Assembly: GCA_041184445.1 (NCBI GenBank)
Contig: JBEGJW010000001.1
Location: 1-60,724, forward strand
Direction of reading: 5' to 3'
From: Actinomycetota bacterium
Lineage (GTDB): Bacteria; Actinomycetota; Acidimicrobiia; Acidimicrobiales; Ilumatobacteraceae
DNA length: 60,724 nt
Below the pieces are notes generated by a model. The model made no database searches. It was not told the origin of the DNA and saw only the letters and a program-made list of their open reading frames with translations. Below, in pieces: positions 1 to 60,724 of the stretch. The first letter of the stretch is position 1; the number at the start of each line of letters is the position of its first letter. Made by a program: the position numbers and the translations under genes.

Positions 1-866
1 TCGTTGCGTCAATTAGTGGTTACGGAGCAACTGGTCCGTGGCAAAATCGTCGCGCATATGCACCCGTAGTAAATGCAGAAACTGGAATTACGAAACACCA
101 AGGCGATGCGCAACGACGCGAGCATGCAAACGACCCGCACAGCCACGGCGACGTGTACACCGCACTCGAAGCATCATCAGCAATTCTTGCTGCGCTGTAT
201 CAGCGCGAGCACACAGGTGTTGGTCAATACATCGATATCTCTATGGCCGAAACCATGTTGTACGTAAACGAACATGCACATAATCAACTATGGGACAAAC
301 CAGTTCCAGCAGGATCCATTCGTTCGTTCCAACCAGCCGACTACCCCGTACTCACCGTTGCCGATGGTTCACAAGTTGTGGTCAGCGGTCACCCTGCAGA
401 ACGTGGAACGTTTGACTATTTCGTTGCAGCAATGGAACAGCCGCACTTGTTACATGACCCGCGCTTCACTGATATTCCTGAACGACTCGAAAACTTTGCG
501 GCACTCATGGACTTGTTGCGCGCATGGGCACTCACCGTTCCCGACACCGACGAAATAGAACGGCGCTTGGCAAAGAATCAATTGGCGGTTGGTCGACTGC
601 GCAGTGTTGCTGAAGTTGCCGCTACCGATTGGGCTACTGAACGAAACGCAATCATCAACGTAAGCGATCGCGGTGATTCAACGGTACGAATTCCAAACAG
701 TCCGTGGCATTTTTCGGGTTCAGACACCACCACGCAAGGCATCGTGAAATATCGTGGCGAAGACAACCACCATGTATTTCACGACATTGCAGGCATCGAC
801 ATGGCAGAGATTGTTCAGTGTGAATCGACTGGCGTATTGCTCAGTCGTGGGCCTTCTGCTCGTTAA
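1..866 (+). CDS. Family III CoA-transferase (CaiB/BaiF-like), 5' end cut by the window edge
   Basis: Frame 3 is open from nt 3. The translation SGYGATGPWQNRRAYAPVVNAETGIT...HGDVYTALEASSAILAALYQREHTGVGQYIDISMAETM resembles the family III CoA-transferase core. The ORF-track ATG at 153 is internal. Stop TAA at 864-866. Confidence 0.85.
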   Translation, partial: VASISGYGATGPWQNRRAYAPVVNAETGITKHQGDAQRREHANDPHSHGDVYTALEASSAILAALYQREHTGVGQYIDISMAETMLYVNEHAHNQLWDKPVPAGSIRSFQPADYPVLTVADGSQVVVSGHPAERGTFDYFVAAMEQPHLLHDPRFTDIPERLENFAALMDLLRAWALTVPDTDEIERRLAKNQLAVGRLRSVAEVAATDWATERNAIINVSDRGDSTVRIPNSPWHFSGSDTTTQGIVKYRGEDNHHVFHDIAGIDMAEIVQCESTGVLLSRGPSAR

Positions 867-1313
867 TTAGCGACCTGAGTGGCCAAAGCCGCCGCCACGA
901 TCGAACCCACCTAGTTCGGTTACTTCGGTCCACGTCACATTGTCATAACGCGAAATAATCAACTGCGCCACGCGGTCTCCGCGTTTCACTTCATAATCAT
1001 GTTCAGGATCGGTGTTAATCATGACCACTTTTAATTCACCTCGATAACCGCTATCAATAATTCCGGGTGTGTTCACCAAGGTGACGCCGTGTTTCAATGC
1101 AAGACCACTGCGCGGAACAGCAAGACCCATGTATCCATGTGGAATCGCCACTGCAACACCAGTTGGCATAAGCAACCTGCCACCGCGTGCAGGAATAACT
1201 GCGTCTTCACGCGCATACAAGTCGAGCCCAGCATCACCAAGATGTGCTGGCACTGGCAACGGTAGATCAGGGTCTAACCGTTGGATCTGGACTCCAATCT
1301 CGCTTTTAGACAT
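867..1313 (-). CDS. dut: dUTP diphosphatase (dUTPase)
   Basis: 148 aa with dUTPase motifs [29 protein letters not shown] and a C-terminal GGFGHSG. Confidence 0.95.
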
Positions 1314-1888
1314 TGCACGAGATTACGCCTAGATTGCATGGCGTGCTGGTGTGGATGGACCTCGAAATGACAGGCCTAGATCCTGAAACCGATGTCATTG
1401 TTGAAATTGCCACTCTCATCACCGATGACGACCTGAACATCATCGTCGAAGGCCCAGATTTGGTGATTCATCAGTCAGACGAGGTACTGGCTCGCATGAA
1501 CCAAATCGTGGTCGACATGCACACAAAGTCTGGTTTGCTTGAAGCCATCAAATCCAGCACGGTCACGCTGGAAGAGGCTGGCGCGGCAACGCTTGAGTTC
1601 ATACGTCAACACATTCCAGAGGCGCGCACTATTCCATTGTGTGGAAACTCCATTGGCACCGATCGTCGCTTCCTCGCGAAGTACCTTCCCGAGATCGAAA
1701 ACTATTTGCACTACCGATCGGTTGATGTGTCAACAATTAAGGAACTCGCTCGTCGCTGGTATCCAAAACTTGGTTCTGATCGTCCGAATAAGGGTGGAAC
1801 ACATCGAGCATTAGACGACATTCGCGCGAGCGTGAATGAGTTGGCGTTTTACCGTGAACGTGTGTTCACCCCGCTAAAACCTGAATAG
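1313..1888 (+). CDS. orn: Oligoribonuclease (DEDDh 3'-5' exonuclease)
   Basis: [16 protein letters not shown]...[12 protein letters not shown]...[13 protein letters not shown]...HRALDDI is typical Orn. The TTG at 1313 shares one base with the dut start codon. GTG at 1343 ([12 protein letters not shown]) is an equally plausible start. Confidence 0.9.
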
Positions 1889-1908
1889 CCCCACTACTGT
1901 GGACTGCG

Positions 1909-2955
1909 ATGTCCAAGCCAGCGTTCACCAAACAGGAACAAGTTCCTGCAACGGATGAAATCACCGAAGTCGCGGCAGGCATTTACCGAACCCAGTTACC
2001 CATCGATATGCCTGGCCTTGGCCACGTAAATATGTACGTGCTGGAAGACGAACGAGGCGTGGCCGTCGTCGACCCAGGACTGCCTGGAAAGGCCAACTGG
2101 AAGGCCATAAACGCCCGTTTACGGGCCTTAGGAGTGCCTCTGAAGCGCGTCCACTCCATTGTGGTCACCCACAGCCATCCCGACCATTTCGGGGGTGCCG
2201 CCCGCCTTCGCGCAGCAACGGGAGCCGACATTATTACCCACCAAAGCTTCCGCCTGTGGTTTGACCCGAACGAACCTGACGATGTGGATGTGGAAATTGC
2301 TGCACGTCACAAACGCGCAACAGGCGAAACACCATGGGGCGGACCTGGTTACCAACTGCCATTGCGTCGCAAAATGTATTACAACGCATTTCGCATATTG
2401 CCACAACTGTTTAAAGTTCCACAACCCACTGTGCGACTTGCTGAAGGCGAATACATTTCGCTTGCACGACGTAAGTGGATGGCCATTCACACTCCTGGTC
2501 ACACCGAAGATCACTTGTGTTTATTCGATGCAGACACTGGCGTCATGTTGTGCGGTGATCATGTGTTGCCAACCATTACTCCACACATTTCTGGCATGAG
2601 TAAATACCCCGATCCGCTTGAAGGTTTCTTCAACTCACTCGACAAAGTTGGTGCATTCGGGTCACAAGTTGGCATTTGTTTGCCTGCGCATGGAAAACCG
2701 TTTGCCGACATAGCAACTCGCTGCGAACAAATTAAAGAACATCATCAAGGTCGACTCGAAAAGTTGCGCACATCCGCAGCGGAACTGGACCGACCAGCAA
2801 CGGTTACTGAATTTTCGGGCCACTTGTTTTCTCCGCGTGCTCAAGGAACCATGGCAGACAGTGAAACGTTTGCCCACCTTGAACACTTGCGCATAGCTGG
2901 TGAGTTTTCGTACACCGTTCGCGACGGTGTTCGCGAATACGTTCGCGTCTCGTAG
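1909..2955 (+). CDS. MBL-fold metallo-hydrolase
   Basis: 348 aa with the beta-lactamase-fold metal motif VVTHSHPDHFGG, plus downstream HTPGHT and CGDH. Confidence 0.85.
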   Translation: MSKPAFTKQEQVPATDEITEVAAGIYRTQLPIDMPGLGHVNMYVLEDERGVAVVDPGLPGKANWKAINARLRALGVPLKRVHSIVVTHSHPDHFGGAARLRAATGADIITHQSFRLWFDPNEPDDVDVEIAARHKRATGETPWGGPGYQLPLRRKMYYNAFRILPQLFKVPQPTVRLAEGEYISLARRKWMAIHTPGHTEDHLCLFDADTGVMLCGDHVLPTITPHISGMSKYPDPLEGFFNSLDKVGAFGSQVGICLPAHGKPFADIATRCEQIKEHHQGRLEKLRTSAAELDRPATVTEFSGHLFSPRAQGTMADSETFAHLEHLRIAGEFSYTVRDGVREYVRVS

Positions 2956-3717
2956 TTACCGAGGCAACTTCACCAGTTGCGTCACTGCAGCAACTGCGTC
3001 GCCACCGAGAACATGGCGAATGATTACACGCTCATCAATGTGTTGCGTCACCAATCGAATGTCATTTCCTGGGTCTACCGAAAGATGATGCTCAACCACC
3101 GCGTGCAATGGCGCGCGAAGCTCGCCGTGCTTCGACAAATATTCCTCAGCAGCAATCCAATACGAAGCATTATTCATGTGGCCAACTGCATCCATGTCGG
3201 CAAAACGAACTGGCCATGACTCACTCGTCGCATCACATTCAGTCAATTCAGGCAGAGACTTTCCGACAACAAAATTAGAGCGCACTTTTCTTCCGCCGCT
3301 CGATTCTGCGATTAAAGGAATAAAGCCTTCAGGAAGTGGCTCTGGTTTCAGTGTTTCCATGTTTACGTGCACCCACAGCGCGGCGGTTTCAATGTGTGCG
3401 CCATCTGCGCCAACAATGTGCGTCCGGCGTTCTGCCCAATGCGACCCGTAGCCACCGCACCACGTAGTGAGCGAAATATCGGTCATGTATGTAGGGAATT
3501 GATAGACCCACATCTCGGTGCGGCGCACCACCCAACCATGTATGTCTGGGTAATTGCCATCCACCGCATCGTCGTTAGCGATGTCTTGTAAATACCGAGC
3601 AGTGGCATCGAGGCGAAGTCGACCTTTCGGGGTGACATCTCCCAATCGCACACGACGACTCGTGGAAAACGTCCTACCCGCCTGCGGCAAAGGTACGGGT
3701 TCTTGAGGCCTCCACAT
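2956..3717 (-). CDS. Acyl-ACP thioesterase-family (double hotdog) thioesterase
   Basis: 253 aa. The N-terminal FSTSRRVRLGDVTPKGRLRLDATARYLQDIA and second-half FADMDAVGHMNNASY are typical of the acyl-ACP thioesterase/4HBT hotdog fold. The stop codon abuts the stop of the convergent MBL gene. Confidence 0.7.
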   Translation of the reverse strand: MWRPQEPVPLPQAGRTFSTSRRVRLGDVTPKGRLRLDATARYLQDIANDDAVDGNYPDIHGWVVRRTEMWVYQFPTYMTDISLTTWCGGYGSHWAERRTHIVGADGAHIETAALWVHVNMETLKPEPLPEGFIPLIAESSGGRKVRSNFVVGKSLPELTECDATSESWPVRFADMDAVGHMNNASYWIAAEEYLSKHGELRAPLHAVVEHHLSVDPGNDIRLVTQHIDERVIIRHVLGGDAVAAVTQLVKLPR

Positions 3718-3787
3718 GCTCTCTGACCCTATCCAGCATTGGACTTGGTGGCACTTGCGTTAAATCGCTTGCTATTTGCAATTTGGC

Positions 3788-3988
3788 ATGGTTGGCTACA
3801 TGTCCATGTTGTTACGCAATCTCGCTTCACGTTTGTCGGCAGTTAATGCTGACTCGCGCGCGTATGCGACCGTGGCAACCGTGAACGCAAAAGCGTCACG
3901 CTGGTTTTATATGCAGGCCGGAGTCGCGAAATTTACCAAAGGTTTCACGAAGCGTCCGGCCAAAGGCCTCTTAGGAGTCCCGACGTAA
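3788..3988 (+). CDS. Candidate upstream ORF (leader peptide) of the whiB7-like gene
   Basis: An ATG at 3788 (TTG at 3776 is also in frame) opens a 66-codon frame. Its stop TAA (3986-3988) lies inside hairpin arm 3980-3986, about 30 nt before the intrinsic terminator at 4018-4050. I recognise no homology. The call rests on position relative to whiB7 and the terminator. Confidence 0.3.
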   Translation: MVGYMSMLLRNLASRLSAVNADSRAYATVATVNAKASRWFYMQAGVAKFTKGFTKRPAKGLLGVPT

Positions 3989-4017
3989 ACAGATTTCACG
4001 TCGGAGAACGCCAAGAG

Positions 4018-4050
4018 GCCGCTGGGAGAAATCCCAGCGGCTTTTTTATT
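4018..4050 (+). terminator. Rho-independent terminator/attenuator in the whiB7 5' leader
   Basis: Perfect 10-bp stem GCCGCTGGGA / TCCCAGCGGC with a GAAA tetraloop, followed by TTTTTTATTT. It lies 60 nt upstream of the whiB7 start. No + strand gene ends upstream of it. Confidence 0.75.
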
Positions 4051-4109
4051 TCCCCCCTGAGCGTTTTCCGACGTGAAGCCAATCAAATCAACACAGAAAG
4101 GCAAGAGCA

Positions 4110-4442
4110 ATGACCACCATCACACTCGAACACGAAGACGACATCATCATGTTGTCTGCTCAGCGCTGCAGCGACGGCAATGGAACATTGTCGTACTTGT
4201 TCTTCTCGGAAGAGTTTGTTGACATTCAGCGCGCGAAAGCAATCTGTTCAACCTGCACTTCAAAGGTGGGTTGCCTGAGCGGCGCACTAGAACGAAGCGA
4301 GCCGTGGGGTGTGTGGGGCGGAGAACTCCTTGAGGAAGGTCGAGTGTGTGCCACCAAGCGTCCACGGGGTCGACCAGTTACCAAGTCGGTGCGCGTCACC
4401 GCCGTGCAGGAAGTTCCCATTCCCGCACATCTTGTTGCCTAG
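4110..4442 (+). CDS. whiB7: WhiB7-like Fe-S transcription factor (WhiB family with C-terminal AT-hook)
   Basis: 110 aa with four Cys (RCS, CSTC, GC), the turn motif EPWGVWGGE and the AT-hook KRPRGRP. The segment LERSEPWGVWGGELLEEGRVCATKRPRGRPVTK closely parallels my recollection of mycobacterial WhiB7 (...AEPWGVWGGEIF...KRPRGRPRK). Confidence 0.85.
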   Translation: MTTITLEHEDDIIMLSAQRCSDGNGTLSYLFFSEEFVDIQRAKAICSTCTSKVGCLSGALERSEPWGVWGGELLEEGRVCATKRPRGRPVTKSVRVTAVQEVPIPAHLVA

Positions 4443-4458
4443 GTATTTACGGACAGAC

Positions 4459-4515
4459 GGCACAGAAGCAGCGACCTGATTGGGTTCAACACCATCGGTA
4501 ACCTGCTTCTGTGCC
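4459..4515 (+). other. Long stem-loop (13-bp perfect stem, 31-nt loop) downstream of whiB7 that overlaps the next gene's start codon
   Basis: GGCACAGAAGCAG (4459-4471) pairs with CTGCTTCTGTGCC (4503-4515) and is followed by TTTCGTTC. The right arm contains the GTG at 4511. Confidence 0.4.
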
Positions 4516-5083
4516 TTTCGTTCATTCCCGCCTACGGATAGCTGTCGTAGTCCTTGCCATTAGCGCAGTGGGTGGATGGGTGTGGAGCAATACCAGCGGC
4601 ACCAAGGTTGATGCCGTTCTCACTACTCCAGGCGAAGTGCCGTACCCTTCGCTCGACACCAACGAACCCGTTGTTGGCAAACAGTTGCCTGTTGCTCAAT
4701 TAACCGATCTCGATGGAAAAGTTGTTGATCTGCAGAGTTTTGTTGGCTCACCATTGATTCTCAATTTTTGGTATTCCACTTGCGAACCATGTCGTCGCGA
4801 AATTCCCGCATTTGCACAGGCGCGCCTTGCGCACAGCGATATTCAGTTTGTTGGTTTCAACATGAACGACTCACCAGAAATGGCAAAAGCATTCGGTGAA
4901 AAATATGGCGTCAATTACCCCATCGTGTTTGATCAATCCGGAGCCGTCATTCGCGAACTTGGAATCGTTACCGCGCCGAGCACCCTGTTTATTGACAGTG
5001 CAGGAAACATCGTTGACCAGGTTGCAGGAGAAATCAGCTCCGACAAACTTGCATCACTCATTGCGCAATGGTTTACGTCGTAA
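4511..5083 (+). CDS. TlpA/ResA-family membrane-anchored thiol:disulfide oxidoreductase (thioredoxin fold)
   Basis: 190 aa with an N-terminal TM anchor (IAVVVLAISAVGGWVW) and the thioredoxin-like active site WYSTCEPCRREIP. The GTG start has no obvious SD. Confidence 0.85.
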   Translation: MPFVHSRLRIAVVVLAISAVGGWVWSNTSGTKVDAVLTTPGEVPYPSLDTNEPVVGKQLPVAQLTDLDGKVVDLQSFVGSPLILNFWYSTCEPCRREIPAFAQARLAHSDIQFVGFNMNDSPEMAKAFGEKYGVNYPIVFDQSGAVIRELGIVTAPSTLFIDSAGNIVDQVAGEISSDKLASLIAQWFTS

Positions 5084-5955
5084 TGATCGCCAACATCGTC
5101 ATCGAAGGCAACTTTGCTTACAGCTTCATGTTGGGCATGCTTGCAGCAGTAAACCCTTGCGGTTTTGTTTTGTTGCCTGCTTATTTGCTCTATTTCTTGG
5201 GAATTGATGGTGGTAATCACGGTGTTACACGAGCTCCGTTGCAACGTGCGTTGCGCGTAAGCGCTGCTGTTTCATCTGGGTTTCTTGCCGTGTTTCTTGT
5301 TGTCGGATCAATCTCACGACTGTTTACGCAATGGATTGAACTCCATGCCAAATACGCAGGGTTTGCCATTGGTATTGCACTGGTTGGTTTAGGAACCGCC
5401 ATGTTGCTTGGGTGGAAGCCATCGTTTGCAACCTCGCTTCCCGGCGCCAAGAAAGACCGCTCCACACGCGCGATGTTTGTCTTCGGAGTTGCATACGCAA
5501 TTGCCAGCATTGGCTGCACTATTGGGCTGCTTACTACAGCAATTCTTGGCTCTATCGGAACACACGGTTTCGTTTCTGGTGTCATCAGCATCGTCATGTA
5601 TGGACTGGGAATGTCGCTGCTTGTTACCGCACTTACCGTCACGCTTGCTGCAGCAAAAACAGGTGTGTCACGAATGTTAAAGCGCAGTCTTCGCTACGTC
5701 GACAAAGTGGCAGCGGGATTTATCGCAATTACCGGCGCATATCTCACGTGGTACTGGTACGGAGCCATTAGCGAGCGCGAATCGCTTGGCAACATCGTGT
5801 CCAATGTAGAAAATTGGCAGAACTCCGTTTCTTTGTGGCTACAAGAACAGGGCGCCTCGCGTCTTGCTGCGATGTGCGCACTGGTCATTGGTGTAGCGCT
5901 TGTATTGGTTGGTCTAACTCGAATGAAGCAACTACTCCGCAGGTCGCACCGCTAA
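5068..5955 (+). CDS. ccdA: Cytochrome c biogenesis thiol-reductant transporter CcdA/DsbD-family membrane protein
   Basis: Polytopic membrane protein with the conserved LAAVNPCGF motif and a second Cys (ASIGCT). It directly follows the TlpA-like gene. An alternative in-frame ATG at 5083 overlaps the upstream TAA (TAATG). Confidence 0.8.
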   Translation: MVYVVMIANIVIEGNFAYSFMLGMLAAVNPCGFVLLPAYLLYFLGIDGGNHGVTRAPLQRALRVSAAVSSGFLAVFLVVGSISRLFTQWIELHAKYAGFAIGIALVGLGTAMLLGWKPSFATSLPGAKKDRSTRAMFVFGVAYAIASIGCTIGLLTTAILGSIGTHGFVSGVISIVMYGLGMSLLVTALTVTLAAAKTGVSRMLKRSLRYVDKVAAGFIAITGAYLTWYWYGAISERESLGNIVSNVENWQNSVSLWLQEQGASRLAAMCALVIGVALVLVGLTRMKQLLRRSHR

Positions 5956-6581
5956 TGCTTGCCGATCTACTTGCCCACCCATCTGTTGAAGAAGTCTGCG
6001 AACTGCGTGGAACTTTTGGATTCATGGCATTCCATGGTGGCGGTTTGGAAGAAGCGACTGACATCATTGCGCAGCAGGCCGCTGCGGCAACGGGCAGTTC
6101 GTATTACGGCATCCATCAACCTGCATCATTGAAATGGCATGTTCCATCGCATCGAATTGATCCGCAACATTCGGAAACGCTGAACACTTTCATCAATCAT
6201 GTTGACACCGTTATCACTATTCACGGTTTTGGTCGACAGGGTTTCTTTACGAGCCTGCTCCTTGGTGGCAGAAACCGTGGCCTTGCAACTCATGTTGCCC
6301 AGCATTTGCGTACGTCGTTACCCGCCTACAACATCGTTGATGATCTGGGGAACATTCCCGCCGACCTCGCAGGACAGCACATCGATAATCCCGTGAATCG
6401 TGTTCGCAATCATGGGGTGCAAATTGAATTGCCTCCTCGAGTGCGAGGTGCAAGTCCACTGTGGTGGGATTGGGAAGGTCCGCACCTCACTCCACACACT
6501 CAATCATTAATTGACGGACTTGTACGCGCGGTACATACATGGAATTCTTTGACAAGTTCTACGGTGCCAAACGCTCAATAG
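5955..6581 (+). CDS. Poly-gamma-glutamate hydrolase-family protein (DUF867/YjqB-like)
   Basis: FGFMAFHGGGLEEATDIIAQ...ITIHGFGR...LLGGRNR...GVQIELPPRVRG fits the DUF867 zinc-hydrolase pattern. The start is set at ATG 5955 (TAATG overlap with the ccdA stop), not the ORF-track 5814, which lies inside ccdA. Confidence 0.7.
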   Translation: MLADLLAHPSVEEVCELRGTFGFMAFHGGGLEEATDIIAQQAAAATGSSYYGIHQPASLKWHVPSHRIDPQHSETLNTFINHVDTVITIHGFGRQGFFTSLLLGGRNRGLATHVAQHLRTSLPAYNIVDDLGNIPADLAGQHIDNPVNRVRNHGVQIELPPRVRGASPLWWDWEGPHLTPHTQSLIDGLVRAVHTWNSLTSSTVPNAQ

Positions 6582-7197
6582 ACCACGAAGCATCTGGTTG
6601 AAGCACGTAGCGAAAGCGGTCATGTAAGCGGCTAGGTCGACCTTGCCAAAATTCAATTTCATGCGGCGTTAGTACCCACCCGCCCCAATTCGGTGGTCGC
6701 TCAACATCGCGCCCCGCAAAACGCTGTTCGGCTTCAGCCAATCGTGTGAGCAATTCGTCGCGTCCAGCAATTGGCTGCGACTGCGGCGATGCCCATGCGC
6801 CGAGCTGAGACTCACGCGGACGCGAAGCGAAATACGCATCACTTACGTGATCAGAAAGCTTGGCCACCGTTCCCCGCACTCGCACTTGGCGGTGTAAGTC
6901 CAGCCAACCAAACACCGCCGATGCCTGCGCATGTGCAACTAATTGAGTGCTCTTTGCACTGTCATAGTTGGTGTAAAACGAAAATCCAGAATCATCAACT
7001 CCACGTACTAACACGATGCGTGAATCTGGTCCTCCGTCAATACCAATCGTTGACAGAGTCATGGCATTGGGTTCTGCAACATGTGCTTGCGCTGCCTGGT
7101 CGTACCACCGTTCCCATTGCGCAATTGGGTTGCTGTCTAATTCGCTGCGTTCAAGACCTGCAGTTTCGTACTGCACTCGACGATCGCGAATGGACAT
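6559..7197 (-). CDS. pdxH: Pyridoxamine 5'-phosphate oxidase
   Basis: MSIRDRRVQYETAGLERSELDSNPIAQWERWYDQA...RIVLVRGVDDSGFSFYTNYDSAKS...WQGRPSRLHDRFRY...ERLAP is canonical PdxH. The start is taken at ATG 7197, because the longer ORF-track start runs into serS. The 3' end overlaps the convergent DUF867 gene by 23 nt. Confidence 0.9.
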   Translation of the reverse strand: MSIRDRRVQYETAGLERSELDSNPIAQWERWYDQAAQAHVAEPNAMTLSTIGIDGGPDSRIVLVRGVDDSGFSFYTNYDSAKSTQLVAHAQASAVFGWLDLHRQVRVRGTVAKLSDHVSDAYFASRPRESQLGAWASPQSQPIAGRDELLTRLAEAEQRFAGRDVERPPNWGGWVLTPHEIEFWQGRPSRLHDRFRYVLQPDASWSIERLAP

Positions 7198-7202
7198 GTC
7201 AA

Positions 7203-8495
7203 CTATTTCGGGTGGATGACGGTTGTGCCACGCATGTACGGATGCAGTGCGGCCGGAATTGCAACCGAGCCATCTTCCTGACGGAAGTTCTCCATAATCG
7301 CTGCCCATACGCGCGGCACAGCAAGTGCAGAGGCATTCAATGTGTGTGCAAACTCTGTGCCCTTTTGGCCAGTGCGTTTCATGCGAATGTCGCCGCGGCG
7401 AGCCTGGTAGTCGCTGAACCAACTAATAGAACTGACCTCTAACCATGCATCGCATCCAGGTGCATACACCTCGACATCGAAACTGCGATGATGACTTTGA
7501 CCCATGTCTCCGGTGCAAATTTCGATAATGCGATATGGCAAGCCGAGGTTGGCAATCACGCGCTCTACACGAGTAATGAGTTCGGTCAACATTGCCGGAG
7601 CACCCTCTGGCGTGGCGATCGAAAAAATTTCTACTTTGTCGAATTCGTGGCTGCGCAACATGCCGCGAGTATCTCTACCTGCAGAACCCGCTTCGCGGCG
7701 ATAACACGACGAGTGCGCCATGTATCGAATTGGGAGGTCTGCTTCGGCAAGTACTTCACCGGCATGAATGGATGTCAAGGGCGCTTCCGCTGTTGGAATG
7801 CACCACAGGTCGTCTTTGCTCATTGAATATGCATCGTCGGCAAACTTGGGAAGCTGGCCAGTCGCAGTCAACGTTGCAGTGCTCACCAGCGATGGCGGAC
7901 GAATTTCTTCGAATGCGTCTGCATTGCTGTCCAGTGCGTACTGGCACAGTGCACGAGCAAGCGTTGCTCCGGCTCCGCGTTGCATGGTGAACATTGCGCC
8001 GCTGATTTTCACTGCACGTTCGTTATCGAGAATGCCGAGTGCAGTAGCAGTGTCCCAGTGGGCAACACGTTGATGCTCAGGAAACGATGCCGGAAAATTC
8101 ACGGGTCCTGTAATAGTTGGATTCTGCGAATCATCATTTCCCACCACAACGTCGGCGTGCGGAATGTTTGGCAGGCGAAGTAAAACGTCTTTTAGTTTCG
8201 CCGTGACCTCATCAGTCTCTGCTGCAAGGGACTGCTCTTTGTCGCCCAGCGACCTGCTTTCGGCCTGCAGACCTTCAGCAGCCTGGTCATCACCGCTACG
8301 GCGGAGTGCTCCAACTTGCTTTGATAACTCGTTCACTTGCTGGCGAATTGCGTCACGCTCAGCAGTAATTTCACGCATTCTTCCGTCAAAGCCCAAGGCT
8401 TCATCAAGCAACCCAAGCAATTCGGGCTTATTGCGGCGGGCCATCAGCCCCCGAACGGTGTCGGGTTCGCTGCGAAGGAAACGAATGTCAATCAC
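7203..8495 (-). CDS. serS: Serine--tRNA ligase
   Basis: 430 aa with an N-terminal coiled-coil arm (MIDIRFLR...) and class II aaRS core motifs (CYRREAGSAGRDTRGMLRSHEFDKVE, GDMG...FDVEVY, NASALAVPR). Confidence 0.95.
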   Translation of the reverse strand: MIDIRFLRSEPDTVRGLMARRNKPELLGLLDEALGFDGRMREITAERDAIRQQVNELSKQVGALRRSGDDQAAEGLQAESRSLGDKEQSLAAETDEVTAKLKDVLLRLPNIPHADVVVGNDDSQNPTITGPVNFPASFPEHQRVAHWDTATALGILDNERAVKISGAMFTMQRGAGATLARALCQYALDSNADAFEEIRPPSLVSTATLTATGQLPKFADDAYSMSKDDLWCIPTAEAPLTSIHAGEVLAEADLPIRYMAHSSCYRREAGSAGRDTRGMLRSHEFDKVEIFSIATPEGAPAMLTELITRVERVIANLGLPYRIIEICTGDMGQSHHRSFDVEVYAPGCDAWLEVSSISWFSDYQARRGDIRMKRTGQKGTEFAHTLNASALAVPRVWAAIMENFRQEDGSVAIPAALHPYMRGTTVIHPK

Positions 8496-8556
8496 GGTGA
8501 CTCAAGGTTAGCCGTGTGATCCCATATCGCTGCCCTACTTTGCGTACTGTTGAGCC

Positions 8557-9486
8557 GTGAGTTCTGCATTGCGCGCGTCCGAAAGTGTTGGGCTCTCGGT
8601 TTCGCACCTCGTGATCAAATACGGTGACATCACAGCCGTTGACCATGTTTCATTTACGGCACAGCCTGGGCGCGTCACCGTCATTCTTGGACCCAATGGC
8701 GCCGGTAAGACATCCACAATCGAAGCCTGCGAAGGTTTTCTCGCACCAACATCAGGTTCAGTTCAGGTGCTCGGTCTCAACCCATTCTTGCAACGCAAAC
8801 AACTCAATCGAAAAATGGGAATCATGCTGCAAGAAGGAGGTATTTATCCTTCAGCACGCGTCGCAGAATTAGTGCGGCAATATTGCTCGCTCTATGGAAA
8901 TGACGCCGATGCAGAAGTACTTATTTCTCGCGTTGGACTTCAATCGGTTGCATCCACTACATACCGAAGGCTGTCTGGTGGAGAGAAACAGCGACTGTCG
9001 TTGGCGCTCGCTCTTGCCGCTCGACCACAAATTATTTTCCTTGACGAACCTACTTCTGGCATTGATGTGAATGGACGAGATCTTGTTCGCTCAATCATCA
9101 GAGAATTGCGAGATGCTGGCTGCTGCGTCATTGTTGCTACGCACGAACTTGACGAAGCAGAACGCATTGCCGATGATGTGCTCATCTTCCATTGCGGAAA
9201 TGTCGTTGCCGCTGGCACGTTGGATGAATTGCGCTCCGGGCGTGAAGAAATTCGTTTCAGGTCAACCTCGCGAATTGACCTTCACTCACTTTCCACCACG
9301 CTTGGACTACCCGTAGAACAAACTCGCCTCCATGAATTTACGGTTACAGGCACGAGCGATGCTCGCGTCATTGTTCAGCTCACCGACTGGGCAAAAGCTA
9401 ACCATGTTGACATAGGCGACATTGGTGCTGGGTCACAACGCTTAGACGATGTCTTTAGGCGTCTCACTACAGAGTCGGCATCATGA
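8557..9486 (+). CDS. ABC transporter ATP-binding protein (DrrA/ABC-2 type exporter)
   Basis: Walker A GPNGAGKTS, signature LSGGEKQRL, Walker B IIFLDEPTSGID. Overlaps the downstream permease by 4 nt. Confidence 0.9.
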   Translation: MSSALRASESVGLSVSHLVIKYGDITAVDHVSFTAQPGRVTVILGPNGAGKTSTIEACEGFLAPTSGSVQVLGLNPFLQRKQLNRKMGIMLQEGGIYPSARVAELVRQYCSLYGNDADAEVLISRVGLQSVASTTYRRLSGGEKQRLSLALALAARPQIIFLDEPTSGIDVNGRDLVRSIIRELRDAGCCVIVATHELDEAERIADDVLIFHCGNVVAAGTLDELRSGREEIRFRSTSRIDLHSLSTTLGLPVEQTRLHEFTVTGTSDARVIVQLTDWAKANHVDIGDIGAGSQRLDDVFRRLTTESAS

Positions 9487-10208
9487 AACTGCTCCGTATT
9501 CAATTGGCATGCGAACTGCGTGTACTTGCACGAAACGGTGAGCAATTGTTGCTCATTCTTGGCATCCCACTGTTACTGCTTTCATTTTTCAGCAATGTTG
9601 ACATTCTCCCTACCTCCGGTCAGAGCAGCGTCAACTTCTTACTTCCGGGCATTGTTGCCTTGGCCATCATGTCCACTGCAATGGTCAGCCTTGGCATTGC
9701 CACTGGGTTCGAACGTTCATATCAAGTACTCAAACGACTGGGTGCAACACCACTAGGAGTTCCAAGGCTTGTATTTGCCAAAGCACTTTCGGTGCTCGTT
9801 GTTGAATTGGTACAGGTGATGCTGCTCATCGGTTTGGCACAAGCATTTGGTGCAGACCTAGCTGGGTTGAACATCGCAAAACTGGCTTTGGCAATCGCTC
9901 TAGGAACACTTGCCTTTTCTGGCGTGGGACTTTCCCTTGCCGGGCGCCTACGTGGCGAAATCAATTTGGCCGCCCAAAACGCCTTGTATTTAGTGCTACT
10001 TCTCATTGGTGGAATCGTGTTTCCTTTGCAGGAGTTTCCATCGTGGCTGCATTGGGTAGGTCGAATCTCCCCGTCTGGTGCTCTTGCCGACGTAATGAGA
10101 GATGTCTTTTCCGGAACGTCCGTTCACGGCGCATCCTCATTTGTAGTACTGCTGTGTTGGGCTGTTGCGGCACAACTCTCAGCCTTCACATTGTTCCGCT
10201 GGAACTAG
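9483..10208 (+). CDS. ABC-2 type transporter permease
   Basis: 241 aa, about 6 TM helices, translationally coupled to the preceding ATPase (ATGA overlap). Confidence 0.8.
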   Translation: MKLLRIQLACELRVLARNGEQLLLILGIPLLLLSFFSNVDILPTSGQSSVNFLLPGIVALAIMSTAMVSLGIATGFERSYQVLKRLGATPLGVPRLVFAKALSVLVVELVQVMLLIGLAQAFGADLAGLNIAKLALAIALGTLAFSGVGLSLAGRLRGEINLAAQNALYLVLLLIGGIVFPLQEFPSWLHWVGRISPSGALADVMRDVFSGTSVHGASSFVVLLCWAVAAQLSAFTLFRWN

Positions 10209-11059
10209 TTACTGCTGCTTTTCTCGTCGGTAACGGCGTAATTTGATTCTGTAAAGAAGTTTCCAATGAACCGCCTGAAGAAGATCACCACCACGATCGT
10301 CCACAAATAAATCGATCCACCAGTTTTCATAATTGCACCGGCAAGCTGCTGATCGGTGGTCACCGATAACCCCCACACGCGCACAGCAATGTCGTAATGC
10401 TTGTACACCGCACCATCGGCAAACGTGAGCCACGCGGCCGGAACGGTTGGAACTACCGACATGAGGAAGAGATAAATCATCTTGCCGCCATATCCCAAAT
10501 GGCGCGACCGATCTGGTCCACAAATTGGGAACCACATCAACAATGCCGATGTCACCACGAGGACATGCAGCGAATAATGCAACGGCCCATTAGAAACACT
10601 TCTGTTCACCATTTGTGGAATGTGTGTCACCATAATGACGCCATTAAAGAGCAGACCCGCAACAACTGGCTTGGTCATAAAGTTGACCACTTTGCGCGCG
10701 CGTACGCCTGCAAAAATGAGATCGTAGAGCCACAGTGGAGTTGCAATCAACATGAGTGGCGGCATGAAGTACGAATACAGCATGTGTTGAAACATGTGCA
10801 CCGAATACAAATATTCTTCCGAAATATCGTGAATCGGCCAGTCTGAGGCGATCCATAACAGCAGGGCCCCAACTATGAATGCCCACAATTGCTTTCGCGA
10901 GATTACGTTGCCGTGAGTTACAACGCGGGGTCCGATGACACGAATTGCATACACATAGCTCGCTACAACAGCGATGACCAATACCCACACTTCAATATGG
11001 AGTTGAAATCTCCACGGATCAGGATTCACCAGTGCGAACATATGTGGTTCGCTGATCAC
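10205..11059 (-). CDS. ctaG: Cytochrome c oxidase assembly factor CtaG (caa3-type, membrane)
   Basis: 284-aa polytopic protein that is the last gene of the cta operon. Motifs WPIHDISEEYLYSVHMFQHML and MVTHIP resemble the Bacillus-type Caa3_CtaG family. Confidence 0.75.
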   Translation of the reverse strand: MISEPHMFALVNPDPWRFQLHIEVWVLVIAVVASYVYAIRVIGPRVVTHGNVISRKQLWAFIVGALLLWIASDWPIHDISEEYLYSVHMFQHMLYSYFMPPLMLIATPLWLYDLIFAGVRARKVVNFMTKPVVAGLLFNGVIMVTHIPQMVNRSVSNGPLHYSLHVLVVTSALLMWFPICGPDRSRHLGYGGKMIYLFLMSVVPTVPAAWLTFADGAVYKHYDIAVRVWGLSVTTDQQLAGAIMKTGGSIYLWTIVVVIFFRRFIGNFFTESNYAVTDEKSSSN

Positions 11060-11068
11060 AATTTCAAG

Positions 11069-11368
11069 TTAAGAGAAAAAGTGGAAGGTCGCGAGAAAAA
11101 TTCCGTACACGGCGATGGCAAGGATGAGCCCCGCGTAGAACACCCACGAGAACAACTTATTGTCGAACTTCAAATGCATGAAGTAGCTCACAACAATGAC
11201 GAACTTGATTGTCATCATGATGAGCAGCGCAGGAAGGAAAAAGTGACCAAAGTCCACGTAATAGGTGGAAACTTCAAGAGCCGTAATCGCGGCAAGGATT
11301 GCTGCGATGCGGACGTAACCGGCATTTGACATGCCGTGTTCAGTTGTTGAGTGTGTCTCTGTTGTCAT
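11069..11368 (-). CDS. ctaF: Cytochrome c oxidase subunit IV (prokaryotic COX4/CtaF type)
   Basis: About 99 aa with 3 TM helices and the motif YFMHLKFDNKLFSW, typical of bacterial oxidase subunit IV. The start is taken at ATG 11368, directly after the ctaE stop at 11371-11373. Confidence 0.8.
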   Translation of the reverse strand: MTTETHSTTEHGMSNAGYVRIAAILAAITALEVSTYYVDFGHFFLPALLIMMTIKFVIVVSYFMHLKFDNKLFSWVFYAGLILAIAVYGIFLATFHFFS

Positions 11369-11370
11369 GA

Positions 11371-11967
11371 TCAGGCCGGGATGAGGTAGATAAGGGTGAA
11401 AATAATGATCCAAATGATGTCCACAAAGTGCCAATAGAGCCCGATCATTTCAACCGTTTCGGCTTTGCTGCCAGGAACCTTGGAACGCTTCATAATGCCA
11501 ACGATTGACATCAGCATGATGATTCCCACGGTGACGTGCACTCCGTGGAAACCGGTGAGGACGAAGAAGCTTGACGAAAACAGGCTGGTCGTGAATCCCA
11601 TACCCTCGTGGTAGAACGCTGTGAACTCATACACCTGACCGCCCACGAACGTAGCTCCAAGCAATGCGGTAACGGTGACCCACAAGTACGTGTTGCGATC
11701 ATCGCCCTTATGTGCGGCCGATACAGCGAGCACCATGGTGAGCGAGCTCATGAGCAACACGAAGCTGCTGACTGAGGTAAACGGAATATCGAATACTTGC
11801 GATGGACGTGGACCAGCACCCACGCGACCGCGGTACAACATGTAGGTAGAAATCAGTCCGCCGAACAACAAACATTCTGAACCAAGGAACAACCACATAC
11901 CGAGTTTGTTGTTGGACAAACCGGTGCTTGAGTGTGCTCCACCATCGGTGTGGCTATCTGAAGTCAT
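11371..11967 (-). CDS. ctaE: Cytochrome c oxidase subunit III
   Basis: LGMWLFLGSECLLFGGLI...FFVLTGFHGVHVTVG...LYWHFVDIIWIIIF are COX3 signatures. The start is set at ATG 11967, downstream of the ctaD stop at 11978. Confidence 0.9.
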   Translation of the reverse strand: MTSDSHTDGGAHSSTGLSNNKLGMWLFLGSECLLFGGLISTYMLYRGRVGAGPRPSQVFDIPFTSVSSFVLLMSSLTMVLAVSAAHKGDDRNTYLWVTVTALLGATFVGGQVYEFTAFYHEGMGFTTSLFSSSFFVLTGFHGVHVTVGIIMLMSIVGIMKRSKVPGSKAETVEMIGLYWHFVDIIWIIIFTLIYLIPA

Positions 11968-11977
11968 TACTGCGTGC

Positions 11978-13954
11978 TCAGCCAACGTGAACCACATCCT
12001 TTGTTGTTGCAGGTGGATCGAAGTCATCATCAGGTGCTGTGCTTGGCTCAATCGCCCAGCCGTATGCACCGAACAACACAATCACACCACCAAAAATTGC
12101 GATTGGAATGGAATAGATCACGCCGAAAGCAATCACAGGCAAGCCAGCAGCAAGCACAATCGGCCAATACGAAGGTGACGGCATGTGAATGTGCGCATCA
12201 GCATTGTCTTCGAGTTCTTTCATGACCTGCTCTGCAGTTTTCACTTTCACCATTTGACCGTTGGCGTCTTCTTGATACTTACGGTGGAAGAATTCGTCAA
12301 GATGCGAAACAGTAGGAATGCTGTCAAAGTTGTGCTCTTTCGGAGGGTTGGATGTCATCCACTCCAGGCTGCGTGCGTCCCATGGGTCGAGCGGTGCAAC
12401 TTTGCCCTTGCGTGTGGTGATGACCACATTGATGAGGAACAACAACACTCCCGTTGTCAATACAAGCGATCCGATTGAAGCAATTCGGTTCCAAAAGCCC
12501 AGGTTAAAGAACCCTTCACCTGCACGAGCTTCGGTCCACTGGTACATACGACGCGGTTGGCCTTGCAGACCAAGAATATGCATTGGTCCGAACGTCATGT
12601 TCATACCAATGACCATCATCCAGAAGTTCCACGTACCCAATTTTTCATTAAGCAACTTGCCGAACACTTTTGGCCACCAGTAATAGAAACCAGAGAACAA
12701 ACCAAAAACTGCGCCGCCAAATAGCACGTAATGGAAGTGAGCAACGATGTAGTAGGTGTCAGTTTGCTGTGTGTCAGATGGAGCAATCGAGTGTGTTACA
12801 CCCGACAATCCACCAATGGTGAACAGCACAATAAGCCCGACCGCAAACTTCATCGCCACAGTGAACTGCAACTTTCCACCCCAAATCGTCATCGTCCAGT
12901 TCACGATCTTCACACCAGTTGGAACGGCGATCGCCATTGTTGAGATGGAGAAGACTGCAACCGATACTGGTCCAAGTCCAGAAGCAAACATGTGGTGAGC
13001 CCACACACCCCAACCAACGAATCCAATGGCTGCTCCCGAGAACACCACGAACGGATAACCGAACAATGGCTTACGGGAGAACACTGGAAGTACTTCAGAG
13101 ATAATTCCGAAGCTTGGAAGAATCAAGATGTATACCTCTGGGTGACCGAAGATCCAGAAGAGGTGCTGCCACAACAATGGATCAGCGCCTGCGGAAACGT
13201 CGAAGAACGTTGCTCCGAAGTTGCGCTGGAATGACAGCAGGAACAACGCGACGGTGATTACTGGAACTGCGAACAAAAGCAGGAACTGCACGACCAACTG
13301 CATCCAGGTGAAGATCGGCATGCGCATGAGCTTCATTCCAGGAGCGCGCATGTTGAGCACGGTGGTGATGAGGTTTACTGCGCCGGCAAGTGAGGCAATA
13401 CCTGCAAGTTGAAGTCCAAGAATCCAGAAGTCAATTCCGTGACTTGGTGAGAAAATTGGTCCCGAGTTCGGTGCGTACATGAACCAACCACCGTCGGCCG
13501 CCCCACCAAGGAACCAGGACAAGTTGAGGAAAATTCCACCAAACAACAACGCCCAGAAACTGAAGGCGTTGATGCGTGGAAACGCAACGTCGCGTGCGCC
13601 AATTTGTAGTGGGATGAAATAGTTAGCAAGACCCGCTGCCATTGGCATGACAAACAAGAACACCATGGTTGTTGCATGCATGGTGAACATTTGGTTGTAC
13701 AAGTCTGCGTTCAGCACTTTGCCGTTTGGTGCAGCGAGTTGTAAACGAATAAGTACGGCTTCGAGTCCACCAACGATGAAGAAGAACAACGCAGTGGCGG
13801 AATACATGATGCCGAGTTTTTTGTGGTCAACCGTGAACAACCACGATTTCCAACCGGTTGTTGCTACCGGACGCTTCAACGCTCCAAGTGATGAACTTGG
13901 TGTCGCGCTTACCAACGCTTCAGTGCTGGTTATCGATCGCTCAATGATGGCCAT
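11978..13954 (-). CDS. ctaD: Cytochrome c oxidase subunit I with a C-terminal two-helix extension
   Basis: All canonical ligand motifs are present: MFTMHATTM, WIFGHPEVYILILP, WAHHMF, VAHFHYV. At 658 aa it is long because of a C-terminal hairpin, HMPSPSYWPIVLAAGLPVIAFG...GAYGWAIEPS. Confidence 0.97.
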   Translation of the reverse strand: MAIIERSITSTEALVSATPSSSLGALKRPVATTGWKSWLFTVDHKKLGIMYSATALFFFIVGGLEAVLIRLQLAAPNGKVLNADLYNQMFTMHATTMVFLFVMPMAAGLANYFIPLQIGARDVAFPRINAFSFWALLFGGIFLNLSWFLGGAADGGWFMYAPNSGPIFSPSHGIDFWILGLQLAGIASLAGAVNLITTVLNMRAPGMKLMRMPIFTWMQLVVQFLLLFAVPVITVALFLLSFQRNFGATFFDVSAGADPLLWQHLFWIFGHPEVYILILPSFGIISEVLPVFSRKPLFGYPFVVFSGAAIGFVGWGVWAHHMFASGLGPVSVAVFSISTMAIAVPTGVKIVNWTMTIWGGKLQFTVAMKFAVGLIVLFTIGGLSGVTHSIAPSDTQQTDTYYIVAHFHYVLFGGAVFGLFSGFYYWWPKVFGKLLNEKLGTWNFWMMVIGMNMTFGPMHILGLQGQPRRMYQWTEARAGEGFFNLGFWNRIASIGSLVLTTGVLLFLINVVITTRKGKVAPLDPWDARSLEWMTSNPPKEHNFDSIPTVSHLDEFFHRKYQEDANGQMVKVKTAEQVMKELEDNADAHIHMPSPSYWPIVLAAGLPVIAFGVIYSIPIAIFGGVIVLFGAYGWAIEPSTAPDDDFDPPATTKDVVHVG

Positions 13955-13966
13955 GGTTCTCCCTAA

Positions 13967-15214
13967 TTACTTCAGCGTCAACAGGTAGGCGACAAGCTTT
14001 TCAATGTCGGATTCGGTGAGCCCAAGGTTTGGCATTCCGCGATACTTGCCACCCGTGCTTGCGAGCAAGGCAGGGTTCGAGTACATCGGCTTCATGCCTG
14101 GAGCATTGCGCAACCAACCACGTAAATCAGTTTGATTCAAACACTCTTCGCTCACGCCACTCAAATACTTCGCACCGAACGACTCGGAATCGGCACCCCA
14201 CACCTCTTTGCGGCACGTCTTATTCAACAAATCGAATGTTGCGCCAGCGAACGTATTGCGGCTCATGAGGTGCGACAAGTTTGGTGCAGCACCCGAAACG
14301 ATGTTTTCGTCAGGCGCCGCGATTACTGGAGTTCCATCGGCACGCTTCATGCCGTTCACTTGGTGACATCGCGTGCACTGATTCATAAACACCGCTTCGC
14401 CCTCTTTGGCAAGCGTGTTCTCTGCAGGCGAGGTGTATGGCTTCAACTGATTAGCCACCCACTTTGCGAAGTCGGCTTTACTCAATGCAATTGCTTCCAT
14501 GCGCATGTTGGCGTGCGAAAGACCACAGAACTCGGTGCATTGACCCGCATAGATTCCTGGCTTGTCAGCTTCGATTCTGTTCAAGTGAACGCGGCCCGGA
14601 ACAGCATCGCGTTTACCGTTCAGAGCAGGAATCCAATATGAGTGAATAACGTCGCGGCTGGTTTCGCGCAACAACACTTTTGTACCTGCAGGGATAACTA
14701 ATTGTCCAGAAGTGATAATTGGCTGGGTAATGCCATATTCGTTTTGAACTGGATAGTCGTATTCCCACCACCACTGCTGACCAGTGACGTTGATAATCAT
14801 TTCGGTATCGCTGGTCTTTGCAAGATCAAATACCGTGCGGAACGTAAACACACCAACAACAGTCAAAATAAGCGCAGGAATAATTGTCAGAGTGATTTCA
14901 AGTGCAGGGTTACCGTGCGACTGATGCGGAATCGGTTGGCCTTTGTCACGGAATTTAATGACGGCTGTAATTACCACTGCCGTAACAATGACGCCAATAA
15001 TTCCGGCAACCGCAAAAACTGGTTTCTGCAGGTTGTCAATAATTTTGGCGTTTGGCCCCTTTGGCTTCCACGTGTCCTGAGGTGCATTCGTTGCACAACC
15101 TGCAAGGAACATGGTGGTTGCAAAACCGGATACCGCTCCAATTACTCGACGACGCATACTGGCAAGCCTATTGACGCCATTGGTTTTGTGTTCAGTTGTG
15201 TTTTGGTGTCTCAC
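13967..15214 (-). CDS. ctaC: Cytochrome c oxidase subunit II fused to a C-terminal mono-heme cytochrome c domain (caa3-type)
   Basis: CuA site HSYWIP...CTEFCGLSHANM. C-terminal CXXCH (CTRCHQ) with a distal Met region. Lipoprotein-like N-terminus (FLAGCA). The GTG start overlaps the upstream stop (GTGA). Confidence 0.93.
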   Translation of the reverse strand: MRHQNTTEHKTNGVNRLASMRRRVIGAVSGFATTMFLAGCATNAPQDTWKPKGPNAKIIDNLQKPVFAVAGIIGVIVTAVVITAVIKFRDKGQPIPHQSHGNPALEITLTIIPALILTVVGVFTFRTVFDLAKTSDTEMIINVTGQQWWWEYDYPVQNEYGITQPIITSGQLVIPAGTKVLLRETSRDVIHSYWIPALNGKRDAVPGRVHLNRIEADKPGIYAGQCTEFCGLSHANMRMEAIALSKADFAKWVANQLKPYTSPAENTLAKEGEAVFMNQCTRCHQVNGMKRADGTPVIAAPDENIVSGAAPNLSHLMSRNTFAGATFDLLNKTCRKEVWGADSESFGAKYLSGVSEECLNQTDLRGWLRNAPGMKPMYSNPALLASTGGKYRGMPNLGLTESDIEKLVAYLLTLK

Positions 15215-16323
15215 GGCACAATCACCTCAATGCTTTGTCCGGCAAGTCCTGGAACGGTCAACGTGAACGGCTTTCCCGCTACTGCTGGCTTTGGGATATT
15301 CAGGATGAGCATTTGCTCTGAACCCTGAGGAATGAGTTGGGTGCACTGCACCACATCTTCGTTCACACCAGCGGTGACCATTTTGCTTCCCAAACTTGCA
15401 ACCAGTCGATATTCCCCATCGCTTTTGTTACGGAACACAATGTTCGTTGGATTGGAGCGCGGAACCGTGATGGACTTTTGTTCTCCCGCAATTCCCTGCA
15501 CAATTGCAACGAGCTTTCCATCCACGAGATCGATATGGGTGTCCACGCTTGCCGTCGCCGACACACCACCTAATGGAAGCTTGTCGAAGTGTTCAGACTT
15601 TTCCGCTCCACATTCTTGATGCAGATAGTGACCTTCTTCTTGTGCAAGCACGAGTTCTTCACGAACACCTGCCCCTGCGCCAGCAATTCCAGCAGCAACA
15701 ATTCCGACAGCACCAATAACGCAAATACCAGTAACCAGCCCGCGCTTCAGGTTTGGACGAATGGAAAACAACACGCCGGCTGCAAGCACTAGCGAACCGA
15801 GAACAATAAACGAAGTTGCACCAACGCTCTTGTTCACTGCAAGGGTGATGCGTGAGAATGAGAAAATCACCACTCCCAGACCCACCGCAGCAAGAACTGG
15901 GAATTCAATTGGGTTGAGCAGGCGCTTACGCAACGATGCGTTATAGGCAACGTCGCTTGATGCTCGCTCGGACCAGCTGAGTACGGTCCATTCAATGAGC
16001 GCGGCGAGTAAGGCAACGATTCCGAACAGCGTCACCACAGGCGAAGTGATGGTTCCAACAAGCAACAGCGTTGCACCAACGGCAGCGATCAGTGGCCAAA
16101 TCGATCCTGTTGGTGCAGCAGTTGTTGCTGCAACACCATCTTCGTCTTTTGCGCCATCACGGGTAGAGAGCATTAAGGCCGTGAGTAATCCAGTTGCAGC
16201 CACAAGACCCAACAGTGCCGTTGCGCCTATAGCCGACTCGCCAATCAGAAACATATAGATGGCAAATGAAATTGCTCCAAGGAAGCTGACCCCGAAGAAG
16301 TATTTAGATCCAGTTGAAAACAT
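15211..16323 (-). CDS. Polytopic membrane protein with a C-terminal cupredoxin-like domain lacking a CuA site (degenerate oxidase subunit II-like)
   Basis: About 7 TM helices, then a beta-rich domain. ITVPRSNPTNIVFRNKSDGEYRLV aligns to CtaC LVIPAGTKVLLRETSRDVIHSYW, but no H..CxxxC..H..M motif is present. The N-terminal part has an SxWP two-helix motif (GSIWPLIAAVG...LIEWTVL). The start is taken at ATG 16323 (MFSTGSKYFFG), since the ORF-track start overlaps the upstream gene. Confidence 0.6.
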   Translation of the reverse strand: MFSTGSKYFFGVSFLGAISFAIYMFLIGESAIGATALLGLVAATGLLTALMLSTRDGAKDEDGVAATTAAPTGSIWPLIAAVGATLLLVGTITSPVVTLFGIVALLAALIEWTVLSWSERASSDVAYNASLRKRLLNPIEFPVLAAVGLGVVIFSFSRITLAVNKSVGATSFIVLGSLVLAAGVLFSIRPNLKRGLVTGICVIGAVGIVAAGIAGAGAGVREELVLAQEEGHYLHQECGAEKSEHFDKLPLGGVSATASVDTHIDLVDGKLVAIVQGIAGEQKSITVPRSNPTNIVFRNKSDGEYRLVASLGSKMVTAGVNEDVVQCTQLIPQGSEQMLILNIPKPAVAGKPFTLTVPGLAGQSIEVIVP

Positions 16324-16331
16324 TGCGCTAC

Positions 16332-16946
16332 CTATTTCTGCACGTACACGACGAACCACAACGCGATAAACGTTGCAGTGAGGAAGTACCAATACAAGGA
16401 ATGTGCAGTGACCACTGCGCGATCAGCAACTCGACCACCCAACACTCGAAATGCGGCTACAAACGAAAACGCCACTCCAGTGCAAATAAGTAGGAGCATC
16501 GTTCCCGTAATTGCGTAAAACATTGTCTGATAAGCGCCATCAGCAAGCACAGCTTCCATTTGCTTATAAATGGCTACTTGCGCATTGATTGCAGCAATGC
16601 CAATGAGACCGGTAATGAACAAAGCGAGCGTGGTGTGCTGAGAATCTTTGCGTGTTGCGGAATACACAGCCCATTGACCCATAATTGCGGCAATGACCAT
16701 GGTGATGGCAAGCGTGTTTGTTGCAACTTCTGGAATCTTGAGATCGGCAGGAAGCCAATCGTGAATCATTTTTCCGCCCTTGCCGGCGCGCAACGGAGAT
16801 GCATCACGGAACTTAAACCACACGGCCAACATGCCAAACATCAACATGGTTCCAGCAGCAACAACTGAGCCCGTTGCGATAAACAGCGGGTGTCGTGCAG
16901 CAGTCGTTGGACCTGCTGGCAATACGCGATCAACTGCGGTGGTCAT
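16332..16946 (-). CDS. Heme-copper oxidase subunit III-like membrane protein (divergent paralog)
   Basis: 204 aa, about 5 TM helices. FYAITGTMLLLICTG and SLYWYFLTATFIALWFVVYV align with CtaE FFVLTGFHGVHVTVG and GLYWHFVDIIWIIIFTLIYL. ATGA overlap with the upstream gene. Confidence 0.65.
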   Translation of the reverse strand: MTTAVDRVLPAGPTTAARHPLFIATGSVVAAGTMLMFGMLAVWFKFRDASPLRAGKGGKMIHDWLPADLKIPEVATNTLAITMVIAAIMGQWAVYSATRKDSQHTTLALFITGLIGIAAINAQVAIYKQMEAVLADGAYQTMFYAITGTMLLLICTGVAFSFVAAFRVLGGRVADRAVVTAHSLYWYFLTATFIALWFVVYVQK

Positions 16947-18448
16947 TGTGCACCCCCATCAATCCAAGGATTTCCTGCAACGCGTTCTCCCGTTGCAAAA
17001 CTTTTCACAGCAATTGCAATTGCTGCAATTACACACACTGTGAACAGCCCGTGCCCTGCTGCTGAAACCGTATTCCACAATCGTGCAGGTCCGGAATAAT
17101 CAAAGTCTTTAACTGAATCTGCTTGTTGATCAGCAAAGCCAGCGATGTACATCGGAAGTGCAGCAAACACGGTTGCAACGAAACCAAGTGCACCAATTCC
17201 AACAACTGCTTTTGCTGGCAACATGCGACCCCACAGAGTCGGACCCCAAAACGCAATAGCTGCCCAGGCAACAAGCACCGTCCCGTAGCTGATGTAGACG
17301 AGCACGGCTTCTTCAAATACGGTTCCCGAAAGATTTGCACTCGAGATCAATTGCACAGCATTACCAAGCATTGCGGTGAGAATCATTCCGCCACCAAGAA
17401 ACGCTGGGACGAACGGTGCGATCATTTTGATCGAATCAGATTTCAATGCCAGCAATGCAAGGCCAAGTACTACGACAACGCCGAGAATTGGCAGCAAGTT
17501 AAACAGTGCGTATGGCACGAAGCTTTTCGCTTTGTCTGACAATGTCCCAGTCCATGCAAAACCATGCACGTTTTGTGTAACGGATCCGAGAAGCGCAACG
17601 GAGATAAGTCCAACGCCAATAAAAACACCACCACGTAGCGGTTGAGTTCTGCGTGCAACTGCTGGTGCAAGTTCCGCAAGTATTCCAACTGCCGGAATGA
17701 TGTACAGGAACGTTTGTGGTTGCGACATTGACCAGCCAAGCCACTTGATAATGCCCATATTCCCGTCAAAGGCAACGCGTGTGTAGTGATGATCAACCGC
17801 TAGATAAATCAAAGTTCCCAGCGTTACGGGAAGTGTGAGTACCAAACTTGATGAGCCAATAAGTGCAGACCATGAAAACGACGGAACGTCTGCCAAATCT
17901 GTACCGGCAGTTCGTGCGCTCAACACCGTTGCAACAACGCTGACCGCAGAAGCAAGTAGACCCACAATGACGAGTGCGAGACCCAAGAGATATAGGTCAA
18001 CCATTTGTGCGTTTCCACCGCCTGGTCCACCGTTTGCAACAAGCGAACCGACCACCAATGAGCCACCAATTGCCCAGAGAAAGAAGCCCATCATGGCGTT
18101 GCGAGCAAACATGACCGATCGCGATCCAACTTGAGTTGGTGTAATCGCAAGTGAGAGGCCAAGCATCAATGGAATCATCACGCCAAATGACGCGAGTGTC
18201 TTCGACGCAGCAAATAACTGCGTCATCATTCCTTCATTGAATATCAGTGTTTTGCTGTCGATTCTTTCGAATCCCAGCAGCGCACCAACTCCGACAAATG
18301 CGAGTAGCCAGAGTGCGGCAGTACCAATGAAGAGTCGACCGATTCGCTTGTGATCGGTGGTGGTGAGCCAAGCACCCACCGAACCCAGAAATCCTGAGTC
18401 GGCAGTGGCCTCGGCACCCAGTGTGGATGGCAGATTGACCGTGGTCAT
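16943..18448 (-). CDS. Heme-copper oxidase subunit I-like 12-TM protein lacking the heme and CuB histidine ligands
   Basis: The COX1 N-terminal signature WLTTTDHKRIG is present, and the protein is collinear with the CtaD encoded in this window. Ligand motifs are substituted: LFAASKTL (vs MFTMHATT), WSMSQPQTFLYIIP (vs WIFGHPEVYILILP), TQNVHGF (vs WAHHMF), EAVLVYI (vs VAHFHYV). Confidence 0.7.
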   Translation of the reverse strand: MTTVNLPSTLGAEATADSGFLGSVGAWLTTTDHKRIGRLFIGTAALWLLAFVGVGALLGFERIDSKTLIFNEGMMTQLFAASKTLASFGVMIPLMLGLSLAITPTQVGSRSVMFARNAMMGFFLWAIGGSLVVGSLVANGGPGGGNAQMVDLYLLGLALVIVGLLASAVSVVATVLSARTAGTDLADVPSFSWSALIGSSSLVLTLPVTLGTLIYLAVDHHYTRVAFDGNMGIIKWLGWSMSQPQTFLYIIPAVGILAELAPAVARRTQPLRGGVFIGVGLISVALLGSVTQNVHGFAWTGTLSDKAKSFVPYALFNLLPILGVVVVLGLALLALKSDSIKMIAPFVPAFLGGGMILTAMLGNAVQLISSANLSGTVFEEAVLVYISYGTVLVAWAAIAFWGPTLWGRMLPAKAVVGIGALGFVATVFAALPMYIAGFADQQADSVKDFDYSGPARLWNTVSAAGHGLFTVCVIAAIAIAVKSFATGERVAGNPWIDGGAQ

Positions 18449-18512
18449 AACGAACTAGACACTAACAATGGCAGGGGCTTCCGCCCGACTTCCCCACTTT
18501 GTGCAATTGTTC

Positions 18513-19442
18513 CTAGCGAAGTAAAACGTCCACCGTGAGCGCAACAAAAATTGCCGTGACGTAAGTAATGGAGAAGGTAAACAGTCGCATCGACCGCTTT
18601 TCCGAAGGGTCACTTCCCAGCTGGACAGCCCCGATGACAAAAGCCACGCCAAATACCAACGCTGTAACTCCGTAAATCCAGCCGAGTTCGGCAATAGGAA
18701 TGAGGACGAGGGTGGAAATGGTGAGCAGCAAGGCATAGACCGTCATCGACCGAACCGTTCGCTCTAAAGAGACCACCACCGGCATCATCGGCACACCCGC
18801 TGCTTTGTAGTCGTCTGCGTGTCGAATCGCCAGCGCCCAAAAGTGTGGAGGCGTCCAGAGGAAAATGACTACAAACAGAACAACTGGTGCCCAGCCCAGT
18901 GAATTTGTTACTGCGGCCCAACCAACCAGCACCGGCATCGCCCCGGCTGCGCCACCGATCACGATGTTTTGTTTACTGGTGCGCTTTAACCACAGTGAAT
19001 AAACAAACACATAAAACAATGTTGCGGTCACAGCCAAAATTGCCGCAAGCAAATTTGCTCCAGCCCACAACACACAAAAGGCAATGATTTCAAGTGCAAT
19101 TGCAAAAATCATTGCTGCTCGCGGCGTCAAAGCGCCCGTTACCAGTGGACGATTTTGCGTACGGACCATGAGTTTGTCAATGTCACGATCGATGTACATA
19201 TTGATGGCATTCGCTCCACCGGCGGCAAGAGTTCCTCCAACAAGAGTGACCACCATTAATTGGATTGACGGCCAACCCTGATTCGCAAGCACCATCGTTG
19301 GCACGGTGGTAACCAGTAACAATTCGACAACTCGAAGTTTCATCAATGCGATGTAGGAACCGATCCGAGACGACGGTGCACCACCACGGGATTTGTGACT
19401 GAAAAACCGCGATGGGATAACAGGTCGAACGTCGAGAGCCAC
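18513..19442 (-). CDS. ctaB: Protoheme IX farnesyltransferase (heme O synthase)
   Basis: UbiA-family prenyltransferase. [39 protein letters not shown] and [12 protein letters not shown] are CtaB/CyoE motifs. Confidence 0.93.
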
Positions 19443-19532
19443 AGGCTTAGGCTACGGCGCTTAAAGAGTTGCTACCAATCGGAGCATTGCCGCACGAGCA
19501 GAACACACCATGATTCACGGCAGAATGTCCAT

Positions 19533-19850
19533 GTGCCAATACACCGATTGTCGAACACCGATGTACGACCAATTGACGTTGTTGACCCCGGCACCGATAT
19601 TGCGCCAGATACCGACCGCCCTTGGATTGTGCTCGTGTGGAATGACCCAATCAATTTGATGTCGTATGTGACTTTGGTCTTACAAAAGTTGTTTGGATAC
19701 AGCCTGGAAAAAGCAACGGAATTAATGCTCGATGTCCACAACAAAGGGCGTGCTGTGGTTTCTTCCGGTACTCGCGAGCGTGCCGAATTTGATGTGTATC
19801 GACTTCATGAACACGGTTTATGGGCAACGATGCAACGAGAGGACGCGTAA
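19533..19850 (+). CDS. clpS: ATP-dependent Clp protease adaptor ClpS
   Basis: [46 protein letters not shown]...GLWATMQ is canonical ClpS. The start is uncertain. GTG 19533 is chosen because the ORF-track start at 19395 overlaps ctaB head-to-head by 48 nt. TTG 19548 is also possible. Confidence 0.85.
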
Positions 19851-19852
19851 TC

Positions 19853-20353
19853 GTGGCTCGAAAAAATAAAGGGCCAGTAACACGAATCGATGCGTCGTCG
19901 TACTCGCTCAACATTGACGCAAGTGACCGCACAACATTGAACGCTCTGCTTGATCAATTGCGAGATGTATTAATGAATGATTCATCAAGTGACATCGCAC
20001 GCCGTCTCTTCCCTGCTGCTTATCACCAAGACGAACAACACGAACAGGAATATCAGCGACTAATGCGCGACGAATTGCTGTCGTCGCGCCTTGCTTCGCT
20101 CTCCCTCACATCAACGCTGCTTGAGCGCGAAGCATCTGCCGACAAGGTTGTGGTCACTGCCGACGAACTCGATGCACTGATGCGCTCCATCAATAGTCTG
20201 CGACTCGTCCTTGGCACCCTGCTCGATGTTGACGAGGATGAGTTTGAAGCAGGCCTCAATGAAGACGACCCCGCATATGGCCAATATCAGCTGTATTCAT
20301 ATCTGGGTTGGCTTTTGGACTGGGTAGTGACTGTCCAAACCGAATTCAATTAA
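19853..20353 (+). CDS. DUF2017-family protein (conserved ClpS neighbour in Actinomycetota)
   Basis: Acidic ~166-aa protein immediately after clpS (GTG 19853, 2 nt after the clpS stop). The motif LFPAAYHQDEQHEQEYQRL...DELDALMRSINSLRLVLG fits my recollection of DUF2017. Assigned mainly by synteny. Confidence 0.6.
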   Translation: MARKNKGPVTRIDASSYSLNIDASDRTTLNALLDQLRDVLMNDSSSDIARRLFPAAYHQDEQHEQEYQRLMRDELLSSRLASLSLTSTLLEREASADKVVVTADELDALMRSINSLRLVLGTLLDVDEDEFEAGLNEDDPAYGQYQLYSYLGWLLDWVVTVQTEFN

Positions 20354-20390
20354 CGGGGGGAATTCGCAGAGTCACTGGTAGATTTCTAGG

Positions 20391-20405
20391 GCTCTTCCAA
20401 CTAAA
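20391..20405. repeat. Left arm of a 15-bp perfect inverted repeat bracketing the tRNA cluster
   Basis: GCTCTTCCAACTAAA, 11 nt upstream of tRNA-Glu. It is the exact reverse complement of 20736-20750. Confidence 0.8.
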
Positions 20406-20416
20406 TATTCGTCCAT

Positions 20417-20489
20417 GCCCCCATCGTCTAGTGGCCTAGGACACCACCCTTTCAAGGTGGCGGCACGGGTTCGAATCCCGTTGGGGGTG
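20417..20489 (+). tRNA. tRNA-Glu (anticodon TTC)
   Basis: 73-nt cloverleaf with acceptor GCCCCCA/TGGGGGT (G1-U72), anticodon loop CTTTCAA and T-loop TTCGAAT. No encoded CCA. Confidence 0.93.
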
Positions 20490-20554
20490 CAAAAGCAGTA
20501 CGTACATAAACACGATCAATCGTGAAGTGTTCACAACGAACACTTTGCAACATT

Positions 20555-20628
20555 GGTCCCGTGGTGAAGTTGGAGTTCACGCCGCCCTGTCAAGGCGGAG
20601 GTCGCGGGTTCGAGTCCCGTCGGGACCG
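20555..20628 (+). tRNA. tRNA-Asp (anticodon GTC)
   Basis: 74-nt cloverleaf with acceptor GGTCCCG/CGGGACC, anticodon loop CTGTCAA and T-loop TTCGAGT. No encoded CCA. Confidence 0.93.
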
Positions 20629-20652
20629 CTGAGTAGTGCTTGCACTTCTCAA

Positions 20653-20725
20653 GGTCGGGTAGCTCAGTAGGCAGAGCATGCGCCTGAAAAGCGCAGGGTC
20701 ACCGGATCGACGCCGGTCCCGACCA
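20653..20725 (+). tRNA. tRNA-Phe (anticodon GAA) with an unusual T-loop
   Basis: 73-nt cloverleaf with acceptor GGTCGGG/CCCGACC, D-arm GCTCAGTAGGCAGAGC and anticodon loop CTGAAAA. The T-arm is ACCGG-ATCGACG-CCGGT, which puts A where T54 is normally found. No encoded CCA. Confidence 0.88.
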
Positions 20726-20735
20726 CAAGAGTTTG

Positions 20736-20750
20736 TTTAGTTGGAAGAGC
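20736..20750. repeat. Right arm of the 15-bp inverted repeat bracketing the tRNA cluster
   Basis: TTTAGTTGGAAGAGC, 10 nt downstream of tRNA-Phe. It is the reverse complement of 20391-20405. Confidence 0.8.
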
Positions 20751-20752
20751 AG

Positions 20753-21562
20753 TTATTCAGGTCGTATACGCACGAGTGTCTCTTGCGCAATCGTTGCAAT
20801 ATGTGTGCCGTCTTGTGCAAACACATAACCAAACGTAAGCCCACGTGCACCATTGAAGTTCACACAACTCATTTCATATAGATGCCACTGTGACGCAACC
20901 GATGGTCGATGAAACCACACGGTGTGATCCAAGCTTGCACTAAAACGTCGGCCCTCATTGCTTGCGCGCGTGATTTCAGGAATACCTTCAATAACACTTT
21001 CGTTAGGCAAGTCGTCCGACAAATATGCGATGGCACAACGATTCAATAACTCATTACTCAGTGGCAAATCTTTTGCTCGTAACCACGCAGCTACATGTCC
21101 CGTGCCTTGTCTATTCACACCACGGATAGCAGTTGCTGGAATAGTTCGTCGTTCTAAAAATGTGCTCCACGAAGATTCTTCAATGTCATCTGGAAGTGGA
21201 AGGTCGGGCTGTGGATGAACTAACTGTTCATTGATTGAATCTTCCTGCACTTGAAACGATGCTTCAAGATTTAAGATCGCGCCATCCTGTTGACGGGCTA
21301 CAACACGACGCGTTGTAAAACTCTTGCCGTCACGAATTCGATCCACCTCGTAGCGAACAGGTTGAGTGTTGTCGCCACGGCGAATGAAATATGCACGCAA
21401 CGAATGCGGAAGTAGCTCAGGACTTACGGTGTACGCAGCTGCACGAAGCGCTTGCGCCACAATGTGCCCACCGAATAGTCCTCCCCATGGGTATTCGTGG
21501 CCTTCGCCAACGAATACATCTGGCCCGTGAGGGGCTAGATCAAATAACTGTTCAAGGTTCAC
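20753..21562 (-). CDS. tesB: Acyl-CoA thioesterase II
   Basis: 269 aa. The double-hotdog TesB pattern is present: FGGHIVAQALRAA...HSLRAYFIRRGD...PVRYEVDRIRDGKSFTTRRV...LDHTVWFHRP. Confidence 0.88.
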   Translation of the reverse strand: MNLEQLFDLAPHGPDVFVGEGHEYPWGGLFGGHIVAQALRAAAYTVSPELLPHSLRAYFIRRGDNTQPVRYEVDRIRDGKSFTTRRVVARQQDGAILNLEASFQVQEDSINEQLVHPQPDLPLPDDIEESSWSTFLERRTIPATAIRGVNRQGTGHVAAWLRAKDLPLSNELLNRCAIAYLSDDLPNESVIEGIPEITRASNEGRRFSASLDHTVWFHRPSVASQWHLYEMSCVNFNGARGLTFGYVFAQDGTHIATIAQETLVRIRPE

Positions 21563-21580
21563 CGCAAATGATTGTTGAAA

Positions 21581-21964
21581 TTACTCAACTGTCAAAACAA
21601 ACACGACCTCTTCCGAGACGTGACTTTCAATATCGAACGTTCCAGCATTTGATGCAACAAATTCGATCACTGATTGTTGACCCTGTGCCATTTCACCTGT
21701 TGTTAAGTCATACCCGTGAACATGAATTTCATCTGGACCATTTGGATTAATGAAGGTGATTCGCACAGATGAACCGAGTGGCACAGTCTGCATCATGTCT
21801 GGGCCAGTGTTTTCACCAACAATCAAGCTGATTTCGACAACGTTTCCAGCGGCCACTGCTGTATCTGTCGTTTCATTTGCAACGGTGGTGTCCGATGACG
21901 ATGAGGACGAACATCCGGCAAGAAGCGCAACGGTTACCGACATACCAATAAGTATTTTTTTCAT
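21581..21964 (-). CDS. Small lipoprotein, beta-sandwich/cupredoxin-like, function unknown
   Basis: Lipobox signal MKKILIGMSVTVALLAGCSSS, a Ser/Thr linker, then a beta-rich domain with EIHVHGYD and FDIESH (possible metal ligands). Its start overlaps the pyrE stop by 4 nt. Confidence 0.55.
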   Translation of the reverse strand: MKKILIGMSVTVALLAGCSSSSSSDTTVANETTDTAVAAGNVVEISLIVGENTGPDMMQTVPLGSSVRITFINPNGPDEIHVHGYDLTTGEMAQGQQSVIEFVASNAGTFDIESHVSEEVVFVLTVE

Positions 21965-22530
21965 GATCCAAACTCAAATCCAAGGTCGGGGGCGGTCAAC
22001 ATTGGAACATACGGTACACCAGCGTTATGTGCCATCTCGGCACATGTTCCACCGCGATCGACGATTACAGAAATAAACGCAGGAATTGCTCCAAACTCGC
22101 GAATCGCTTCTACCGCTTCAAAAATTGATGTTCCACGTGTCACCGTATCTTCCACAATTGCTACACGATCACCGGGTTGCAATGCACCAGCAATACGCCC
22201 GGTTACTCCATGATCTTTTGATTCCTTACGCACACTAAAGCTGCGCAGGTTTCTTCCTTGTGTTGCACCAACAGCAGCAACGCCGTAAGCAACAGGGTCA
22301 GCACCCATAGTGAGTCCACCTATTGCATCAATGTCAGCTGGAAGAATGTCAAACGCAACAGCAGCAACAAGCAAAATTCCATCTGGTCTACATGCAGTTT
22401 GTTTTGTATCAAGAAACCACGAACTTGCACGACCCGACTTCAATGTGAAGTTTCCCTTTTTCAGAGAATGAGTAAGTACATGCTCACGCAGTGCTTCTCG
22501 CTGTTGGTCTAAACGTGGAAGATCACTCAT
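21961..22530 (-). CDS. pyrE: Orotate phosphoribosyltransferase
   Basis: FTLKSGRASSWFLDTK, GGLTMGADPVA and the PRPP-binding loop VAIVEDTVTRGTS. Confidence 0.92.
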   Translation of the reverse strand: MSDLPRLDQQREALREHVLTHSLKKGNFTLKSGRASSWFLDTKQTACRPDGILLVAAVAFDILPADIDAIGGLTMGADPVAYGVAAVGATQGRNLRSFSVRKESKDHGVTGRIAGALQPGDRVAIVEDTVTRGTSIFEAVEAIREFGAIPAFISVIVDRGGTCAEMAHNAGVPYVPMLTAPDLGFEFGS

Positions 22531-23840
22531 TATGAATGTGCAATTCGTGCAGCGGCATCGAGTGTTTTGCTGGTATGTGCCAGTGATCGGCGCAAGTCAA
22601 ATGCATCGTCAAGTTGTTTACTCGACAGTTTTACGCGCGCATCATTTTCTAACACCGTGCGCAATTGCTGACGCTGGCTCCACGCAGATGCGGCATCGTC
22701 TTGCACGATTCGATAAGCGTCATCGCGCGTCAGACCCGAATCAACGAGTGCAAGTAGTACAGGTTGCGAAAACACCACGCCAAAACTGCTTGACAGATTG
22801 TCCAACATGCGTTGAGTATCTACTTCGAGGTTTGCAAGCACCCTGGTCAGTCGTTTTGTCACGTAATACGCAAGCATTGCTGAATCGGGCAACACAATAC
22901 GTTCGGCAGAAGAATGCGAAATATCTCGCTCATGCCACAAGGCAACATTTTGGAGACCGGTTTGCAAGTTTGAACGGAGTACGCGCGCAAGGCCTGTAAG
23001 CGTTTCTGCAGAAATCGGATTGCGCTTGTGCGGCATTGCCGAACTGCCTTTTTGTCCAGCTTTGAATCCTTCACGAACTTCACTGACTTCGGTCCGTTGT
23101 AGATGTCGTAGCTCAACTGCGATTGCTTCGATAGTTGTCCCGAGCGATGCGCATGCCCACAAGAACTCTGCGTGGCGATCGCGCGCAACCACTTGTGTTG
23201 CAGGAACAGCTACAAGACCAAGAGCTTTGGCCACGTGTTCTTCTACGTCGGGGCTGATATTTGAATATGTTCCAACCGCACCAGACAACTTGCATACGGC
23301 AATTGCTTCACGCGCAGCGCGCATGCGAGACCGATCGCGATCTACCTGCAATGCCCAGAGCGCAACCTTTGCGCCAAAGGTTGTTGGTTCGGCATGAATG
23401 CCGTGCGTTCGGCCAATCATCACGGTGTCTCGATGAGTTTGCGCCAACTCCTGCAGTTTTGTGATGAGTTCGTTCATTGCGCCAAGTATGAGTTCTGTGC
23501 CATCTTTCAACATCCAACACCAAGCCGTGTCAACAACATCGGTACTTGTCAGTCCGTGATGGATCCATGCTCCCGCTGGCATACCTATAGCTGCTTGCAC
23601 CACGTCAACAAAAGCAGCCACGTCGTGGTCTGTTATCAGTTCACGTTCGGCAACATTGCGAACAAATGTGTCATCAACTAGTGGCGCTTTAGCGCGACAT
23701 ATCTGTGCATCAGGTTGTGGAACTACCCCAAGTTTTGCTTGCGCTTCAGTAGCAAGTAGCTCAATTTCTAAATAACGCGCAAACTTGGAGCGATCAGAAA
23801 AGATCTCCGCAATTTCTGGAAGTGCATATCGATCGATCAT
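22530..23840 (-). CDS. purB: Adenylosuccinate lyase
   Basis: [16 protein letters not shown]..., [13 protein letters not shown] and the fumarate-lyase signature [11 protein letters not shown]. The ATG at 23840 overlaps the purA stop (ATGA). The ORF-track start at 23855 lies inside purA. Confidence 0.95.
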
Positions 23841-25108
23841 GCACGCACCACACATGAATCGCGTTCTGGCCCAACTCCAATAATGCTCACTGGTACTCCC
23901 ACATATTTTTCAACAAGTTCAACAACGGCTTGCGCGCGAACGGGAAGTTGCTCATAGGTACGACACGCACGGATTTCTTGCTTCCAGCCTGGCAAGTCCA
24001 CATAAGTAGGCGTTATCTCGCCTAACAATTCGCTGTCATCGGGGTAACCGTCGAGCGGTTTTCCGTTAAGCGAATATCCGATACACACGCGTACTTCGTC
24101 GAAAGTGTCCAAGACATCTAATTTCGTGAGCGCAATTTCTGTGAGCGAATTAATTCGCACAGCATGACGAAGCATGACCAAGTCGAGCCAGCCAGGACGG
24201 CGGCGGCGTCCAGTCACCGTTCCAAATTCGTGGCCAATGTCAACAATTTTGTCTCCGAGTTCACCAATCAGTTCAGTAGGAAACGGACCAGAGCCAACTC
24301 GAGTGGTGTACGCCTTTGCAATACCAACCACGCGCGAAATGTGCCGCGGCCCAATTCCTGTTCCTGCACACGCACCACCTGCAGTTGGATTGGACGAAGT
24401 CACAAACGGATACGTTCCATGATCAAGATCGAGGAATGTTGCTTGAGCTCCCTCTAACAACACGTTGTCACCAGCTTCAATCGCTTTATGCAGTGCGTTC
24501 ACCGTGTCTGCTACGTATGGCTGTAATCGTGTTCCAAGTTCGGTGAACTGAACAACCATTGCTTCAACATCAAATGATTCTCCTCCTAGTGCAACGAGCA
24601 TCTCTCGTGCCGCGGTTGCACGCTCGCGAACAAGTTGTGCAAATGCTGAGATATCACGCACCATGCCAACTCGCAGTCCAACACGAAGGGCTTTGTCGGC
24701 ATAAGCAGGCCCGATTCCCTTCAGCGTCGTTCCAATTTTTGCGTCACCCAATTTGGATTCATGCAATGCATCCAGCATTTGATGCCATGGAAAGATGAGT
24801 TGCGCCAAACTTGACACCATTAATTTGCTGCACGAAATTCCACGACTCTCAAGTGAATCAATTTCCTTAAATAACGTTGGCAAATCCACCACAACGCCGT
24901 TACCAATTACGGGAGTGACATGTGGATACAACACACCACTTGGAATAAGTTGCAGCGCATATCGCTGATCACCAACGACAACCGTGTGTCCCGCATTGTG
25001 TCCACCTTGATAGCGAACAACATGTGAATGTGTTTCGGCAAGGAGGTCAATGACTTTGGCCTTGCCCTCATCACCCCATTGGGTACCGACGACTACTGCT
25101 ACGGGCAT
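23837..25108 (-). CDS. purA: Adenylosuccinate synthetase
   Basis: [23 protein letters not shown]...GGHNAGHTV..., [29 protein letters not shown]. Confidence 0.97.
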
Positions 25109-25185
25109 GCAACGCTCCTGAAGTTGTGGGGAACGTAATCAGATCATACTGCGCCCAGCGCAAACCGCCTCTGCCGACTGGGCGG

Positions 25186-27684
25186 TTACGCCAATTCGAG
25201 GCGTTGTGCCGAAATATTCAATTCACCATTCACCACGTCAACAACAATGGAGTCGCCTTCGCTGGCTTTGCCCTCAAGAATGAGCAACGCTGCCGAGTCA
25301 CCAATGGTCTTTTGAATCAATCGCTTCAAGGGTCTTGCGCCAAATTCAGCATCAAAACCTTGAGCAGCGAGCATGACTCGTGCAGCCGGAGTAATGGCAA
25401 GCACAATGCGACGCTTCGCCAGCCTCTCGATGAGATGCTCCAGTTGAATGTCCACAATGGCGCCCATGTCGTCTTGAGTGAGGGTCCTAAAGCGCACGAT
25501 TTCGTCGATGCGATTCACGAATTCGGGTTTGAAATACTCGATCGGTTCACCTTTTAAGTTGCTCGTCATGATGAGCACCGTGTTGGTGAAGTCAACAGTT
25601 CGACCTTGGCCGTCAGTGAGACGTCCGTCGTCTAACAGTTGCAGCAGCACATTGAAGACTTCGGGATGAGCTTTCTCAATTTCGTCGAGCAACACCACGC
25701 TGTATGGACGACGTCTCACCGATTCAGTGAGTTGTCCGCCTTCTTCGTAGCCGATGTATCCAGGAGGTGCTCCAATAAGTCGGCTTACGGAATGCTTTTC
25801 CATGTATTCCGACATATCAATTCGTACTAAAGACTTTTCATCGTCAAAGAGAAACTCGGCAAGTGCGCGCGCAAGCTCAGTTTTTCCTACGCCAGTCGGT
25901 CCAAGAAACATAAACGAACCAATCGGACGGTTCTCATCTGATAATCCTGCGCGACTGCGTCGGATGGCATTCGATGTTGCAGTCACCGCAGCATCTTGTC
26001 CAATCACTCGGCGATGAAGCAGGTCTTCAAGATGCACGAGTTTTTGCATCTCTCCTTCCATGAGTTTAGTTACGGGAACACCCGTCCACTTCGCAACAAC
26101 CTCTGCAACGTCTTCCGCGTCTACTTCTTCTTTCAACATTCGAGTTGATGACTGCAGCACATCCAATTCCTGAGTTGCTTCTGTGATGCGTCGCTCAATT
26201 TCTGGAATGCGTCCATAACGAATTTCAGCGGCCTTCTCGAGATCAGTCTCACGTTCTACTTGACCGCGCAGTGTTTCTAGTTCTTCTTTGAGTGAACGAA
26301 TTGCACTGATCGCTTGCTTCTCGGCATCCCAGTGCACTTTCATTTCACTGGTCTGCTTTTGCAGTTCAATCAATTCTTCATTCAAGATTCGGAGGCGTTC
26401 CGTCGATGCCGAGTCTGTTTCCTTTTCCAAAGCAACGCGTTCAATTTCTAGTTGCAGAATTCGGCGATCAATGACGTCAATTTCGGTCGGTAGCGAATCA
26501 ATTTCAATTCTTAACTTGCTGGCTGCCTCGTCCATGAGGTCAATTGCTTTGTCGGGAAGAAATCGATTGGTGAGATACCTGTTTGATAACACTGCAGCAC
26601 TCACAATGGCGTTGTCCTGAATACGAACGCCGTGATGCACTTCGTAGCGTTCTTTCAAACCGCGCAAAATGGCAATGGTGTCTTCGACTGTTGGTTCACC
26701 AACAAATACCTGTTGAAAACGACGTTCAAGTGCTGCGTCCTTTTCCACGTATTTGCGATATTCATCGAGTGTTGTCGCACCGATCATGCGCAGCTCACCT
26801 CGGGCGAGCATCGGCTTAATCATGTTGCCGGCGTCGATTGCACCTTCTGCACCACCGGCGCCAACAAGCGTGTGAATTTCATCAACGAACGAAATGATTT
26901 CCCCATTGGCATCGGTGATTTCTTTGAGCACTGCTTTCAACCGCTCTTCAAACTCTCCGCGATATTTTGCTCCAGCCAGCATTGCGCCGATATCGAGCGA
27001 AACAAGACGCTTGTTCTTTAAACCTTCCGGTACGTCGCCACTTGCTATGCGCCGTGCAAGTCCTTCAACGATGGCTGTTTTGCCAACGCCGGGTTCGCCA
27101 ATGAGAACCGGGTTGTTCTTCGTGCGACGCGACAACACCTGAATCACGCGGCGAATTTCTTCGTCGCGACCAATGACGGGATCAATTTTCCCATCGTGCG
27201 CGCGTTGTGTGAGGTCGACTCCGTATTTCTCTAACGACTGAAACTGTTCTTCGGGGTTTTGCGAAGTAACCCGATGTGAGCCACGTACATCGCGTAACGC
27301 TTGAAGCATCTCTTCACCACTCACCCCTACGCGCACATGCAATGCAAGTAGTAGGTGTTCGACGGATAAATAATCGTCGTGTAAATCTTTTTGACTTTGT
27401 TCTGCTGCTGCGAAGACTTGCGATAATTCGCGATTCATTCGCGGCTCGCTGCCACCTTGGGCACGCGGCATTGCGTTAACCGCCACTTGCGCTCGATCGT
27501 GGAGCATGGAAGCAGCAATGCCAAGTTTCGCCAACAATGCCGGCACAACCGTGTCGGTTTGACTTGTAAGTGCAATCAGAACGTGATCGGGGGTCAGTTC
27601 TGGGTTTGAATTTGTTGTGGCCAACTGCATTGCTGCAGCAATGGCCTCATTGGTTTTCGTTGTCCATTTCTTCGGATCAACCAT
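25186..27684 (-). CDS. clpB: ATP-dependent chaperone ClpB
   Basis: 832 aa with an N-domain, two AAA+ modules ([15 protein letters not shown] and [15 protein letters not shown]) and the long coiled-coil middle domain. It starts 6 nt after the hspR stop. Confidence 0.97.
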
Positions 27685-27690
27685 ATTTCT

Positions 27691-28077
27691 TTACCTCTTG
27701 TCTCTGAATATTGAGGGTGTGCGACCAAACAAGGTGATGGCCTGTTGAAGAGGAACTAGTTCGTTGCTTTCACGGCGATGACGTAAAGCAGAAGACAGTT
27801 CGCTGCGCAGTTGTTCTACTTCATGACGCAATCGAATGACTTCAGATTCAAGCTCAATAACTTGGCGAATACCTTCTAGGTTCATTCCCGCATTTGCGAG
27901 TTCGGCGATGCGTTGCAGTCTGCGAATGTCTGCATTGCTGTAACGGCGATTTCCACCACTGGTGCGCGCGGGTTGTAGAAGGCCGCGGCGTTCATAAATA
28001 CGCAGTGTTTGAGGGTGTACACCGGCAATTTCTGCTGCTACTGAGATGACATAGACGGCGTGCGTTTCGCGTTCCAT
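27691..28077 (-). CDS. hspR: Heat-shock transcriptional repressor HspR (MerR family)
   Basis: YVISVAAEIAGVHPQTLRIYERRGLLQPARTSGGNRRYSNADIRRLQRI is a MerR-type HTH. It sits after dnaJ as in actinobacterial dnaK operons. Confidence 0.92.
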   Translation of the reverse strand: MERETHAVYVISVAAEIAGVHPQTLRIYERRGLLQPARTSGGNRRYSNADIRRLQRIAELANAGMNLEGIRQVIELESEVIRLRHEVEQLRSELSSALRHRRESNELVPLQQAITLFGRTPSIFRDKR

Positions 28078-29201
28078 TACAAGCCCCGTTTCACTGAAGT
28101 AGCAAGTTGGATGATTCGATCTCGTGGGGAGTCGGTTGTTGCTTGCTGCAATGCTTCGACTGCTTGTCGCTCGTCGTCATTCAGTTCTGTTGGTACAGCA
28201 ACATCAACGGTGACAATGAGGTCACCATGATTTTTTGCGGACTCAATCCCCTTGTTCTTCACTCGATGTCGCGAGCCGCTTTGAGTTCCAGCCTTGAGAC
28301 GCAGTTTCACCGTTGACCCATCGAGCGTGGGAACGTCAATGTCTGCTCCAAGCACTGCTTCGCTGAACGAAATAGGAAGCCGAACCGTGAGGTTGTTTCC
28401 GTCGCGAGCAAATACTGGGTGCGCTGCAACATGGCACACCACAAATAGATCCCCTGCTGGCCCACCATTTTTTCCTGGCGCACCACGACCTTTCAGGCGA
28501 ATTTTTTGACCATCATCTACTCCGGCGGGAATACGCACGTTTACTTCGCGTGGACGCATTTCCACACCCGAGCCGCGGCACCCTACACATGGTGCTTCGA
28601 TGATGTTGCCGCGTCCATTGCAACGTTGGCACGGACTAGAAAAAGCAAACACCCCCTGATTGTCGTCCACCACTCCGCGACCTCGACATTGTCCGCATTG
28701 TTTAGGCGTAGTTCCTGGTCGAGCGCCCGAACCATGACAACTAGAACATTGTGATTCCGCGGTGAGGTGAAGCGATGTAGTGATGCCCTCTACGGCTTCG
28801 GCAAAACCAAGCGAAAGCGTGGCTTCAATATCGCCACCGCGTTGCGGTCCAGCAGGATTGCGTCGGCGACCACCACCAAACATTTGGCCGAATAGGTCGC
28901 CAAGGCCTTCGCCACCAAAATCGTTTTGATCGAATCGAAAACCACCAGCACCGCCACCAAATGACGATGGTCCCTGTCGGCGGACATCGTCGTATTCTTT
29001 GCGTTTTGCTTCGTCGCCCAGCACGTCATAAGCAGCTGAAACTTCTTTAAATTTTTCTTCTGCCGCTGCATTATTTGGGTTGGCATCAGGGTGATATTGG
29101 CGCGCAAGTTTGCGATACGCCTTAGTGATGTCTTTTGCGACTGCAGTTTGAGTAACACCGAGCACCGCGTAGTAGTCCTTTTCAAACCACTCGCGTTGCA
29201 T
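28077..29201 (-). CDS. dnaJ: Molecular chaperone DnaJ
   Basis: J-domain DYYAVLGV...YRKLARQYHPDANP, a G/F-rich linker and four CxxCxGxG zinc-finger repeats. Confidence 0.96.
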   Translation of the reverse strand: MQREWFEKDYYAVLGVTQTAVAKDITKAYRKLARQYHPDANPNNAAAEEKFKEVSAAYDVLGDEAKRKEYDDVRRQGPSSFGGGAGGFRFDQNDFGGEGLGDLFGQMFGGGRRRNPAGPQRGGDIEATLSLGFAEAVEGITTSLHLTAESQCSSCHGSGARPGTTPKQCGQCRGRGVVDDNQGVFAFSSPCQRCNGRGNIIEAPCVGCRGSGVEMRPREVNVRIPAGVDDGQKIRLKGRGAPGKNGGPAGDLFVVCHVAAHPVFARDGNNLTVRLPISFSEAVLGADIDVPTLDGSTVKLRLKAGTQSGSRHRVKNKGIESAKNHGDLIVTVDVAVPTELNDDERQAVEALQQATTDSPRDRIIQLATSVKRGL

Positions 29202-29203
29202 AA

Positions 29204-29713
29204 TTACCCCTTGACCTTGACCATTGCTGCGCGCAGCACGCGGCCCTTCCAGCGATAACCGGTGCGCAGAACTTCAAGCACGACTGGTTCTGATCCATCA
29301 CCTTCTTCATGCATCACCGCATCGGCCAATGCTGGATCAAACGGTTTGCCCGCTAGATCCAATGCTTCCAAGCCTTGTTTTTGCAATGCACCGATAAGCG
29401 AGGACCACACCTGCTCTACTCCCTCAACACCGTGAGCAACTGCTGCCTCACATGCATCGAGTACCGGTAACAACTGTTCAACCAGCTTGCCGAGTGCACG
29501 ATCAAGTTCGTCGCCCATTTGCGATGCAGCGCGCTTCCGATAATTCTCGAAGTCGGCCTGCACCCGAAGCGCTATGTCTTTAAATTCATCGCGCTCTTTC
29601 TTAACGTCGTCCAAAGTGGCTTCTGTAGGTGAAGCAACTTCTTCAACCGTGGTTTCCTGAGTGGAGTCTGAGGTTTCAGACTCCACCACAAGATCTTCGT
29701 GTGATTCGCTCAT
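29204..29713 (-). CDS. grpE: Nucleotide exchange factor GrpE
   Basis: 169 aa with an acidic N-terminus. RVQADFENYRKR and the C-terminal GYRWKGRVLRAAMV are GrpE hallmarks. Confidence 0.93.
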   Translation of the reverse strand: MSESHEDLVVESETSDSTQETTVEEVASPTEATLDDVKKERDEFKDIALRVQADFENYRKRAASQMGDELDRALGKLVEQLLPVLDACEAAVAHGVEGVEQVWSSLIGALQKQGLEALDLAGKPFDPALADAVMHEEGDGSEPVVLEVLRTGYRWKGRVLRAAMVKVKG

Positions 29714-29731
29714 AATGTCGTAGCCGTCGAC

Positions 29732-31564
29732 TTATTTCTCGTCGACGATTTCAGCATCAACGATGTCGTCATCGCTGCCAGCAGATTGACCGCTTGCCGA
29801 TGTTCCTGCCGCGTTGGTGTCACGCGCTGCTGCCTCGTACAACTTCTGGCTGAAGGCTTGGCTTGCGGTCATCAACTTTTCAGTTGCTGCCTTGATCGCA
29901 TCGTTGTCAGAACCATTGAGTGCGGTCTTCAATTCGCTCAATGGACCTTCAACTGCAGTGCGTTCCTCTTCGGTCACCTTTTCACCTTGCTCGCGCAATA
30001 CCTTTTCGGTTTGATACACGAGTGAGTCTGCGTTGTTGCGGATCTCGGCTTCCTCGCGGCGAAGACGGTCCTCCTCGGCGTGTGCTTCGGCGTCTTTGAC
30101 CATCTTGTCAATGTCGTCTTTGTTCAATGACGATTGACCGGTGATGGTCATGGACTGTTCTTTGTTCGTTGCGCGATCTTTCGCCGAAACGTGCACGATG
30201 CCGTTGGCGTCAATATCGAAGGTCACTTCAATTTGTGGCACACCACGCGGTGCAGGTGGCAAATCAACAAGTTGGAACTTGCCAAGCGTTTTGTTGTAGT
30301 TGGCCATTTCACGCTCACCTTGGAGTACGTGAATTTCCACAGATGGCTGCATGTCATCTGCAGTGGTGAACACCTCAGTTCGACGTGTTGGGATAGTGGT
30401 GTTGCGTTCGATCAACTTGGTCATTACGCCACCCTTTGTTTCAATTCCAAGTGAAAGCGGAGTGACGTCGAGCAACAACACGTCTTTTACGTCGCCGCGC
30501 AAAACACCGGCTTGCACTGCTGCACCAACTGCAACTACTTCGTCTGGGTTCACGGTGCGGTTTGGTTCTTTGCCAGTCAATGACTGCACAAGGTCTTGTA
30601 CCGCCGGCATGCGGGTTGAGCCACCCACCAATATGACGTGATTAATTTGTCCTTTTGACAATCCAGCATCAGTAATTGCTTGTTCGAATGGCTTGCGACA
30701 ACGCTCAATGAGGTCTGCAGTCATTTCTTGAAACTTTGAACGAGTCAATGTTTCGTCCATGTGCAATGGGCCAGCTGCCGATGCCGTGATGAACGGCAAG
30801 TTAATTTGTGTTTGCTGAGTTTGCGACAACTCGATCTTTGCTTTTTCAGCGGCTTCTTTCAAACGCTGAGTGGCCATGCGATCTGCAGCAAGATCAATTC
30901 CGTGTGCAGCCTTGAACTGTTGCACCATCCAATCAATAATGCGCTGGTCCCAGTCGTCACCACCAAGATGCGTGTCGCCGTGGGTGCTCTTTACTTCAAA
31001 CACACCATCACCAATTTCCAAAACACTCACGTCGAATGTTCCACCACCAAGGTCGAACACCAAAATGGTTTCGTCTTCGCTTCCCTTGTCAAGACCATAA
31101 GCAAGTGCTGCTGCGGTTGGTTCGTTAATAATGCGCAATACTTCGAGGCCAGCAATTTGTCCGGCTTCTTTTGTTGCCGTGCGCTGTGCATCATCGAAAT
31201 ATGCAGGCACAGTAATAACGGCTTGCGTAACGGTGTCGCCCAAATATGCTTCGGCGTCGCGCTTCAACTTCATGAGTGTGCGCGCGCTGATTTCCTGTGG
31301 CGTGTATTGCTTGCCGTCGATATCGTCGCTCTTCCAGTTTTCGCCCATGTGGCGCTTCACGCTGCGGAAGGTGCGGTCAGGGTTAGTAATGGCTTGGCGC
31401 TTGGCCACTTCTCCAACCAATACTTCGCCAGCTTTAGAAAAGGCCACTACCGAGGGGGTGGTGCGGGAACCTTCAGAGTTCGGGATGACAACCGGTTCGC
31501 CTGCTTCAAGGACTGCCACTACTGAGTTGGTGGTTCCAAGGTCGATTCCTACTGCTTTTGCCAT
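29732..31564 (-). CDS. dnaK: Molecular chaperone DnaK (Hsp70)
   Basis: [41 protein letters not shown]. Confidence 0.98.
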
Positions 31565-31654
31565 GATGATTGCTCCTTATATGGGTATTGCTATGGGGTG
31601 ATGGCTTAAATAATACGCGGCACAATGGAACTTGCCAACCTGTGCACCACAAAA

Positions 31655-31675
31655 CTTGAGTCATATGCACTCAAC
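31655..31675. promoter_or_regulatory. HAIR operator (HspR-associated inverted repeat) upstream of dnaK
   Basis: CTTGAGT-CATATGC-ACTCAAC matches the consensus CTTGAGT-N7-ACTCAAG with one mismatch. It lies 91 nt upstream of the dnaK start. Confidence 0.8.
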
Positions 31676-31741
31676 ATTTGTCACACCGTCAAATGGGGGT
31701 GAAACACCGTCGAAAACTCCTCTGCGCCTACCATCTAGACC

Positions 31742-32506
31742 ATGACCGGAACCCTCGTTCTCCTGCGCCATGGCCAAAGCACATGGAATGAGCTCAATCT
31801 GTTTACGGGTTGGCACGATGTGGAACTGACCGGACAGGGAGTGCGCGAAGCAAGCGCCGCAGGGGTCACCATGAAGGAAGCTGGGTTGACATTCGACGTT
31901 GCCCACACCAGTTTGTTGCGCCGGGCAATGGAGACCAACCAATTGGCACTGTCTGCAATGGGTCTGGATATTCCTATTGAACGCTCGTGGCGACTGAACG
32001 AACGCCATTATGGCGCGCTGCAAGGTTTAGACAAAAAGGAAACCACGCTTCGCCATGGTGCCGAACAAACCATGATTTGGCGGCGCAGTTTCGATGTTCC
32101 ACCACCGCCAGTTGATGTATCAAGTCCAGAGCATCCGGCAAATGACCCTCGCTACCAACAACTCATTGCCGAAGGTCTTGATGCTTCCTTGCTTCCTGCC
32201 ACTGAGTGCCTCGCTGACGTATTAGTACGTGTCTTGCCGTATTGGAACGATGTCATCATTCCTCAGTTGCACGAAGAGAAAAATGTTCTCGTTACCGCCC
32301 ACGGCAACTCGCTTCGTGCACTCGTGATGCACCTTGAGAACATTTCACGCGATGACATTGTGGAATTCAATATTCCAACTGGGGTCCCTCGTCTCTATGA
32401 ACTGTCTGACACTCTTGCGGTGAAGTCGGTTCAATACATGGGAGACCAGGAAGCCATCGCGGCGGCGGCGGAAGCCGTGGCAAAACAGGCATCCGGCAAA
32501 GCCTGA
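31742..32506 (+). CDS. gpmA: 2,3-bisphosphoglycerate-dependent phosphoglycerate mutase
   Basis: [26 protein letters not shown]...ERHYGALQG...[11 protein letters not shown]. Confidence 0.95.
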
Positions 32507-32544
32507 CCAGTCTTTGCTCACTCCCAACTGCGGAGTAGCGTAAG

Positions 32545-34833
32545 TTGCGCATGAATACGACTACCGCATCTTCAGAGACTACGGCTGTAAAGCGCAAGGG
32601 TCTTAAGCCATACCAATTGTCCATCGCGCTCGGCGTTGGTATCGCCACGTTCACCATGGTCTCGGGAGTTATTCCGCACCTCGTGCATTGGCACAATGAT
32701 TCGCCAATTCAGCGCGAAGTCTTCGAAGGCATTCCTGGCTATTTGCAAATTGCTTTCTACACCATCATTCCCGCGCTGTTGGTGTGGGGTTCATTGCAGT
32801 TTGCTGATCGCATTCGCAACTGGGAGCGCGGCGCACCTGATCGCCGCAAGACAACGAAAAAGAATTTCAAGCAACGTTTAGCTGACTACCGCGCCGGTGT
32901 GTACATGCGCACACTGCTTCGCGACAGCGCTGCCGGCCTCATGCACTCCATGATGTACTTCGGTTTCTTGGTGCTTCTTGGTGTTACCACCGTCCTCGAG
33001 GTTGATCATCAATTGCCACCAGCGTTGAAGTTCCTACACGGTGACGTGTACCGCGCGTATGCGGCAGTTGGCGACATTGCAGGAATCGTGTTTACCACTG
33101 GTGTGATTTGGGCAATCATCCGCCGCTATGTACAGCGCCCGTACCGCATTCGTATTAAGTCCAAACCTGAACATGCAATTGGTCTCGGCGTGTTGCTGGC
33201 AATTGGTGTAACTGGCTTTGGATCGGAAATGTTCCGCATTGCTGAATCTCAAGCTGCCGGCATCAACATGGACCACGAAAAGTGGAGCGTGCTTGGTTAC
33301 CCACTCGCACAACTCGTAAATGGCTGGTCAGAGTCAACGCTTAACACGATGCACCAGGTGCTGTGGACATCGCACGTACTTGCGTTCATTGGTTTCTTGA
33401 TTATTTTGCCGATCACCATGTTGCGTCACATGTTTACGTCGCCATTGAACATGTACTTGAAAGATCGTGAACGACCAAAGGGCGCAATGAAGGCGATGCC
33501 AAACCTCACCGAGACATCGCTCGAAACGTTTGGTGCACATGTTGTTGAGGACTTCACGTGGAAGCAACTCCTCGATCTCGATGCCTGCACCATGTGTGGC
33601 CGCTGCACCAGCGTGTGCCCAGCACACGCAACAGGCAAACCACTTGACCCACGCGAAATTGTGTTGAAGAGCGGCGAAGTAATGGCCGCAACTGCAACCC
33701 ATGCACGCGGAGGAAAAGTAACGCCGCCCCTCAGCGTTGACAGTGAAATCACCATTTCTGCAAACTCATTGTTCGAGCGCATTTCGAGCGAAGAAATTTG
33801 GGCGTGCACATCGTGCAAGGCATGCGATGAGATCTGCCCAGTGAATATCGAAATTCTGGACAAGATCTTGGACATGCGTCGTTACCTCTCGCTCATGGAA
33901 AGCGATTTCCCTGCAGAACTTGGCAACGCGTACCGAGCAATGGAAAACCAAGGCAACCCGTGGGGAATGAGCCAGAGCGATCGTGGCGAATGGGCAAAAG
34001 ACCTTGACGTCACCGTGCTCGACCCAGGTGCTGCATTCAACCACGAGTATTTGTACTGGGTTGGTTGCGCAGGAAGCTTCGACGATAAGAACAAGAAGGT
34101 CACGCAATCGATGGCCAAGTTGTTGAAGCGCGCCGGCATTGATGTGGCAATTCTTGGACCGAGCGAAATGTGCACGGGCGACAGTGCTCGCCGCAGCGGT
34201 AACGAATACCTTTTCCAAATGTTGGCTATGCCAAACATTGAGATGCTGAACGGCATGGGTGTGCGCAAAATCATTACGCAGTGCCCACACTGCTTCAACA
34301 CACTTGCTAACGAGTACCCGCAGTTTGGTGGAACGTACGAAGTAATTCACCACTCGCAGTTGCTTGAACACCTCATCGATTCAGGCAAGCTCGACATCAG
34401 TGACGCAACGCTTGAAGAGCGCATCACGTATCACGACTCGTGCTACCTCGGTCGTCACAACGACGTCTACATGGCACCTCGAAACGTTGTTGCATCCATT
34501 AAGGGAGTTGACGTTGTTGAAATGCCACGCAACGGCACAAAGGGTATGTGCTGTGGTGCTGGTGGAGCTCGCATGTGGATGGAAGAAACCATCGGAACCA
34601 AGGTGAACGACGAGCGCGCTGCTGAGGCGATTTCAACAGGTGCTTCACGAGTCGCAACCGCATGTCCGTTCTGTTACATCATGTTGGACGACGGCGTAAA
34701 GGGTGCTGGCAAAGAAGAGCACGAAGTGAAAGTTGCTGACATCTCCATTCACCTGCTTGATGCAATTGAAAATGGTGAGCGACTTCGTGCTGAAAGTTCA
34801 GCACCACTCAGTGCGCCGGTTGCCGGCGAGTAA
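32545..34833 (+). CDS. Membrane-anchored Fe-S oxidoreductase (NarI/DsrM-like membrane domain, 2x[4Fe-4S] ferredoxin domain and HdrD-type CCG domains)
   Basis: 762 aa. The N-terminus has about 5-6 TM helices with conserved His. Cluster motifs CTMCGRCTSVCP and CTSCKACDEICP are followed by two Cys-rich CCG-like modules (CPHCFNTL ... CCGAGG ... CPFCYIML). The architecture matches my recollection of the mycobacterial Rv0338c class. Confidence 0.75.
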   Translation: MRMNTTTASSETTAVKRKGLKPYQLSIALGVGIATFTMVSGVIPHLVHWHNDSPIQREVFEGIPGYLQIAFYTIIPALLVWGSLQFADRIRNWERGAPDRRKTTKKNFKQRLADYRAGVYMRTLLRDSAAGLMHSMMYFGFLVLLGVTTVLEVDHQLPPALKFLHGDVYRAYAAVGDIAGIVFTTGVIWAIIRRYVQRPYRIRIKSKPEHAIGLGVLLAIGVTGFGSEMFRIAESQAAGINMDHEKWSVLGYPLAQLVNGWSESTLNTMHQVLWTSHVLAFIGFLIILPITMLRHMFTSPLNMYLKDRERPKGAMKAMPNLTETSLETFGAHVVEDFTWKQLLDLDACTMCGRCTSVCPAHATGKPLDPREIVLKSGEVMAATATHARGGKVTPPLSVDSEITISANSLFERISSEEIWACTSCKACDEICPVNIEILDKILDMRRYLSLMESDFPAELGNAYRAMENQGNPWGMSQSDRGEWAKDLDVTVLDPGAAFNHEYLYWVGCAGSFDDKNKKVTQSMAKLLKRAGIDVAILGPSEMCTGDSARRSGNEYLFQMLAMPNIEMLNGMGVRKIITQCPHCFNTLANEYPQFGGTYEVIHHSQLLEHLIDSGKLDISDATLEERITYHDSCYLGRHNDVYMAPRNVVASIKGVDVVEMPRNGTKGMCCGAGGARMWMEETIGTKVNDERAAEAISTGASRVATACPFCYIMLDDGVKGAGKEEHEVKVADISIHLLDAIENGERLRAESSAPLSAPVAGE

Positions 34834-34837
34834 TTCG

Positions 34838-35404
34838 TTACTTTAAAAAGTTTTCGAAATACCGACTTGGGGTTGGCCCACGCTGACCCTGATATTTAGA
34901 GCCGCGCGCACCTTTTCCGTACGGATTTTCAGCTGGCGTCGTCATAGTCATGAAACTCACTTGCCCAATTTTCATGTTTGGATACAACGTGATGGGCAGG
35001 TTCGCCACATTTGATAACTCCAGCGTGATGTGACCATCAAAGCCCGCATCAATGAATCCTGCCGTTGAGTGAATGAGCAGCCCAAGTCGGCCTAGTGAAC
35101 TCTTGCCTTCGACGCGGGCAACCAAATCATCGGCAATTGCCACTCGCTCAAGCGTGGAGCCCAGCACAAACTCGCCTGGATGCAACATAAACACACCATC
35201 TTGTGGAACTTCGACAAGCTCTGTTAATTCGGTGAGATCTTTTTTGACATCAATTACCGCTGAAGTGTGATTCCGAAATACGCGAAACAGGTTGGACACC
35301 TTGACGTCGATTGATGACGGCTGAATGCACGATTCATCGAGTGGGTCAATGATGATGCGCCCGGCAGTGAGGGCTTCACGAATACTTTTGTCAGACAAGA
35401 TCAC
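34838..35404 (-). CDS. dcd: dCTP deaminase (possibly bifunctional dCTP deaminase/dUTPase, as in actinobacteria)
   Basis: [12 protein letters not shown]...[10 protein letters not shown]...[13 protein letters not shown]...[16 protein letters not shown]...YQGQRGPT. Confidence 0.93.
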
Positions 35405-35461
35405 AACGAAGCACCCTAGTGAACGAACCCCTCGGTGGGAAAACCTCGCGAAATATGGGTT

Positions 35462-35665
35462 TTACGAAACCAAGCTGAGCAACGCCCAGAGCGCGGCAAC
35501 AAAGCCAACGGCAGCCATGGCGAGTGACCGACTGCGTGGCGCCTGTGGCAACGACCCTTCGGCAACCTTGTTCGGTGGCTTCACAATGGCGAGCACGTTG
35601 CCAACACACATTGCTGCACCAAAAGCCAGCACCAACCACGCGAGGAGGTCTTTGCCTAGAAACAC
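35462..35665 (-). CDS. Small two-TM membrane protein (hypothetical)
   Basis: 67 aa with two hydrophobic helices (LLAWLVLAFGAAMCVGNVLAIV and LAMAAVGFVAALWALLSLV). It starts 2 nt after the dnaB stop. I recognise no homology. Confidence 0.45.
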   Translation of the reverse strand: MFLGKDLLAWLVLAFGAAMCVGNVLAIVKPPNKVAEGSLPQAPRSRSLAMAAVGFVAALWALLSLVS

Positions 35666-35667
35666 GA

Positions 35668-37065
35668 TTAGTCGCCGAGTACGTCTTCGATGGAGTTGTC
35701 CATCGCCATGTTTTCAAAGCGTGTGTACGTGGCTAGCCACGCAAGCTTGGCGAGGCCAAGTGGACCAGCACGGTGCTTGGCAACACTCACTTCCGCAAAA
35801 CCCTTGAGGTTTGGGTCTTGCTCATAAATTTCACCGCGATACAAAAACATGACCACGTCGGCGTCTTGCTCAAGTGCTCCAGATTCGCGCAAGTCCGAAA
35901 GTGTTGGACGTTTGTCTTGGCGACTTTCCAAACTTCGGCTCAGCTGACTGAGGGCAAGCACAGGAACACTGAATTCACGCGCGAGCAATTTGAGTTTTCG
36001 ACTGATTTCGCTGACTTCCAATTGGCGGTTTTCTGGACGTCCGTCGCCACCCATCAATTGCAAGTAGTCAATAACAATGAGTGCGAGTCCGCCTTCGCGA
36101 CTGTACACGCGTCGCGCCTTTGCGCGAATTTGGCCAACGGTTGTTCCCGCGCTGTCGTCAATGATGAGCGGAATGTCGAGTCGACCAACAGCGTGACCAA
36201 TTTTGGTCCAATCTTTTGGTGTTGGACGACCAGTACGAAACACGGTTCCGTCAACACGCGCTTCACTTGCCAAAATACGCTGCGATAGTTCGGCTTTACC
36301 CATTTCCAACGAGAAGAACAGCACAGGCTTATTCAGGTGTTGTGCGGCATGCACGGCAATTCCGAGTGCAAAGGCACTTTTACCCATTGCAGGTCGAGCA
36401 CCCACGATGTTGAGTGTTCCTGGTTGGAGACCAAGCAGAACTTTGTCGAGGTCGACATAACCCGTTGGCACGCCAGTCATCACTTCGTTGTTGTTTGCTC
36501 GATCTTCAAGCTGATCAAAAGCTTTCTTAATCAAAACATCAAGTCGTTCAGAACTGTCACCAACGTTGCTTTCCGAAATATCGAAGATGCGACTTTCTGC
36601 TTCATCGAGTGCGCGTTCAACATCGTCTGGTTCGCCATAACCAATTTCAGCAATGTCGCCTGCAGCGCCAATGAGTCGACGCAAACGAGCAGTGTCGCGA
36701 ACGATTTTTGCGTAACGCTCTGCACTCGAAACCGCAGGCGTTGCATTTTGCAGTGCCAACAGTTCTTCGAGTCCGCCGATTCCTTCAAGTAGTTGGTGGC
36801 GACGAAGTTCGTCGGCAACAGTGATGGGGTCTACTGGTTCGCCAGAAGTATTGAGCGAGCGAATGGCGTCAAAAATATGACGGTGCGCCGGCTTGTAAAA
36901 CTCGTCGGGGTGAACTCCTCGTTCAACAGCAACGCCTACCGCTTCGCGCGACAGCAACATTGCGCCAAGCAATGATGCTTCGGCATCCAGGTTGTGTGGT
37001 GGAACACGCTGCGCACCGCGAGAGCCAGACCGTGAGTCGGTTCTATTCTCGCTTGTGTTCGACAT
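35668..37065 (-). CDS. dnaB: Replicative DNA helicase DnaB (intein-free)
   Basis: PPHNLDAEASLLGAML, Walker A GARPAMGKSAFAL, IVIDYLQLM, and the SQLSRSLESRQDKRPTLSDLRESGALEQDAD motif. Confidence 0.97.
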   Translation of the reverse strand: MSNTSENRTDSRSGSRGAQRVPPHNLDAEASLLGAMLLSREAVGVAVERGVHPDEFYKPAHRHIFDAIRSLNTSGEPVDPITVADELRRHQLLEGIGGLEELLALQNATPAVSSAERYAKIVRDTARLRRLIGAAGDIAEIGYGEPDDVERALDEAESRIFDISESNVGDSSERLDVLIKKAFDQLEDRANNNEVMTGVPTGYVDLDKVLLGLQPGTLNIVGARPAMGKSAFALGIAVHAAQHLNKPVLFFSLEMGKAELSQRILASEARVDGTVFRTGRPTPKDWTKIGHAVGRLDIPLIIDDSAGTTVGQIRAKARRVYSREGGLALIVIDYLQLMGGDGRPENRQLEVSEISRKLKLLAREFSVPVLALSQLSRSLESRQDKRPTLSDLRESGALEQDADVVMFLYRGEIYEQDPNLKGFAEVSVAKHRAGPLGLAKLAWLATYTRFENMAMDNSIEDVLGD

Positions 37066-37112
37066 GCAACTACCTTGCCTGTTGGCCCTTGTTGTGGGCT
37101 AGCGACACTTCC

Positions 37113-37559
37113 CTATTGTGCAACAACCGACAAATTCACCACACCGGTGATGCCGTCGAACAACGCAACACTCACTTGATGAGCACCTGTTGTACGAATT
37201 GGCGTATCGATGTTGATGGTTTTGCGGTCGAGAACGACAGATGTCTGATCTTTCACTGCAGAAGCAATGTCATTTGCGGTAACTGATCCGAACAAACGGC
37301 CCTCAGCGCCAGCTTTTGCCTTCACCGTAATGGTGTGCTTAGCAAGCTCTGCAGAAACAGCAAATGCTGAATCGCGGTCGGCTGCTTCACGCAAGTCGCG
37401 AGCGCGACGCATGGAGTTTGCCTGTGTTACTGCACCGTCGGTAGCAAGAATTGCCAGTCCGCCAGGAAGCAAGAGGTTGCGAGCGTGTCCGGAAGACACC
37501 GTCACAATGTCGCCGCGACGGCCGAGGCCATTGACGTCTTTACGAAGCAAGACTTTCAT
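37113..37559 (-). CDS. rplI: 50S ribosomal protein L9
   Basis: MKVLLRKDVNGLGRRGDIVTVSSGHARNLLLP... Confidence 0.95.
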   Translation of the reverse strand: MKVLLRKDVNGLGRRGDIVTVSSGHARNLLLPGGLAILATDGAVTQANSMRRARDLREAADRDSAFAVSAELAKHTITVKAKAGAEGRLFGSVTANDIASAVKDQTSVVLDRKTINIDTPIRTTGAHQVSVALFDGITGVVNLSVVAQ

Positions 37560-37562
37560 GAT

Positions 37563-38006
37563 TTATGCCTCCTCTGTTGTTGCGTCGGCAATAGTGATTT
37601 CGTCAGCAAGCGGTGCCTCTACGGCTGCTTCGATGACATCCTTGTAGGTATCTGCCAATGACTCTGAAGAATCCTTGTCACGTGAACGGCGAGGACGATC
37701 GTTGTATGAACCGTCTTCTTCACCGCGTCGTGGTGCGCGTGCTGAAGCAACGCGCTTGGTGTATGGCAACAAGGCCATTTCACGAGCGTTCTTCACTGCA
37801 AGAGCAACGTCACGTTGCTGCTGCACGGTGTTTCCGTTCATGCGGCGCGCGCGCAACTTTGAACGATCGGACATGAAACGTTGCAACAAGTTGACGTCCT
37901 TGTAATCAATGAAGCCAACCTTGTCGGCGTGCAACACATTTGGGCGCTTCTTGTATTTGCGCATCGCCGCTTTGGCTGCGCGCTCTTTGTTCTTTTTACT
38001 GGTCAT
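37563..38006 (-). CDS. rpsR: 30S ribosomal protein S18 with a ~60-aa charged C-terminal extension
   Basis: The S18 core is present: [50 protein letters not shown]. At 147 aa it is well above the usual ~75-90 aa because of an extra R/D/E/S-rich tail. Confidence 0.9.
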
Positions 38007-38050
38007 GGTGTGTTTCCTTTATGCGATGAGATGTTCGAGTGGTGAGTGAT

Positions 38051-38488
38051 TCAGAATGGTTCTTCGCCGCTGTCAAACGGGTTTGATTCGCCAACTGGGC
38101 TTGAGCCACCTTTGGCTGCACCCTGACCGTCGGTTCGTGGGGTGCGCTCAACTTGCGCAGTAGCCCAACGAAGGCTTGGTCCGAGTTCGTCAGCAATGAC
38201 ATCAATTGCCGTGCGCTTGTCGCCTTCGCGAGTGGTGTACTCACGCTGCTCAAGTCGGCCGGTGACCACTACGCGAGCACCCTTGGTGAGTGACGCTGCT
38301 GCGTTTTCTCCGAGTTGGCCCCATGCGGTGACATTGAAATATGACGTTTGTTCTTGCCACTCACCGTTGACCTGGTAGCGACGACCTACGGCAATGCCGA
38401 AAGATGCGACGCCACGACCAGAGGTGGTGAAACGAAGTTCCGGGTCGCGGGTGAGGTTTCCCACGAGTGTGATGGTGTTATCTGCCAT
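38051..38488 (-). CDS. ssb: Single-stranded DNA-binding protein
   Basis: OB fold: NTITLVGNLTRDPELRFTTSGRGVASFGIAV...NVTAWGQLGENAA. The acidic tail ends in DSGEEPF. Confidence 0.95.
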   Translation of the reverse strand: MADNTITLVGNLTRDPELRFTTSGRGVASFGIAVGRRYQVNGEWQEQTSYFNVTAWGQLGENAAASLTKGARVVVTGRLEQREYTTREGDKRTAIDVIADELGPSLRWATAQVERTPRTDGQGAAKGGSSPVGESNPFDSGEEPF

Positions 38489-38523
38489 GAAGGGCTCCTA
38501 GTTAATGAATGAATAAATGGAGA

Positions 38524-38853
38524 TCAGGCTTTAGCAGCGATCATGCCGCGGCTAGCTGCTTCCTGATCTGGCAAACGGAGAAGTTTGTGGCGGAGAACAT
38601 CGTCCGCGAGCTTCAGTGTGCGCTCAACTTCGTCGAGTGCGCCACCTGGGGCTAAGAGGTTGAACACCGCGTAGTACCCATCTGATTGCTTATTGATTGG
38701 GTACGCAAGACGACGCTTGCCCCACCAATCAGGTGTGCCGTGAACAGACCCGCCGGCAGCAGTAACTGCTTTGGAGATCGTGTTAATCCAGGCATGAGCA
38801 GCCGACTCTTCGGACGCACCACTCATAATGACCATTAATTCATATGCACGCAT
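38524..38853 (-). CDS. rpsF: 30S ribosomal protein S6
   Basis: MRAYELMVIMSG...WGKRRLAYPINKQSDGYYAVFNL. The start is set at ATG 38853. The ORF-track N-terminal 29 aa are unlike S6. Confidence 0.93.
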   Translation of the reverse strand: MRAYELMVIMSGASEESAAHAWINTISKAVTAAGGSVHGTPDWWGKRRLAYPINKQSDGYYAVFNLLAPGGALDEVERTLKLADDVLRHKLLRLPDQEAASRGMIAAKA

Positions 38854-38990
38854 AAACGTGATAACTCCCTTCGGATCCAGCCGAGGCTGGAGCCCCCGAG
38901 GGGGCAGGGTGGATAAGGACTCTGGATCGTATCGGCACAAACGGATCGTGCCACACCCGTGTCACGGGGTGCCCTGAAACCTTGGTGCTG
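38854..38990 (-). ncRNA. Structured 5' leader of the rpsF-ssb-rpsR-rplI operon (candidate S6:S18 autoregulatory leader)
   Basis: On the minus strand there is an outer pairing GATCCAG...CTGGATC enclosing GC hairpins GCCCCCTCGGGGGC and CCAGCCTCGGCTGG. Upstream hairpins are GGCAC-N9-GTGCC and CACCCCGTG/CACGGGTG. Assignment to the known rpsF leader class is by position only. Confidence 0.35.
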
Positions 38991-38991
38991 A

Positions 38992-39492
38992 CTAGTGCCG
39001 CGACTGTTTCCTGCGCACAGGCTCGTGTTCAGGAATGGTTGATGGCTCCATGAGTGGCAACGAACGCAATAGGTGGTGCCACTTGCACGTCCTGCACGCT
39101 TCAACCACATAGGCCGTATATAACGAGTCATAATTTTGTGCCTGCGTTGCTTCGCGTTGAGCAAGCTGTCGAAATTCTTCTAACTCGTGTGGACGAGTAA
39201 TGCACCTGCCGTGATGAGGAAGACGTGGACCAAACACATAAGTCACCAGCACAACATTGTCTTCTTGACATATCGGACAACGCACTTGTGTTTCATCGCC
39301 AAAGTTTCGTGCAGCACGCATGAGGTCTGGGTGTGCATCACACACTTGATCGCGTCGTAATCTGCCACGGCGATACTCGTTGATCACCACTCGTCGACTG
39401 AGACGATGATCAATGACACCGCCGATGGTTTCTCCATCATCGCCAGTAATGCTGAGCGCACTCAACCAACCGACGCGGCGACGCATGAACAT
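38992..39492 (-). CDS. DUF5318-like conserved actinobacterial protein (Cys-rich, putative Zn-binding)
   Basis: 166 aa. CDAHPDL...CPICQEDNVVLVTYVFG...EACRTCKWHH gives two CxxC-type pairs. Its position next to rpsF is as in other actinobacteria. The family name is from memory. Confidence 0.5.
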   Translation of the reverse strand: MFMRRRVGWLSALSITGDDGETIGGVIDHRLSRRVVINEYRRGRLRRDQVCDAHPDLMRAARNFGDETQVRCPICQEDNVVLVTYVFGPRLPHHGRCITRPHELEEFRQLAQREATQAQNYDSLYTAYVVEACRTCKWHHLLRSLPLMEPSTIPEHEPVRRKQSRH

Positions 39493-39513
39493 GTCAGCGA
39501 ACGATAGTCCAAA

Positions 39514-40974
39514 TCATTTCGATTGACTCTTCCACCATTCATCGAGTCGACGGCGAATTTCCTCGTCGCCAAGCACGCCTTCTTCGAGTCTGATCTCCAT
39601 TAAAAACTCCAACGCCATACCAACCTGTCGACCAGGTTTCATACCTAAGTACTCCATCACTGCAGCGCCATCCATTTCAGGTCGCAGTGCAGCGATTTCT
39701 TCTTCTTTGGCTAATTCAGCAATTCGTGCTTCAAGTTCGTCCATGCGCTTAGCAAGCATGAGTGCCTTCTTTTCGTTGCGCGTAGTGCAGTCGCAACGTG
39801 TCAACACATTGAGTTCGGTGAGGTATTTGCCGGCATCGCGCACATAGCGACGAACCGCGGAGTCGGTCCAACCCATTTGGTAGGTGTGGAAACGCAAATG
39901 CAATGCAACCAGCTCGGTAATTGCTGCGACGTCCTCAGACGAATAGCGCAATGCTTTCAGCCGATCTCGTGACATTCTGGCGCCAACCACCTCGTGATGA
40001 TGAAAAGTCACACCTTTGCCATCTTTAAACGAACGAGTTTTCGGTTTGCCAATGTCATGAAACAACGCTGCAAGCCGAGTAATTCGGAAATCAAAATCTG
40101 GTGCGGCGTTTGGTTGCACATTTTCAACAACAGCAAAGGTGTGCGTCAAGACGTCTTTGTGACGATGAATTGGATCTTGCTCAAGTTTCATTGCCGGCAA
40201 CTCGGGAAAGAAATGTGCTGCAAGGCCGGTGTCCACGAGAAACCACAAACCTAAACTTGGAAACTCAGTAACAAGCAACCGGTCAAGTTCGTTGCGGATG
40301 CGTTCAGCAGAAATGATCTTCAGGCGCTCATGCATTTCTTTCACGGCGCTAACAAGTTCCTCAACTGGCTGCACTTTAAGCGTAGAAATAAATCGAGCAG
40401 CGCGCATCATTCGTAATGGATCGTCGCTAAAACTTTCCGTTGGTGACAATGGTGTGCGCAACACCCTCGACACCAAGTCAGCTGCGCCACCAAATGGATC
40501 AACGAGAACCGGATTGTCGGTAGTGAGCTCGAGTGCCATCGCGTTTATGGTGAAATCACGACGCGACAAATCTGTGGAGATATCGGTAGAAAACTCAACA
40601 TCAGGTTTGCGTGAATCTGGCGAATATGCTTCGGCGCGATGCGTGGTGATTTCATAGGTTCGGCCATTTTTCTGACACGAGATAGTTCCAAATCGTTCGC
40701 CTGCGGTCCACACCGCATCTGCCCAACCAGACAACAGTTTCTTAATGTCTGGTGGTGTTGCATCGGTAGTGAGATCAAAGTCCAACTGCTCTGTTGCTCG
40801 GTCAAGGAGTAAATCGCGAACGGTGCCACCAACTACATACAGGCGAAATGATGCTTCGCGAAACATGTTGCCGAGCGGCCGAAGTTCGGCCAGAACGGGC
40901 TCAAATCGCGGAGGAATCACACTTCGTAGGTTAGAGGTTGCTCCCCCACCAATGGGGTTGCCGACTACCGTCAC
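39514..40974 (-). CDS. cca: CCA tRNA nucleotidyltransferase (poly(A) polymerase family with HD domain)
   Basis: LYVVGGTVRDLLL...DFDLTTDA...RDFTINAMA is the nucleotidyltransferase head. An HD-domain segment (HDIGKP) follows. All three tRNAs in the window lack an encoded CCA. Confidence 0.9.
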   Translation of the reverse strand: MTVVGNPIGGGATSNLRSVIPPRFEPVLAELRPLGNMFREASFRLYVVGGTVRDLLLDRATEQLDFDLTTDATPPDIKKLLSGWADAVWTAGERFGTISCQKNGRTYEITTHRAEAYSPDSRKPDVEFSTDISTDLSRRDFTINAMALELTTDNPVLVDPFGGAADLVSRVLRTPLSPTESFSDDPLRMMRAARFISTLKVQPVEELVSAVKEMHERLKIISAERIRNELDRLLVTEFPSLGLWFLVDTGLAAHFFPELPAMKLEQDPIHRHKDVLTHTFAVVENVQPNAAPDFDFRITRLAALFHDIGKPKTRSFKDGKGVTFHHHEVVGARMSRDRLKALRYSSEDVAAITELVALHLRFHTYQMGWTDSAVRRYVRDAGKYLTELNVLTRCDCTTRNEKKALMLAKRMDELEARIAELAKEEEIAALRPEMDGAAVMEYLGMKPGRQVGMALEFLMEIRLEEGVLGDEEIRRRLDEWWKSQSK

Positions 40975-40977
40975 ATA

Positions 40978-42996
40978 GTGATGTCTTGCACTACTGGTCG
41001 CCGTATTTCGCGGTGGGCAAGCCTGCTCTTCGTGATCTCGACACTATTGTTTTCTTCTCCTTCGCGCGCAGAGTTGGCGCCGCCACGAACGCTTCCTTCA
41101 GCGATTGAAGCTCGACTCATTGGACAAAATTTCAATGTCACCATTGGCAAACAGTTTCGATTTGTCGTTTCTATCCCGAATAAAACAACGCTGAACGAAT
41201 TGCGGTCAGCCAAAAATGCTGTTCTACGAGTTGAAGTCCACGCCGCTGTGGGTTCTCGTGATGCTGTTCGAGACGCAGTAAGCGGAGTTGTCATTCCAAA
41301 CATTATTGAAACTCACGATTTACCGTTTGCAAGCCTAGGAAGTAACGACGCTGGCGACGTGATTGCGTTGCTTGGAAGCAACGCTGGCGGATCGTCAGTT
41401 CGCTTGCGGAAAAGTGGTGTTTACCCCATTTCACTTTCCATTCGCGTAGGCGACAACGAATCAAGCCGTCTTCTCACCTTCGTTAATTTCATTACGGTTC
41501 AAACCAGCAAGAACACGCTTTCGGTTTCCCTTGTTGCAGAAGTAAGCCCAGCGCTCAGCCAAACAGCAACGGGAGAGATATCGCTTACTGATTCCACGCG
41601 CACCACATTGAACAATGTTGTTTCATCGTTGAATGGCGACAGTGGGGTGATGTCGTTGCGAATATCACCGGAAACACTGAATAGCCTCGCGATTTCATCA
41701 AACCCACAAGATGCAGAATTGCTCGGACAAATTCAGGTTGTACTTGCAAAGCACCAAGTGCTCGCTTCCACGTTTGTTCCTTTCGATCCATCGAGTGCCG
41801 AAAAAGCAAAAATGGGTTCAGAATTCGACAAGCAGCTTTCTCGTGGCATCGATATTTTGGACACCCGCAACGGCGACGCTGTTATCAATCCTCGAACATG
41901 GTTCTCCACACGCCCAATAAACACCGATGGTGTGGCGTTACTTGCACGCTCTGGATACACCAATCTGGTCTTCTCACCGCAAGCGGCTCAATCCTTTGGC
42001 GCACTCGACTCCTATACAAAGCAATACCGCGCAGATTATGCCGGCGACGCGACGAAGAAAGTTTCAGTCGCGGTTGCCGATCCGCAATATGCAGCCTCGC
42101 TTTCGGGAGGCAACTCAAACCCTGTGCAGACCAGCATGGCTATCGCAGCAGAAATCGTTGCTCAGCAGGGCGAATTGGTGGTTGGTCAGCGTCAGCAACT
42201 TGATCATCATCTCGTTGTTTCCACTCTTGATGGATCGGTGCCCAACCCGGTGTTGTTGAATTCATTGCTTGTCGCGTTATCCAATGCACCACAAATCACG
42301 TTGCGCCCGCTTGGTTCCATTCAGCGAGCAACCGAAGCTTCAACACCACTCACCATGCCGAGTGGTGCACCAATTGACCTTCGAGCTCGGCGACCACAAC
42401 TCCAATCGGTTATCGATGAAATTGCATCGACACAAACCATGCTGACAGTCGATGCTCCGCAGCGAATGTGGTGGGAAGATTCCCTTCTCCTCATTCAAAG
42501 CAGCTCCTTAACTGCAGATCGTTTCGATACCTATCTCAAAGGATTCCGCGCGCAACTTCGCGGATTCCGCGCTTCAGTCAGTGTTCCTCAGTCGTTGACA
42601 TTTACCTTGAGCGGAAAATCCAGCGATCTTCGTTTGCAGTTACGTAACAGCGCAACCATGTCGTTGTCGGTGTTGGTTACGTTGTCCAGCGCCAAACTCA
42701 CCTTTCCTGAAAAACCGCAGGTTGTCACCGTCGCTGCAAACTCTGCAGTTGACGTGATTGTTCCAGTAATTGCGCGTGCCAACGGAACGTTCCCTCTTGA
42801 GGTAGTGCTATATACGCCGGATGGTTCTGCACAGGTAGGAAAACGAATTCGTCTTTCCGCACGAGTGAGCGCGCTTGCTGGCCTAGGGCAATTGGTGACC
42901 GGCGTTGCGTTATTGCTGCTCGCATCCTGGTGGGTTGCACATTGGCGCAAACAGCACCGCGCGAAAGCCGTCGAAAACCATCCTGCAGTACGCTAA
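40978..42996 (+). CDS. Large secreted protein with a C-terminal membrane anchor (positional equivalent of the Rv3909/DUF6049 family)
   Basis: 672 aa with a signal peptide (WASLLFVISTLLFSSPSRA), a long Ser/Thr/Leu-rich extracytoplasmic region, and a C-terminal TM plus basic tail (VALLLLASWWVAHWRKQHRAK). It is divergent from cca, as in other actinobacteria. Confidence 0.5.
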   Translation: MMSCTTGRRISRWASLLFVISTLLFSSPSRAELAPPRTLPSAIEARLIGQNFNVTIGKQFRFVVSIPNKTTLNELRSAKNAVLRVEVHAAVGSRDAVRDAVSGVVIPNIIETHDLPFASLGSNDAGDVIALLGSNAGGSSVRLRKSGVYPISLSIRVGDNESSRLLTFVNFITVQTSKNTLSVSLVAEVSPALSQTATGEISLTDSTRTTLNNVVSSLNGDSGVMSLRISPETLNSLAISSNPQDAELLGQIQVVLAKHQVLASTFVPFDPSSAEKAKMGSEFDKQLSRGIDILDTRNGDAVINPRTWFSTRPINTDGVALLARSGYTNLVFSPQAAQSFGALDSYTKQYRADYAGDATKKVSVAVADPQYAASLSGGNSNPVQTSMAIAAEIVAQQGELVVGQRQQLDHHLVVSTLDGSVPNPVLLNSLLVALSNAPQITLRPLGSIQRATEASTPLTMPSGAPIDLRARRPQLQSVIDEIASTQTMLTVDAPQRMWWEDSLLLIQSSSLTADRFDTYLKGFRAQLRGFRASVSVPQSLTFTLSGKSSDLRLQLRNSATMSLSVLVTLSSAKLTFPEKPQVVTVAANSAVDVIVPVIARANGTFPLEVVLYTPDGSAQVGKRIRLSARVSALAGLGQLVTGVALLLLASWWVAHWRKQHRAKAVENHPAVR

Positions 42997-43000
42997 TTAC

Positions 43001-43837
43001 ATGACTATTCGAATCGTCACCGACAGCGCCTGCGACCTTCCTCAGTATCTGGTCGATGAATACAAAATTTCCATTGTTCCGCTTTCGGTTCGTTTTGGCG
43101 AACACGAATTCATTGACCGTCAAGATCTCACCACGGAGCAATTTTGGAAGCGTTGCGACTCTTCGCCAGTACTGCCTGAAACCGCAGCGCCGTCACCTGG
43201 ACAATTTGAAGCAGAATTTCGAAAACTCGCCACTGAAGGTGCAACCGGCATCGTGATGATTTCGTTGTCTGGTGTTCTTTCCGCCACCATGCAAAGCGCC
43301 GAGTTGGCAGCAAAAGCAGTCGCAGGACATATTTCTGTTCGTGTTATTGACAGCCGTTCGGGAAGTATGGGTCAGGGAATCACTGTTATCGCTTGCGCAA
43401 AACTTGCAGCAACGGGTGCTTCACTTGACGAAGTTGCGGCTCTAGGCGACAGCCTTGCCCACCGCTCCAAGGTGTGGGGTGCGCTTGACACTTTGGAAAA
43501 TCTAAAAAAGGGCGGTCGTATTGGAGGGGCGAAAGCAATGCTTGCCTCCGCACTATCCATCAAACCGATTATTGAAATCATCGACGGCAAAGTTGAAGAG
43601 GGTGGTAAGCAACGCACCCGTAGTAAGGCTCTTGCGTTCTTGCTTGAAAAGGTTCGAGATGCAGGCCCAATTGAAAACCTTGCTGTTTTGCAAGCAAATT
43701 GCTCCGATTTTGAAGCGTTTGTTGAAAGTCTTCGCTCGGTCTATTCGGGTGAAATCATTGTTGGCGACATCGGACCAATTATCGGCACTCACACAGGTGC
43801 TGGAACAATTGGTGTTGCCTTCCACACAAAACCGTAA
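43001..43837 (+). CDS. DegV-family fatty-acid-binding protein
   Basis: MTIRIVTDSACDLPQYLVDEYKISIVPLSVRFG...TAAPSPGQF...ISLSGVLSATMQSA. The start is at ATG 43001. The ORF-track start at 42905 lies inside the upstream gene. Confidence 0.88.
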   Translation: MTIRIVTDSACDLPQYLVDEYKISIVPLSVRFGEHEFIDRQDLTTEQFWKRCDSSPVLPETAAPSPGQFEAEFRKLATEGATGIVMISLSGVLSATMQSAELAAKAVAGHISVRVIDSRSGSMGQGITVIACAKLAATGASLDEVAALGDSLAHRSKVWGALDTLENLKKGGRIGGAKAMLASALSIKPIIEIIDGKVEEGGKQRTRSKALAFLLEKVRDAGPIENLAVLQANCSDFEAFVESLRSVYSGEIIVGDIGPIIGTHTGAGTIGVAFHTKP

Positions 43838-43910
43838 CGGCGGCATTTTGATTTTTGCGGAGATATCCCCGTTTCATAAGGGGTTACAGCACTAGCGTCG
43901 CTTCACAGCG

Positions 43911-45464
43911 ATGGATGAAAAACGTGTGCTCCCTGGTCTCATTGGAGGCCGCTATCTCCTTGAGAGCAAAATTGCTCACGGCGGAATGGCTGTGGTGTGG
44001 CTTGCTAAAGACACGTTTCTTGATCGCAAAGTTGCAGTCAAATTACTTCGTCCTCACCTAGTCAATGATGCAACCCTTGCAGAACGTTTTCGCCGTGAGG
44101 CTATTGCGTGTGCGGGAATCACCCATCAAAACATTGTTGCCGTGTACGACTGCATTGAACACAACGGCCAGCAAGCAGTCATCATGCAGTACGTCAAAGG
44201 AAAAAGTTTGCGTGAGTTGCTCGACAAACAAAAACGTTTGGGACCAAAACTCACGATTCACATCGGCATGTCTATTGCTGCTGCATTAGACGAAGCGCAC
44301 GACAAAAATTTTATTCACCGCGATGTGAAGCCAGGCAATATTTTGCTCACGCCAGAAGGACGAGTGTTGCTTACTGACTTTGGAATTGCCAAAGCAATGA
44401 CCTCAACCGAAGCAGACCTCACTCATGACAACATCATGATGGGAACCGCAAAATATTTGGCTCCCGAGCAAGTGCGTGGAAAACCGCTTGATGGTCGATC
44501 CGACCTGTATTCATTGGGTCTTGTGTTGTACGAATGCTTAGCTGGCCGTGTTCCGTTTTTGGGTGAATCCGATGCCGACACTGCGCTTGCGCGTTTGCAA
44601 CGTGAACCAACCGATCTCGCTCGACTTCGTCCATCGCTGTCACCACAACTAGTCAAAATCATTCACAAACTGTTGTCACGAAACCCCGAACATCGCTTTG
44701 CCACTGGTTATGAAACAAAAGTTGCGTTGCACTCAGCGCTTACCGGTGCGCATGACAAGACCACAGAACTCACACCACCAACAGGTGTTGCTCTTCAGGA
44801 AGAGATGTTCACTCCGCAAGAACCTGTTCGACCAATTACTCCGCCTCGCGGCGAGCTACGAAATGCTCCGCAAGCGCCGCCGTTTGCATTGCGCAGAATG
44901 TTTGTTGGCCTTATTGCTCTGAGTTTGATTGCTGGTGTGGCGTTGTGGAGAGTCTCTGGTGGCACAACACCAGAAGTTGCGGCACTTCCAGAACCTGCCG
45001 CAATTATTGAACCTGCAACCATTGCCTCAATTTCAACATTTGATCCACTTGGTGACGACGGAGTGGAAAACGAAGCACTCCTTCCCAACTTGCTCGACGG
45101 CAATGCAGCAACCATGTGGTCCACATCGTGTTATGACAATCAATACTTTGGGAGCAAAGAGTTTGTTGGCTTAGTTGTTCAACTGAGCCATGCAGCAACT
45201 GGAACCCTACGAGTAGGTATGCAGAATGCCCCTTGGGCAATTGATGTTTTTACCTCTGCCGAGTCGGCGCCAACCGACATTAATCAGTGGGGTGCCAGTG
45301 TTGATGGCGGCTACAACACCAAACGCGAGCGAGCCAGTTTTGTGATCTCTTCTCCAGCACAGTTCATCTTGATCAAAATTCGTGAAGTGGGTAAGAGTGC
45401 TGACTGCAGTGCATCTAATCCATATCAAGGTGTCCTCGCTGGTGTGGCCTTCACCGAGGGTTAG
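43911..45464 (+). CDS. Transmembrane Ser/Thr protein kinase with an extracellular galactose-binding/discoidin-like domain
   Basis: Hanks kinase motifs are intact: VAVKLL, HRDVKPGNILL, DFGIAK, GTAKYLAPEQ. A Pro-rich linker and a TM helix (MFVGLIALSLIAGVALW) follow. The ectodomain carries LLDGNAATMWST..Y. Confidence 0.88.
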   Translation: MDEKRVLPGLIGGRYLLESKIAHGGMAVVWLAKDTFLDRKVAVKLLRPHLVNDATLAERFRREAIACAGITHQNIVAVYDCIEHNGQQAVIMQYVKGKSLRELLDKQKRLGPKLTIHIGMSIAAALDEAHDKNFIHRDVKPGNILLTPEGRVLLTDFGIAKAMTSTEADLTHDNIMMGTAKYLAPEQVRGKPLDGRSDLYSLGLVLYECLAGRVPFLGESDADTALARLQREPTDLARLRPSLSPQLVKIIHKLLSRNPEHRFATGYETKVALHSALTGAHDKTTELTPPTGVALQEEMFTPQEPVRPITPPRGELRNAPQAPPFALRRMFVGLIALSLIAGVALWRVSGGTTPEVAALPEPAAIIEPATIASISTFDPLGDDGVENEALLPNLLDGNAATMWSTSCYDNQYFGSKEFVGLVVQLSHAATGTLRVGMQNAPWAIDVFTSAESAPTDINQWGASVDGGYNTKRERASFVISSPAQFILIKIREVGKSADCSASNPYQGVLAGVAFTEG

Positions 45465-45474
45465 CCTGAACTCA

Positions 45475-45795
45475 ATGGTTTCCAATCCATTCTCCGACCC
45501 AAATTGGTCTACCGCTGTCGTTGATTTCATCGACCGTTGGCTGGGTTTTGTGCGCGATCACACCACGCGCCCCCTGATTGCCATTATCCGGGGTTTGGTT
45601 TTTGGAACGATGGCCCTAGTTGGCGTCTTGTTTTGCGTTGTACTTCTGCTCATCGGTGTCATGCGTGCCCTCGTGTCACTTGGAGATGTGTGGTTAGGTC
45701 ATGACACTGCGGTGTGGGTGGCTTATTTCGTGCTCGGTGGCATTTTCTTGGCGCTTGGTGCATTCGGCATGCGCAAACGCCACCCGCGCGACTAA
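45475..45795 (+). CDS. Small membrane protein (hypothetical, 2-3 TM)
   Basis: 106 aa from ATG 45475, 8 nt after the kinase stop. Hydrophobic helices include GLVFGTMALVGVLFCVVLLLIGV and VWVAYFVLGGIFLALGAFG. Confidence 0.5.
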   Translation: MVSNPFSDPNWSTAVVDFIDRWLGFVRDHTTRPLIAIIRGLVFGTMALVGVLFCVVLLLIGVMRALVSLGDVWLGHDTAVWVAYFVLGGIFLALGAFGMRKRHPRD

Positions 45796-45834
45796 GTTTT
45801 TGTCACCTCTCACGACAAAGGCGTTCTTCACCTC

Positions 45835-46782
45835 ATGGCAATTCATCACAAAGTTTTGATTATCGGTTCTGGCCCAGCCGGCCTCACTGCCGCTATTTAC
45901 ACAGCGCGTGCAGGTTTGCTTCCTTTGATTATTGAAGGTGAGCCAAGCTCAACATCGGATCAGCCCGGCGGTCAGCTCATGCTCACCACCGAAGTAGAGA
46001 ACTTTCCTGGTTTCCCAGAGGGAATTATGGGCCCAGAGCTCATGATGCGCTGCCGTGAGCAGGCTGCTCGGTTTGGTGCCGAGTTCATTACCGAAAAAGT
46101 TACCCGGGTCGACTTCAGTAGTCGTCCATTTCGTGCGTGGATTCGCGACACCGAGTACAGCGCCGACAGTGTCATTGTGAGCACTGGTGCACAATCGTTG
46201 ATGTTGGGTCTTCCCGAAGAACCTCGCCTGATCGGTCATGGTTTATCTACATGTGCAACCTGTGATGGATTTTTCTTCAGAGGTCAAGAAATTGCTGTTG
46301 TTGGTGGTGGAGATTCTGCGCTTGAAGAAGCGCAGTTCCTTACCAAGTTTGCATCAAAAGTGCACTTGATTGTTCGTCGCGATGCATTGCGTGCATCAAA
46401 AATTATGCAAGACCGCGCGCTTGCGAACGAAAAAATTTCGATTATCTGGAATTCAACAGTTTCTAAAATCCACGGCGAAGACAAAGTGACTGGAATAGAA
46501 CTGACCGACACCCAAACTGGTGCAACAAGCGAACTGGGTGTTACAGGAATATTTATTGCAATTGGCCACCGCCCAAACACCGACCTGTTTAAGGGAGTGC
46601 TCGACATGGAGGACTCTGGTTATCTCATAACGAAACCAGGCTCCACGTACACCAATATTGAAGGTGTTTTCGCCTGTGGAGACGTACAAGACCACACATA
46701 CCGCCAAGCGATTACTGCTGCTGGTTCTGGTTGTATGGCTGCAATTGATAGTGAGCGTTGGCTAGAACACCAGCACTCATAG
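45835..46782 (+). CDS. trxB: Thioredoxin-disulfide reductase
   Basis: VLIIGSGPAGLTAAIY, redox-active CATCDG, NADPH site GGGDSALEEA, and GVFACGDV. Confidence 0.96.
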   Translation: MAIHHKVLIIGSGPAGLTAAIYTARAGLLPLIIEGEPSSTSDQPGGQLMLTTEVENFPGFPEGIMGPELMMRCREQAARFGAEFITEKVTRVDFSSRPFRAWIRDTEYSADSVIVSTGAQSLMLGLPEEPRLIGHGLSTCATCDGFFFRGQEIAVVGGGDSALEEAQFLTKFASKVHLIVRRDALRASKIMQDRALANEKISIIWNSTVSKIHGEDKVTGIELTDTQTGATSELGVTGIFIAIGHRPNTDLFKGVLDMEDSGYLITKPGSTYTNIEGVFACGDVQDHTYRQAITAAGSGCMAAIDSERWLEHQHS

Positions 46783-46860
46783 GTCACACCTGGCGCAATT
46801 TCACGCTTACGCGTGTTGCGCTCTGTACTATTTCATTACCCGAACCGCGAAGGACTCGTC

Positions 46861-47199
46861 ATGGCTCAATCAATCACCACCCTTACATCTGCAAACTTCG
46901 ATGAAACCATTGGTAGTTCAGATACGCCAATATTGGTTGACTTTTGGGCTGAATGGTGTGGCCCGTGCAAAGCCATCGCTCCAGTACTGGCAGAAATTGC
47001 AACCGAGCAAGCCGGAAACATCACCATTGCGAAACTCAATGTTGACGACTACGGCGATATTGCGATGCGCTTCAATGTGATGAGTATTCCAACGTTGATT
47101 GTGTTCAATAAAGGTGAAGCCGCAAAACGTCTCGTTGGTGCTCAGGGTAAGGGCAAGTTGCTACAGGAGCTCGCAGAATTTCTTCCGACTTCCCACTAA
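46861..47199 (+). CDS. trxA: Thioredoxin
   Basis: ILVDFWAEWCGPCKAIAP...MSIPTLIVF. ATG 46861 (MAQSITTLTS) is preferred over the ORF-track start at 46813. Confidence 0.95.
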   Translation: MAQSITTLTSANFDETIGSSDTPILVDFWAEWCGPCKAIAPVLAEIATEQAGNITIAKLNVDDYGDIAMRFNVMSIPTLIVFNKGEAAKRLVGAQGKGKLLQELAEFLPTSH

Positions 47200-47288
47200 C
47201 GCAAGATAGTCGCGGCACTGCCGTCCACGATCTTCAGCGTCGCCTTGTTGCTGCGAATTTTCTTGAACACGACGCATATGTAGTTGGC

Positions 47289-48155
47289 GTGTATTGCGCT
47301 CGCACTGCTGAAGTCGTTGCAGAGTTTCAACAACATCGTGGACTTCCAGCTACGGGAATATGTGATCACATCACATGGACCACTCTCGTGGAGTCGTCTT
47401 GGGTGTTGGGTTCGCGACTGCTGTACCTCACTTCTCCACACATGCGTGGTGATGATGTGCAAGCAATGCAAACCGTGCTCGCCAAATTGGGTTTTGATTG
47501 CGGTCGTGCAGATGGAATTTTCGGCGCAAACACATTGCGTGCGCTAACTGAGTTTCAACAAAACTACGGAATTACCGCCGACGGCATTTGTGGAGTGAAT
47601 TCAATTCGCGCGCTTGAACGAACAAGTAGTCAAAGCGGAGAGGGTCCTGGAATTGTGACGGTGCGTGAATACGAAACACTGCTCACATCGCAGGACAGAG
47701 CTGAACGCCCGCGAATTGTTGTTGGTTGCTTTGACTCCAGCACACGCCTTACTCGCCTGCTTGTGCGCGAGCTTCGCAATCGGGGTGACGACGTGATGAC
47801 TATTGAAAACGCCGACCCCCACACTCATGCGCGGATGGCGAATTCATTCGATGCAGATTTATTCATCGGAGTTGCAGGCGCAGAAACCAATGCCATTCAA
47901 TTCGCCTATTACGAAACAGAGTCGTTTACTTCGGCCGGCGGTCGAGTGGCAGCTGAACTGTGTGCCGAGTTCGTTCGACCTACTCACGTCACTAGCGATG
48001 TTGTGGTGTGCGGCATGCAATTGCCGGTTCTTCGTGAAACCAGAATGCCAGCAGTGATGTGCACGATCGGGTCGCTTGGTGGCGAAGACTTTGCCTTCAG
48101 AACTGTTCCTGCGCTGGCCCAAGCGATTACGCAATGGAATAATCAGCCTCTGTAA
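47289..48155 (+). CDS. cwlM: CwlM-like N-acetylmuramoyl-L-alanine amidase homolog (two PG-binding repeats plus amidase_3 domain). Coordinates give the minimal ORF; the true start is probably upstream.
   Basis: A second PG_binding_1 repeat (GDDVQAMQTVLAKLGFDCGRADGIFGANTLRALTEFQQNYG) and an amidase_3-like C-terminus are present. The same frame translated upstream of GTG 47289 (DSRGTAVHDLQRRLVAANF...) continues the first PG-binding repeat. That stretch has no ATG/GTG/TTG back to the stop at 47148-47150. An ATT at 47178 with a GGAG 8 nt upstream is the candidate start. Confidence 0.8.
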   Translation: MYCARTAEVVAEFQQHRGLPATGICDHITWTTLVESSWVLGSRLLYLTSPHMRGDDVQAMQTVLAKLGFDCGRADGIFGANTLRALTEFQQNYGITADGICGVNSIRALERTSSQSGEGPGIVTVREYETLLTSQDRAERPRIVVGCFDSSTRLTRLLVRELRNRGDDVMTIENADPHTHARMANSFDADLFIGVAGAETNAIQFAYYETESFTSAGGRVAAELCAEFVRPTHVTSDVVVCGMQLPVLRETRMPAVMCTIGSLGGEDFAFRTVPALAQAITQWNNQPL

Positions 48156-48158
48156 AAG

Positions 48159-48191
48159 TTATCCACAGGTTTATGCACACTCTGTGCACAA
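48159..48191. promoter_or_regulatory. Cluster of three DnaA-box-like 9-mers in the cwlM/parB convergent spacer
   Basis: TTATCCACA (48159-48167) is a perfect consensus. TTATGCACA (48171-48179) fits TTATNCACA. TGTGCACAA (48183-48191) is the reverse complement of TTGTGCACA. Confidence 0.55.
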
Positions 48192-48239
48192 TCTCAAGTT
48201 CGGGTTCACGGTGAACCTTTACCCAAGGCTCATATGGTT

Positions 48240-49196
48240 CTACTCGTCGAGGTCGGGACCTTCGGTCATCAGTCGGTAAATTCGCTCGAGGTCTTCAAGG
48301 TCGGCAAACTCCACCACCATTTTTCCGTGCTTGCCAGACAAGGTGACCGTGACTGGTGTAGCCAGATGCTCGGATAGCAATTCTTCGAGTTCGTGTAAAC
48401 CAGGTTCTTTAATGACTGAAACTTTGCCTGCAGTTCCCGACTTTGATTTTGTTCCCGTAAGGCCCGGCTTTGGGGTAACCGTGGTGGAGCTAGCGCCAGG
48501 ATTCATTGCGTTGCGCACTGCTTCTTCAAGTCCGCGAACCGTAAGGCTTTGATTTACCGCCTCGCGGGCAAGGGTTTCCTGTAGCCCACGGTCTGGTGTA
48601 CCCAGTATGGCTTTGGCGTGTCCAGCTGAAAGTCGACCTTCAGCTAGATACTGCTGAATGGTTGGTGGCAACGTTAACAGTCGCAGCGAGTTGGTGATCG
48701 CTGATCGGCTTTTTCCGACCTTGGACGCCACTTGCTCATGTGTCATTGAGAAGTCTTCAAGTAATTGCTGATAGGCCGCAGCTTCTTCAAGTGGGGTGAG
48801 GTCTTGGCGATGAAGGTTTTCAACGAGTGCTTGCTCCACCGAAGAAACATCGTCGGTCACCCGCACAATTGCCGGAATGGTCGAAAGTCCAGCCCGTTTA
48901 GAGGCTCGCCAACGGCGCTCTCCTGCAATTAATTCGAATCGGTCTGGTGCGGACGACGGACGTACCAAAATTGGCTGCAATAACCCGATTGCTTTAATTG
49001 ATGCGGAGAGTTCGGCGAGTGAATCTTCGTCAAACAAGTTTCGTGGTTGATTTGGGTTTGGGTCAATCGAAGAAACCGAGATTTCCTGCAATCCTGTACC
49101 TGAGCCACCGCCACCATCACGGGGTGTCATCACCATTGATCCTGTTGGGATCAGGGCGTCTAATCCTCTACCGAGTCCCGACTTGCGCGCCACCAC
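48240..49196 (-). CDS. parB: Chromosome partitioning protein ParB
   Basis: GLGRGLDALIP is at the N-terminus, followed by the ParB box LLQPILVRP...ELIAGERRWRA and an HTH region. The GTG start overlaps the parA 3' end by 29 nt. Confidence 0.95.
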   Translation of the reverse strand: MVARKSGLGRGLDALIPTGSMVMTPRDGGGGSGTGLQEISVSSIDPNPNQPRNLFDEDSLAELSASIKAIGLLQPILVRPSSAPDRFELIAGERRWRASKRAGLSTIPAIVRVTDDVSSVEQALVENLHRQDLTPLEEAAAYQQLLEDFSMTHEQVASKVGKSRSAITNSLRLLTLPPTIQQYLAEGRLSAGHAKAILGTPDRGLQETLAREAVNQSLTVRGLEEAVRNAMNPGASSTTVTPKPGLTGTKSKSGTAGKVSVIKEPGLHELEELLSEHLATPVTVTLSGKHGKMVVEFADLEDLERIYRLMTEGPDLDE

Positions 49197-49983
49197 TCAC
49201 CTCCAATGCCACTGCTCGATATGCCTTTGCCCCAGTTGAGTTTGGGTCAAAGGTAGTAATTGGCTTGCCGTGTGAAGGCGCCTCTGCCAGGCGCACATTG
49301 TGCGGAATAACGGCTTGACACACCTTGTCGCCGAAGTGTTCGCGTACTTCGCTGACTACATCACCGGAAAGTTTGGTGCGGGTATCGAACATGGTGCAGA
49401 TAATGCGACTGACGCCTAGGCCTGGGTTGAGGTTTTTGCTTACCAAATCCACGTTACGAAGCAACTGACCAAGACCTTCCAAGGCGTAGTACTGGCATTG
49501 AATCGGCACGATGACTTCTCGGGCGGCAGTAAGTCCGTTCACCGTAAGGAGCCCAAGTGATGGCGGGCAGTCGATCAGCACATAGTCGAACTGGTCAATA
49601 ATGGCTTCAATGGCTTTTTTGAGGCGGGTTTCTCGGCCCATTGCCGGAACGAGCTCAATTTCGGCACCTGCTAGGTCGAGGTTCGAAGGTGCAACAAAGA
49701 GGTTCTTTACCGCTGTTGGTGCCAGACAATCTTCAAGGGGAGTCTCGTGTAGCAACACGTCATAAATGCTCGTTTCCATGTCGCGGGTATTGAGACCCAG
49801 GCCTGTGGAGGCGTTTCCTTGTGGGTCAAGGTCAATCAGCAGCACCCGATAACCCTGCTCAGCAAGGCAGGCACCAAGGTTGATGGTGGTCGTGGTTTTG
49901 CCAACTCCGCCTTTTTGGTTCGCCATAGCAATGATCCGCGGCGTTGGGTACGGACCAGTAGGGGTGGTAACTGGCGTGTTCAT
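49168..49983 (-). CDS. parA: Chromosome partitioning ATPase ParA/Soj
   Basis: IIAMANQKGGVGKTTTTINL is a deviant Walker A; LLIDLDPQGN and IDCPPSLG follow. The start is set at ATG 49983 (MNTPVTT...). The ORF-track N-terminal extension merely reads through the parS region. Confidence 0.93.
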   Translation of the reverse strand: MNTPVTTPTGPYPTPRIIAMANQKGGVGKTTTTINLGACLAEQGYRVLLIDLDPQGNASTGLGLNTRDMETSIYDVLLHETPLEDCLAPTAVKNLFVAPSNLDLAGAEIELVPAMGRETRLKKAIEAIIDQFDYVLIDCPPSLGLLTVNGLTAAREVIVPIQCQYYALEGLGQLLRNVDLVSKNLNPGLGVSRIICTMFDTRTKLSGDVVSEVREHFGDKVCQAVIPHNVRLAEAPSHGKPITTFDPNSTGAKAYRAVALEVSGGAQVGTR

Positions 49984-50035
49984 GATGAGCCAAGAATACC
50001 GCCCGTCCGCAGTGATTAGGGGGATAGCGCCTGGA

Positions 50036-50053
50036 ATGTTCCACGTGGAACAT
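50036..50053. promoter_or_regulatory. parS-like centromere site (18-bp perfect palindrome)
   Basis: ATGTTCCACGTGGAACAT differs from the widespread core GTTTCACGTGAAAC by a symmetric T-to-C change. It lies in the rsmG-parA spacer, 53 nt upstream of the parA start. Confidence 0.8.
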
Positions 50054-50080
50054 GTTCTGGTTCGGGTGACTTGGCGCTCG

Positions 50081-50644
50081 TTAATGTTCCACGTGGAACA
50101 TTGCGACTGGCCCAACACGAACAGGTTCAGACACCCCGATGGCGGGAAGGTCTATTCCTTGCCAACGATCAGGGGAACCAAAGGGGGGTTCAGAGACCAC
50201 AATGACTCCCCCTGTTTTTACGAGTTCAGCCGACCACTTCAAGGTGAATTCGGGTGGACCAAAGCCTCGCGCACAAGCAGCATCATAGGAGTGCCTTGTA
50301 TTCGTGGTCCGCGCAAAACTCTCCACGTCTGCACACACCACGTTCACCCGATCCTCGATACCCAACGCCTTAATTGCTCGTTGAAGGGCATCGGTTCGTT
50401 TTGATCGCCGATCCACCAAGGTGAGGTGGATTTCTGGGCGGGCAATGGCAATCACGAGTCCCGGAACGCCGGCCCCGCTTCCCAGATCGACACACGTATG
50501 GACTGACTGGGGGAGAGCATCCGCAAACGCACAGGCATGGTTAATCATGTCTGGTACAGGTTGTGTGCCAATGGCGCCAATCCGCTGAGCCGCACTGAAT
50601 ATGCGGATCAGCCCATCGTGTTTGGCTGGATGAGGAACTGCCAC
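50081..50644 (-). CDS. rsmG: 16S rRNA (guanine527-N7)-methyltransferase RsmG (GidB)
   Basis: The SAM-binding motif VDLGSGAGVPGLVIAIARPE is present, and the gene sits in the conserved position between jag and parA. Confidence 0.9.
   Translation of the reverse strand: MAVPHPAKHDGLIRIFSAAQRIGAIGTQPVPDMINHACAFADALPQSVHTCVDLGSGAGVPGLVIAIARPEIHLTLVDRRSKRTDALQRAIKALGIEDRVNVVCADVESFARTTNTRHSYDAACARGFGPPEFTLKWSAELVKTGGVIVVSEPPFGSPDRWQGIDLPAIGVSEPVRVGPVAMFHVEH
50083..50102. promoter_or_regulatory. parS-like centromere site (20-bp perfect palindrome) overlapping the rsmG 3' end
   Basis: AATGTTCCACGTGGAACATT has the same core as the site 48 bp away. It encodes the last residues of RsmG (..MFHVEH-stop). 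Confidence 0.8.
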
Positions 50645-50657
50645 ACGGGCAGTCTAG

Positions 50658-51464
50658 TTACGCCTCTTCTGGCTGATCGTCTGCAAGGGCAACCACTACA
50701 CGGCGGTGTGGGTCTTGGCCTTGCGAACGGGTTGCAATACCGGCGAACTCCACAAGCGTGTCATGGACAATCTTGCGGTCTGCAGAGTTCATTGGTTCGA
50801 GCACGCGTGGTTGCCCACTTTCAAGCACATCGTTCGCCACCTTGAGGGCAAAGCGACTGAGGGCTTCGCGGCGCTTTTCGCGATAGCTAGCAATGTCTAC
50901 TCGAAGGTGTGTGTCATGGTCACCCAATCGGCGTTGGCTCACCACGCGGGTCAAGTCCTGAACGGCCATCAGTGTTGCGCCCTTTGTGCCAACAAATATC
51001 GAAACGTCGGTGCCATTGACATTGATGTCGATATCTTCACCAGTCTGCTGAACCGAAACGGAGCCTGTTAAACCAGCAGCGGTAAGCATTCCTTCAAGAA
51101 ATGTGGTTGCTGCAGCACTCACAGTGGCTGGATCAACTGGTGGCATGTCTGGGCGTGGAGTCCGTGGAGTGGACTCGCGCTTCGGACGTGGGGTGGTTGA
51201 CTTCTCGCGACGGCCACCCTTGGCGTCTCCTTCTTTACGTGGTCCGCGCTTTGCCGACTTGTCGCGACGATCGTTTTTAATTCGCACACTGTTCGGACGA
51301 ACACGTGCGCGAACGCGCGCTTCTCCGCGAGTGCGTCCGAAGAGTCCTTGTTTCGGCTCTTCAACGACTTCGAATTCAGCGTCATCTTCTGCGACACCTA
51401 ACTGATCAAGTGCCAAGTTCTTCGCCAACTCAATGGTCTCTGCTGTGGTTTCTACCCATTCCAT
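50658..51464 (-). CDS. jag: Jag/KhpB-family RNA-binding protein (Jag_N, KH and R3H domains)
   Basis: Jag N-domain EWVETTAETIELAKNLALDQLGV, an R/K/P-rich linker, and a C-terminal R3H region (LEPMNSADRKIVHDTL). It sits downstream of yidC. Confidence 0.88.
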   Translation of the reverse strand: MEWVETTAETIELAKNLALDQLGVAEDDAEFEVVEEPKQGLFGRTRGEARVRARVRPNSVRIKNDRRDKSAKRGPRKEGDAKGGRREKSTTPRPKRESTPRTPRPDMPPVDPATVSAAATTFLEGMLTAAGLTGSVSVQQTGEDIDINVNGTDVSIFVGTKGATLMAVQDLTRVVSQRRLGDHDTHLRVDIASYREKRREALSRFALKVANDVLESGQPRVLEPMNSADRKIVHDTLVEFAGIATRSQGQDPHRRVVVALADDQPEEA

Positions 51465-51488
51465 AACAATGTCCTTACGTGTGATGTC

Positions 51489-52442
51489 TTACGATTTTTT
51501 AGGTTTGCGCGGTATCGCGCTGCTTCGGTTTTTACCCGGAGGAGTTGACTGCTTTGCCGACGAGAACCCACCCTTTGGAGGAGTTACTCGTTTGCTCACG
51601 AACGGAGCTTTCGGATCGGTTGCCTCTTTTTTTGGCTTCGAAGATTCTTTGTCGCCCTTTGACATTTCTCGAGCACGCGCGCTTGCTTCTTGCGCCTGCC
51701 GGCCAAGCGAAGAATCGTTGCCGTAAAAACGCTTCGTAATGTATCCCTGTTGACCAATACGAATGATCGCTTGCACCATGTAATACACAATCAAGCCGGT
51801 TGGCAAGAACAGTTGGAATACTGCAAATAACACCGGTAGGTATTGCATTAATTTGGCTTGCGACGCAGACATGGTTGGGCTGACTGTGCGCGAAGCAACC
51901 ATTCGTTGCTGTACGAAATACAACGCGGCAAGTGCAGCAACAAGGAACACATAAATGAGCCCAGTTGCAAAATCGTTTTTCACTGCTTCAACAGGTTTCA
52001 AAGCCAAGTCAATTCCGAACGACACCATCTTGGTTTTCCCAACCAATGACTTGTACAACTCGGATGCTTCGTTCAAATACTTCGGTGCAAACGTCACTCC
52101 GTCTGCAGCTTTTGAAATCAAACCGTGCAACGCACGGAACATAATGATGAACACCGGCATCTGCGCAGCAATTGGCAAACACGAAGCCATTGGGTTGACT
52201 TTGTGTTCCTGATACAACTTCATCATTGCTTCGTTCAGTTTTTGGCGATCACCTTTGAACTCTGCTTGTAAACGACGCATTTCTGGTTGCAGACGTTGCA
52301 TCTCCAACATGCCTTTGGTGCTCTTGAGTGTGAGTGGCGTAATGAGCAACATCACGACCACAGCAACTAACCCAATGGCGAGTGCGTAGTTGTGGGTCCA
52401 GGCGTAGAACGTGGCAATGAGGCGAGCGGCGAGTTCAAACAT
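51489..52442 (-). CDS. yidC: Membrane protein insertase YidC
   Basis: Short Gram-positive-type YidC. Motifs include LKSTKGMLEMQRLQPEM..L, LYQEHKVNPMASCLP and PTGLIVYYMV, with a basic C-terminal tail. Confidence 0.93.
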   Translation of the reverse strand: MFELAARLIATFYAWTHNYALAIGLVAVVVMLLITPLTLKSTKGMLEMQRLQPEMRRLQAEFKGDRQKLNEAMMKLYQEHKVNPMASCLPIAAQMPVFIIMFRALHGLISKAADGVTFAPKYLNEASELYKSLVGKTKMVSFGIDLALKPVEAVKNDFATGLIYVFLVAALAALYFVQQRMVASRTVSPTMSASQAKLMQYLPVLFAVFQLFLPTGLIVYYMVQAIIRIGQQGYITKRFYGNDSSLGRQAQEASARAREMSKGDKESSKPKKEATDPKAPFVSKRVTPPKGGFSSAKQSTPPGKNRSSAIPRKPKKS

Positions 52443-52448
52443 GAGCGG

Positions 52449-52775
52449 TTAGCAATCTTTCGTGTCGTGGGTGCAACAGACGGTAGGCGATACCGAACCT
52501 GTTTCTTGGGGGAGAGGAACTGGGTCGAAACCAGATGGACCAAACGGGCGGCAACGCAGGAGGCGGCGAGCTGTCAGTAGTCCGCCGCGGCCCGCGCCAA
52601 AGGTTTGAATGGCTTCATATCCATACTCGGAGCATGATGGGAAAAACCGGCAAGGCGAAGGGTGGCCTGGGCGCAACGACTGGTACCAGCGAATGGCTCG
52701 CAGCATGGCACCTTGCATTCGAGTGGTGGTTTCATCACTCTTGGTGAGAAGGGGGTGTGAGGCAACCACGTTCAT
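52449..52775 (-). CDS. yidD: Membrane protein insertion efficiency factor YidD
   Basis: AIRWYQSLRPGHPSPCRFFPSCSEYGYEAIQTFG...RLLRCRPFGPSGFDPVP. The start may be an internal ATG (MQGAML...). Confidence 0.9.
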   Translation of the reverse strand: MNVVASHPLLTKSDETTTRMQGAMLRAIRWYQSLRPGHPSPCRFFPSCSEYGYEAIQTFGAGRGGLLTARRLLRCRPFGPSGFDPVPLPQETGSVSPTVCCTHDTKDC

Positions 52776-53098
52776 GAACTGACTACCTTTGCCAACAACT
52801 GATCAACGGTTGCCCCGAGTTCTGTCCACGACATGGCCCCAACCCGAGGTTGGACACCCACTAAATACCAACCTGCAGGCATGCGGTCGGACTTGGCCTC
52901 AAGCAGCGAGCGCAGTTGGCGGCGAATCCGGTTGCGGAGTACAGCCCCACCCACGTTTCGACCAATGGCGTAGCCCACATGGGCACCTGGCAAGGAAGAG
53001 TCAGTCAACATCAGACACCACAATCCATTGGAGCGAACATATGTTCCCTCTTTGGATAGTCGGGAGAAGATCTCCCGTTGGCGTATCCGGCCGATCAA
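52772..53098 (-). CDS. rnpA: Ribonuclease P protein component
   Basis: 108 aa and basic. [23 protein letters not shown] is the RNR motif. The TTG start overlaps the rpmH stop (TTGA). Confidence 0.88.
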
Positions 53099-53229
53099 GC
53101 CGAAAGCTTGTGTCGGCCTTTGGCACGACGGGACTTCAAAATGGCGCGGCCCGCACGGGTCTTCATACGATGGCGAAAGCCATGCTTCTTGGCACGACGG
53201 CGATTATTTGGCTGGAAAGTGCGTTTCAC
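53095..53229 (-). CDS. rpmH: 50S ribosomal protein L34
   Basis: This gene is not in the ORF track because it is under 60 aa. The minus-strand GTG at 53229 gives [44 protein letters not shown], then TGA at 53095-53097, which is canonical L34. Confidence 0.95.
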
Positions 53230-53349
53230 GCACGCCTCCTCGGTTCGGTGCCGAGAGGGTCTCGACAACTCTGGACGAACAACCTATTGGGCTGAACGAT
53301 GGGACTACAACGGCAAGAACTCTACAGGCAAATCTCGGTTTTTTTTGCC

Positions 53350-53429
53350 TGTGGAAAACCTGCTACCTTCGCTAACCCCGCCTCGTGTCGGCGGGGGTGT
53401 CCACACCCTGTGGATAGTGCTGTGGACGG
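53350..53429. promoter_or_regulatory. DnaA-box cluster in the rpmH-dnaA intergenic region (dnaA promoter / left part of oriC)
   Basis: TGTGGAAAA (53350-53358), GTGTCCACA (53397-53405), TGTGGATAG (53409-53417) and TGTGGACGG (53421-53429). Each is within 1-2 mismatches of TT(A/G)TCCACA or its complement. Confidence 0.65.
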
Positions 53430-53516
53430 CATATGACACGGGTTCCGGTAATCGGAAATGCTTTACATCATTGGGTTTCATCACAAGTGAAGCGCACATA
53501 TCAGTACAGAGGAACT

Positions 53517-54953
53517 ATGGAAAACGAGCTACAAGTCGACTCTCGCGGCACCGAAAACCACGATGATGTGTGGCGTGCAACCGCTCAAGTTCTGCGTGCC
53601 CAGGTTTCCGAGGCCGTGTGGTTCTCCACATTCAATGATGCGGTTGCTATTGCCGACGACAAAATGAGTCTCCGCCTTCAAGTACCCAACACCTACGTTC
53701 GCGAACGCATTCTTACCCGCTACATGTCGCTCGTGCGCGACGCCCTGGACGAAGTTGGTGCCAGCGAGCGCCAACTCCTCATCGATGTTCAGACCAACAC
53801 CGCTGCCGACGTGAATGAACAGTTGTCCACCACCAACACCCCAGACCATTTGCCAGCCGAACTCAACACTTCACTTAACCAGCCAACGGAAACCACCACA
53901 CTGAAGAGCCGCACAGGCAAAGGCATGGCTGTGGGGTTGAACCCGCGCTACACCTTCGAAACCTTCGTTAAAGGAACTTCCAACCAGTTCGCCTTGGCTG
54001 CAGCTCAACGTGTTGCCGAGACCCCTGGTCGCTCGTACAACCCGTTATTCATTTATGGTTCGGCTGGTCTGGGCAAAACCCACCTGTTGCACGCCATTGG
54101 GTACTACGTCCACCAGAACTATGCCCACTACGAAGTTCGCTACGTCTCAACCGAAACTTTCTTGAACGAATACGTCGACGGCATTCGCAGCAACACCATT
54201 GCTGCCTTTAAGCGTCGCTACCGAGAAGTAGACGTGCTCCTCATTGACGACATTCAGTTCATGGAAGGCAAAGAGGGACTGCAAGAAGAGTTCTTCCACA
54301 CGTTTAACTCACTCCACGGAGCAAACAAGCAAATCGTTATTTCCTCTGACCGCATGCCAGACGCCATTCCCACCTTGGAAGACCGTTTGCGCGGGCGATT
54401 CCGCTGGGGTCTCATCACCGACATTCAGCCACCAGACATGGAAACCCGTTTGGCCATTTTGCGCAACAAGGCTGAACGTGAGCGCACATCGGTATCGCAT
54501 GAAGTGTTGGAATTTATTGCCAGCAACGTCACCACCAACATTCGTGAACTCGAGGGTGCTCTCATCCGGGTTGCCGCTTACGCCAGTTTGAACAAAACCC
54601 AAGTTGATGTGTCATTGGCCAAGCAGTTGCTTACCGACTTGCTCACCCGCACCGCAGTAAAGCCACGCACCGACGAACAGTTGTTGGTTGAAATTGCTGA
54701 TCACCTTGGTTTTGAAGTTGAAGCACTTCGTGGCAAAAGCCGCCAGCGTCCGTTGGTGCAGGCACGACAAACCGCCATGTATGTGTTTCGTGAATTGACC
54801 GACCTTAGCTATCCAGCCATCGCCCGTTTGTTTGGTGGCCGAGACCACACCACCGTTATTCATGCCGTTGATAAAACTCAGCGCATGATGAGCGAGCGCA
54901 AACAGGTGTACGAACAGGTCACCGAACTCGTCCAGAAATTTAAAACGTCGTAA
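53517..54953 (+). CDS. dnaA: Chromosomal replication initiator protein DnaA
   Basis: AAA+ core NPLFIYGSAGLGKTHLLHAIG, DVLLIDDIQF, and the DNA-binding domain (RQTAMYVFRELTDLSYPAIARLFGGRDHTTVIHA). The start is taken at ATG 53517, preceded by GAGGA. The ORF-track start at 53433 adds a non-DnaA-like N-terminus. Confidence 0.96.
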   Translation: MENELQVDSRGTENHDDVWRATAQVLRAQVSEAVWFSTFNDAVAIADDKMSLRLQVPNTYVRERILTRYMSLVRDALDEVGASERQLLIDVQTNTAADVNEQLSTTNTPDHLPAELNTSLNQPTETTTLKSRTGKGMAVGLNPRYTFETFVKGTSNQFALAAAQRVAETPGRSYNPLFIYGSAGLGKTHLLHAIGYYVHQNYAHYEVRYVSTETFLNEYVDGIRSNTIAAFKRRYREVDVLLIDDIQFMEGKEGLQEEFFHTFNSLHGANKQIVISSDRMPDAIPTLEDRLRGRFRWGLITDIQPPDMETRLAILRNKAERERTSVSHEVLEFIASNVTTNIRELEGALIRVAAYASLNKTQVDVSLAKQLLTDLLTRTAVKPRTDEQLLVEIADHLGFEVEALRGKSRQRPLVQARQTAMYVFRELTDLSYPAIARLFGGRDHTTVIHAVDKTQRMMSERKQVYEQVTELVQKFKTS

Positions 54954-55195
54954 ATCATGTTGGGGACAACCATGTGGGCAACAACACAACAACCAGTGGA
55001 TAACCGTGAGTTATGCACGGCTGCTCGAACTACACAATTGCAAGATGTGGTTGCAGCCTCACAGGGTTGTGGGTTCAGTTCCTATATGTCATTTGGTCTT
55101 CATGGTGTTCATCCACAATCCACACCCCTTATTACCGTTATTAAGTCTTTATATAAACATCCACAAATAACAATGAACAACGTTGGCCAAGGAGC
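54954..55195. other. oriC core: DnaA boxes plus an AT-rich unwinding region between dnaA and dnaN
   Basis: Boxes are AGTGGATAA (54995-55003), TTATGCACG (55011-55019), TCATCCACA (55109-55117), CAATCCACA (55116-55124) and ACATCCACA (55157-55165). The AT-rich stretch CTTATTACCGTTATTAAGTCTTTATATAAACA spans about 55127-55160. Confidence 0.75.
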
Positions 55196-55201
55196 ATGGT
55201 G

Positions 55202-56299
55202 ATGAAATTTCGAGTTGAGCGCGAAGTATTGGCAGAGGCCTTAGGTGCAGCGGCTCGAGTTGCATCAACACGTAACAACGCCATGCCGGCATTGTCTGGA
55301 GTGAAGCTTGAAGTTACGGGCGACCAGTTGCTGCTGTCTTGCACCGACAACGATTTGTCGGTGCAGTTTGTGCTTCCAGTTGGCGGCCAAGCCGACGGTG
55401 TCGTCGTAGCAAGCGCAAAACTGTTGAGCGACATTGTTCGCGCAGGAGCCGACGGAAAAGTTACATTCGAATCTTCTGGTGAGGAAGTTCATATTTCTTC
55501 CGGCCGAGCACAAACAACAGTTGCAACATTTGCAGCGAGCGATTTCCCACAGATTGCTCTTGCCAGCGCGCCACCAGTAACACTGTCTGCACCATTGCTC
55601 AGCGAAGCACTTCGTCAAGTTGTTCGTGCAGCAAGTTCCGACATGCAACGGTTGCCATTAACTGGCGTTTTAATGTCAGCAGAACCAGAAGGCCTTCGTC
55701 TTGTTGCAACTGACTCATACCGTTTGGCTGTTCGCGATTTACCAGGAACAAACGTGCTTGGACACGGACAAAAAGTTGTCATTCCAAGCCGCGCACTCGG
55801 CGAACTTCAACGCTTGTTGAACCAAGGCGACGAAGTAACGCTGTGCCTTGCCGAAGATCGAGCAACGTTTGCTGTAGGAAATGCAACTTTGTCCACCAGT
55901 TTGTTACAAGTTGAATTTCCTAACTACCGACAACTTATTCAGCCGTCGTACCCAAACACACTCACGGTTGCTCGTGAAGCATTGCTTGAAGCGGTGCGTC
56001 GCTGTCGAATTTTCGCGCGCGAAACCACTCCAGTCCGCCTAGAGATGACCGCAACTTCATTGAAGTTGTCAGTGATTACTCAAGACATCGGAAACTCCGA
56101 AGAAGAAATTGATTGTTCACTTGAAGGAACAGAAATGACTGTCGGTTTTAACCCTGAGTATCTTGCTGCAGGAATTGAAGCAGTAACTGGTGATGAGATC
56201 ACTATTCAAACCACCGACCCTCAACGCCCAGCAGTACTACGCGGTGTTGGAGCAGAGGATTATCTCTACTTGGTGATGCCACAACGACTTACCGTATAA
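55202..56299 (+). CDS. dnaN: DNA polymerase III subunit beta (sliding clamp)
   Basis: MKFRVEREVLAEALGAAARV...LTGVLM...ATDSYRLAV...LVMPQRL. ATG 55202 lies 7 nt after AAGGAG. In-frame ATG 55196 and GTG 55199 are alternatives. Confidence 0.95.
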   Translation: MKFRVEREVLAEALGAAARVASTRNNAMPALSGVKLEVTGDQLLLSCTDNDLSVQFVLPVGGQADGVVVASAKLLSDIVRAGADGKVTFESSGEEVHISSGRAQTTVATFAASDFPQIALASAPPVTLSAPLLSEALRQVVRAASSDMQRLPLTGVLMSAEPEGLRLVATDSYRLAVRDLPGTNVLGHGQKVVIPSRALGELQRLLNQGDEVTLCLAEDRATFAVGNATLSTSLLQVEFPNYRQLIQPSYPNTLTVAREALLEAVRRCRIFARETTPVRLEMTATSLKLSVITQDIGNSEEEIDCSLEGTEMTVGFNPEYLAAGIEAVTGDEITIQTTDPQRPAVLRGVGAEDYLYLVMPQRLTV

Positions 56300-56321
56300 A
56301 CACAACGTTCCGAGCGACAGC

Positions 56322-57431
56322 GTGATCATTCAACACCTTGAACTCACCAACTTTCGCAACTACGCAGCGACAACAATCGAGTTAACTTCGGGTGTAACTG
56401 CAGTAATTGGAAACAACGGTCAAGGCAAAACCAATCTCGTTGAAGCACTTGGTTATCTAGCGACGCTAAAAAGTTTTCGTGGTGTTCCAAACGAAGCACT
56501 CATTCGCACGGGAAGCGAAAGCGCTGTGTTACGCGCAACGGTTGTACACGCCGACGGCAGAGAAATTTTGATTGAAACCGAGTTGGTGCGCACGGGCCGC
56601 AACCGCTCGTTGGTAAACAAACAGCGTCTTGCGCGTTCTCGAGACTTACTTGGGGTGGTGCGCACCACCGTGTTTTCACCAGAGGACTTGGAGTTGGTGA
56701 AGGCTGCACCAAGTGTGCGCCGCGACTTCATTGATGATGCACTCATTGCGTTGCAACCAAAACTTGATGTGTTGTGTAGTGAAATTGAAAAAGTGTTGCG
56801 CCAACGCAACTCGTTGCTGAAACAAGCGGGTGGCAGGCTGAGCGCCGACATTGCCAGCACGCTCGATGTGTGGGACACCAAGTTGTCTGAATTGGGCACC
56901 GAACTGGGTGACGAACGCGCGCGGCTAATTGCTCAAATTTCTCCACGTGTTACCAAGGCATATGAAGAACTCGCCGAAAAGGCCACGCCAATCGGTTTGG
57001 TGTACGAACCTGAATGGCGACGAATCGGCTTGGCCAACGAACTGGCCACAAACCGACTCGACGACATCCGCCGAGGTACCAGCACAGTTGGACCCCACCG
57101 CGACGACATCGACCTGCTCATTAACGGACTGCCAGCCAGAACCCATGCCTCTCAGGGGGAGCAACGCACCCTGGCTCTAGCCATGAGGTTGGCGGTGCAC
57201 CGCATGGTCACCGAGGAATTCGGCTCAGCGCCGGTGCTCATCCTGGACGATGTGCTGTCTGAACTAGACCCCAGCCGGGCGGCCGCGTTATTACGTCATT
57301 TTCCGGAAGGCCAGGTACTCATCACCACAGCCGGGTACCTTCCCGAGGCCGCTCACCCCGACCGTATTGTGCGTATTCAACAGGGTGCGGTCGTTCAAGA
57401 CAGCACAAATAAGGACAGTTTTCCAGCATGA
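56322..57431 (+). CDS. recF: DNA replication/repair protein RecF
   Basis: LELTNFRNY, Walker A GNNGQGKTNLVEAL, SMC signature SQGEQRTLALAMRLA, and Walker B VLILDDVLSELD. Confidence 0.95.
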   Translation: MIIQHLELTNFRNYAATTIELTSGVTAVIGNNGQGKTNLVEALGYLATLKSFRGVPNEALIRTGSESAVLRATVVHADGREILIETELVRTGRNRSLVNKQRLARSRDLLGVVRTTVFSPEDLELVKAAPSVRRDFIDDALIALQPKLDVLCSEIEKVLRQRNSLLKQAGGRLSADIASTLDVWDTKLSELGTELGDERARLIAQISPRVTKAYEELAEKATPIGLVYEPEWRRIGLANELATNRLDDIRRGTSTVGPHRDDIDLLINGLPARTHASQGEQRTLALAMRLAVHRMVTEEFGSAPVLILDDVLSELDPSRAAALLRHFPEGQVLITTAGYLPEAAHPDRIVRIQQGAVVQDSTNKDSFPA

Positions 57432-57796
57432 GCAATTTCAACAACCCGTCCGAGCAGTCCCTCGAGGAGGATCGGCAAATTGATGCCAGCATGGGCAGCC
57501 TCGGTCGACTGTCCACCGAGTTGAATGCATTGTTGTCTCGACTTGGCTCCGAACCTGCGTCCGTGGTGAACAGTGTGTTTACCGATTGGGTCACACTTGT
57601 CGGCGAACATGTTGCACAACATGTTGCTCCCATCAAACTCGAACACTCTCGGTTGCTTGTCGAAGTGACCGAAGCAGCATGGGCTACTCAAATGCGTTTT
57701 CTTGAACCGCAACTTCTCACAACATTGTCAGCAGCAACATCAAGCAACATTGTTGGTATCGATGTACGCGTAAAGCGCAATTCGCGTAGCAAGTAA
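57428..57796 (+). CDS. DUF721 domain protein (DciA-like, Rv0004 positional ortholog)
   Basis: 122 aa with ATGA overlap with recF. LLVEVTEAAWATQMRFLEPQLLTTL is the DUF721 core. It sits in the conserved recF-DUF721-gyrB position. Confidence 0.8.
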   Translation: MSNFNNPSEQSLEEDRQIDASMGSLGRLSTELNALLSRLGSEPASVVNSVFTDWVTLVGEHVAQHVAPIKLEHSRLLVEVTEAAWATQMRFLEPQLLTTLSAATSSNIVGIDVRVKRNSRSK

Positions 57797-57873
57797 TTGG
57801 TAGACTAAACCGTGTTATTTATGTTGCTCAATCGTGTGTCTCGCTGCATGTTCGGCGCTCTCTTAGAAGGTAA

Positions 57874-59844
57874 GTGATGGCAACCACCAAAGCTCAAAAA
57901 TCGGCAACTGCCGGCTCCGCGTCATATGGCGCAAAAGACATTCAAGTACTCGAAGGCCTAGACCCTGTTCGTAAGCGCCCAGGTATGTACATCGGGTCCA
58001 CAGGGCTCACTGGTTTGCATCACCTCATTTGGGAAATTGTGGACAACTCTGTTGACGAAGCAATGGCCGGATATTGCAACAAAATCACAGTTACTTTGCT
58101 TGCCGATGGCGGTTGCGCAGTAAGCGACAATGGCCGCGGAATTCCTGTTGATCCATACACATCTGGCCAACACAAAGGCAAGAGCGCACTCGAAGTGGTG
58201 CTCACCGTATTGCATGCCGGTGGAAAGTTTGGCGGCGAGGGATACAAAGTTTCTGGTGGTCTACACGGCGTAGGTGTGTCGGTTGTGAACGCACTATCGA
58301 AGCGATTGGTTGCAGTTGTTGATCGCGGTGGCGAACGCTTCAGTCAAGAATTTGTTGATGGTGGAAAACCAAAAGGGAAATTGTCAAAGATTGGTGCATC
58401 ACCAAACAAGTCAGTAACAGGAACAACAGTTTCATTTTGGCCAGACCCAACCATCTTCGCTTCCGAAGGCGTTGAGTTTGTTGCGCGCACGGTAACCGAG
58501 CGTTTGCAAACGATGGCGTTTTTGAACAAAGACTTAGAAGTTGTCTTCAACGATGAACGCGAAGACAAAAAGCAATCCATCACCTATCAATACAAGGGCG
58601 GAATTGTTGACTTTGTTAAGCATTTGAATGCTTCGCGCGAGGCCTTGTTCACCAAGGTTGCTCACTACGAGGGCAGCGACGACGAACAAACCGTCGACAT
58701 CGCACTGCAATGGAATACCGGTTATTACGAGGGTATTTATGGCTATGCCAACGGCATTTCCACCGTTGAAGGCGGCATGCATGTTGAAGGTTTCAAGACT
58801 GCGCTTACCTCGGTGGTCAACAAGTACGCGCGTGCTTCCAATGCGCTGAAGGAAAAAGAAGACAACCTCTTGGGCGAAGACATTCGCGAAGGCATCACCG
58901 CAATTGTCGCGGTAAAACTTCGCGAGCCGCAGTTCGAAGGTCAGACCAAAGCAAAGTTGGGCAACGTTTCTATCCGTTCGTTCGTGCAGAAAGAAACAAA
59001 CGCACGACTTGAAGAGTGGATGCAAGAAAACCCAACCGAAGCAAACCGCATTGTTAAAAAAGCGATCGCTGCTGCACAAGCTCGACTAGCTGCAAAAAAC
59101 GCACGTAACGCTGTACGTCGCAAAACCGCACTCGCAGGTGCAGGTATGCCAGACAAGCTGAAAGACTGCACCAGCACTGATGCAAGTGAAACCGAGTTGT
59201 TCATCGTTGAAGGTGACTCAGCAGGCGGCACAGCAGTAGACGCACGCGATCCGCGCACGCAAGCAATTTTGCCTATTCGCGGAAAAATCCTGAACGTCGA
59301 GCGTGCACGACTCGACAAAATGTTGAAAAACACCGAAATCCAAACACTCATTACCGCAATTGGTGGTGGTATTGGCAACGAAGAATTCGACGCATCAAAG
59401 GCGCGTTATCACAAGGTGGTTATTTTGGCTGACGCCGACGTGGACGGCAGCCACATTCGTACCTTGTTGCTTACATTCTTCTATCGACAAATGAAACCAA
59501 TGGTTGAAAATGGATTCATTTACATCGCGCAACCGCCGTTGTTCTCGACCGAAATTGGTAAAGAAAAGATTTACCTCAAGGACGATGCAGCAAAAGAAAA
59601 GTTCCTTGCCGAACACCCAAACCACAAGAAGGAATTCCAACGCTTGAAGGGTCTTGGCGAAATGGACTGGCAAGAACTTCGTAGCACCACTATGTCAGCC
59701 GACTCACGCACGTTGTTGCAGGTCACAGTCGATGAAGCCGCACTCGCTGAAGACATTATGAGTGTGCTCATGGGTGACGATGTGGAAAGTCGTAAGAAAT
59801 TTATTCAAACGAATGCGCGCGACGTGCGCAACCTCGACTTCTAG
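57874..59844 (+). CDS. gyrB: DNA gyrase subunit B
   Basis: YGAKDIQVLEGLDPVRKRPGMYIGST, GLHHLIWEIVDNSVDEA, the Toprim EGDSAGG, PIRGKILNVE and DADVDGSHIRTLLLTFF. Confidence 0.97.
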   Translation: MMATTKAQKSATAGSASYGAKDIQVLEGLDPVRKRPGMYIGSTGLTGLHHLIWEIVDNSVDEAMAGYCNKITVTLLADGGCAVSDNGRGIPVDPYTSGQHKGKSALEVVLTVLHAGGKFGGEGYKVSGGLHGVGVSVVNALSKRLVAVVDRGGERFSQEFVDGGKPKGKLSKIGASPNKSVTGTTVSFWPDPTIFASEGVEFVARTVTERLQTMAFLNKDLEVVFNDEREDKKQSITYQYKGGIVDFVKHLNASREALFTKVAHYEGSDDEQTVDIALQWNTGYYEGIYGYANGISTVEGGMHVEGFKTALTSVVNKYARASNALKEKEDNLLGEDIREGITAIVAVKLREPQFEGQTKAKLGNVSIRSFVQKETNARLEEWMQENPTEANRIVKKAIAAAQARLAAKNARNAVRRKTALAGAGMPDKLKDCTSTDASETELFIVEGDSAGGTAVDARDPRTQAILPIRGKILNVERARLDKMLKNTEIQTLITAIGGGIGNEEFDASKARYHKVVILADADVDGSHIRTLLLTFFYRQMKPMVENGFIYIAQPPLFSTEIGKEKIYLKDDAAKEKFLAEHPNHKKEFQRLKGLGEMDWQELRSTTMSADSRTLLQVTVDEAALAEDIMSVLMGDDVESRKKFIQTNARDVRNLDF

Positions 59845-59873
59845 CGAGCAATTAGGCGTAAAGGACGTGTGTA

Positions 59874-60724
59874 ATGGCCAGTAAGAAACCAGCAAAAAAA
59901 GCAGCAGCCAAAAAGATTGCTCCGCGTAGCGACAAGTCTGCGGGTAGCAAGACTGCACCAGCAGCAGAAACCGCTTCAGGTACGCCTCCACGTAAACCGC
60001 CTGCAAAGCAGGACGATTTATTCGTGAACCCAGACTCAGTTCAGCCGGTGCAGTTGCAAGACGAAATGGAACGTTCGTTCCTTGACTACGCCATGTCGGT
60101 CATCATGTCGCGCGCTTTGCCTGATGTTCGCGATGGTTTGAAGCCGGTTCACCGCCGAATCATTTGGGACATGGACCAACAGGGTTTCCGTCCAGACCGT
60201 CCATTCGTGAAATGTGCGCGCGTTACCGGCGACACCATGGCGCGATATCACCCACACGGTGATGGCGCTATTTACGATGCGCTTGTTCGCATGGCCCAAC
60301 CGTTTTCGTTGCGCCACCCACTCATCGATTTCCACGGCAACTACGGCTCACCAGACTTTGGTCCGGCAGCCAGTCGTTACACCGAATCTCGTTTGCACCC
60401 ACTAGCAATGCAGTTGCTCGCCGATATCGACGAAGACACAGTCGACCTCATTGCCACCTATGACGGCACCGCAGAAGAACCAATTGTGTTGCCTGCTCGT
60501 TTCCCCAACCTTTTGGTGAACGGTAGCCAAGGCATTGCAGTAGGTATGGCAACCAGCATTCCTCCTCACAACTTGGGCGAAGTAGTGGATGCAACGTTGC
60601 ACCTCATTGACAACCCAGAAGCAACAACCGGCGACCTCATGAAGTTTGTGAAAGGCCCAGACTTCCCAACTGGCGGTCTCATTCTTGGTCGTGACGGAAT
60701 CAAAGACGCCTATCAAACCGGACG
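59874..60724 (+). CDS. gyrA: DNA gyrase subunit A, 3' end cut by the window edge
   Basis: This gene is absent from the ORF track because there is no stop in the window. The frame is open from ATG 59874 (AAAGGA SD) to the end. It carries [46 protein letters not shown] and [18 protein letters not shown]. The first 50 codons are a K/A/P-rich extension. In-frame GTG 60024 is an alternative start. Confidence 0.93.

Follow-up and report, generated by a model that had tools for sequence, protein, structure and literature searches.

A ligand-less set of oxidase subunit homologs between ctaB and ctaC in Acidimicrobiia that may act with heme O synthase

The window analysed here, 60,724 nt of an Ilumatobacteraceae contig (JBEGJW010000001.1, assembly GCA_041184445.1), carries on its minus strand the heme O synthase gene ctaB, three uninterrupted open reading frames that we call gI, gIII and gX, and then a complete caa3 oxidase operon, ctaC-D-E-F-G (Table 1). 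The gap between ctaB and gI is 64 nt, and ctaA is absent from both the operon and the whole window. The operon is one of freshwater Acidimicrobiia. The downstream genes encode a working oxidase. ctaC carries the sequences H..CxxxC..H..M and CxxCH, the C-terminal extension of CtaD resembles subunit IV (PF12270, 9e-6, residues 573-637), and the top PDB match of CtaE is QoxC (6kob_C, 1e-41). The gX frame spans 16392..15211 (-), and its true start is likely the ATG at 16323, which would give a protein of 370 aa, matching the length of its homologs. Two junctions had been described as translationally coupled in the initial annotation, and both overlaps are present in the sequence: an ATGA between gI and gIII (16946-16943) and a GTGA between gX and ctaC (15214-15211), with a GAGGTG motif ~7 nt 5′ of the ctaC GTG start. 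Coupling of gX to ctaC is likely but not certain, because an alternative ctaC ATG at 15157 gives a classic lipoprotein signal, MRRRVIGAVSGFATTMFLAGC.

Table 1. Genes of the ctaB-ctaG operon and domains of gX, in coordinates of the window
Feature	Position	Strand	Evidence
ctaB, heme O synthase, first gene of the operon	18513..19442	-	NCBIfam heme o synthase 1.3e-118; Pfam UbiA 1.3e-65
gI, ligand-less COX1 (subunit I) homolog, 501 aa, 12 TM helices	16943..18448	-	Pfam COX1 1.6e-29
gIII, divergent COX3 (subunit III) homolog, 204 aa	16332..16946	-	Pfam COX3 1.4e-8; NCBIfam aa3_CtaE_Actin 3.5e-13
gX residues 1-121, four TM helices, subunit IV (CtaF, PF12270) homology	15961..16323	-	profile matches
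gX residues 122-232, conserved loop and three more TM helices	15628..15960	-	conserved alignment columns
gX residues ~255-370, predicted cupredoxin-fold domain without copper ligands, lineage-specific	15214..15561	-	AF2, Foldseek
ctaC, bona fide subunit II, CuA ligands and fused cytochrome c domain (caa3 type)	13967..15214	-	TIGR02866 CoxB 2.5e-55 (above cut-off); Pfam COX2 and Cytochrom_C
ctaD, bona fide subunit I, all ligands, C-terminal 2-TM extension	11978..13954	-	TIGR02891 4.1e-206 (above cut-off)
ctaE, bona fide subunit III	11371..11967	-	Pfam COX3 3.8e-19; CyoC/QoxC-like NCBIfam matches
ctaF, subunit IV of caa3/Bacillus type (COX4_pro)	11069..11368	-	PF03626 1.8e-10
ctaG, Caa3_CtaG assembly factor, last gene of the operon	10205..11059	-	PF09678 6.2e-44

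gI is a COX1 homolog collinear with CtaD, as had been proposed from the sequence. The Pfam COX1 match spans the whole model with 103.5 bits (cut-off 34.8), BLASTP aligns gI collinearly with the window's own CtaD over residues 26-495 (25 % identity, E 4e-29), and hhalign pairs the two with a probability of 100 % (E 1.5e-38). The AF2 model of gI (pTM 0.78) reaches a Foldseek TM of ~0.8 to actinobacterial and other CtaD structures, the best matches being mycobacterial and corynebacterial CtaD. Its score against the NCBIfam CtaD equivalog, 131.6, lies far below the cut-off of 670.75. The replacements previously listed for the low-spin heme, CuB/Tyr and heme a3/heme a motifs are correct in the alignment, where MFTMHATT, FGHPEVY and VAHFHYV of CtaD become LFAASKTL, MSQPQTF and EAVLVYI. 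gI lacks the canonical heme a, heme a3 and CuB His; the cross-linked Tyr, D132 and E286 are likewise replaced or deleted, and the heme-propionate Arg pair R481/R482 is deleted. The alignment of the WAHH region, for which a change of WAHHMF to TQNVHGF had been listed, is ambiguous: the family-wide alignment (WAHH = WAQP = VTQN) places His295 three residues further on, whereas BLASTP and one HMM alignment pair His295 with one member of the CuB His pair. The binuclear-centre (CuB and heme a3) ligands are kept in 0/235 gI relatives, and both low-spin heme His in a minority (5/59 metagenome loci, 13/106 representatives). The COX1 features that are kept family-wide are mostly Gly, Pro and Trp residues and loop motifs. 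When positions of family conservation are combined with the gI helix map, the conserved motifs crowd the cytoplasmic face (the N-terminal TTDHKxIGR, PLQVGA..AFPR, TT....R.PG..P.F.WS, YW.PK and the C-terminal DPW); both the redox core and the P-side surface that docks subunit II have been lost.

The gIII product was correctly recognised as an intact, ligand-less paralog of subunit III (Pfam COX3 35.3 bits, cut-off 23.8; hhalign against CtaE, probability 96 %, E 6e-9). Its PDB profile matches are COX3 chains, with full-length alignment only to actinobacterial CtaE, and its best NCBIfam match is aa3_CtaE_Actin. The third protein had been read as a subunit II paralog of about 370 aa with seven TM helices, a cupredoxin-like end and no CuA centre. 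Its size, helices, predicted cupredoxin-like end and lack of CuA stand, but paralogy to subunit II is not demonstrable: BLASTP against CtaC finds nothing significant, profile-profile comparison gives a probability of 0.3 %, and the alignment quoted in support could not be reproduced. Pfam searches assign gI to COX1 and gIII to COX3, whereas the full gX protein has no Pfam or NCBIfam match. Instead, gX has a conserved 7-TM core, and profile comparison identifies the first four helices of this core as homologs of actinobacterial CtaF. Specifically, a broad gX-core profile aligns residues 6-122 with CtaF 5-126 (9wcx_m 5.7e-6, 8hcr_H 1.4e-5, 7q21_F 2.2e-5, 6adq_H 2.5e-4), PF12270 matches 11/24 gX members (best 4.4e-6), and hhalign pairs gX 67-115 with the 2-TM extension of CtaD (probability 82 %, E 1.1e-5). 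Residues 122-232 have no Pfam, NCBIfam or PDB match; a loop motif, EW..W..RAS.D...N...R.R...P.E.P, is conserved in gX, and the columns conserved in the broad alignment are E111, W112, W117, D124, N128, R132, P138, P142, S157, R158, G219 and R221. The positive-inside rule suggests an N-in, C-out topology. Residues ~260-370 are predicted to be cupredoxin-like (AF2 pLDDT 80-88; Foldseek 4hcf Cupredoxin_1 5e-5, plus auracyanin, amicyanin and bo3 subunit II), and, like that of oxidase subunit II, this domain is predicted to be extracytoplasmic and to follow a membrane anchor. Unlike small blue-copper proteins and subunit II, it has neither a His/Cys/His/Met copper site nor a CuA motif, with only H232, C238 and C327 invariant, and it is missing from the 250-290 aa gX orthologs of ~35 metagenome loci.

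The order ctaB-gI-gIII-gX-ctaC-D-E-F-G recurs with intact reading frames in ~129 loci: it is identical in 77 GTDB species-level loci of Ilumatobacteraceae/Acidimicrobiia and in ~59 metagenome loci retrieved with a distant subfamily, across a GC range of 0.39-0.75, and ctaB lies directly upstream of gI at each locus where the contig extends that far. The three genes are a constant element of this operon across a broad and ancient set of Acidimicrobiia-like bacteria, a widespread architecture rather than a local oddity and broader than the initial annotation had supposed. In nine comparisons at dS 0.4-1.4, dN/dS was 0.04-0.09 for gI, gIII and gX (0.06-0.09 for gI, 0.05-0.09 for gIII), nowhere near 1, which marks them, at the level of sequence, as expressed-type genes under purifying selection. 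That they might be functionless, as decaying duplicates or annotation artefacts, could be argued from the loss of all catalytic ligands, as expected of pseudogenes, and from a public gene call (P0467) that joins the ctaB C-terminus to the COX1-like gene. This reading, also rejected earlier, is by our analysis refuted by selection and synteny and has next to no probability: frames are intact, new motifs are conserved in the proteins, base composition equals that of the neighbouring genes, and strong purifying selection together with translational coupling argues that gI and gIII are not pseudogenes.

We compared branch rates gene by gene on a shared NJ tree of 56 loci (81 branches), a crude method that uses Kimura distances and NNLS branch lengths and in which the distances of the three proteins, ~1.2, are saturated. 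The rates of gI correlated with those of ctaB (rho 0.45, p 2e-5; 0.40-0.72 across five variants, both independent locus sets included), gIII (0.36) and gX (0.30). Across the same 56 loci, gI, gIII and gX showed no significant correlation with ctaC, ctaD, ctaE or ctaF (-0.16 to +0.19), although the working subunits covaried with one another (ctaC-ctaD 0.56, ctaC-ctaF 0.48). Correlations with ctaB were weak for the other two (gIII 0.06-0.54, gX 0.12-0.23 across variants). Adjacency alone was rejected as the cause of the gI-ctaB link by the neighbouring pairs gX-ctaC (-0.02) and ctaF-ctaG (0.03), but shared recombination tracts could add to it because ctaB and gI are adjacent. In this rough analysis, gI would therefore track CtaB and not the working oxidase.

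Without canonical heme a, heme a3, CuB or CuA ligands, gI, gIII and gX cannot perform O2 reduction of the heme-copper-oxidase type, and the redox-inactive membrane module with a secondary role suggested at the outset is reasonable for the intact, ligand-less gI and gIII, if not with gX as its subunit II. We tentatively favor, at a probability of roughly 0.4, an inert oxidase-shaped membrane complex of the three proteins that works with CtaB in oxidase biogenesis. The complex would act with heme O synthase rather than being a stoichiometric component of the oxidase itself: apo-subunit I is the natural acceptor of CtaB/CtaA products, and a ‘dummy’ I/III/IV assembly that is permanently present could dock CtaB, stabilise or activate it, and possibly provide a platform for heme O/A synthesis and handover to nascent CtaD. 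Homology, the ligand census, synteny, dN/dS and the gI-ctaB covariation are all consistent with this proposal, and a scaffold fits better than a catalytic or transport role because gI keeps the cytoplasmic-face motifs and not the P-side surface or redox core. A heme-carrier version would lack a ligand, since no heme-binding-type residue is conserved family-wide. The only precedent that we found, compared by description only, is a ‘deranged COX1-like protein’ of Acetobacter, encoded in the ctaB cluster, that has lost all metal-binding residues and was proposed to play a structural, CtaB-stabilising role (Matsutani et al. 2014, BBA 1837:1810, as cited in PMC10715153). The statement that no function had been described for such a set therefore needs qualifying. 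Acetobacter belongs to the Alphaproteobacteria and no longer has a cytochrome c oxidase, so that the gene there resembles a remnant of an operon since lost; in the window, by contrast, a complete working caa3 operon comes immediately after the set, which also includes proteins like subunits III and IV.

The place of the genes in the operon and their tight coupling to ctaC would suit accessory subunits of the oxidase just as well, and in the main rival reading the set could be a structural partner of the working enzyme, either a pseudo-protomer beside CtaCDEF or an adaptor docking caa3 to a bc-type complex. As an adaptor, it would be the remnant of an ancestral actinobacterial aa3 whose supercomplex surface was kept after a Bacillus-like caa3 took over catalysis. 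In profile searches, gI, gIII and the N-terminus of gX all match chains from the aa3 part of the actinobacterial bcc-aa3 supercomplex (6adq, 7q21, 8hcr, 9wcx), with which gI shares the 12-TM fold, gIII the 5-TM form of CtaE and the gX N-terminus the 4-TM form of CtaF, and the Foldseek ranking of gI and the CtaE_Actin match of gIII lean the same way. The real subunits lean toward Bacillus types (CtaE to QoxC/CyoC, ctaF as COX4_pro, Caa3_CtaG), and structural retention of dead respiratory subunits has been proposed elsewhere, as for a ‘deranged’ bc1 complex (PMC10715153). Nevertheless, we consider this partnership rather unlikely. Compared with the real subunits, the three proteins evolve ~2- to 3-fold faster (mean distance 1.2 vs 0.37-0.76) and show no rate covariation with CtaC, CtaD, CtaE or CtaF, the window contains no bc-complex genes, and a separate origin of gI is not established because gI and CtaD rank their PDB relatives almost alike. 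The set also departs from actinobacterial aa3 in lacking the heme a, heme a3 and CuB ligands, the cross-linked Tyr, the D/K-channel residues, the Arg pair and a CuA subunit, and in that the CtaF-like part of gX is fused to three more helices and, in some members, to a cupredoxin domain as well.

A new activity in the old shell, with a non-redox cation, a lipid, a quinone or non-canonically liganded heme bound in the former heme/CuB cavity of gI, and the protein serving as an ion or proton conduit, sensor or carrier, strikes us as improbable. Divergent subunits I without the active-site Tyr are known from cNOR, qNOR, eNOR, bNOR, sNOR, gNOR and nNOR, some of which have a cupredoxin subunit without CuA, but these families are enzymes that have retained the two hemes along with a metal site of three His (or His2Asp) (PMC11214002), whereas binuclear-centre ligands are absent throughout the gI family. 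No charged or ligand-type intramembrane residue of gI is conserved family-wide, the universally conserved positions being Gly, Pro, Trp and COX1-inherited loop motifs; gI retains neither Asp nor Glu of the D-channel, and no basic residue is conserved in the alignment column of the K-channel Lys. Such an activity would be favored by the minority that retains both low-spin heme His and by the conserved polar residues lining the former binuclear site in the window's clade (Q243, Q245, T246, Q291, H295, E379/E380), Gln being the majority state family-wide at the CuB-His1, E286 and CuB-His2 positions. The clade-specific invariant His220, His466 and ANGGPGGG loop of gI would speak for it as well.

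The three ORFs between ctaB and ctaC, here called the ghost set (gI, gIII and gX), belong to a packed single minus-strand gene string, ctaB-gI-gIII-gX-ctaC-ctaD-ctaE-ctaF-ctaG, in which ctaC to ctaG form an ordinary caa3-type oxidase set. The overlaps at the gI/gIII and gX/ctaC junctions were both read in the sequence, and ctaC might alternatively start at an ATG at 15157, where it would open a lipoprotein signal peptide. Throughout the cta region, base composition is even.

Features of the cta operon and of other parts of the window, with coordinates and strand
Feature	Coordinates	Strand	Remarks
ctaB, heme O synthase	19442..18513	-	family match 1.3e-118
gI, 501 aa	18448..16943	-	COX1 homolog
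gI/gIII junction	16946-16943		ATGA overlap
gIII, 204 aa	16946..16332	-	COX3 homolog
gX, 370 aa	16323..15211	-	ATG start chosen to fit homolog lengths
gX/ctaC junction	15214-15211		GTGA overlap
ctaC	15214..13967	-	CuA motif and fused cytochrome c domain
ctaD	13954..11978	-	above TIGR02891 equivalog cut-off
ctaD C-terminal two-helix extension	11978-12270		residues ~573-637; PF12270 at 9e-6
ctaE	11967..11371	-	COX3
ctaF	11368..11069	-	COX4_pro subunit IV
ctaG	11059..10205	-	Caa3_CtaG assembly factor
ClpS-like ORF overlapping DUF2017 gene	19395-20353	+	DUF2017: PF09438, 8.3e-27
Small predicted lipoprotein, 127 aa	21581-21964	-	signal ends LAGC; ~2 kb upstream of ctaB
762-aa fusion	32545-34833	+	NarI-like membrane domain, 4Fe-4S dicluster domains, two CCG (HdrD-like) domains
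672-aa ORF	40978-42996	+	no Pfam match at E <= 1e-5
295-aa ORF	5068-5955	+	no Pfam match at E <= 1e-3
Replication-origin neighbourhood	48240-59844		parB, parA, jag, yidC (-), then dnaA, dnaN, recF, gyrB (+)
dnaA	53433-54953	+	

The initial annotation had read gI as a subunit I paralog stripped of its metal ligands, and both parts of this reading hold. A Pfam COX1 search matched gI to PF00115 at 1.6e-29 (103.5 bits against a GA of 34.8) over model positions 1-433 of 436, covering the full 12-TM core; the protein is collinear with the CtaD of the window at 25% identity (E 4e-29), and profile-profile alignment with the CtaD family (hhalign) gave a probability of 100% and an E of 1.5e-38. Its score of 131.6 bits against the NCBIfam equivalog model TIGR02891 lies below the cut-off of 670.75, which the window's CtaD exceeds (685.5). 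The AlphaFold2 model of gI reached a pTM of 0.78, one in five models being confident because the alignment was shallow. At Foldseek TM-scores of about 0.8 it superposes on A-family oxidases, among them CtaD from the bcc-aa3 supercomplexes of mycobacteria and corynebacteria. The six canonical His columns (two for the low-spin heme, one for the high-spin heme and three for CuB) read S, Q, Q/V, N/H, V and V in gI. Specifically, the helix II heme a His of CtaD is Ser, the GHPEVY motif is SQPQTF (the CuB His and the channel Glu both become Gln and the cross-linked Tyr becomes Phe), WAHH is VTQN in the register that applies across all gI relatives, the helix X HxH is VxV, the D-channel Asp is Ser, and the heme-propionate Arg pair is deleted. 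In the family-wide alignment the K-channel position equivalent to K362 is V in gI, and no basic residue is conserved at this column. One histidine, His295, lies within 1-3 residues, one turn, of the former CuB His pair, and whether it is equivalent to a ligand depends on the alignment; it is conserved in the window's clade and not outside it, and we did not accept it as a retained CuB ligand, since the family-wide correspondence WAHH = WAQP = VTQN puts it off the ligand columns.

What the gI family does conserve is of a different kind. Positions conserved in at least 80% of relatives are mainly Gly, Pro and Trp, together with loop motifs inherited from COX1 (TTDHKxIGR, PLQVGA..AFPR, TT....R.PG..P.F.WS, YW.PK and DPW). 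COX1 has an N-in topology, and when this is assumed for the helix map of the model, about 27 of the 47 conserved positions lie at the cytoplasmic face and about 8 at the outer face. Family-wide conservation revealed no universal buried charged residue. This pattern of Gly, Pro, Trp and loop conservation, with its cytoplasmic bias and lack of a universal buried charge, suggests that gI has been retained for its shape and surfaces. Within the window's clade additional features are invariant (ANGGPGGG, VDHHY, TQPQTF, GTVFEE, H295 and H466), and these include a polar Gln/Glu cluster at the site of the former binuclear center.

The claim of a ghost subunit III is likewise supported, with gIII scoring 35.3 bits against PF00510 in a Pfam COX3 search (GA 23.8) and aligning to the CtaE family with an hhalign probability of 96%; it keeps the family's C-terminal bundle of five helices. 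Its best NCBIfam match is aa3_CtaE_Actin, and its profile matches 30 COX3 chains in the PDB, the QoxC chain not among them; for the operon's real CtaE, the QoxC chain is the best PDB match. The COX3 His motifs GFHGxH and YWHFVD are both replaced in gIII.

For gX, which had been described as a subunit II paralog, the original assignment is wrong or unproven, and the protein is better regarded as a derivative of subunit IV carrying additional parts. We rejected a COX2 relationship by sequence after BLASTP, Pfam, NCBIfam, hhalign and PDB profile searches were all negative: across 23 family members there was no Pfam or NCBIfam match to COX2 (PF00116 / PF02790) at E <= 10, BLASTP of gX against CtaC was not significant, the hhalign probability was 0.3%, and the PDB profile search returned no match to CtaC. 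The CuA motif H..CxxxC..H..M is absent, the invariant candidates being only H232, C238 and C327. Instead, three lines of evidence link the N-terminal ~120 residues to the actinobacterial subunit IV (CtaF, PF12270); this stretch comprises four helices, the third preceded by an S-x-W-P motif. Residues 67-115 align to the 2-TM C-terminal extension of CtaD with an hhalign probability of 82% (E 1.1e-5); PF12270 is matched by 11 of 24 diverse gX members (best 4.4e-6), the window's gX alone falling below threshold at E 3.1; and a profile of diverse gX cores matches CtaF along its full length in four solved supercomplexes, at 5.7e-6 to 2.5e-4. CtaF is a stand-alone protein of ~140 aa bound to the catalytic aa3 core, whereas gX is a longer fusion of 250-390 aa, with a strongly conserved loop after helix 4 (EW..W..RAS.D...N...R.R...P.E.P) followed by three more helices and, in some members, a cupredoxin domain. 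Past the CtaF-like part, the 7-TM core matched no family in the Pfam and NCBIfam copies searched. Candidate relationships to Caa3_CtaG, CtaB, CtaE or the operon's own CtaF were dismissed at hhalign probabilities of at most 0.8%. Some gX members also weakly matched Trp_oprn_chp, DUF3040 and the SCO2097 family; we consider these matches hydrophobic-segment noise, since they faded with a broader alignment while PF12270 strengthened.

Residues ~260-370 of gX are predicted to fold as a cupredoxin-type beta sandwich (pLDDT 80-88), for which Foldseek ranks Cupredoxin_1, auracyanin and amicyanin highest; the match to bo3 subunit II is weak (1e-3, rmsd 16). The predicted domain contains no copper-ligand set, and C238 and C327 may instead form a disulfide. 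Counting by the positive-inside rule would place the N terminus of gX inside and the C terminus outside, with the cupredoxin-like domain outside the cell. This domain is missing from the 250-290-aa orthologs at ~35 metagenome loci, where ctaC lies directly next to gX, and hence it is not in the conserved core of gX. CtaC precursors consist of three hydrophobic segments and a cupredoxin domain, and because gX shares this architecture it is possible that it originated as a CtaF-CtaC fusion. In many distant orthologs (e.g. L111 2810-3664 and L115 5662-6516) helices 1 and 2 are separated by a conserved insertion, LG(Y/W)KGG(V/I)GDH(V/F)GY, which the window's gX lacks. The C-terminal extension of the real CtaD aligns to gX helices 3-4; an extra 2-TM feature in COX1 of this type has been discussed as ancestral (PMC8239418).

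Homologs of all three proteins are plentiful in public data, where they are annotated as ‘cbb3-type cytochrome c oxidase subunit I’, ‘cytochrome c oxidase subunit 3’ and ‘hypothetical protein’, and the arrangement proved much broader than the initial annotation had stated. A pattern search of a genome collection with one genome per GTDB species gave 77 loci with gI identities of 41-96%, and the order ctaB-gI-gIII-gX-ctaC-D-E-F-G was found in every one of them, to the contig ends. The large majority are labeled Ilumatobacteraceae, Acidimicrobium/Acidimicrobiaceae, Acidimicrobiales or plain Actinomycetota (freshwater acIV-type MAGs); a few carry the labels ‘bacterium’, Bifidobacterium or Kapaibacterium, which we take as mislabels. 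A metagenome scan seeded with seven sequences from a distant gI subfamily returned 80 loci, and after setting aside ~20 ordinary oxidases we counted ~59 further ghost loci with the identical nine-gene order, on marine, soil and freshwater contigs with a GC content of 0.39 to 0.75. Searching 1.84 billion representative proteins with a gI profile yielded 3,484 matches at E <= 1e-3, of which 286 reached E <= 1e-30; among the best 150, all proteins that are full-length lack the binuclear-center ligands. Among these distant relatives a cluster look-up, which supplied names for very few, returned an Acidimicrobiales label for P0431 only.

None of 235 gI relatives keeps the CuB and heme a3 ligand set, and most of them have Gln at the CuB-His1, E286 and CuB-His2 positions. 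Both low-spin heme His residues are retained in 5 of 59 metagenome loci and 13 of 106 representatives; because a minority keeps these and none the binuclear set, the binuclear center was probably lost before the low-spin heme. The subfamily that keeps them includes loci L095, L096, L107, L135 and L143 and proteins P0399, P0401, P0421, P0450 and P0455, and may still bind one heme; the usual operon arrangement is present at L095, L096, L135 and L143, and the L107 contig stops just after gI.

Nei-Gojobori dN/dS values against nine relatives were 0.06-0.09 for gI, 0.05-0.09 for gIII and 0.04-0.09 for gX, compared with 0.01-0.05 for ctaC/ctaD and 0.03-0.07 for ctaB; the ghost proteins evolve ~2-3 times faster than the real subunits and are not pseudogenes. 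Selection, synteny and ligand loss together uphold the view that the ghost set is functional but redox-dead, and we assign a probability of roughly 95% to its being a catalytically inert, oxidase-derived membrane module with a function; that the genes are junk is, with purifying selection on all three, extremely improbable. One public gene call, P0467, is a fusion of the CtaB C terminus with a ghost COX1 and has the look of a frameshift or assembly error. At one MAG locus (L015 9491-9761), 270 nt separate gI from gIII, and gX is not matched before the locus ends; these may be sequencing artefacts or rare true disruptions.

As to origin, some evidence suggests that the ghost set descends from an ancestral actinobacterial aa3 oxidase, catalysis having since passed to a Bacillus-like caa3 enzyme. 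In favor of this, gIII resembles actinobacterial CtaE and gX actinobacterial CtaF, the real CtaE resembles QoxC/CyoC, the real CtaF is of the COX4_pro type, and Caa3_CtaG is present; against it, PDB subunit I chains fall in nearly the same order whether ranked by gI or by the real CtaD, so an old in-operon duplication is a possible alternative. The evidence from subunits III and IV leans toward a vertically inherited aa3 ghost and an acquired caa3 set.

Branch-rate covariation bears on which proteins the ghost module might work with. We compared nine proteins across 56 loci on one NJ topology, using per-protein NNLS branch lengths and Spearman correlation of residual branch rates; the method is crude, and distances among the ghost proteins approach saturation. 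Covariation is seen among the real oxidase subunits (ctaC-ctaD, rho 0.56, p 4e-8; ctaC-ctaF, 0.48; ctaD-ctaF, 0.34), and the ghost proteins form a second group (gI-gIII, 0.36; gI-gX, 0.30; gIII-gX, 0.26) in which the top partner of gI is ctaB (0.45, p 2e-5). The gI-ctaB value ranged over 0.40-0.72 in five variants (all branches, long branches only, p-distances and two independent locus sets), and it does not come from adjacency alone, since the adjacent pairs gX-ctaC (-0.02) and ctaF-ctaG (0.03) are near zero. We take the rate covariation as no more than moderate evidence for a gI-CtaB link. Between gI, gIII or gX and ctaC, ctaD, ctaE or ctaF, rho ranged from -0.16 to +0.19 across the 56 loci, none significant. 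The main rival reading is that the module partners the caa3 oxidase, or a supercomplex, structurally; the shared operon and the tight coupling to ctaC would fit it, these null correlations speak against it, and we consider it rather doubtful. A new ligand- or ion-related activity would find a candidate site in the clade-specific Gln/Glu cluster, but family-wide neither a buried charge nor a basic K-channel residue is conserved, and we regard such an activity as improbable. Our tentative preference is that the ghost module would work together with CtaB, either in supplying heme O/A or in oxidase biogenesis; we rank this first mainly because a dead subunit I apparently adjoins ctaB in two lineages, and additionally because of the rate covariation.

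Few membrane enzymes have been studied as thoroughly as the heme-copper oxidases; nevertheless, to our knowledge, the route of heme O/A from CtaB/CtaA into subunit I is still unclear. The second lineage is Acetobacter, whose ctaB cluster, according to PMC10715153, citing Matsutani et al. 2014, contains a COX1-like gene without metal ligands. By that description it resembles gI, also a COX1 homolog without metal ligands adjoining ctaB, but Acetobacter has no oxidase left, whereas the window's lineage has a complete oxidase operon. Apparently, then, two lineages keep a dead subunit I beside heme O synthase. The ghost set falls within the heme-copper superfamily with Acetobacter as a one-gene precedent, compared by description; a full-text literature search found no description of the three-gene family, and its class-wide, selected form with a novel 7-TM subunit IV fusion appears to be undescribed. 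It also differs from the new heme-copper families surveyed in PMC11214002, which are enzymes only and retain their hemes and metal site. A conserved, selected, cofactor-less oxidase core beside ctaB constitutes a natural experiment on heme delivery, and if gI docks CtaB, it would reveal the subunit I surfaces that the heme-delivery machinery recognizes. More specifically, an Acidimicrobiia-like lineage ranging from marine low-GC to soil high-GC members may possess an undescribed three-protein ghost oxidase (dead I, III and IV) with heme O synthase as its obligatory partner; we hold this to be speculative, and if true it would represent a new type of respiratory-chain biogenesis machinery, a pseudo-substrate complex scaffolding cofactor synthesis. 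With three dead subunits retained together over deep time, the ghost set is an unusually complete bacterial multi-subunit pseudoenzyme complex, and the current gene names make abundant freshwater and marine Actinobacteria look richer in oxidases than they are.

Elsewhere in the window, the ClpS-like ORF, so called from reading its sequence, and the DUF2017 gene lie divergent from ctaB, which makes ctaB the first gene of the cta operon. The small predicted lipoprotein has a weak multicopper-oxidase/cupredoxin match (PF07731, 3e-4) and HVHGY/ESH motifs, and might handle copper for the oxidase. The replication-origin neighborhood places the cta operon ~35-40 kb from the origin, and the 762-aa fusion looks like a DsrMK/HmeCD-type membrane oxidoreductase.
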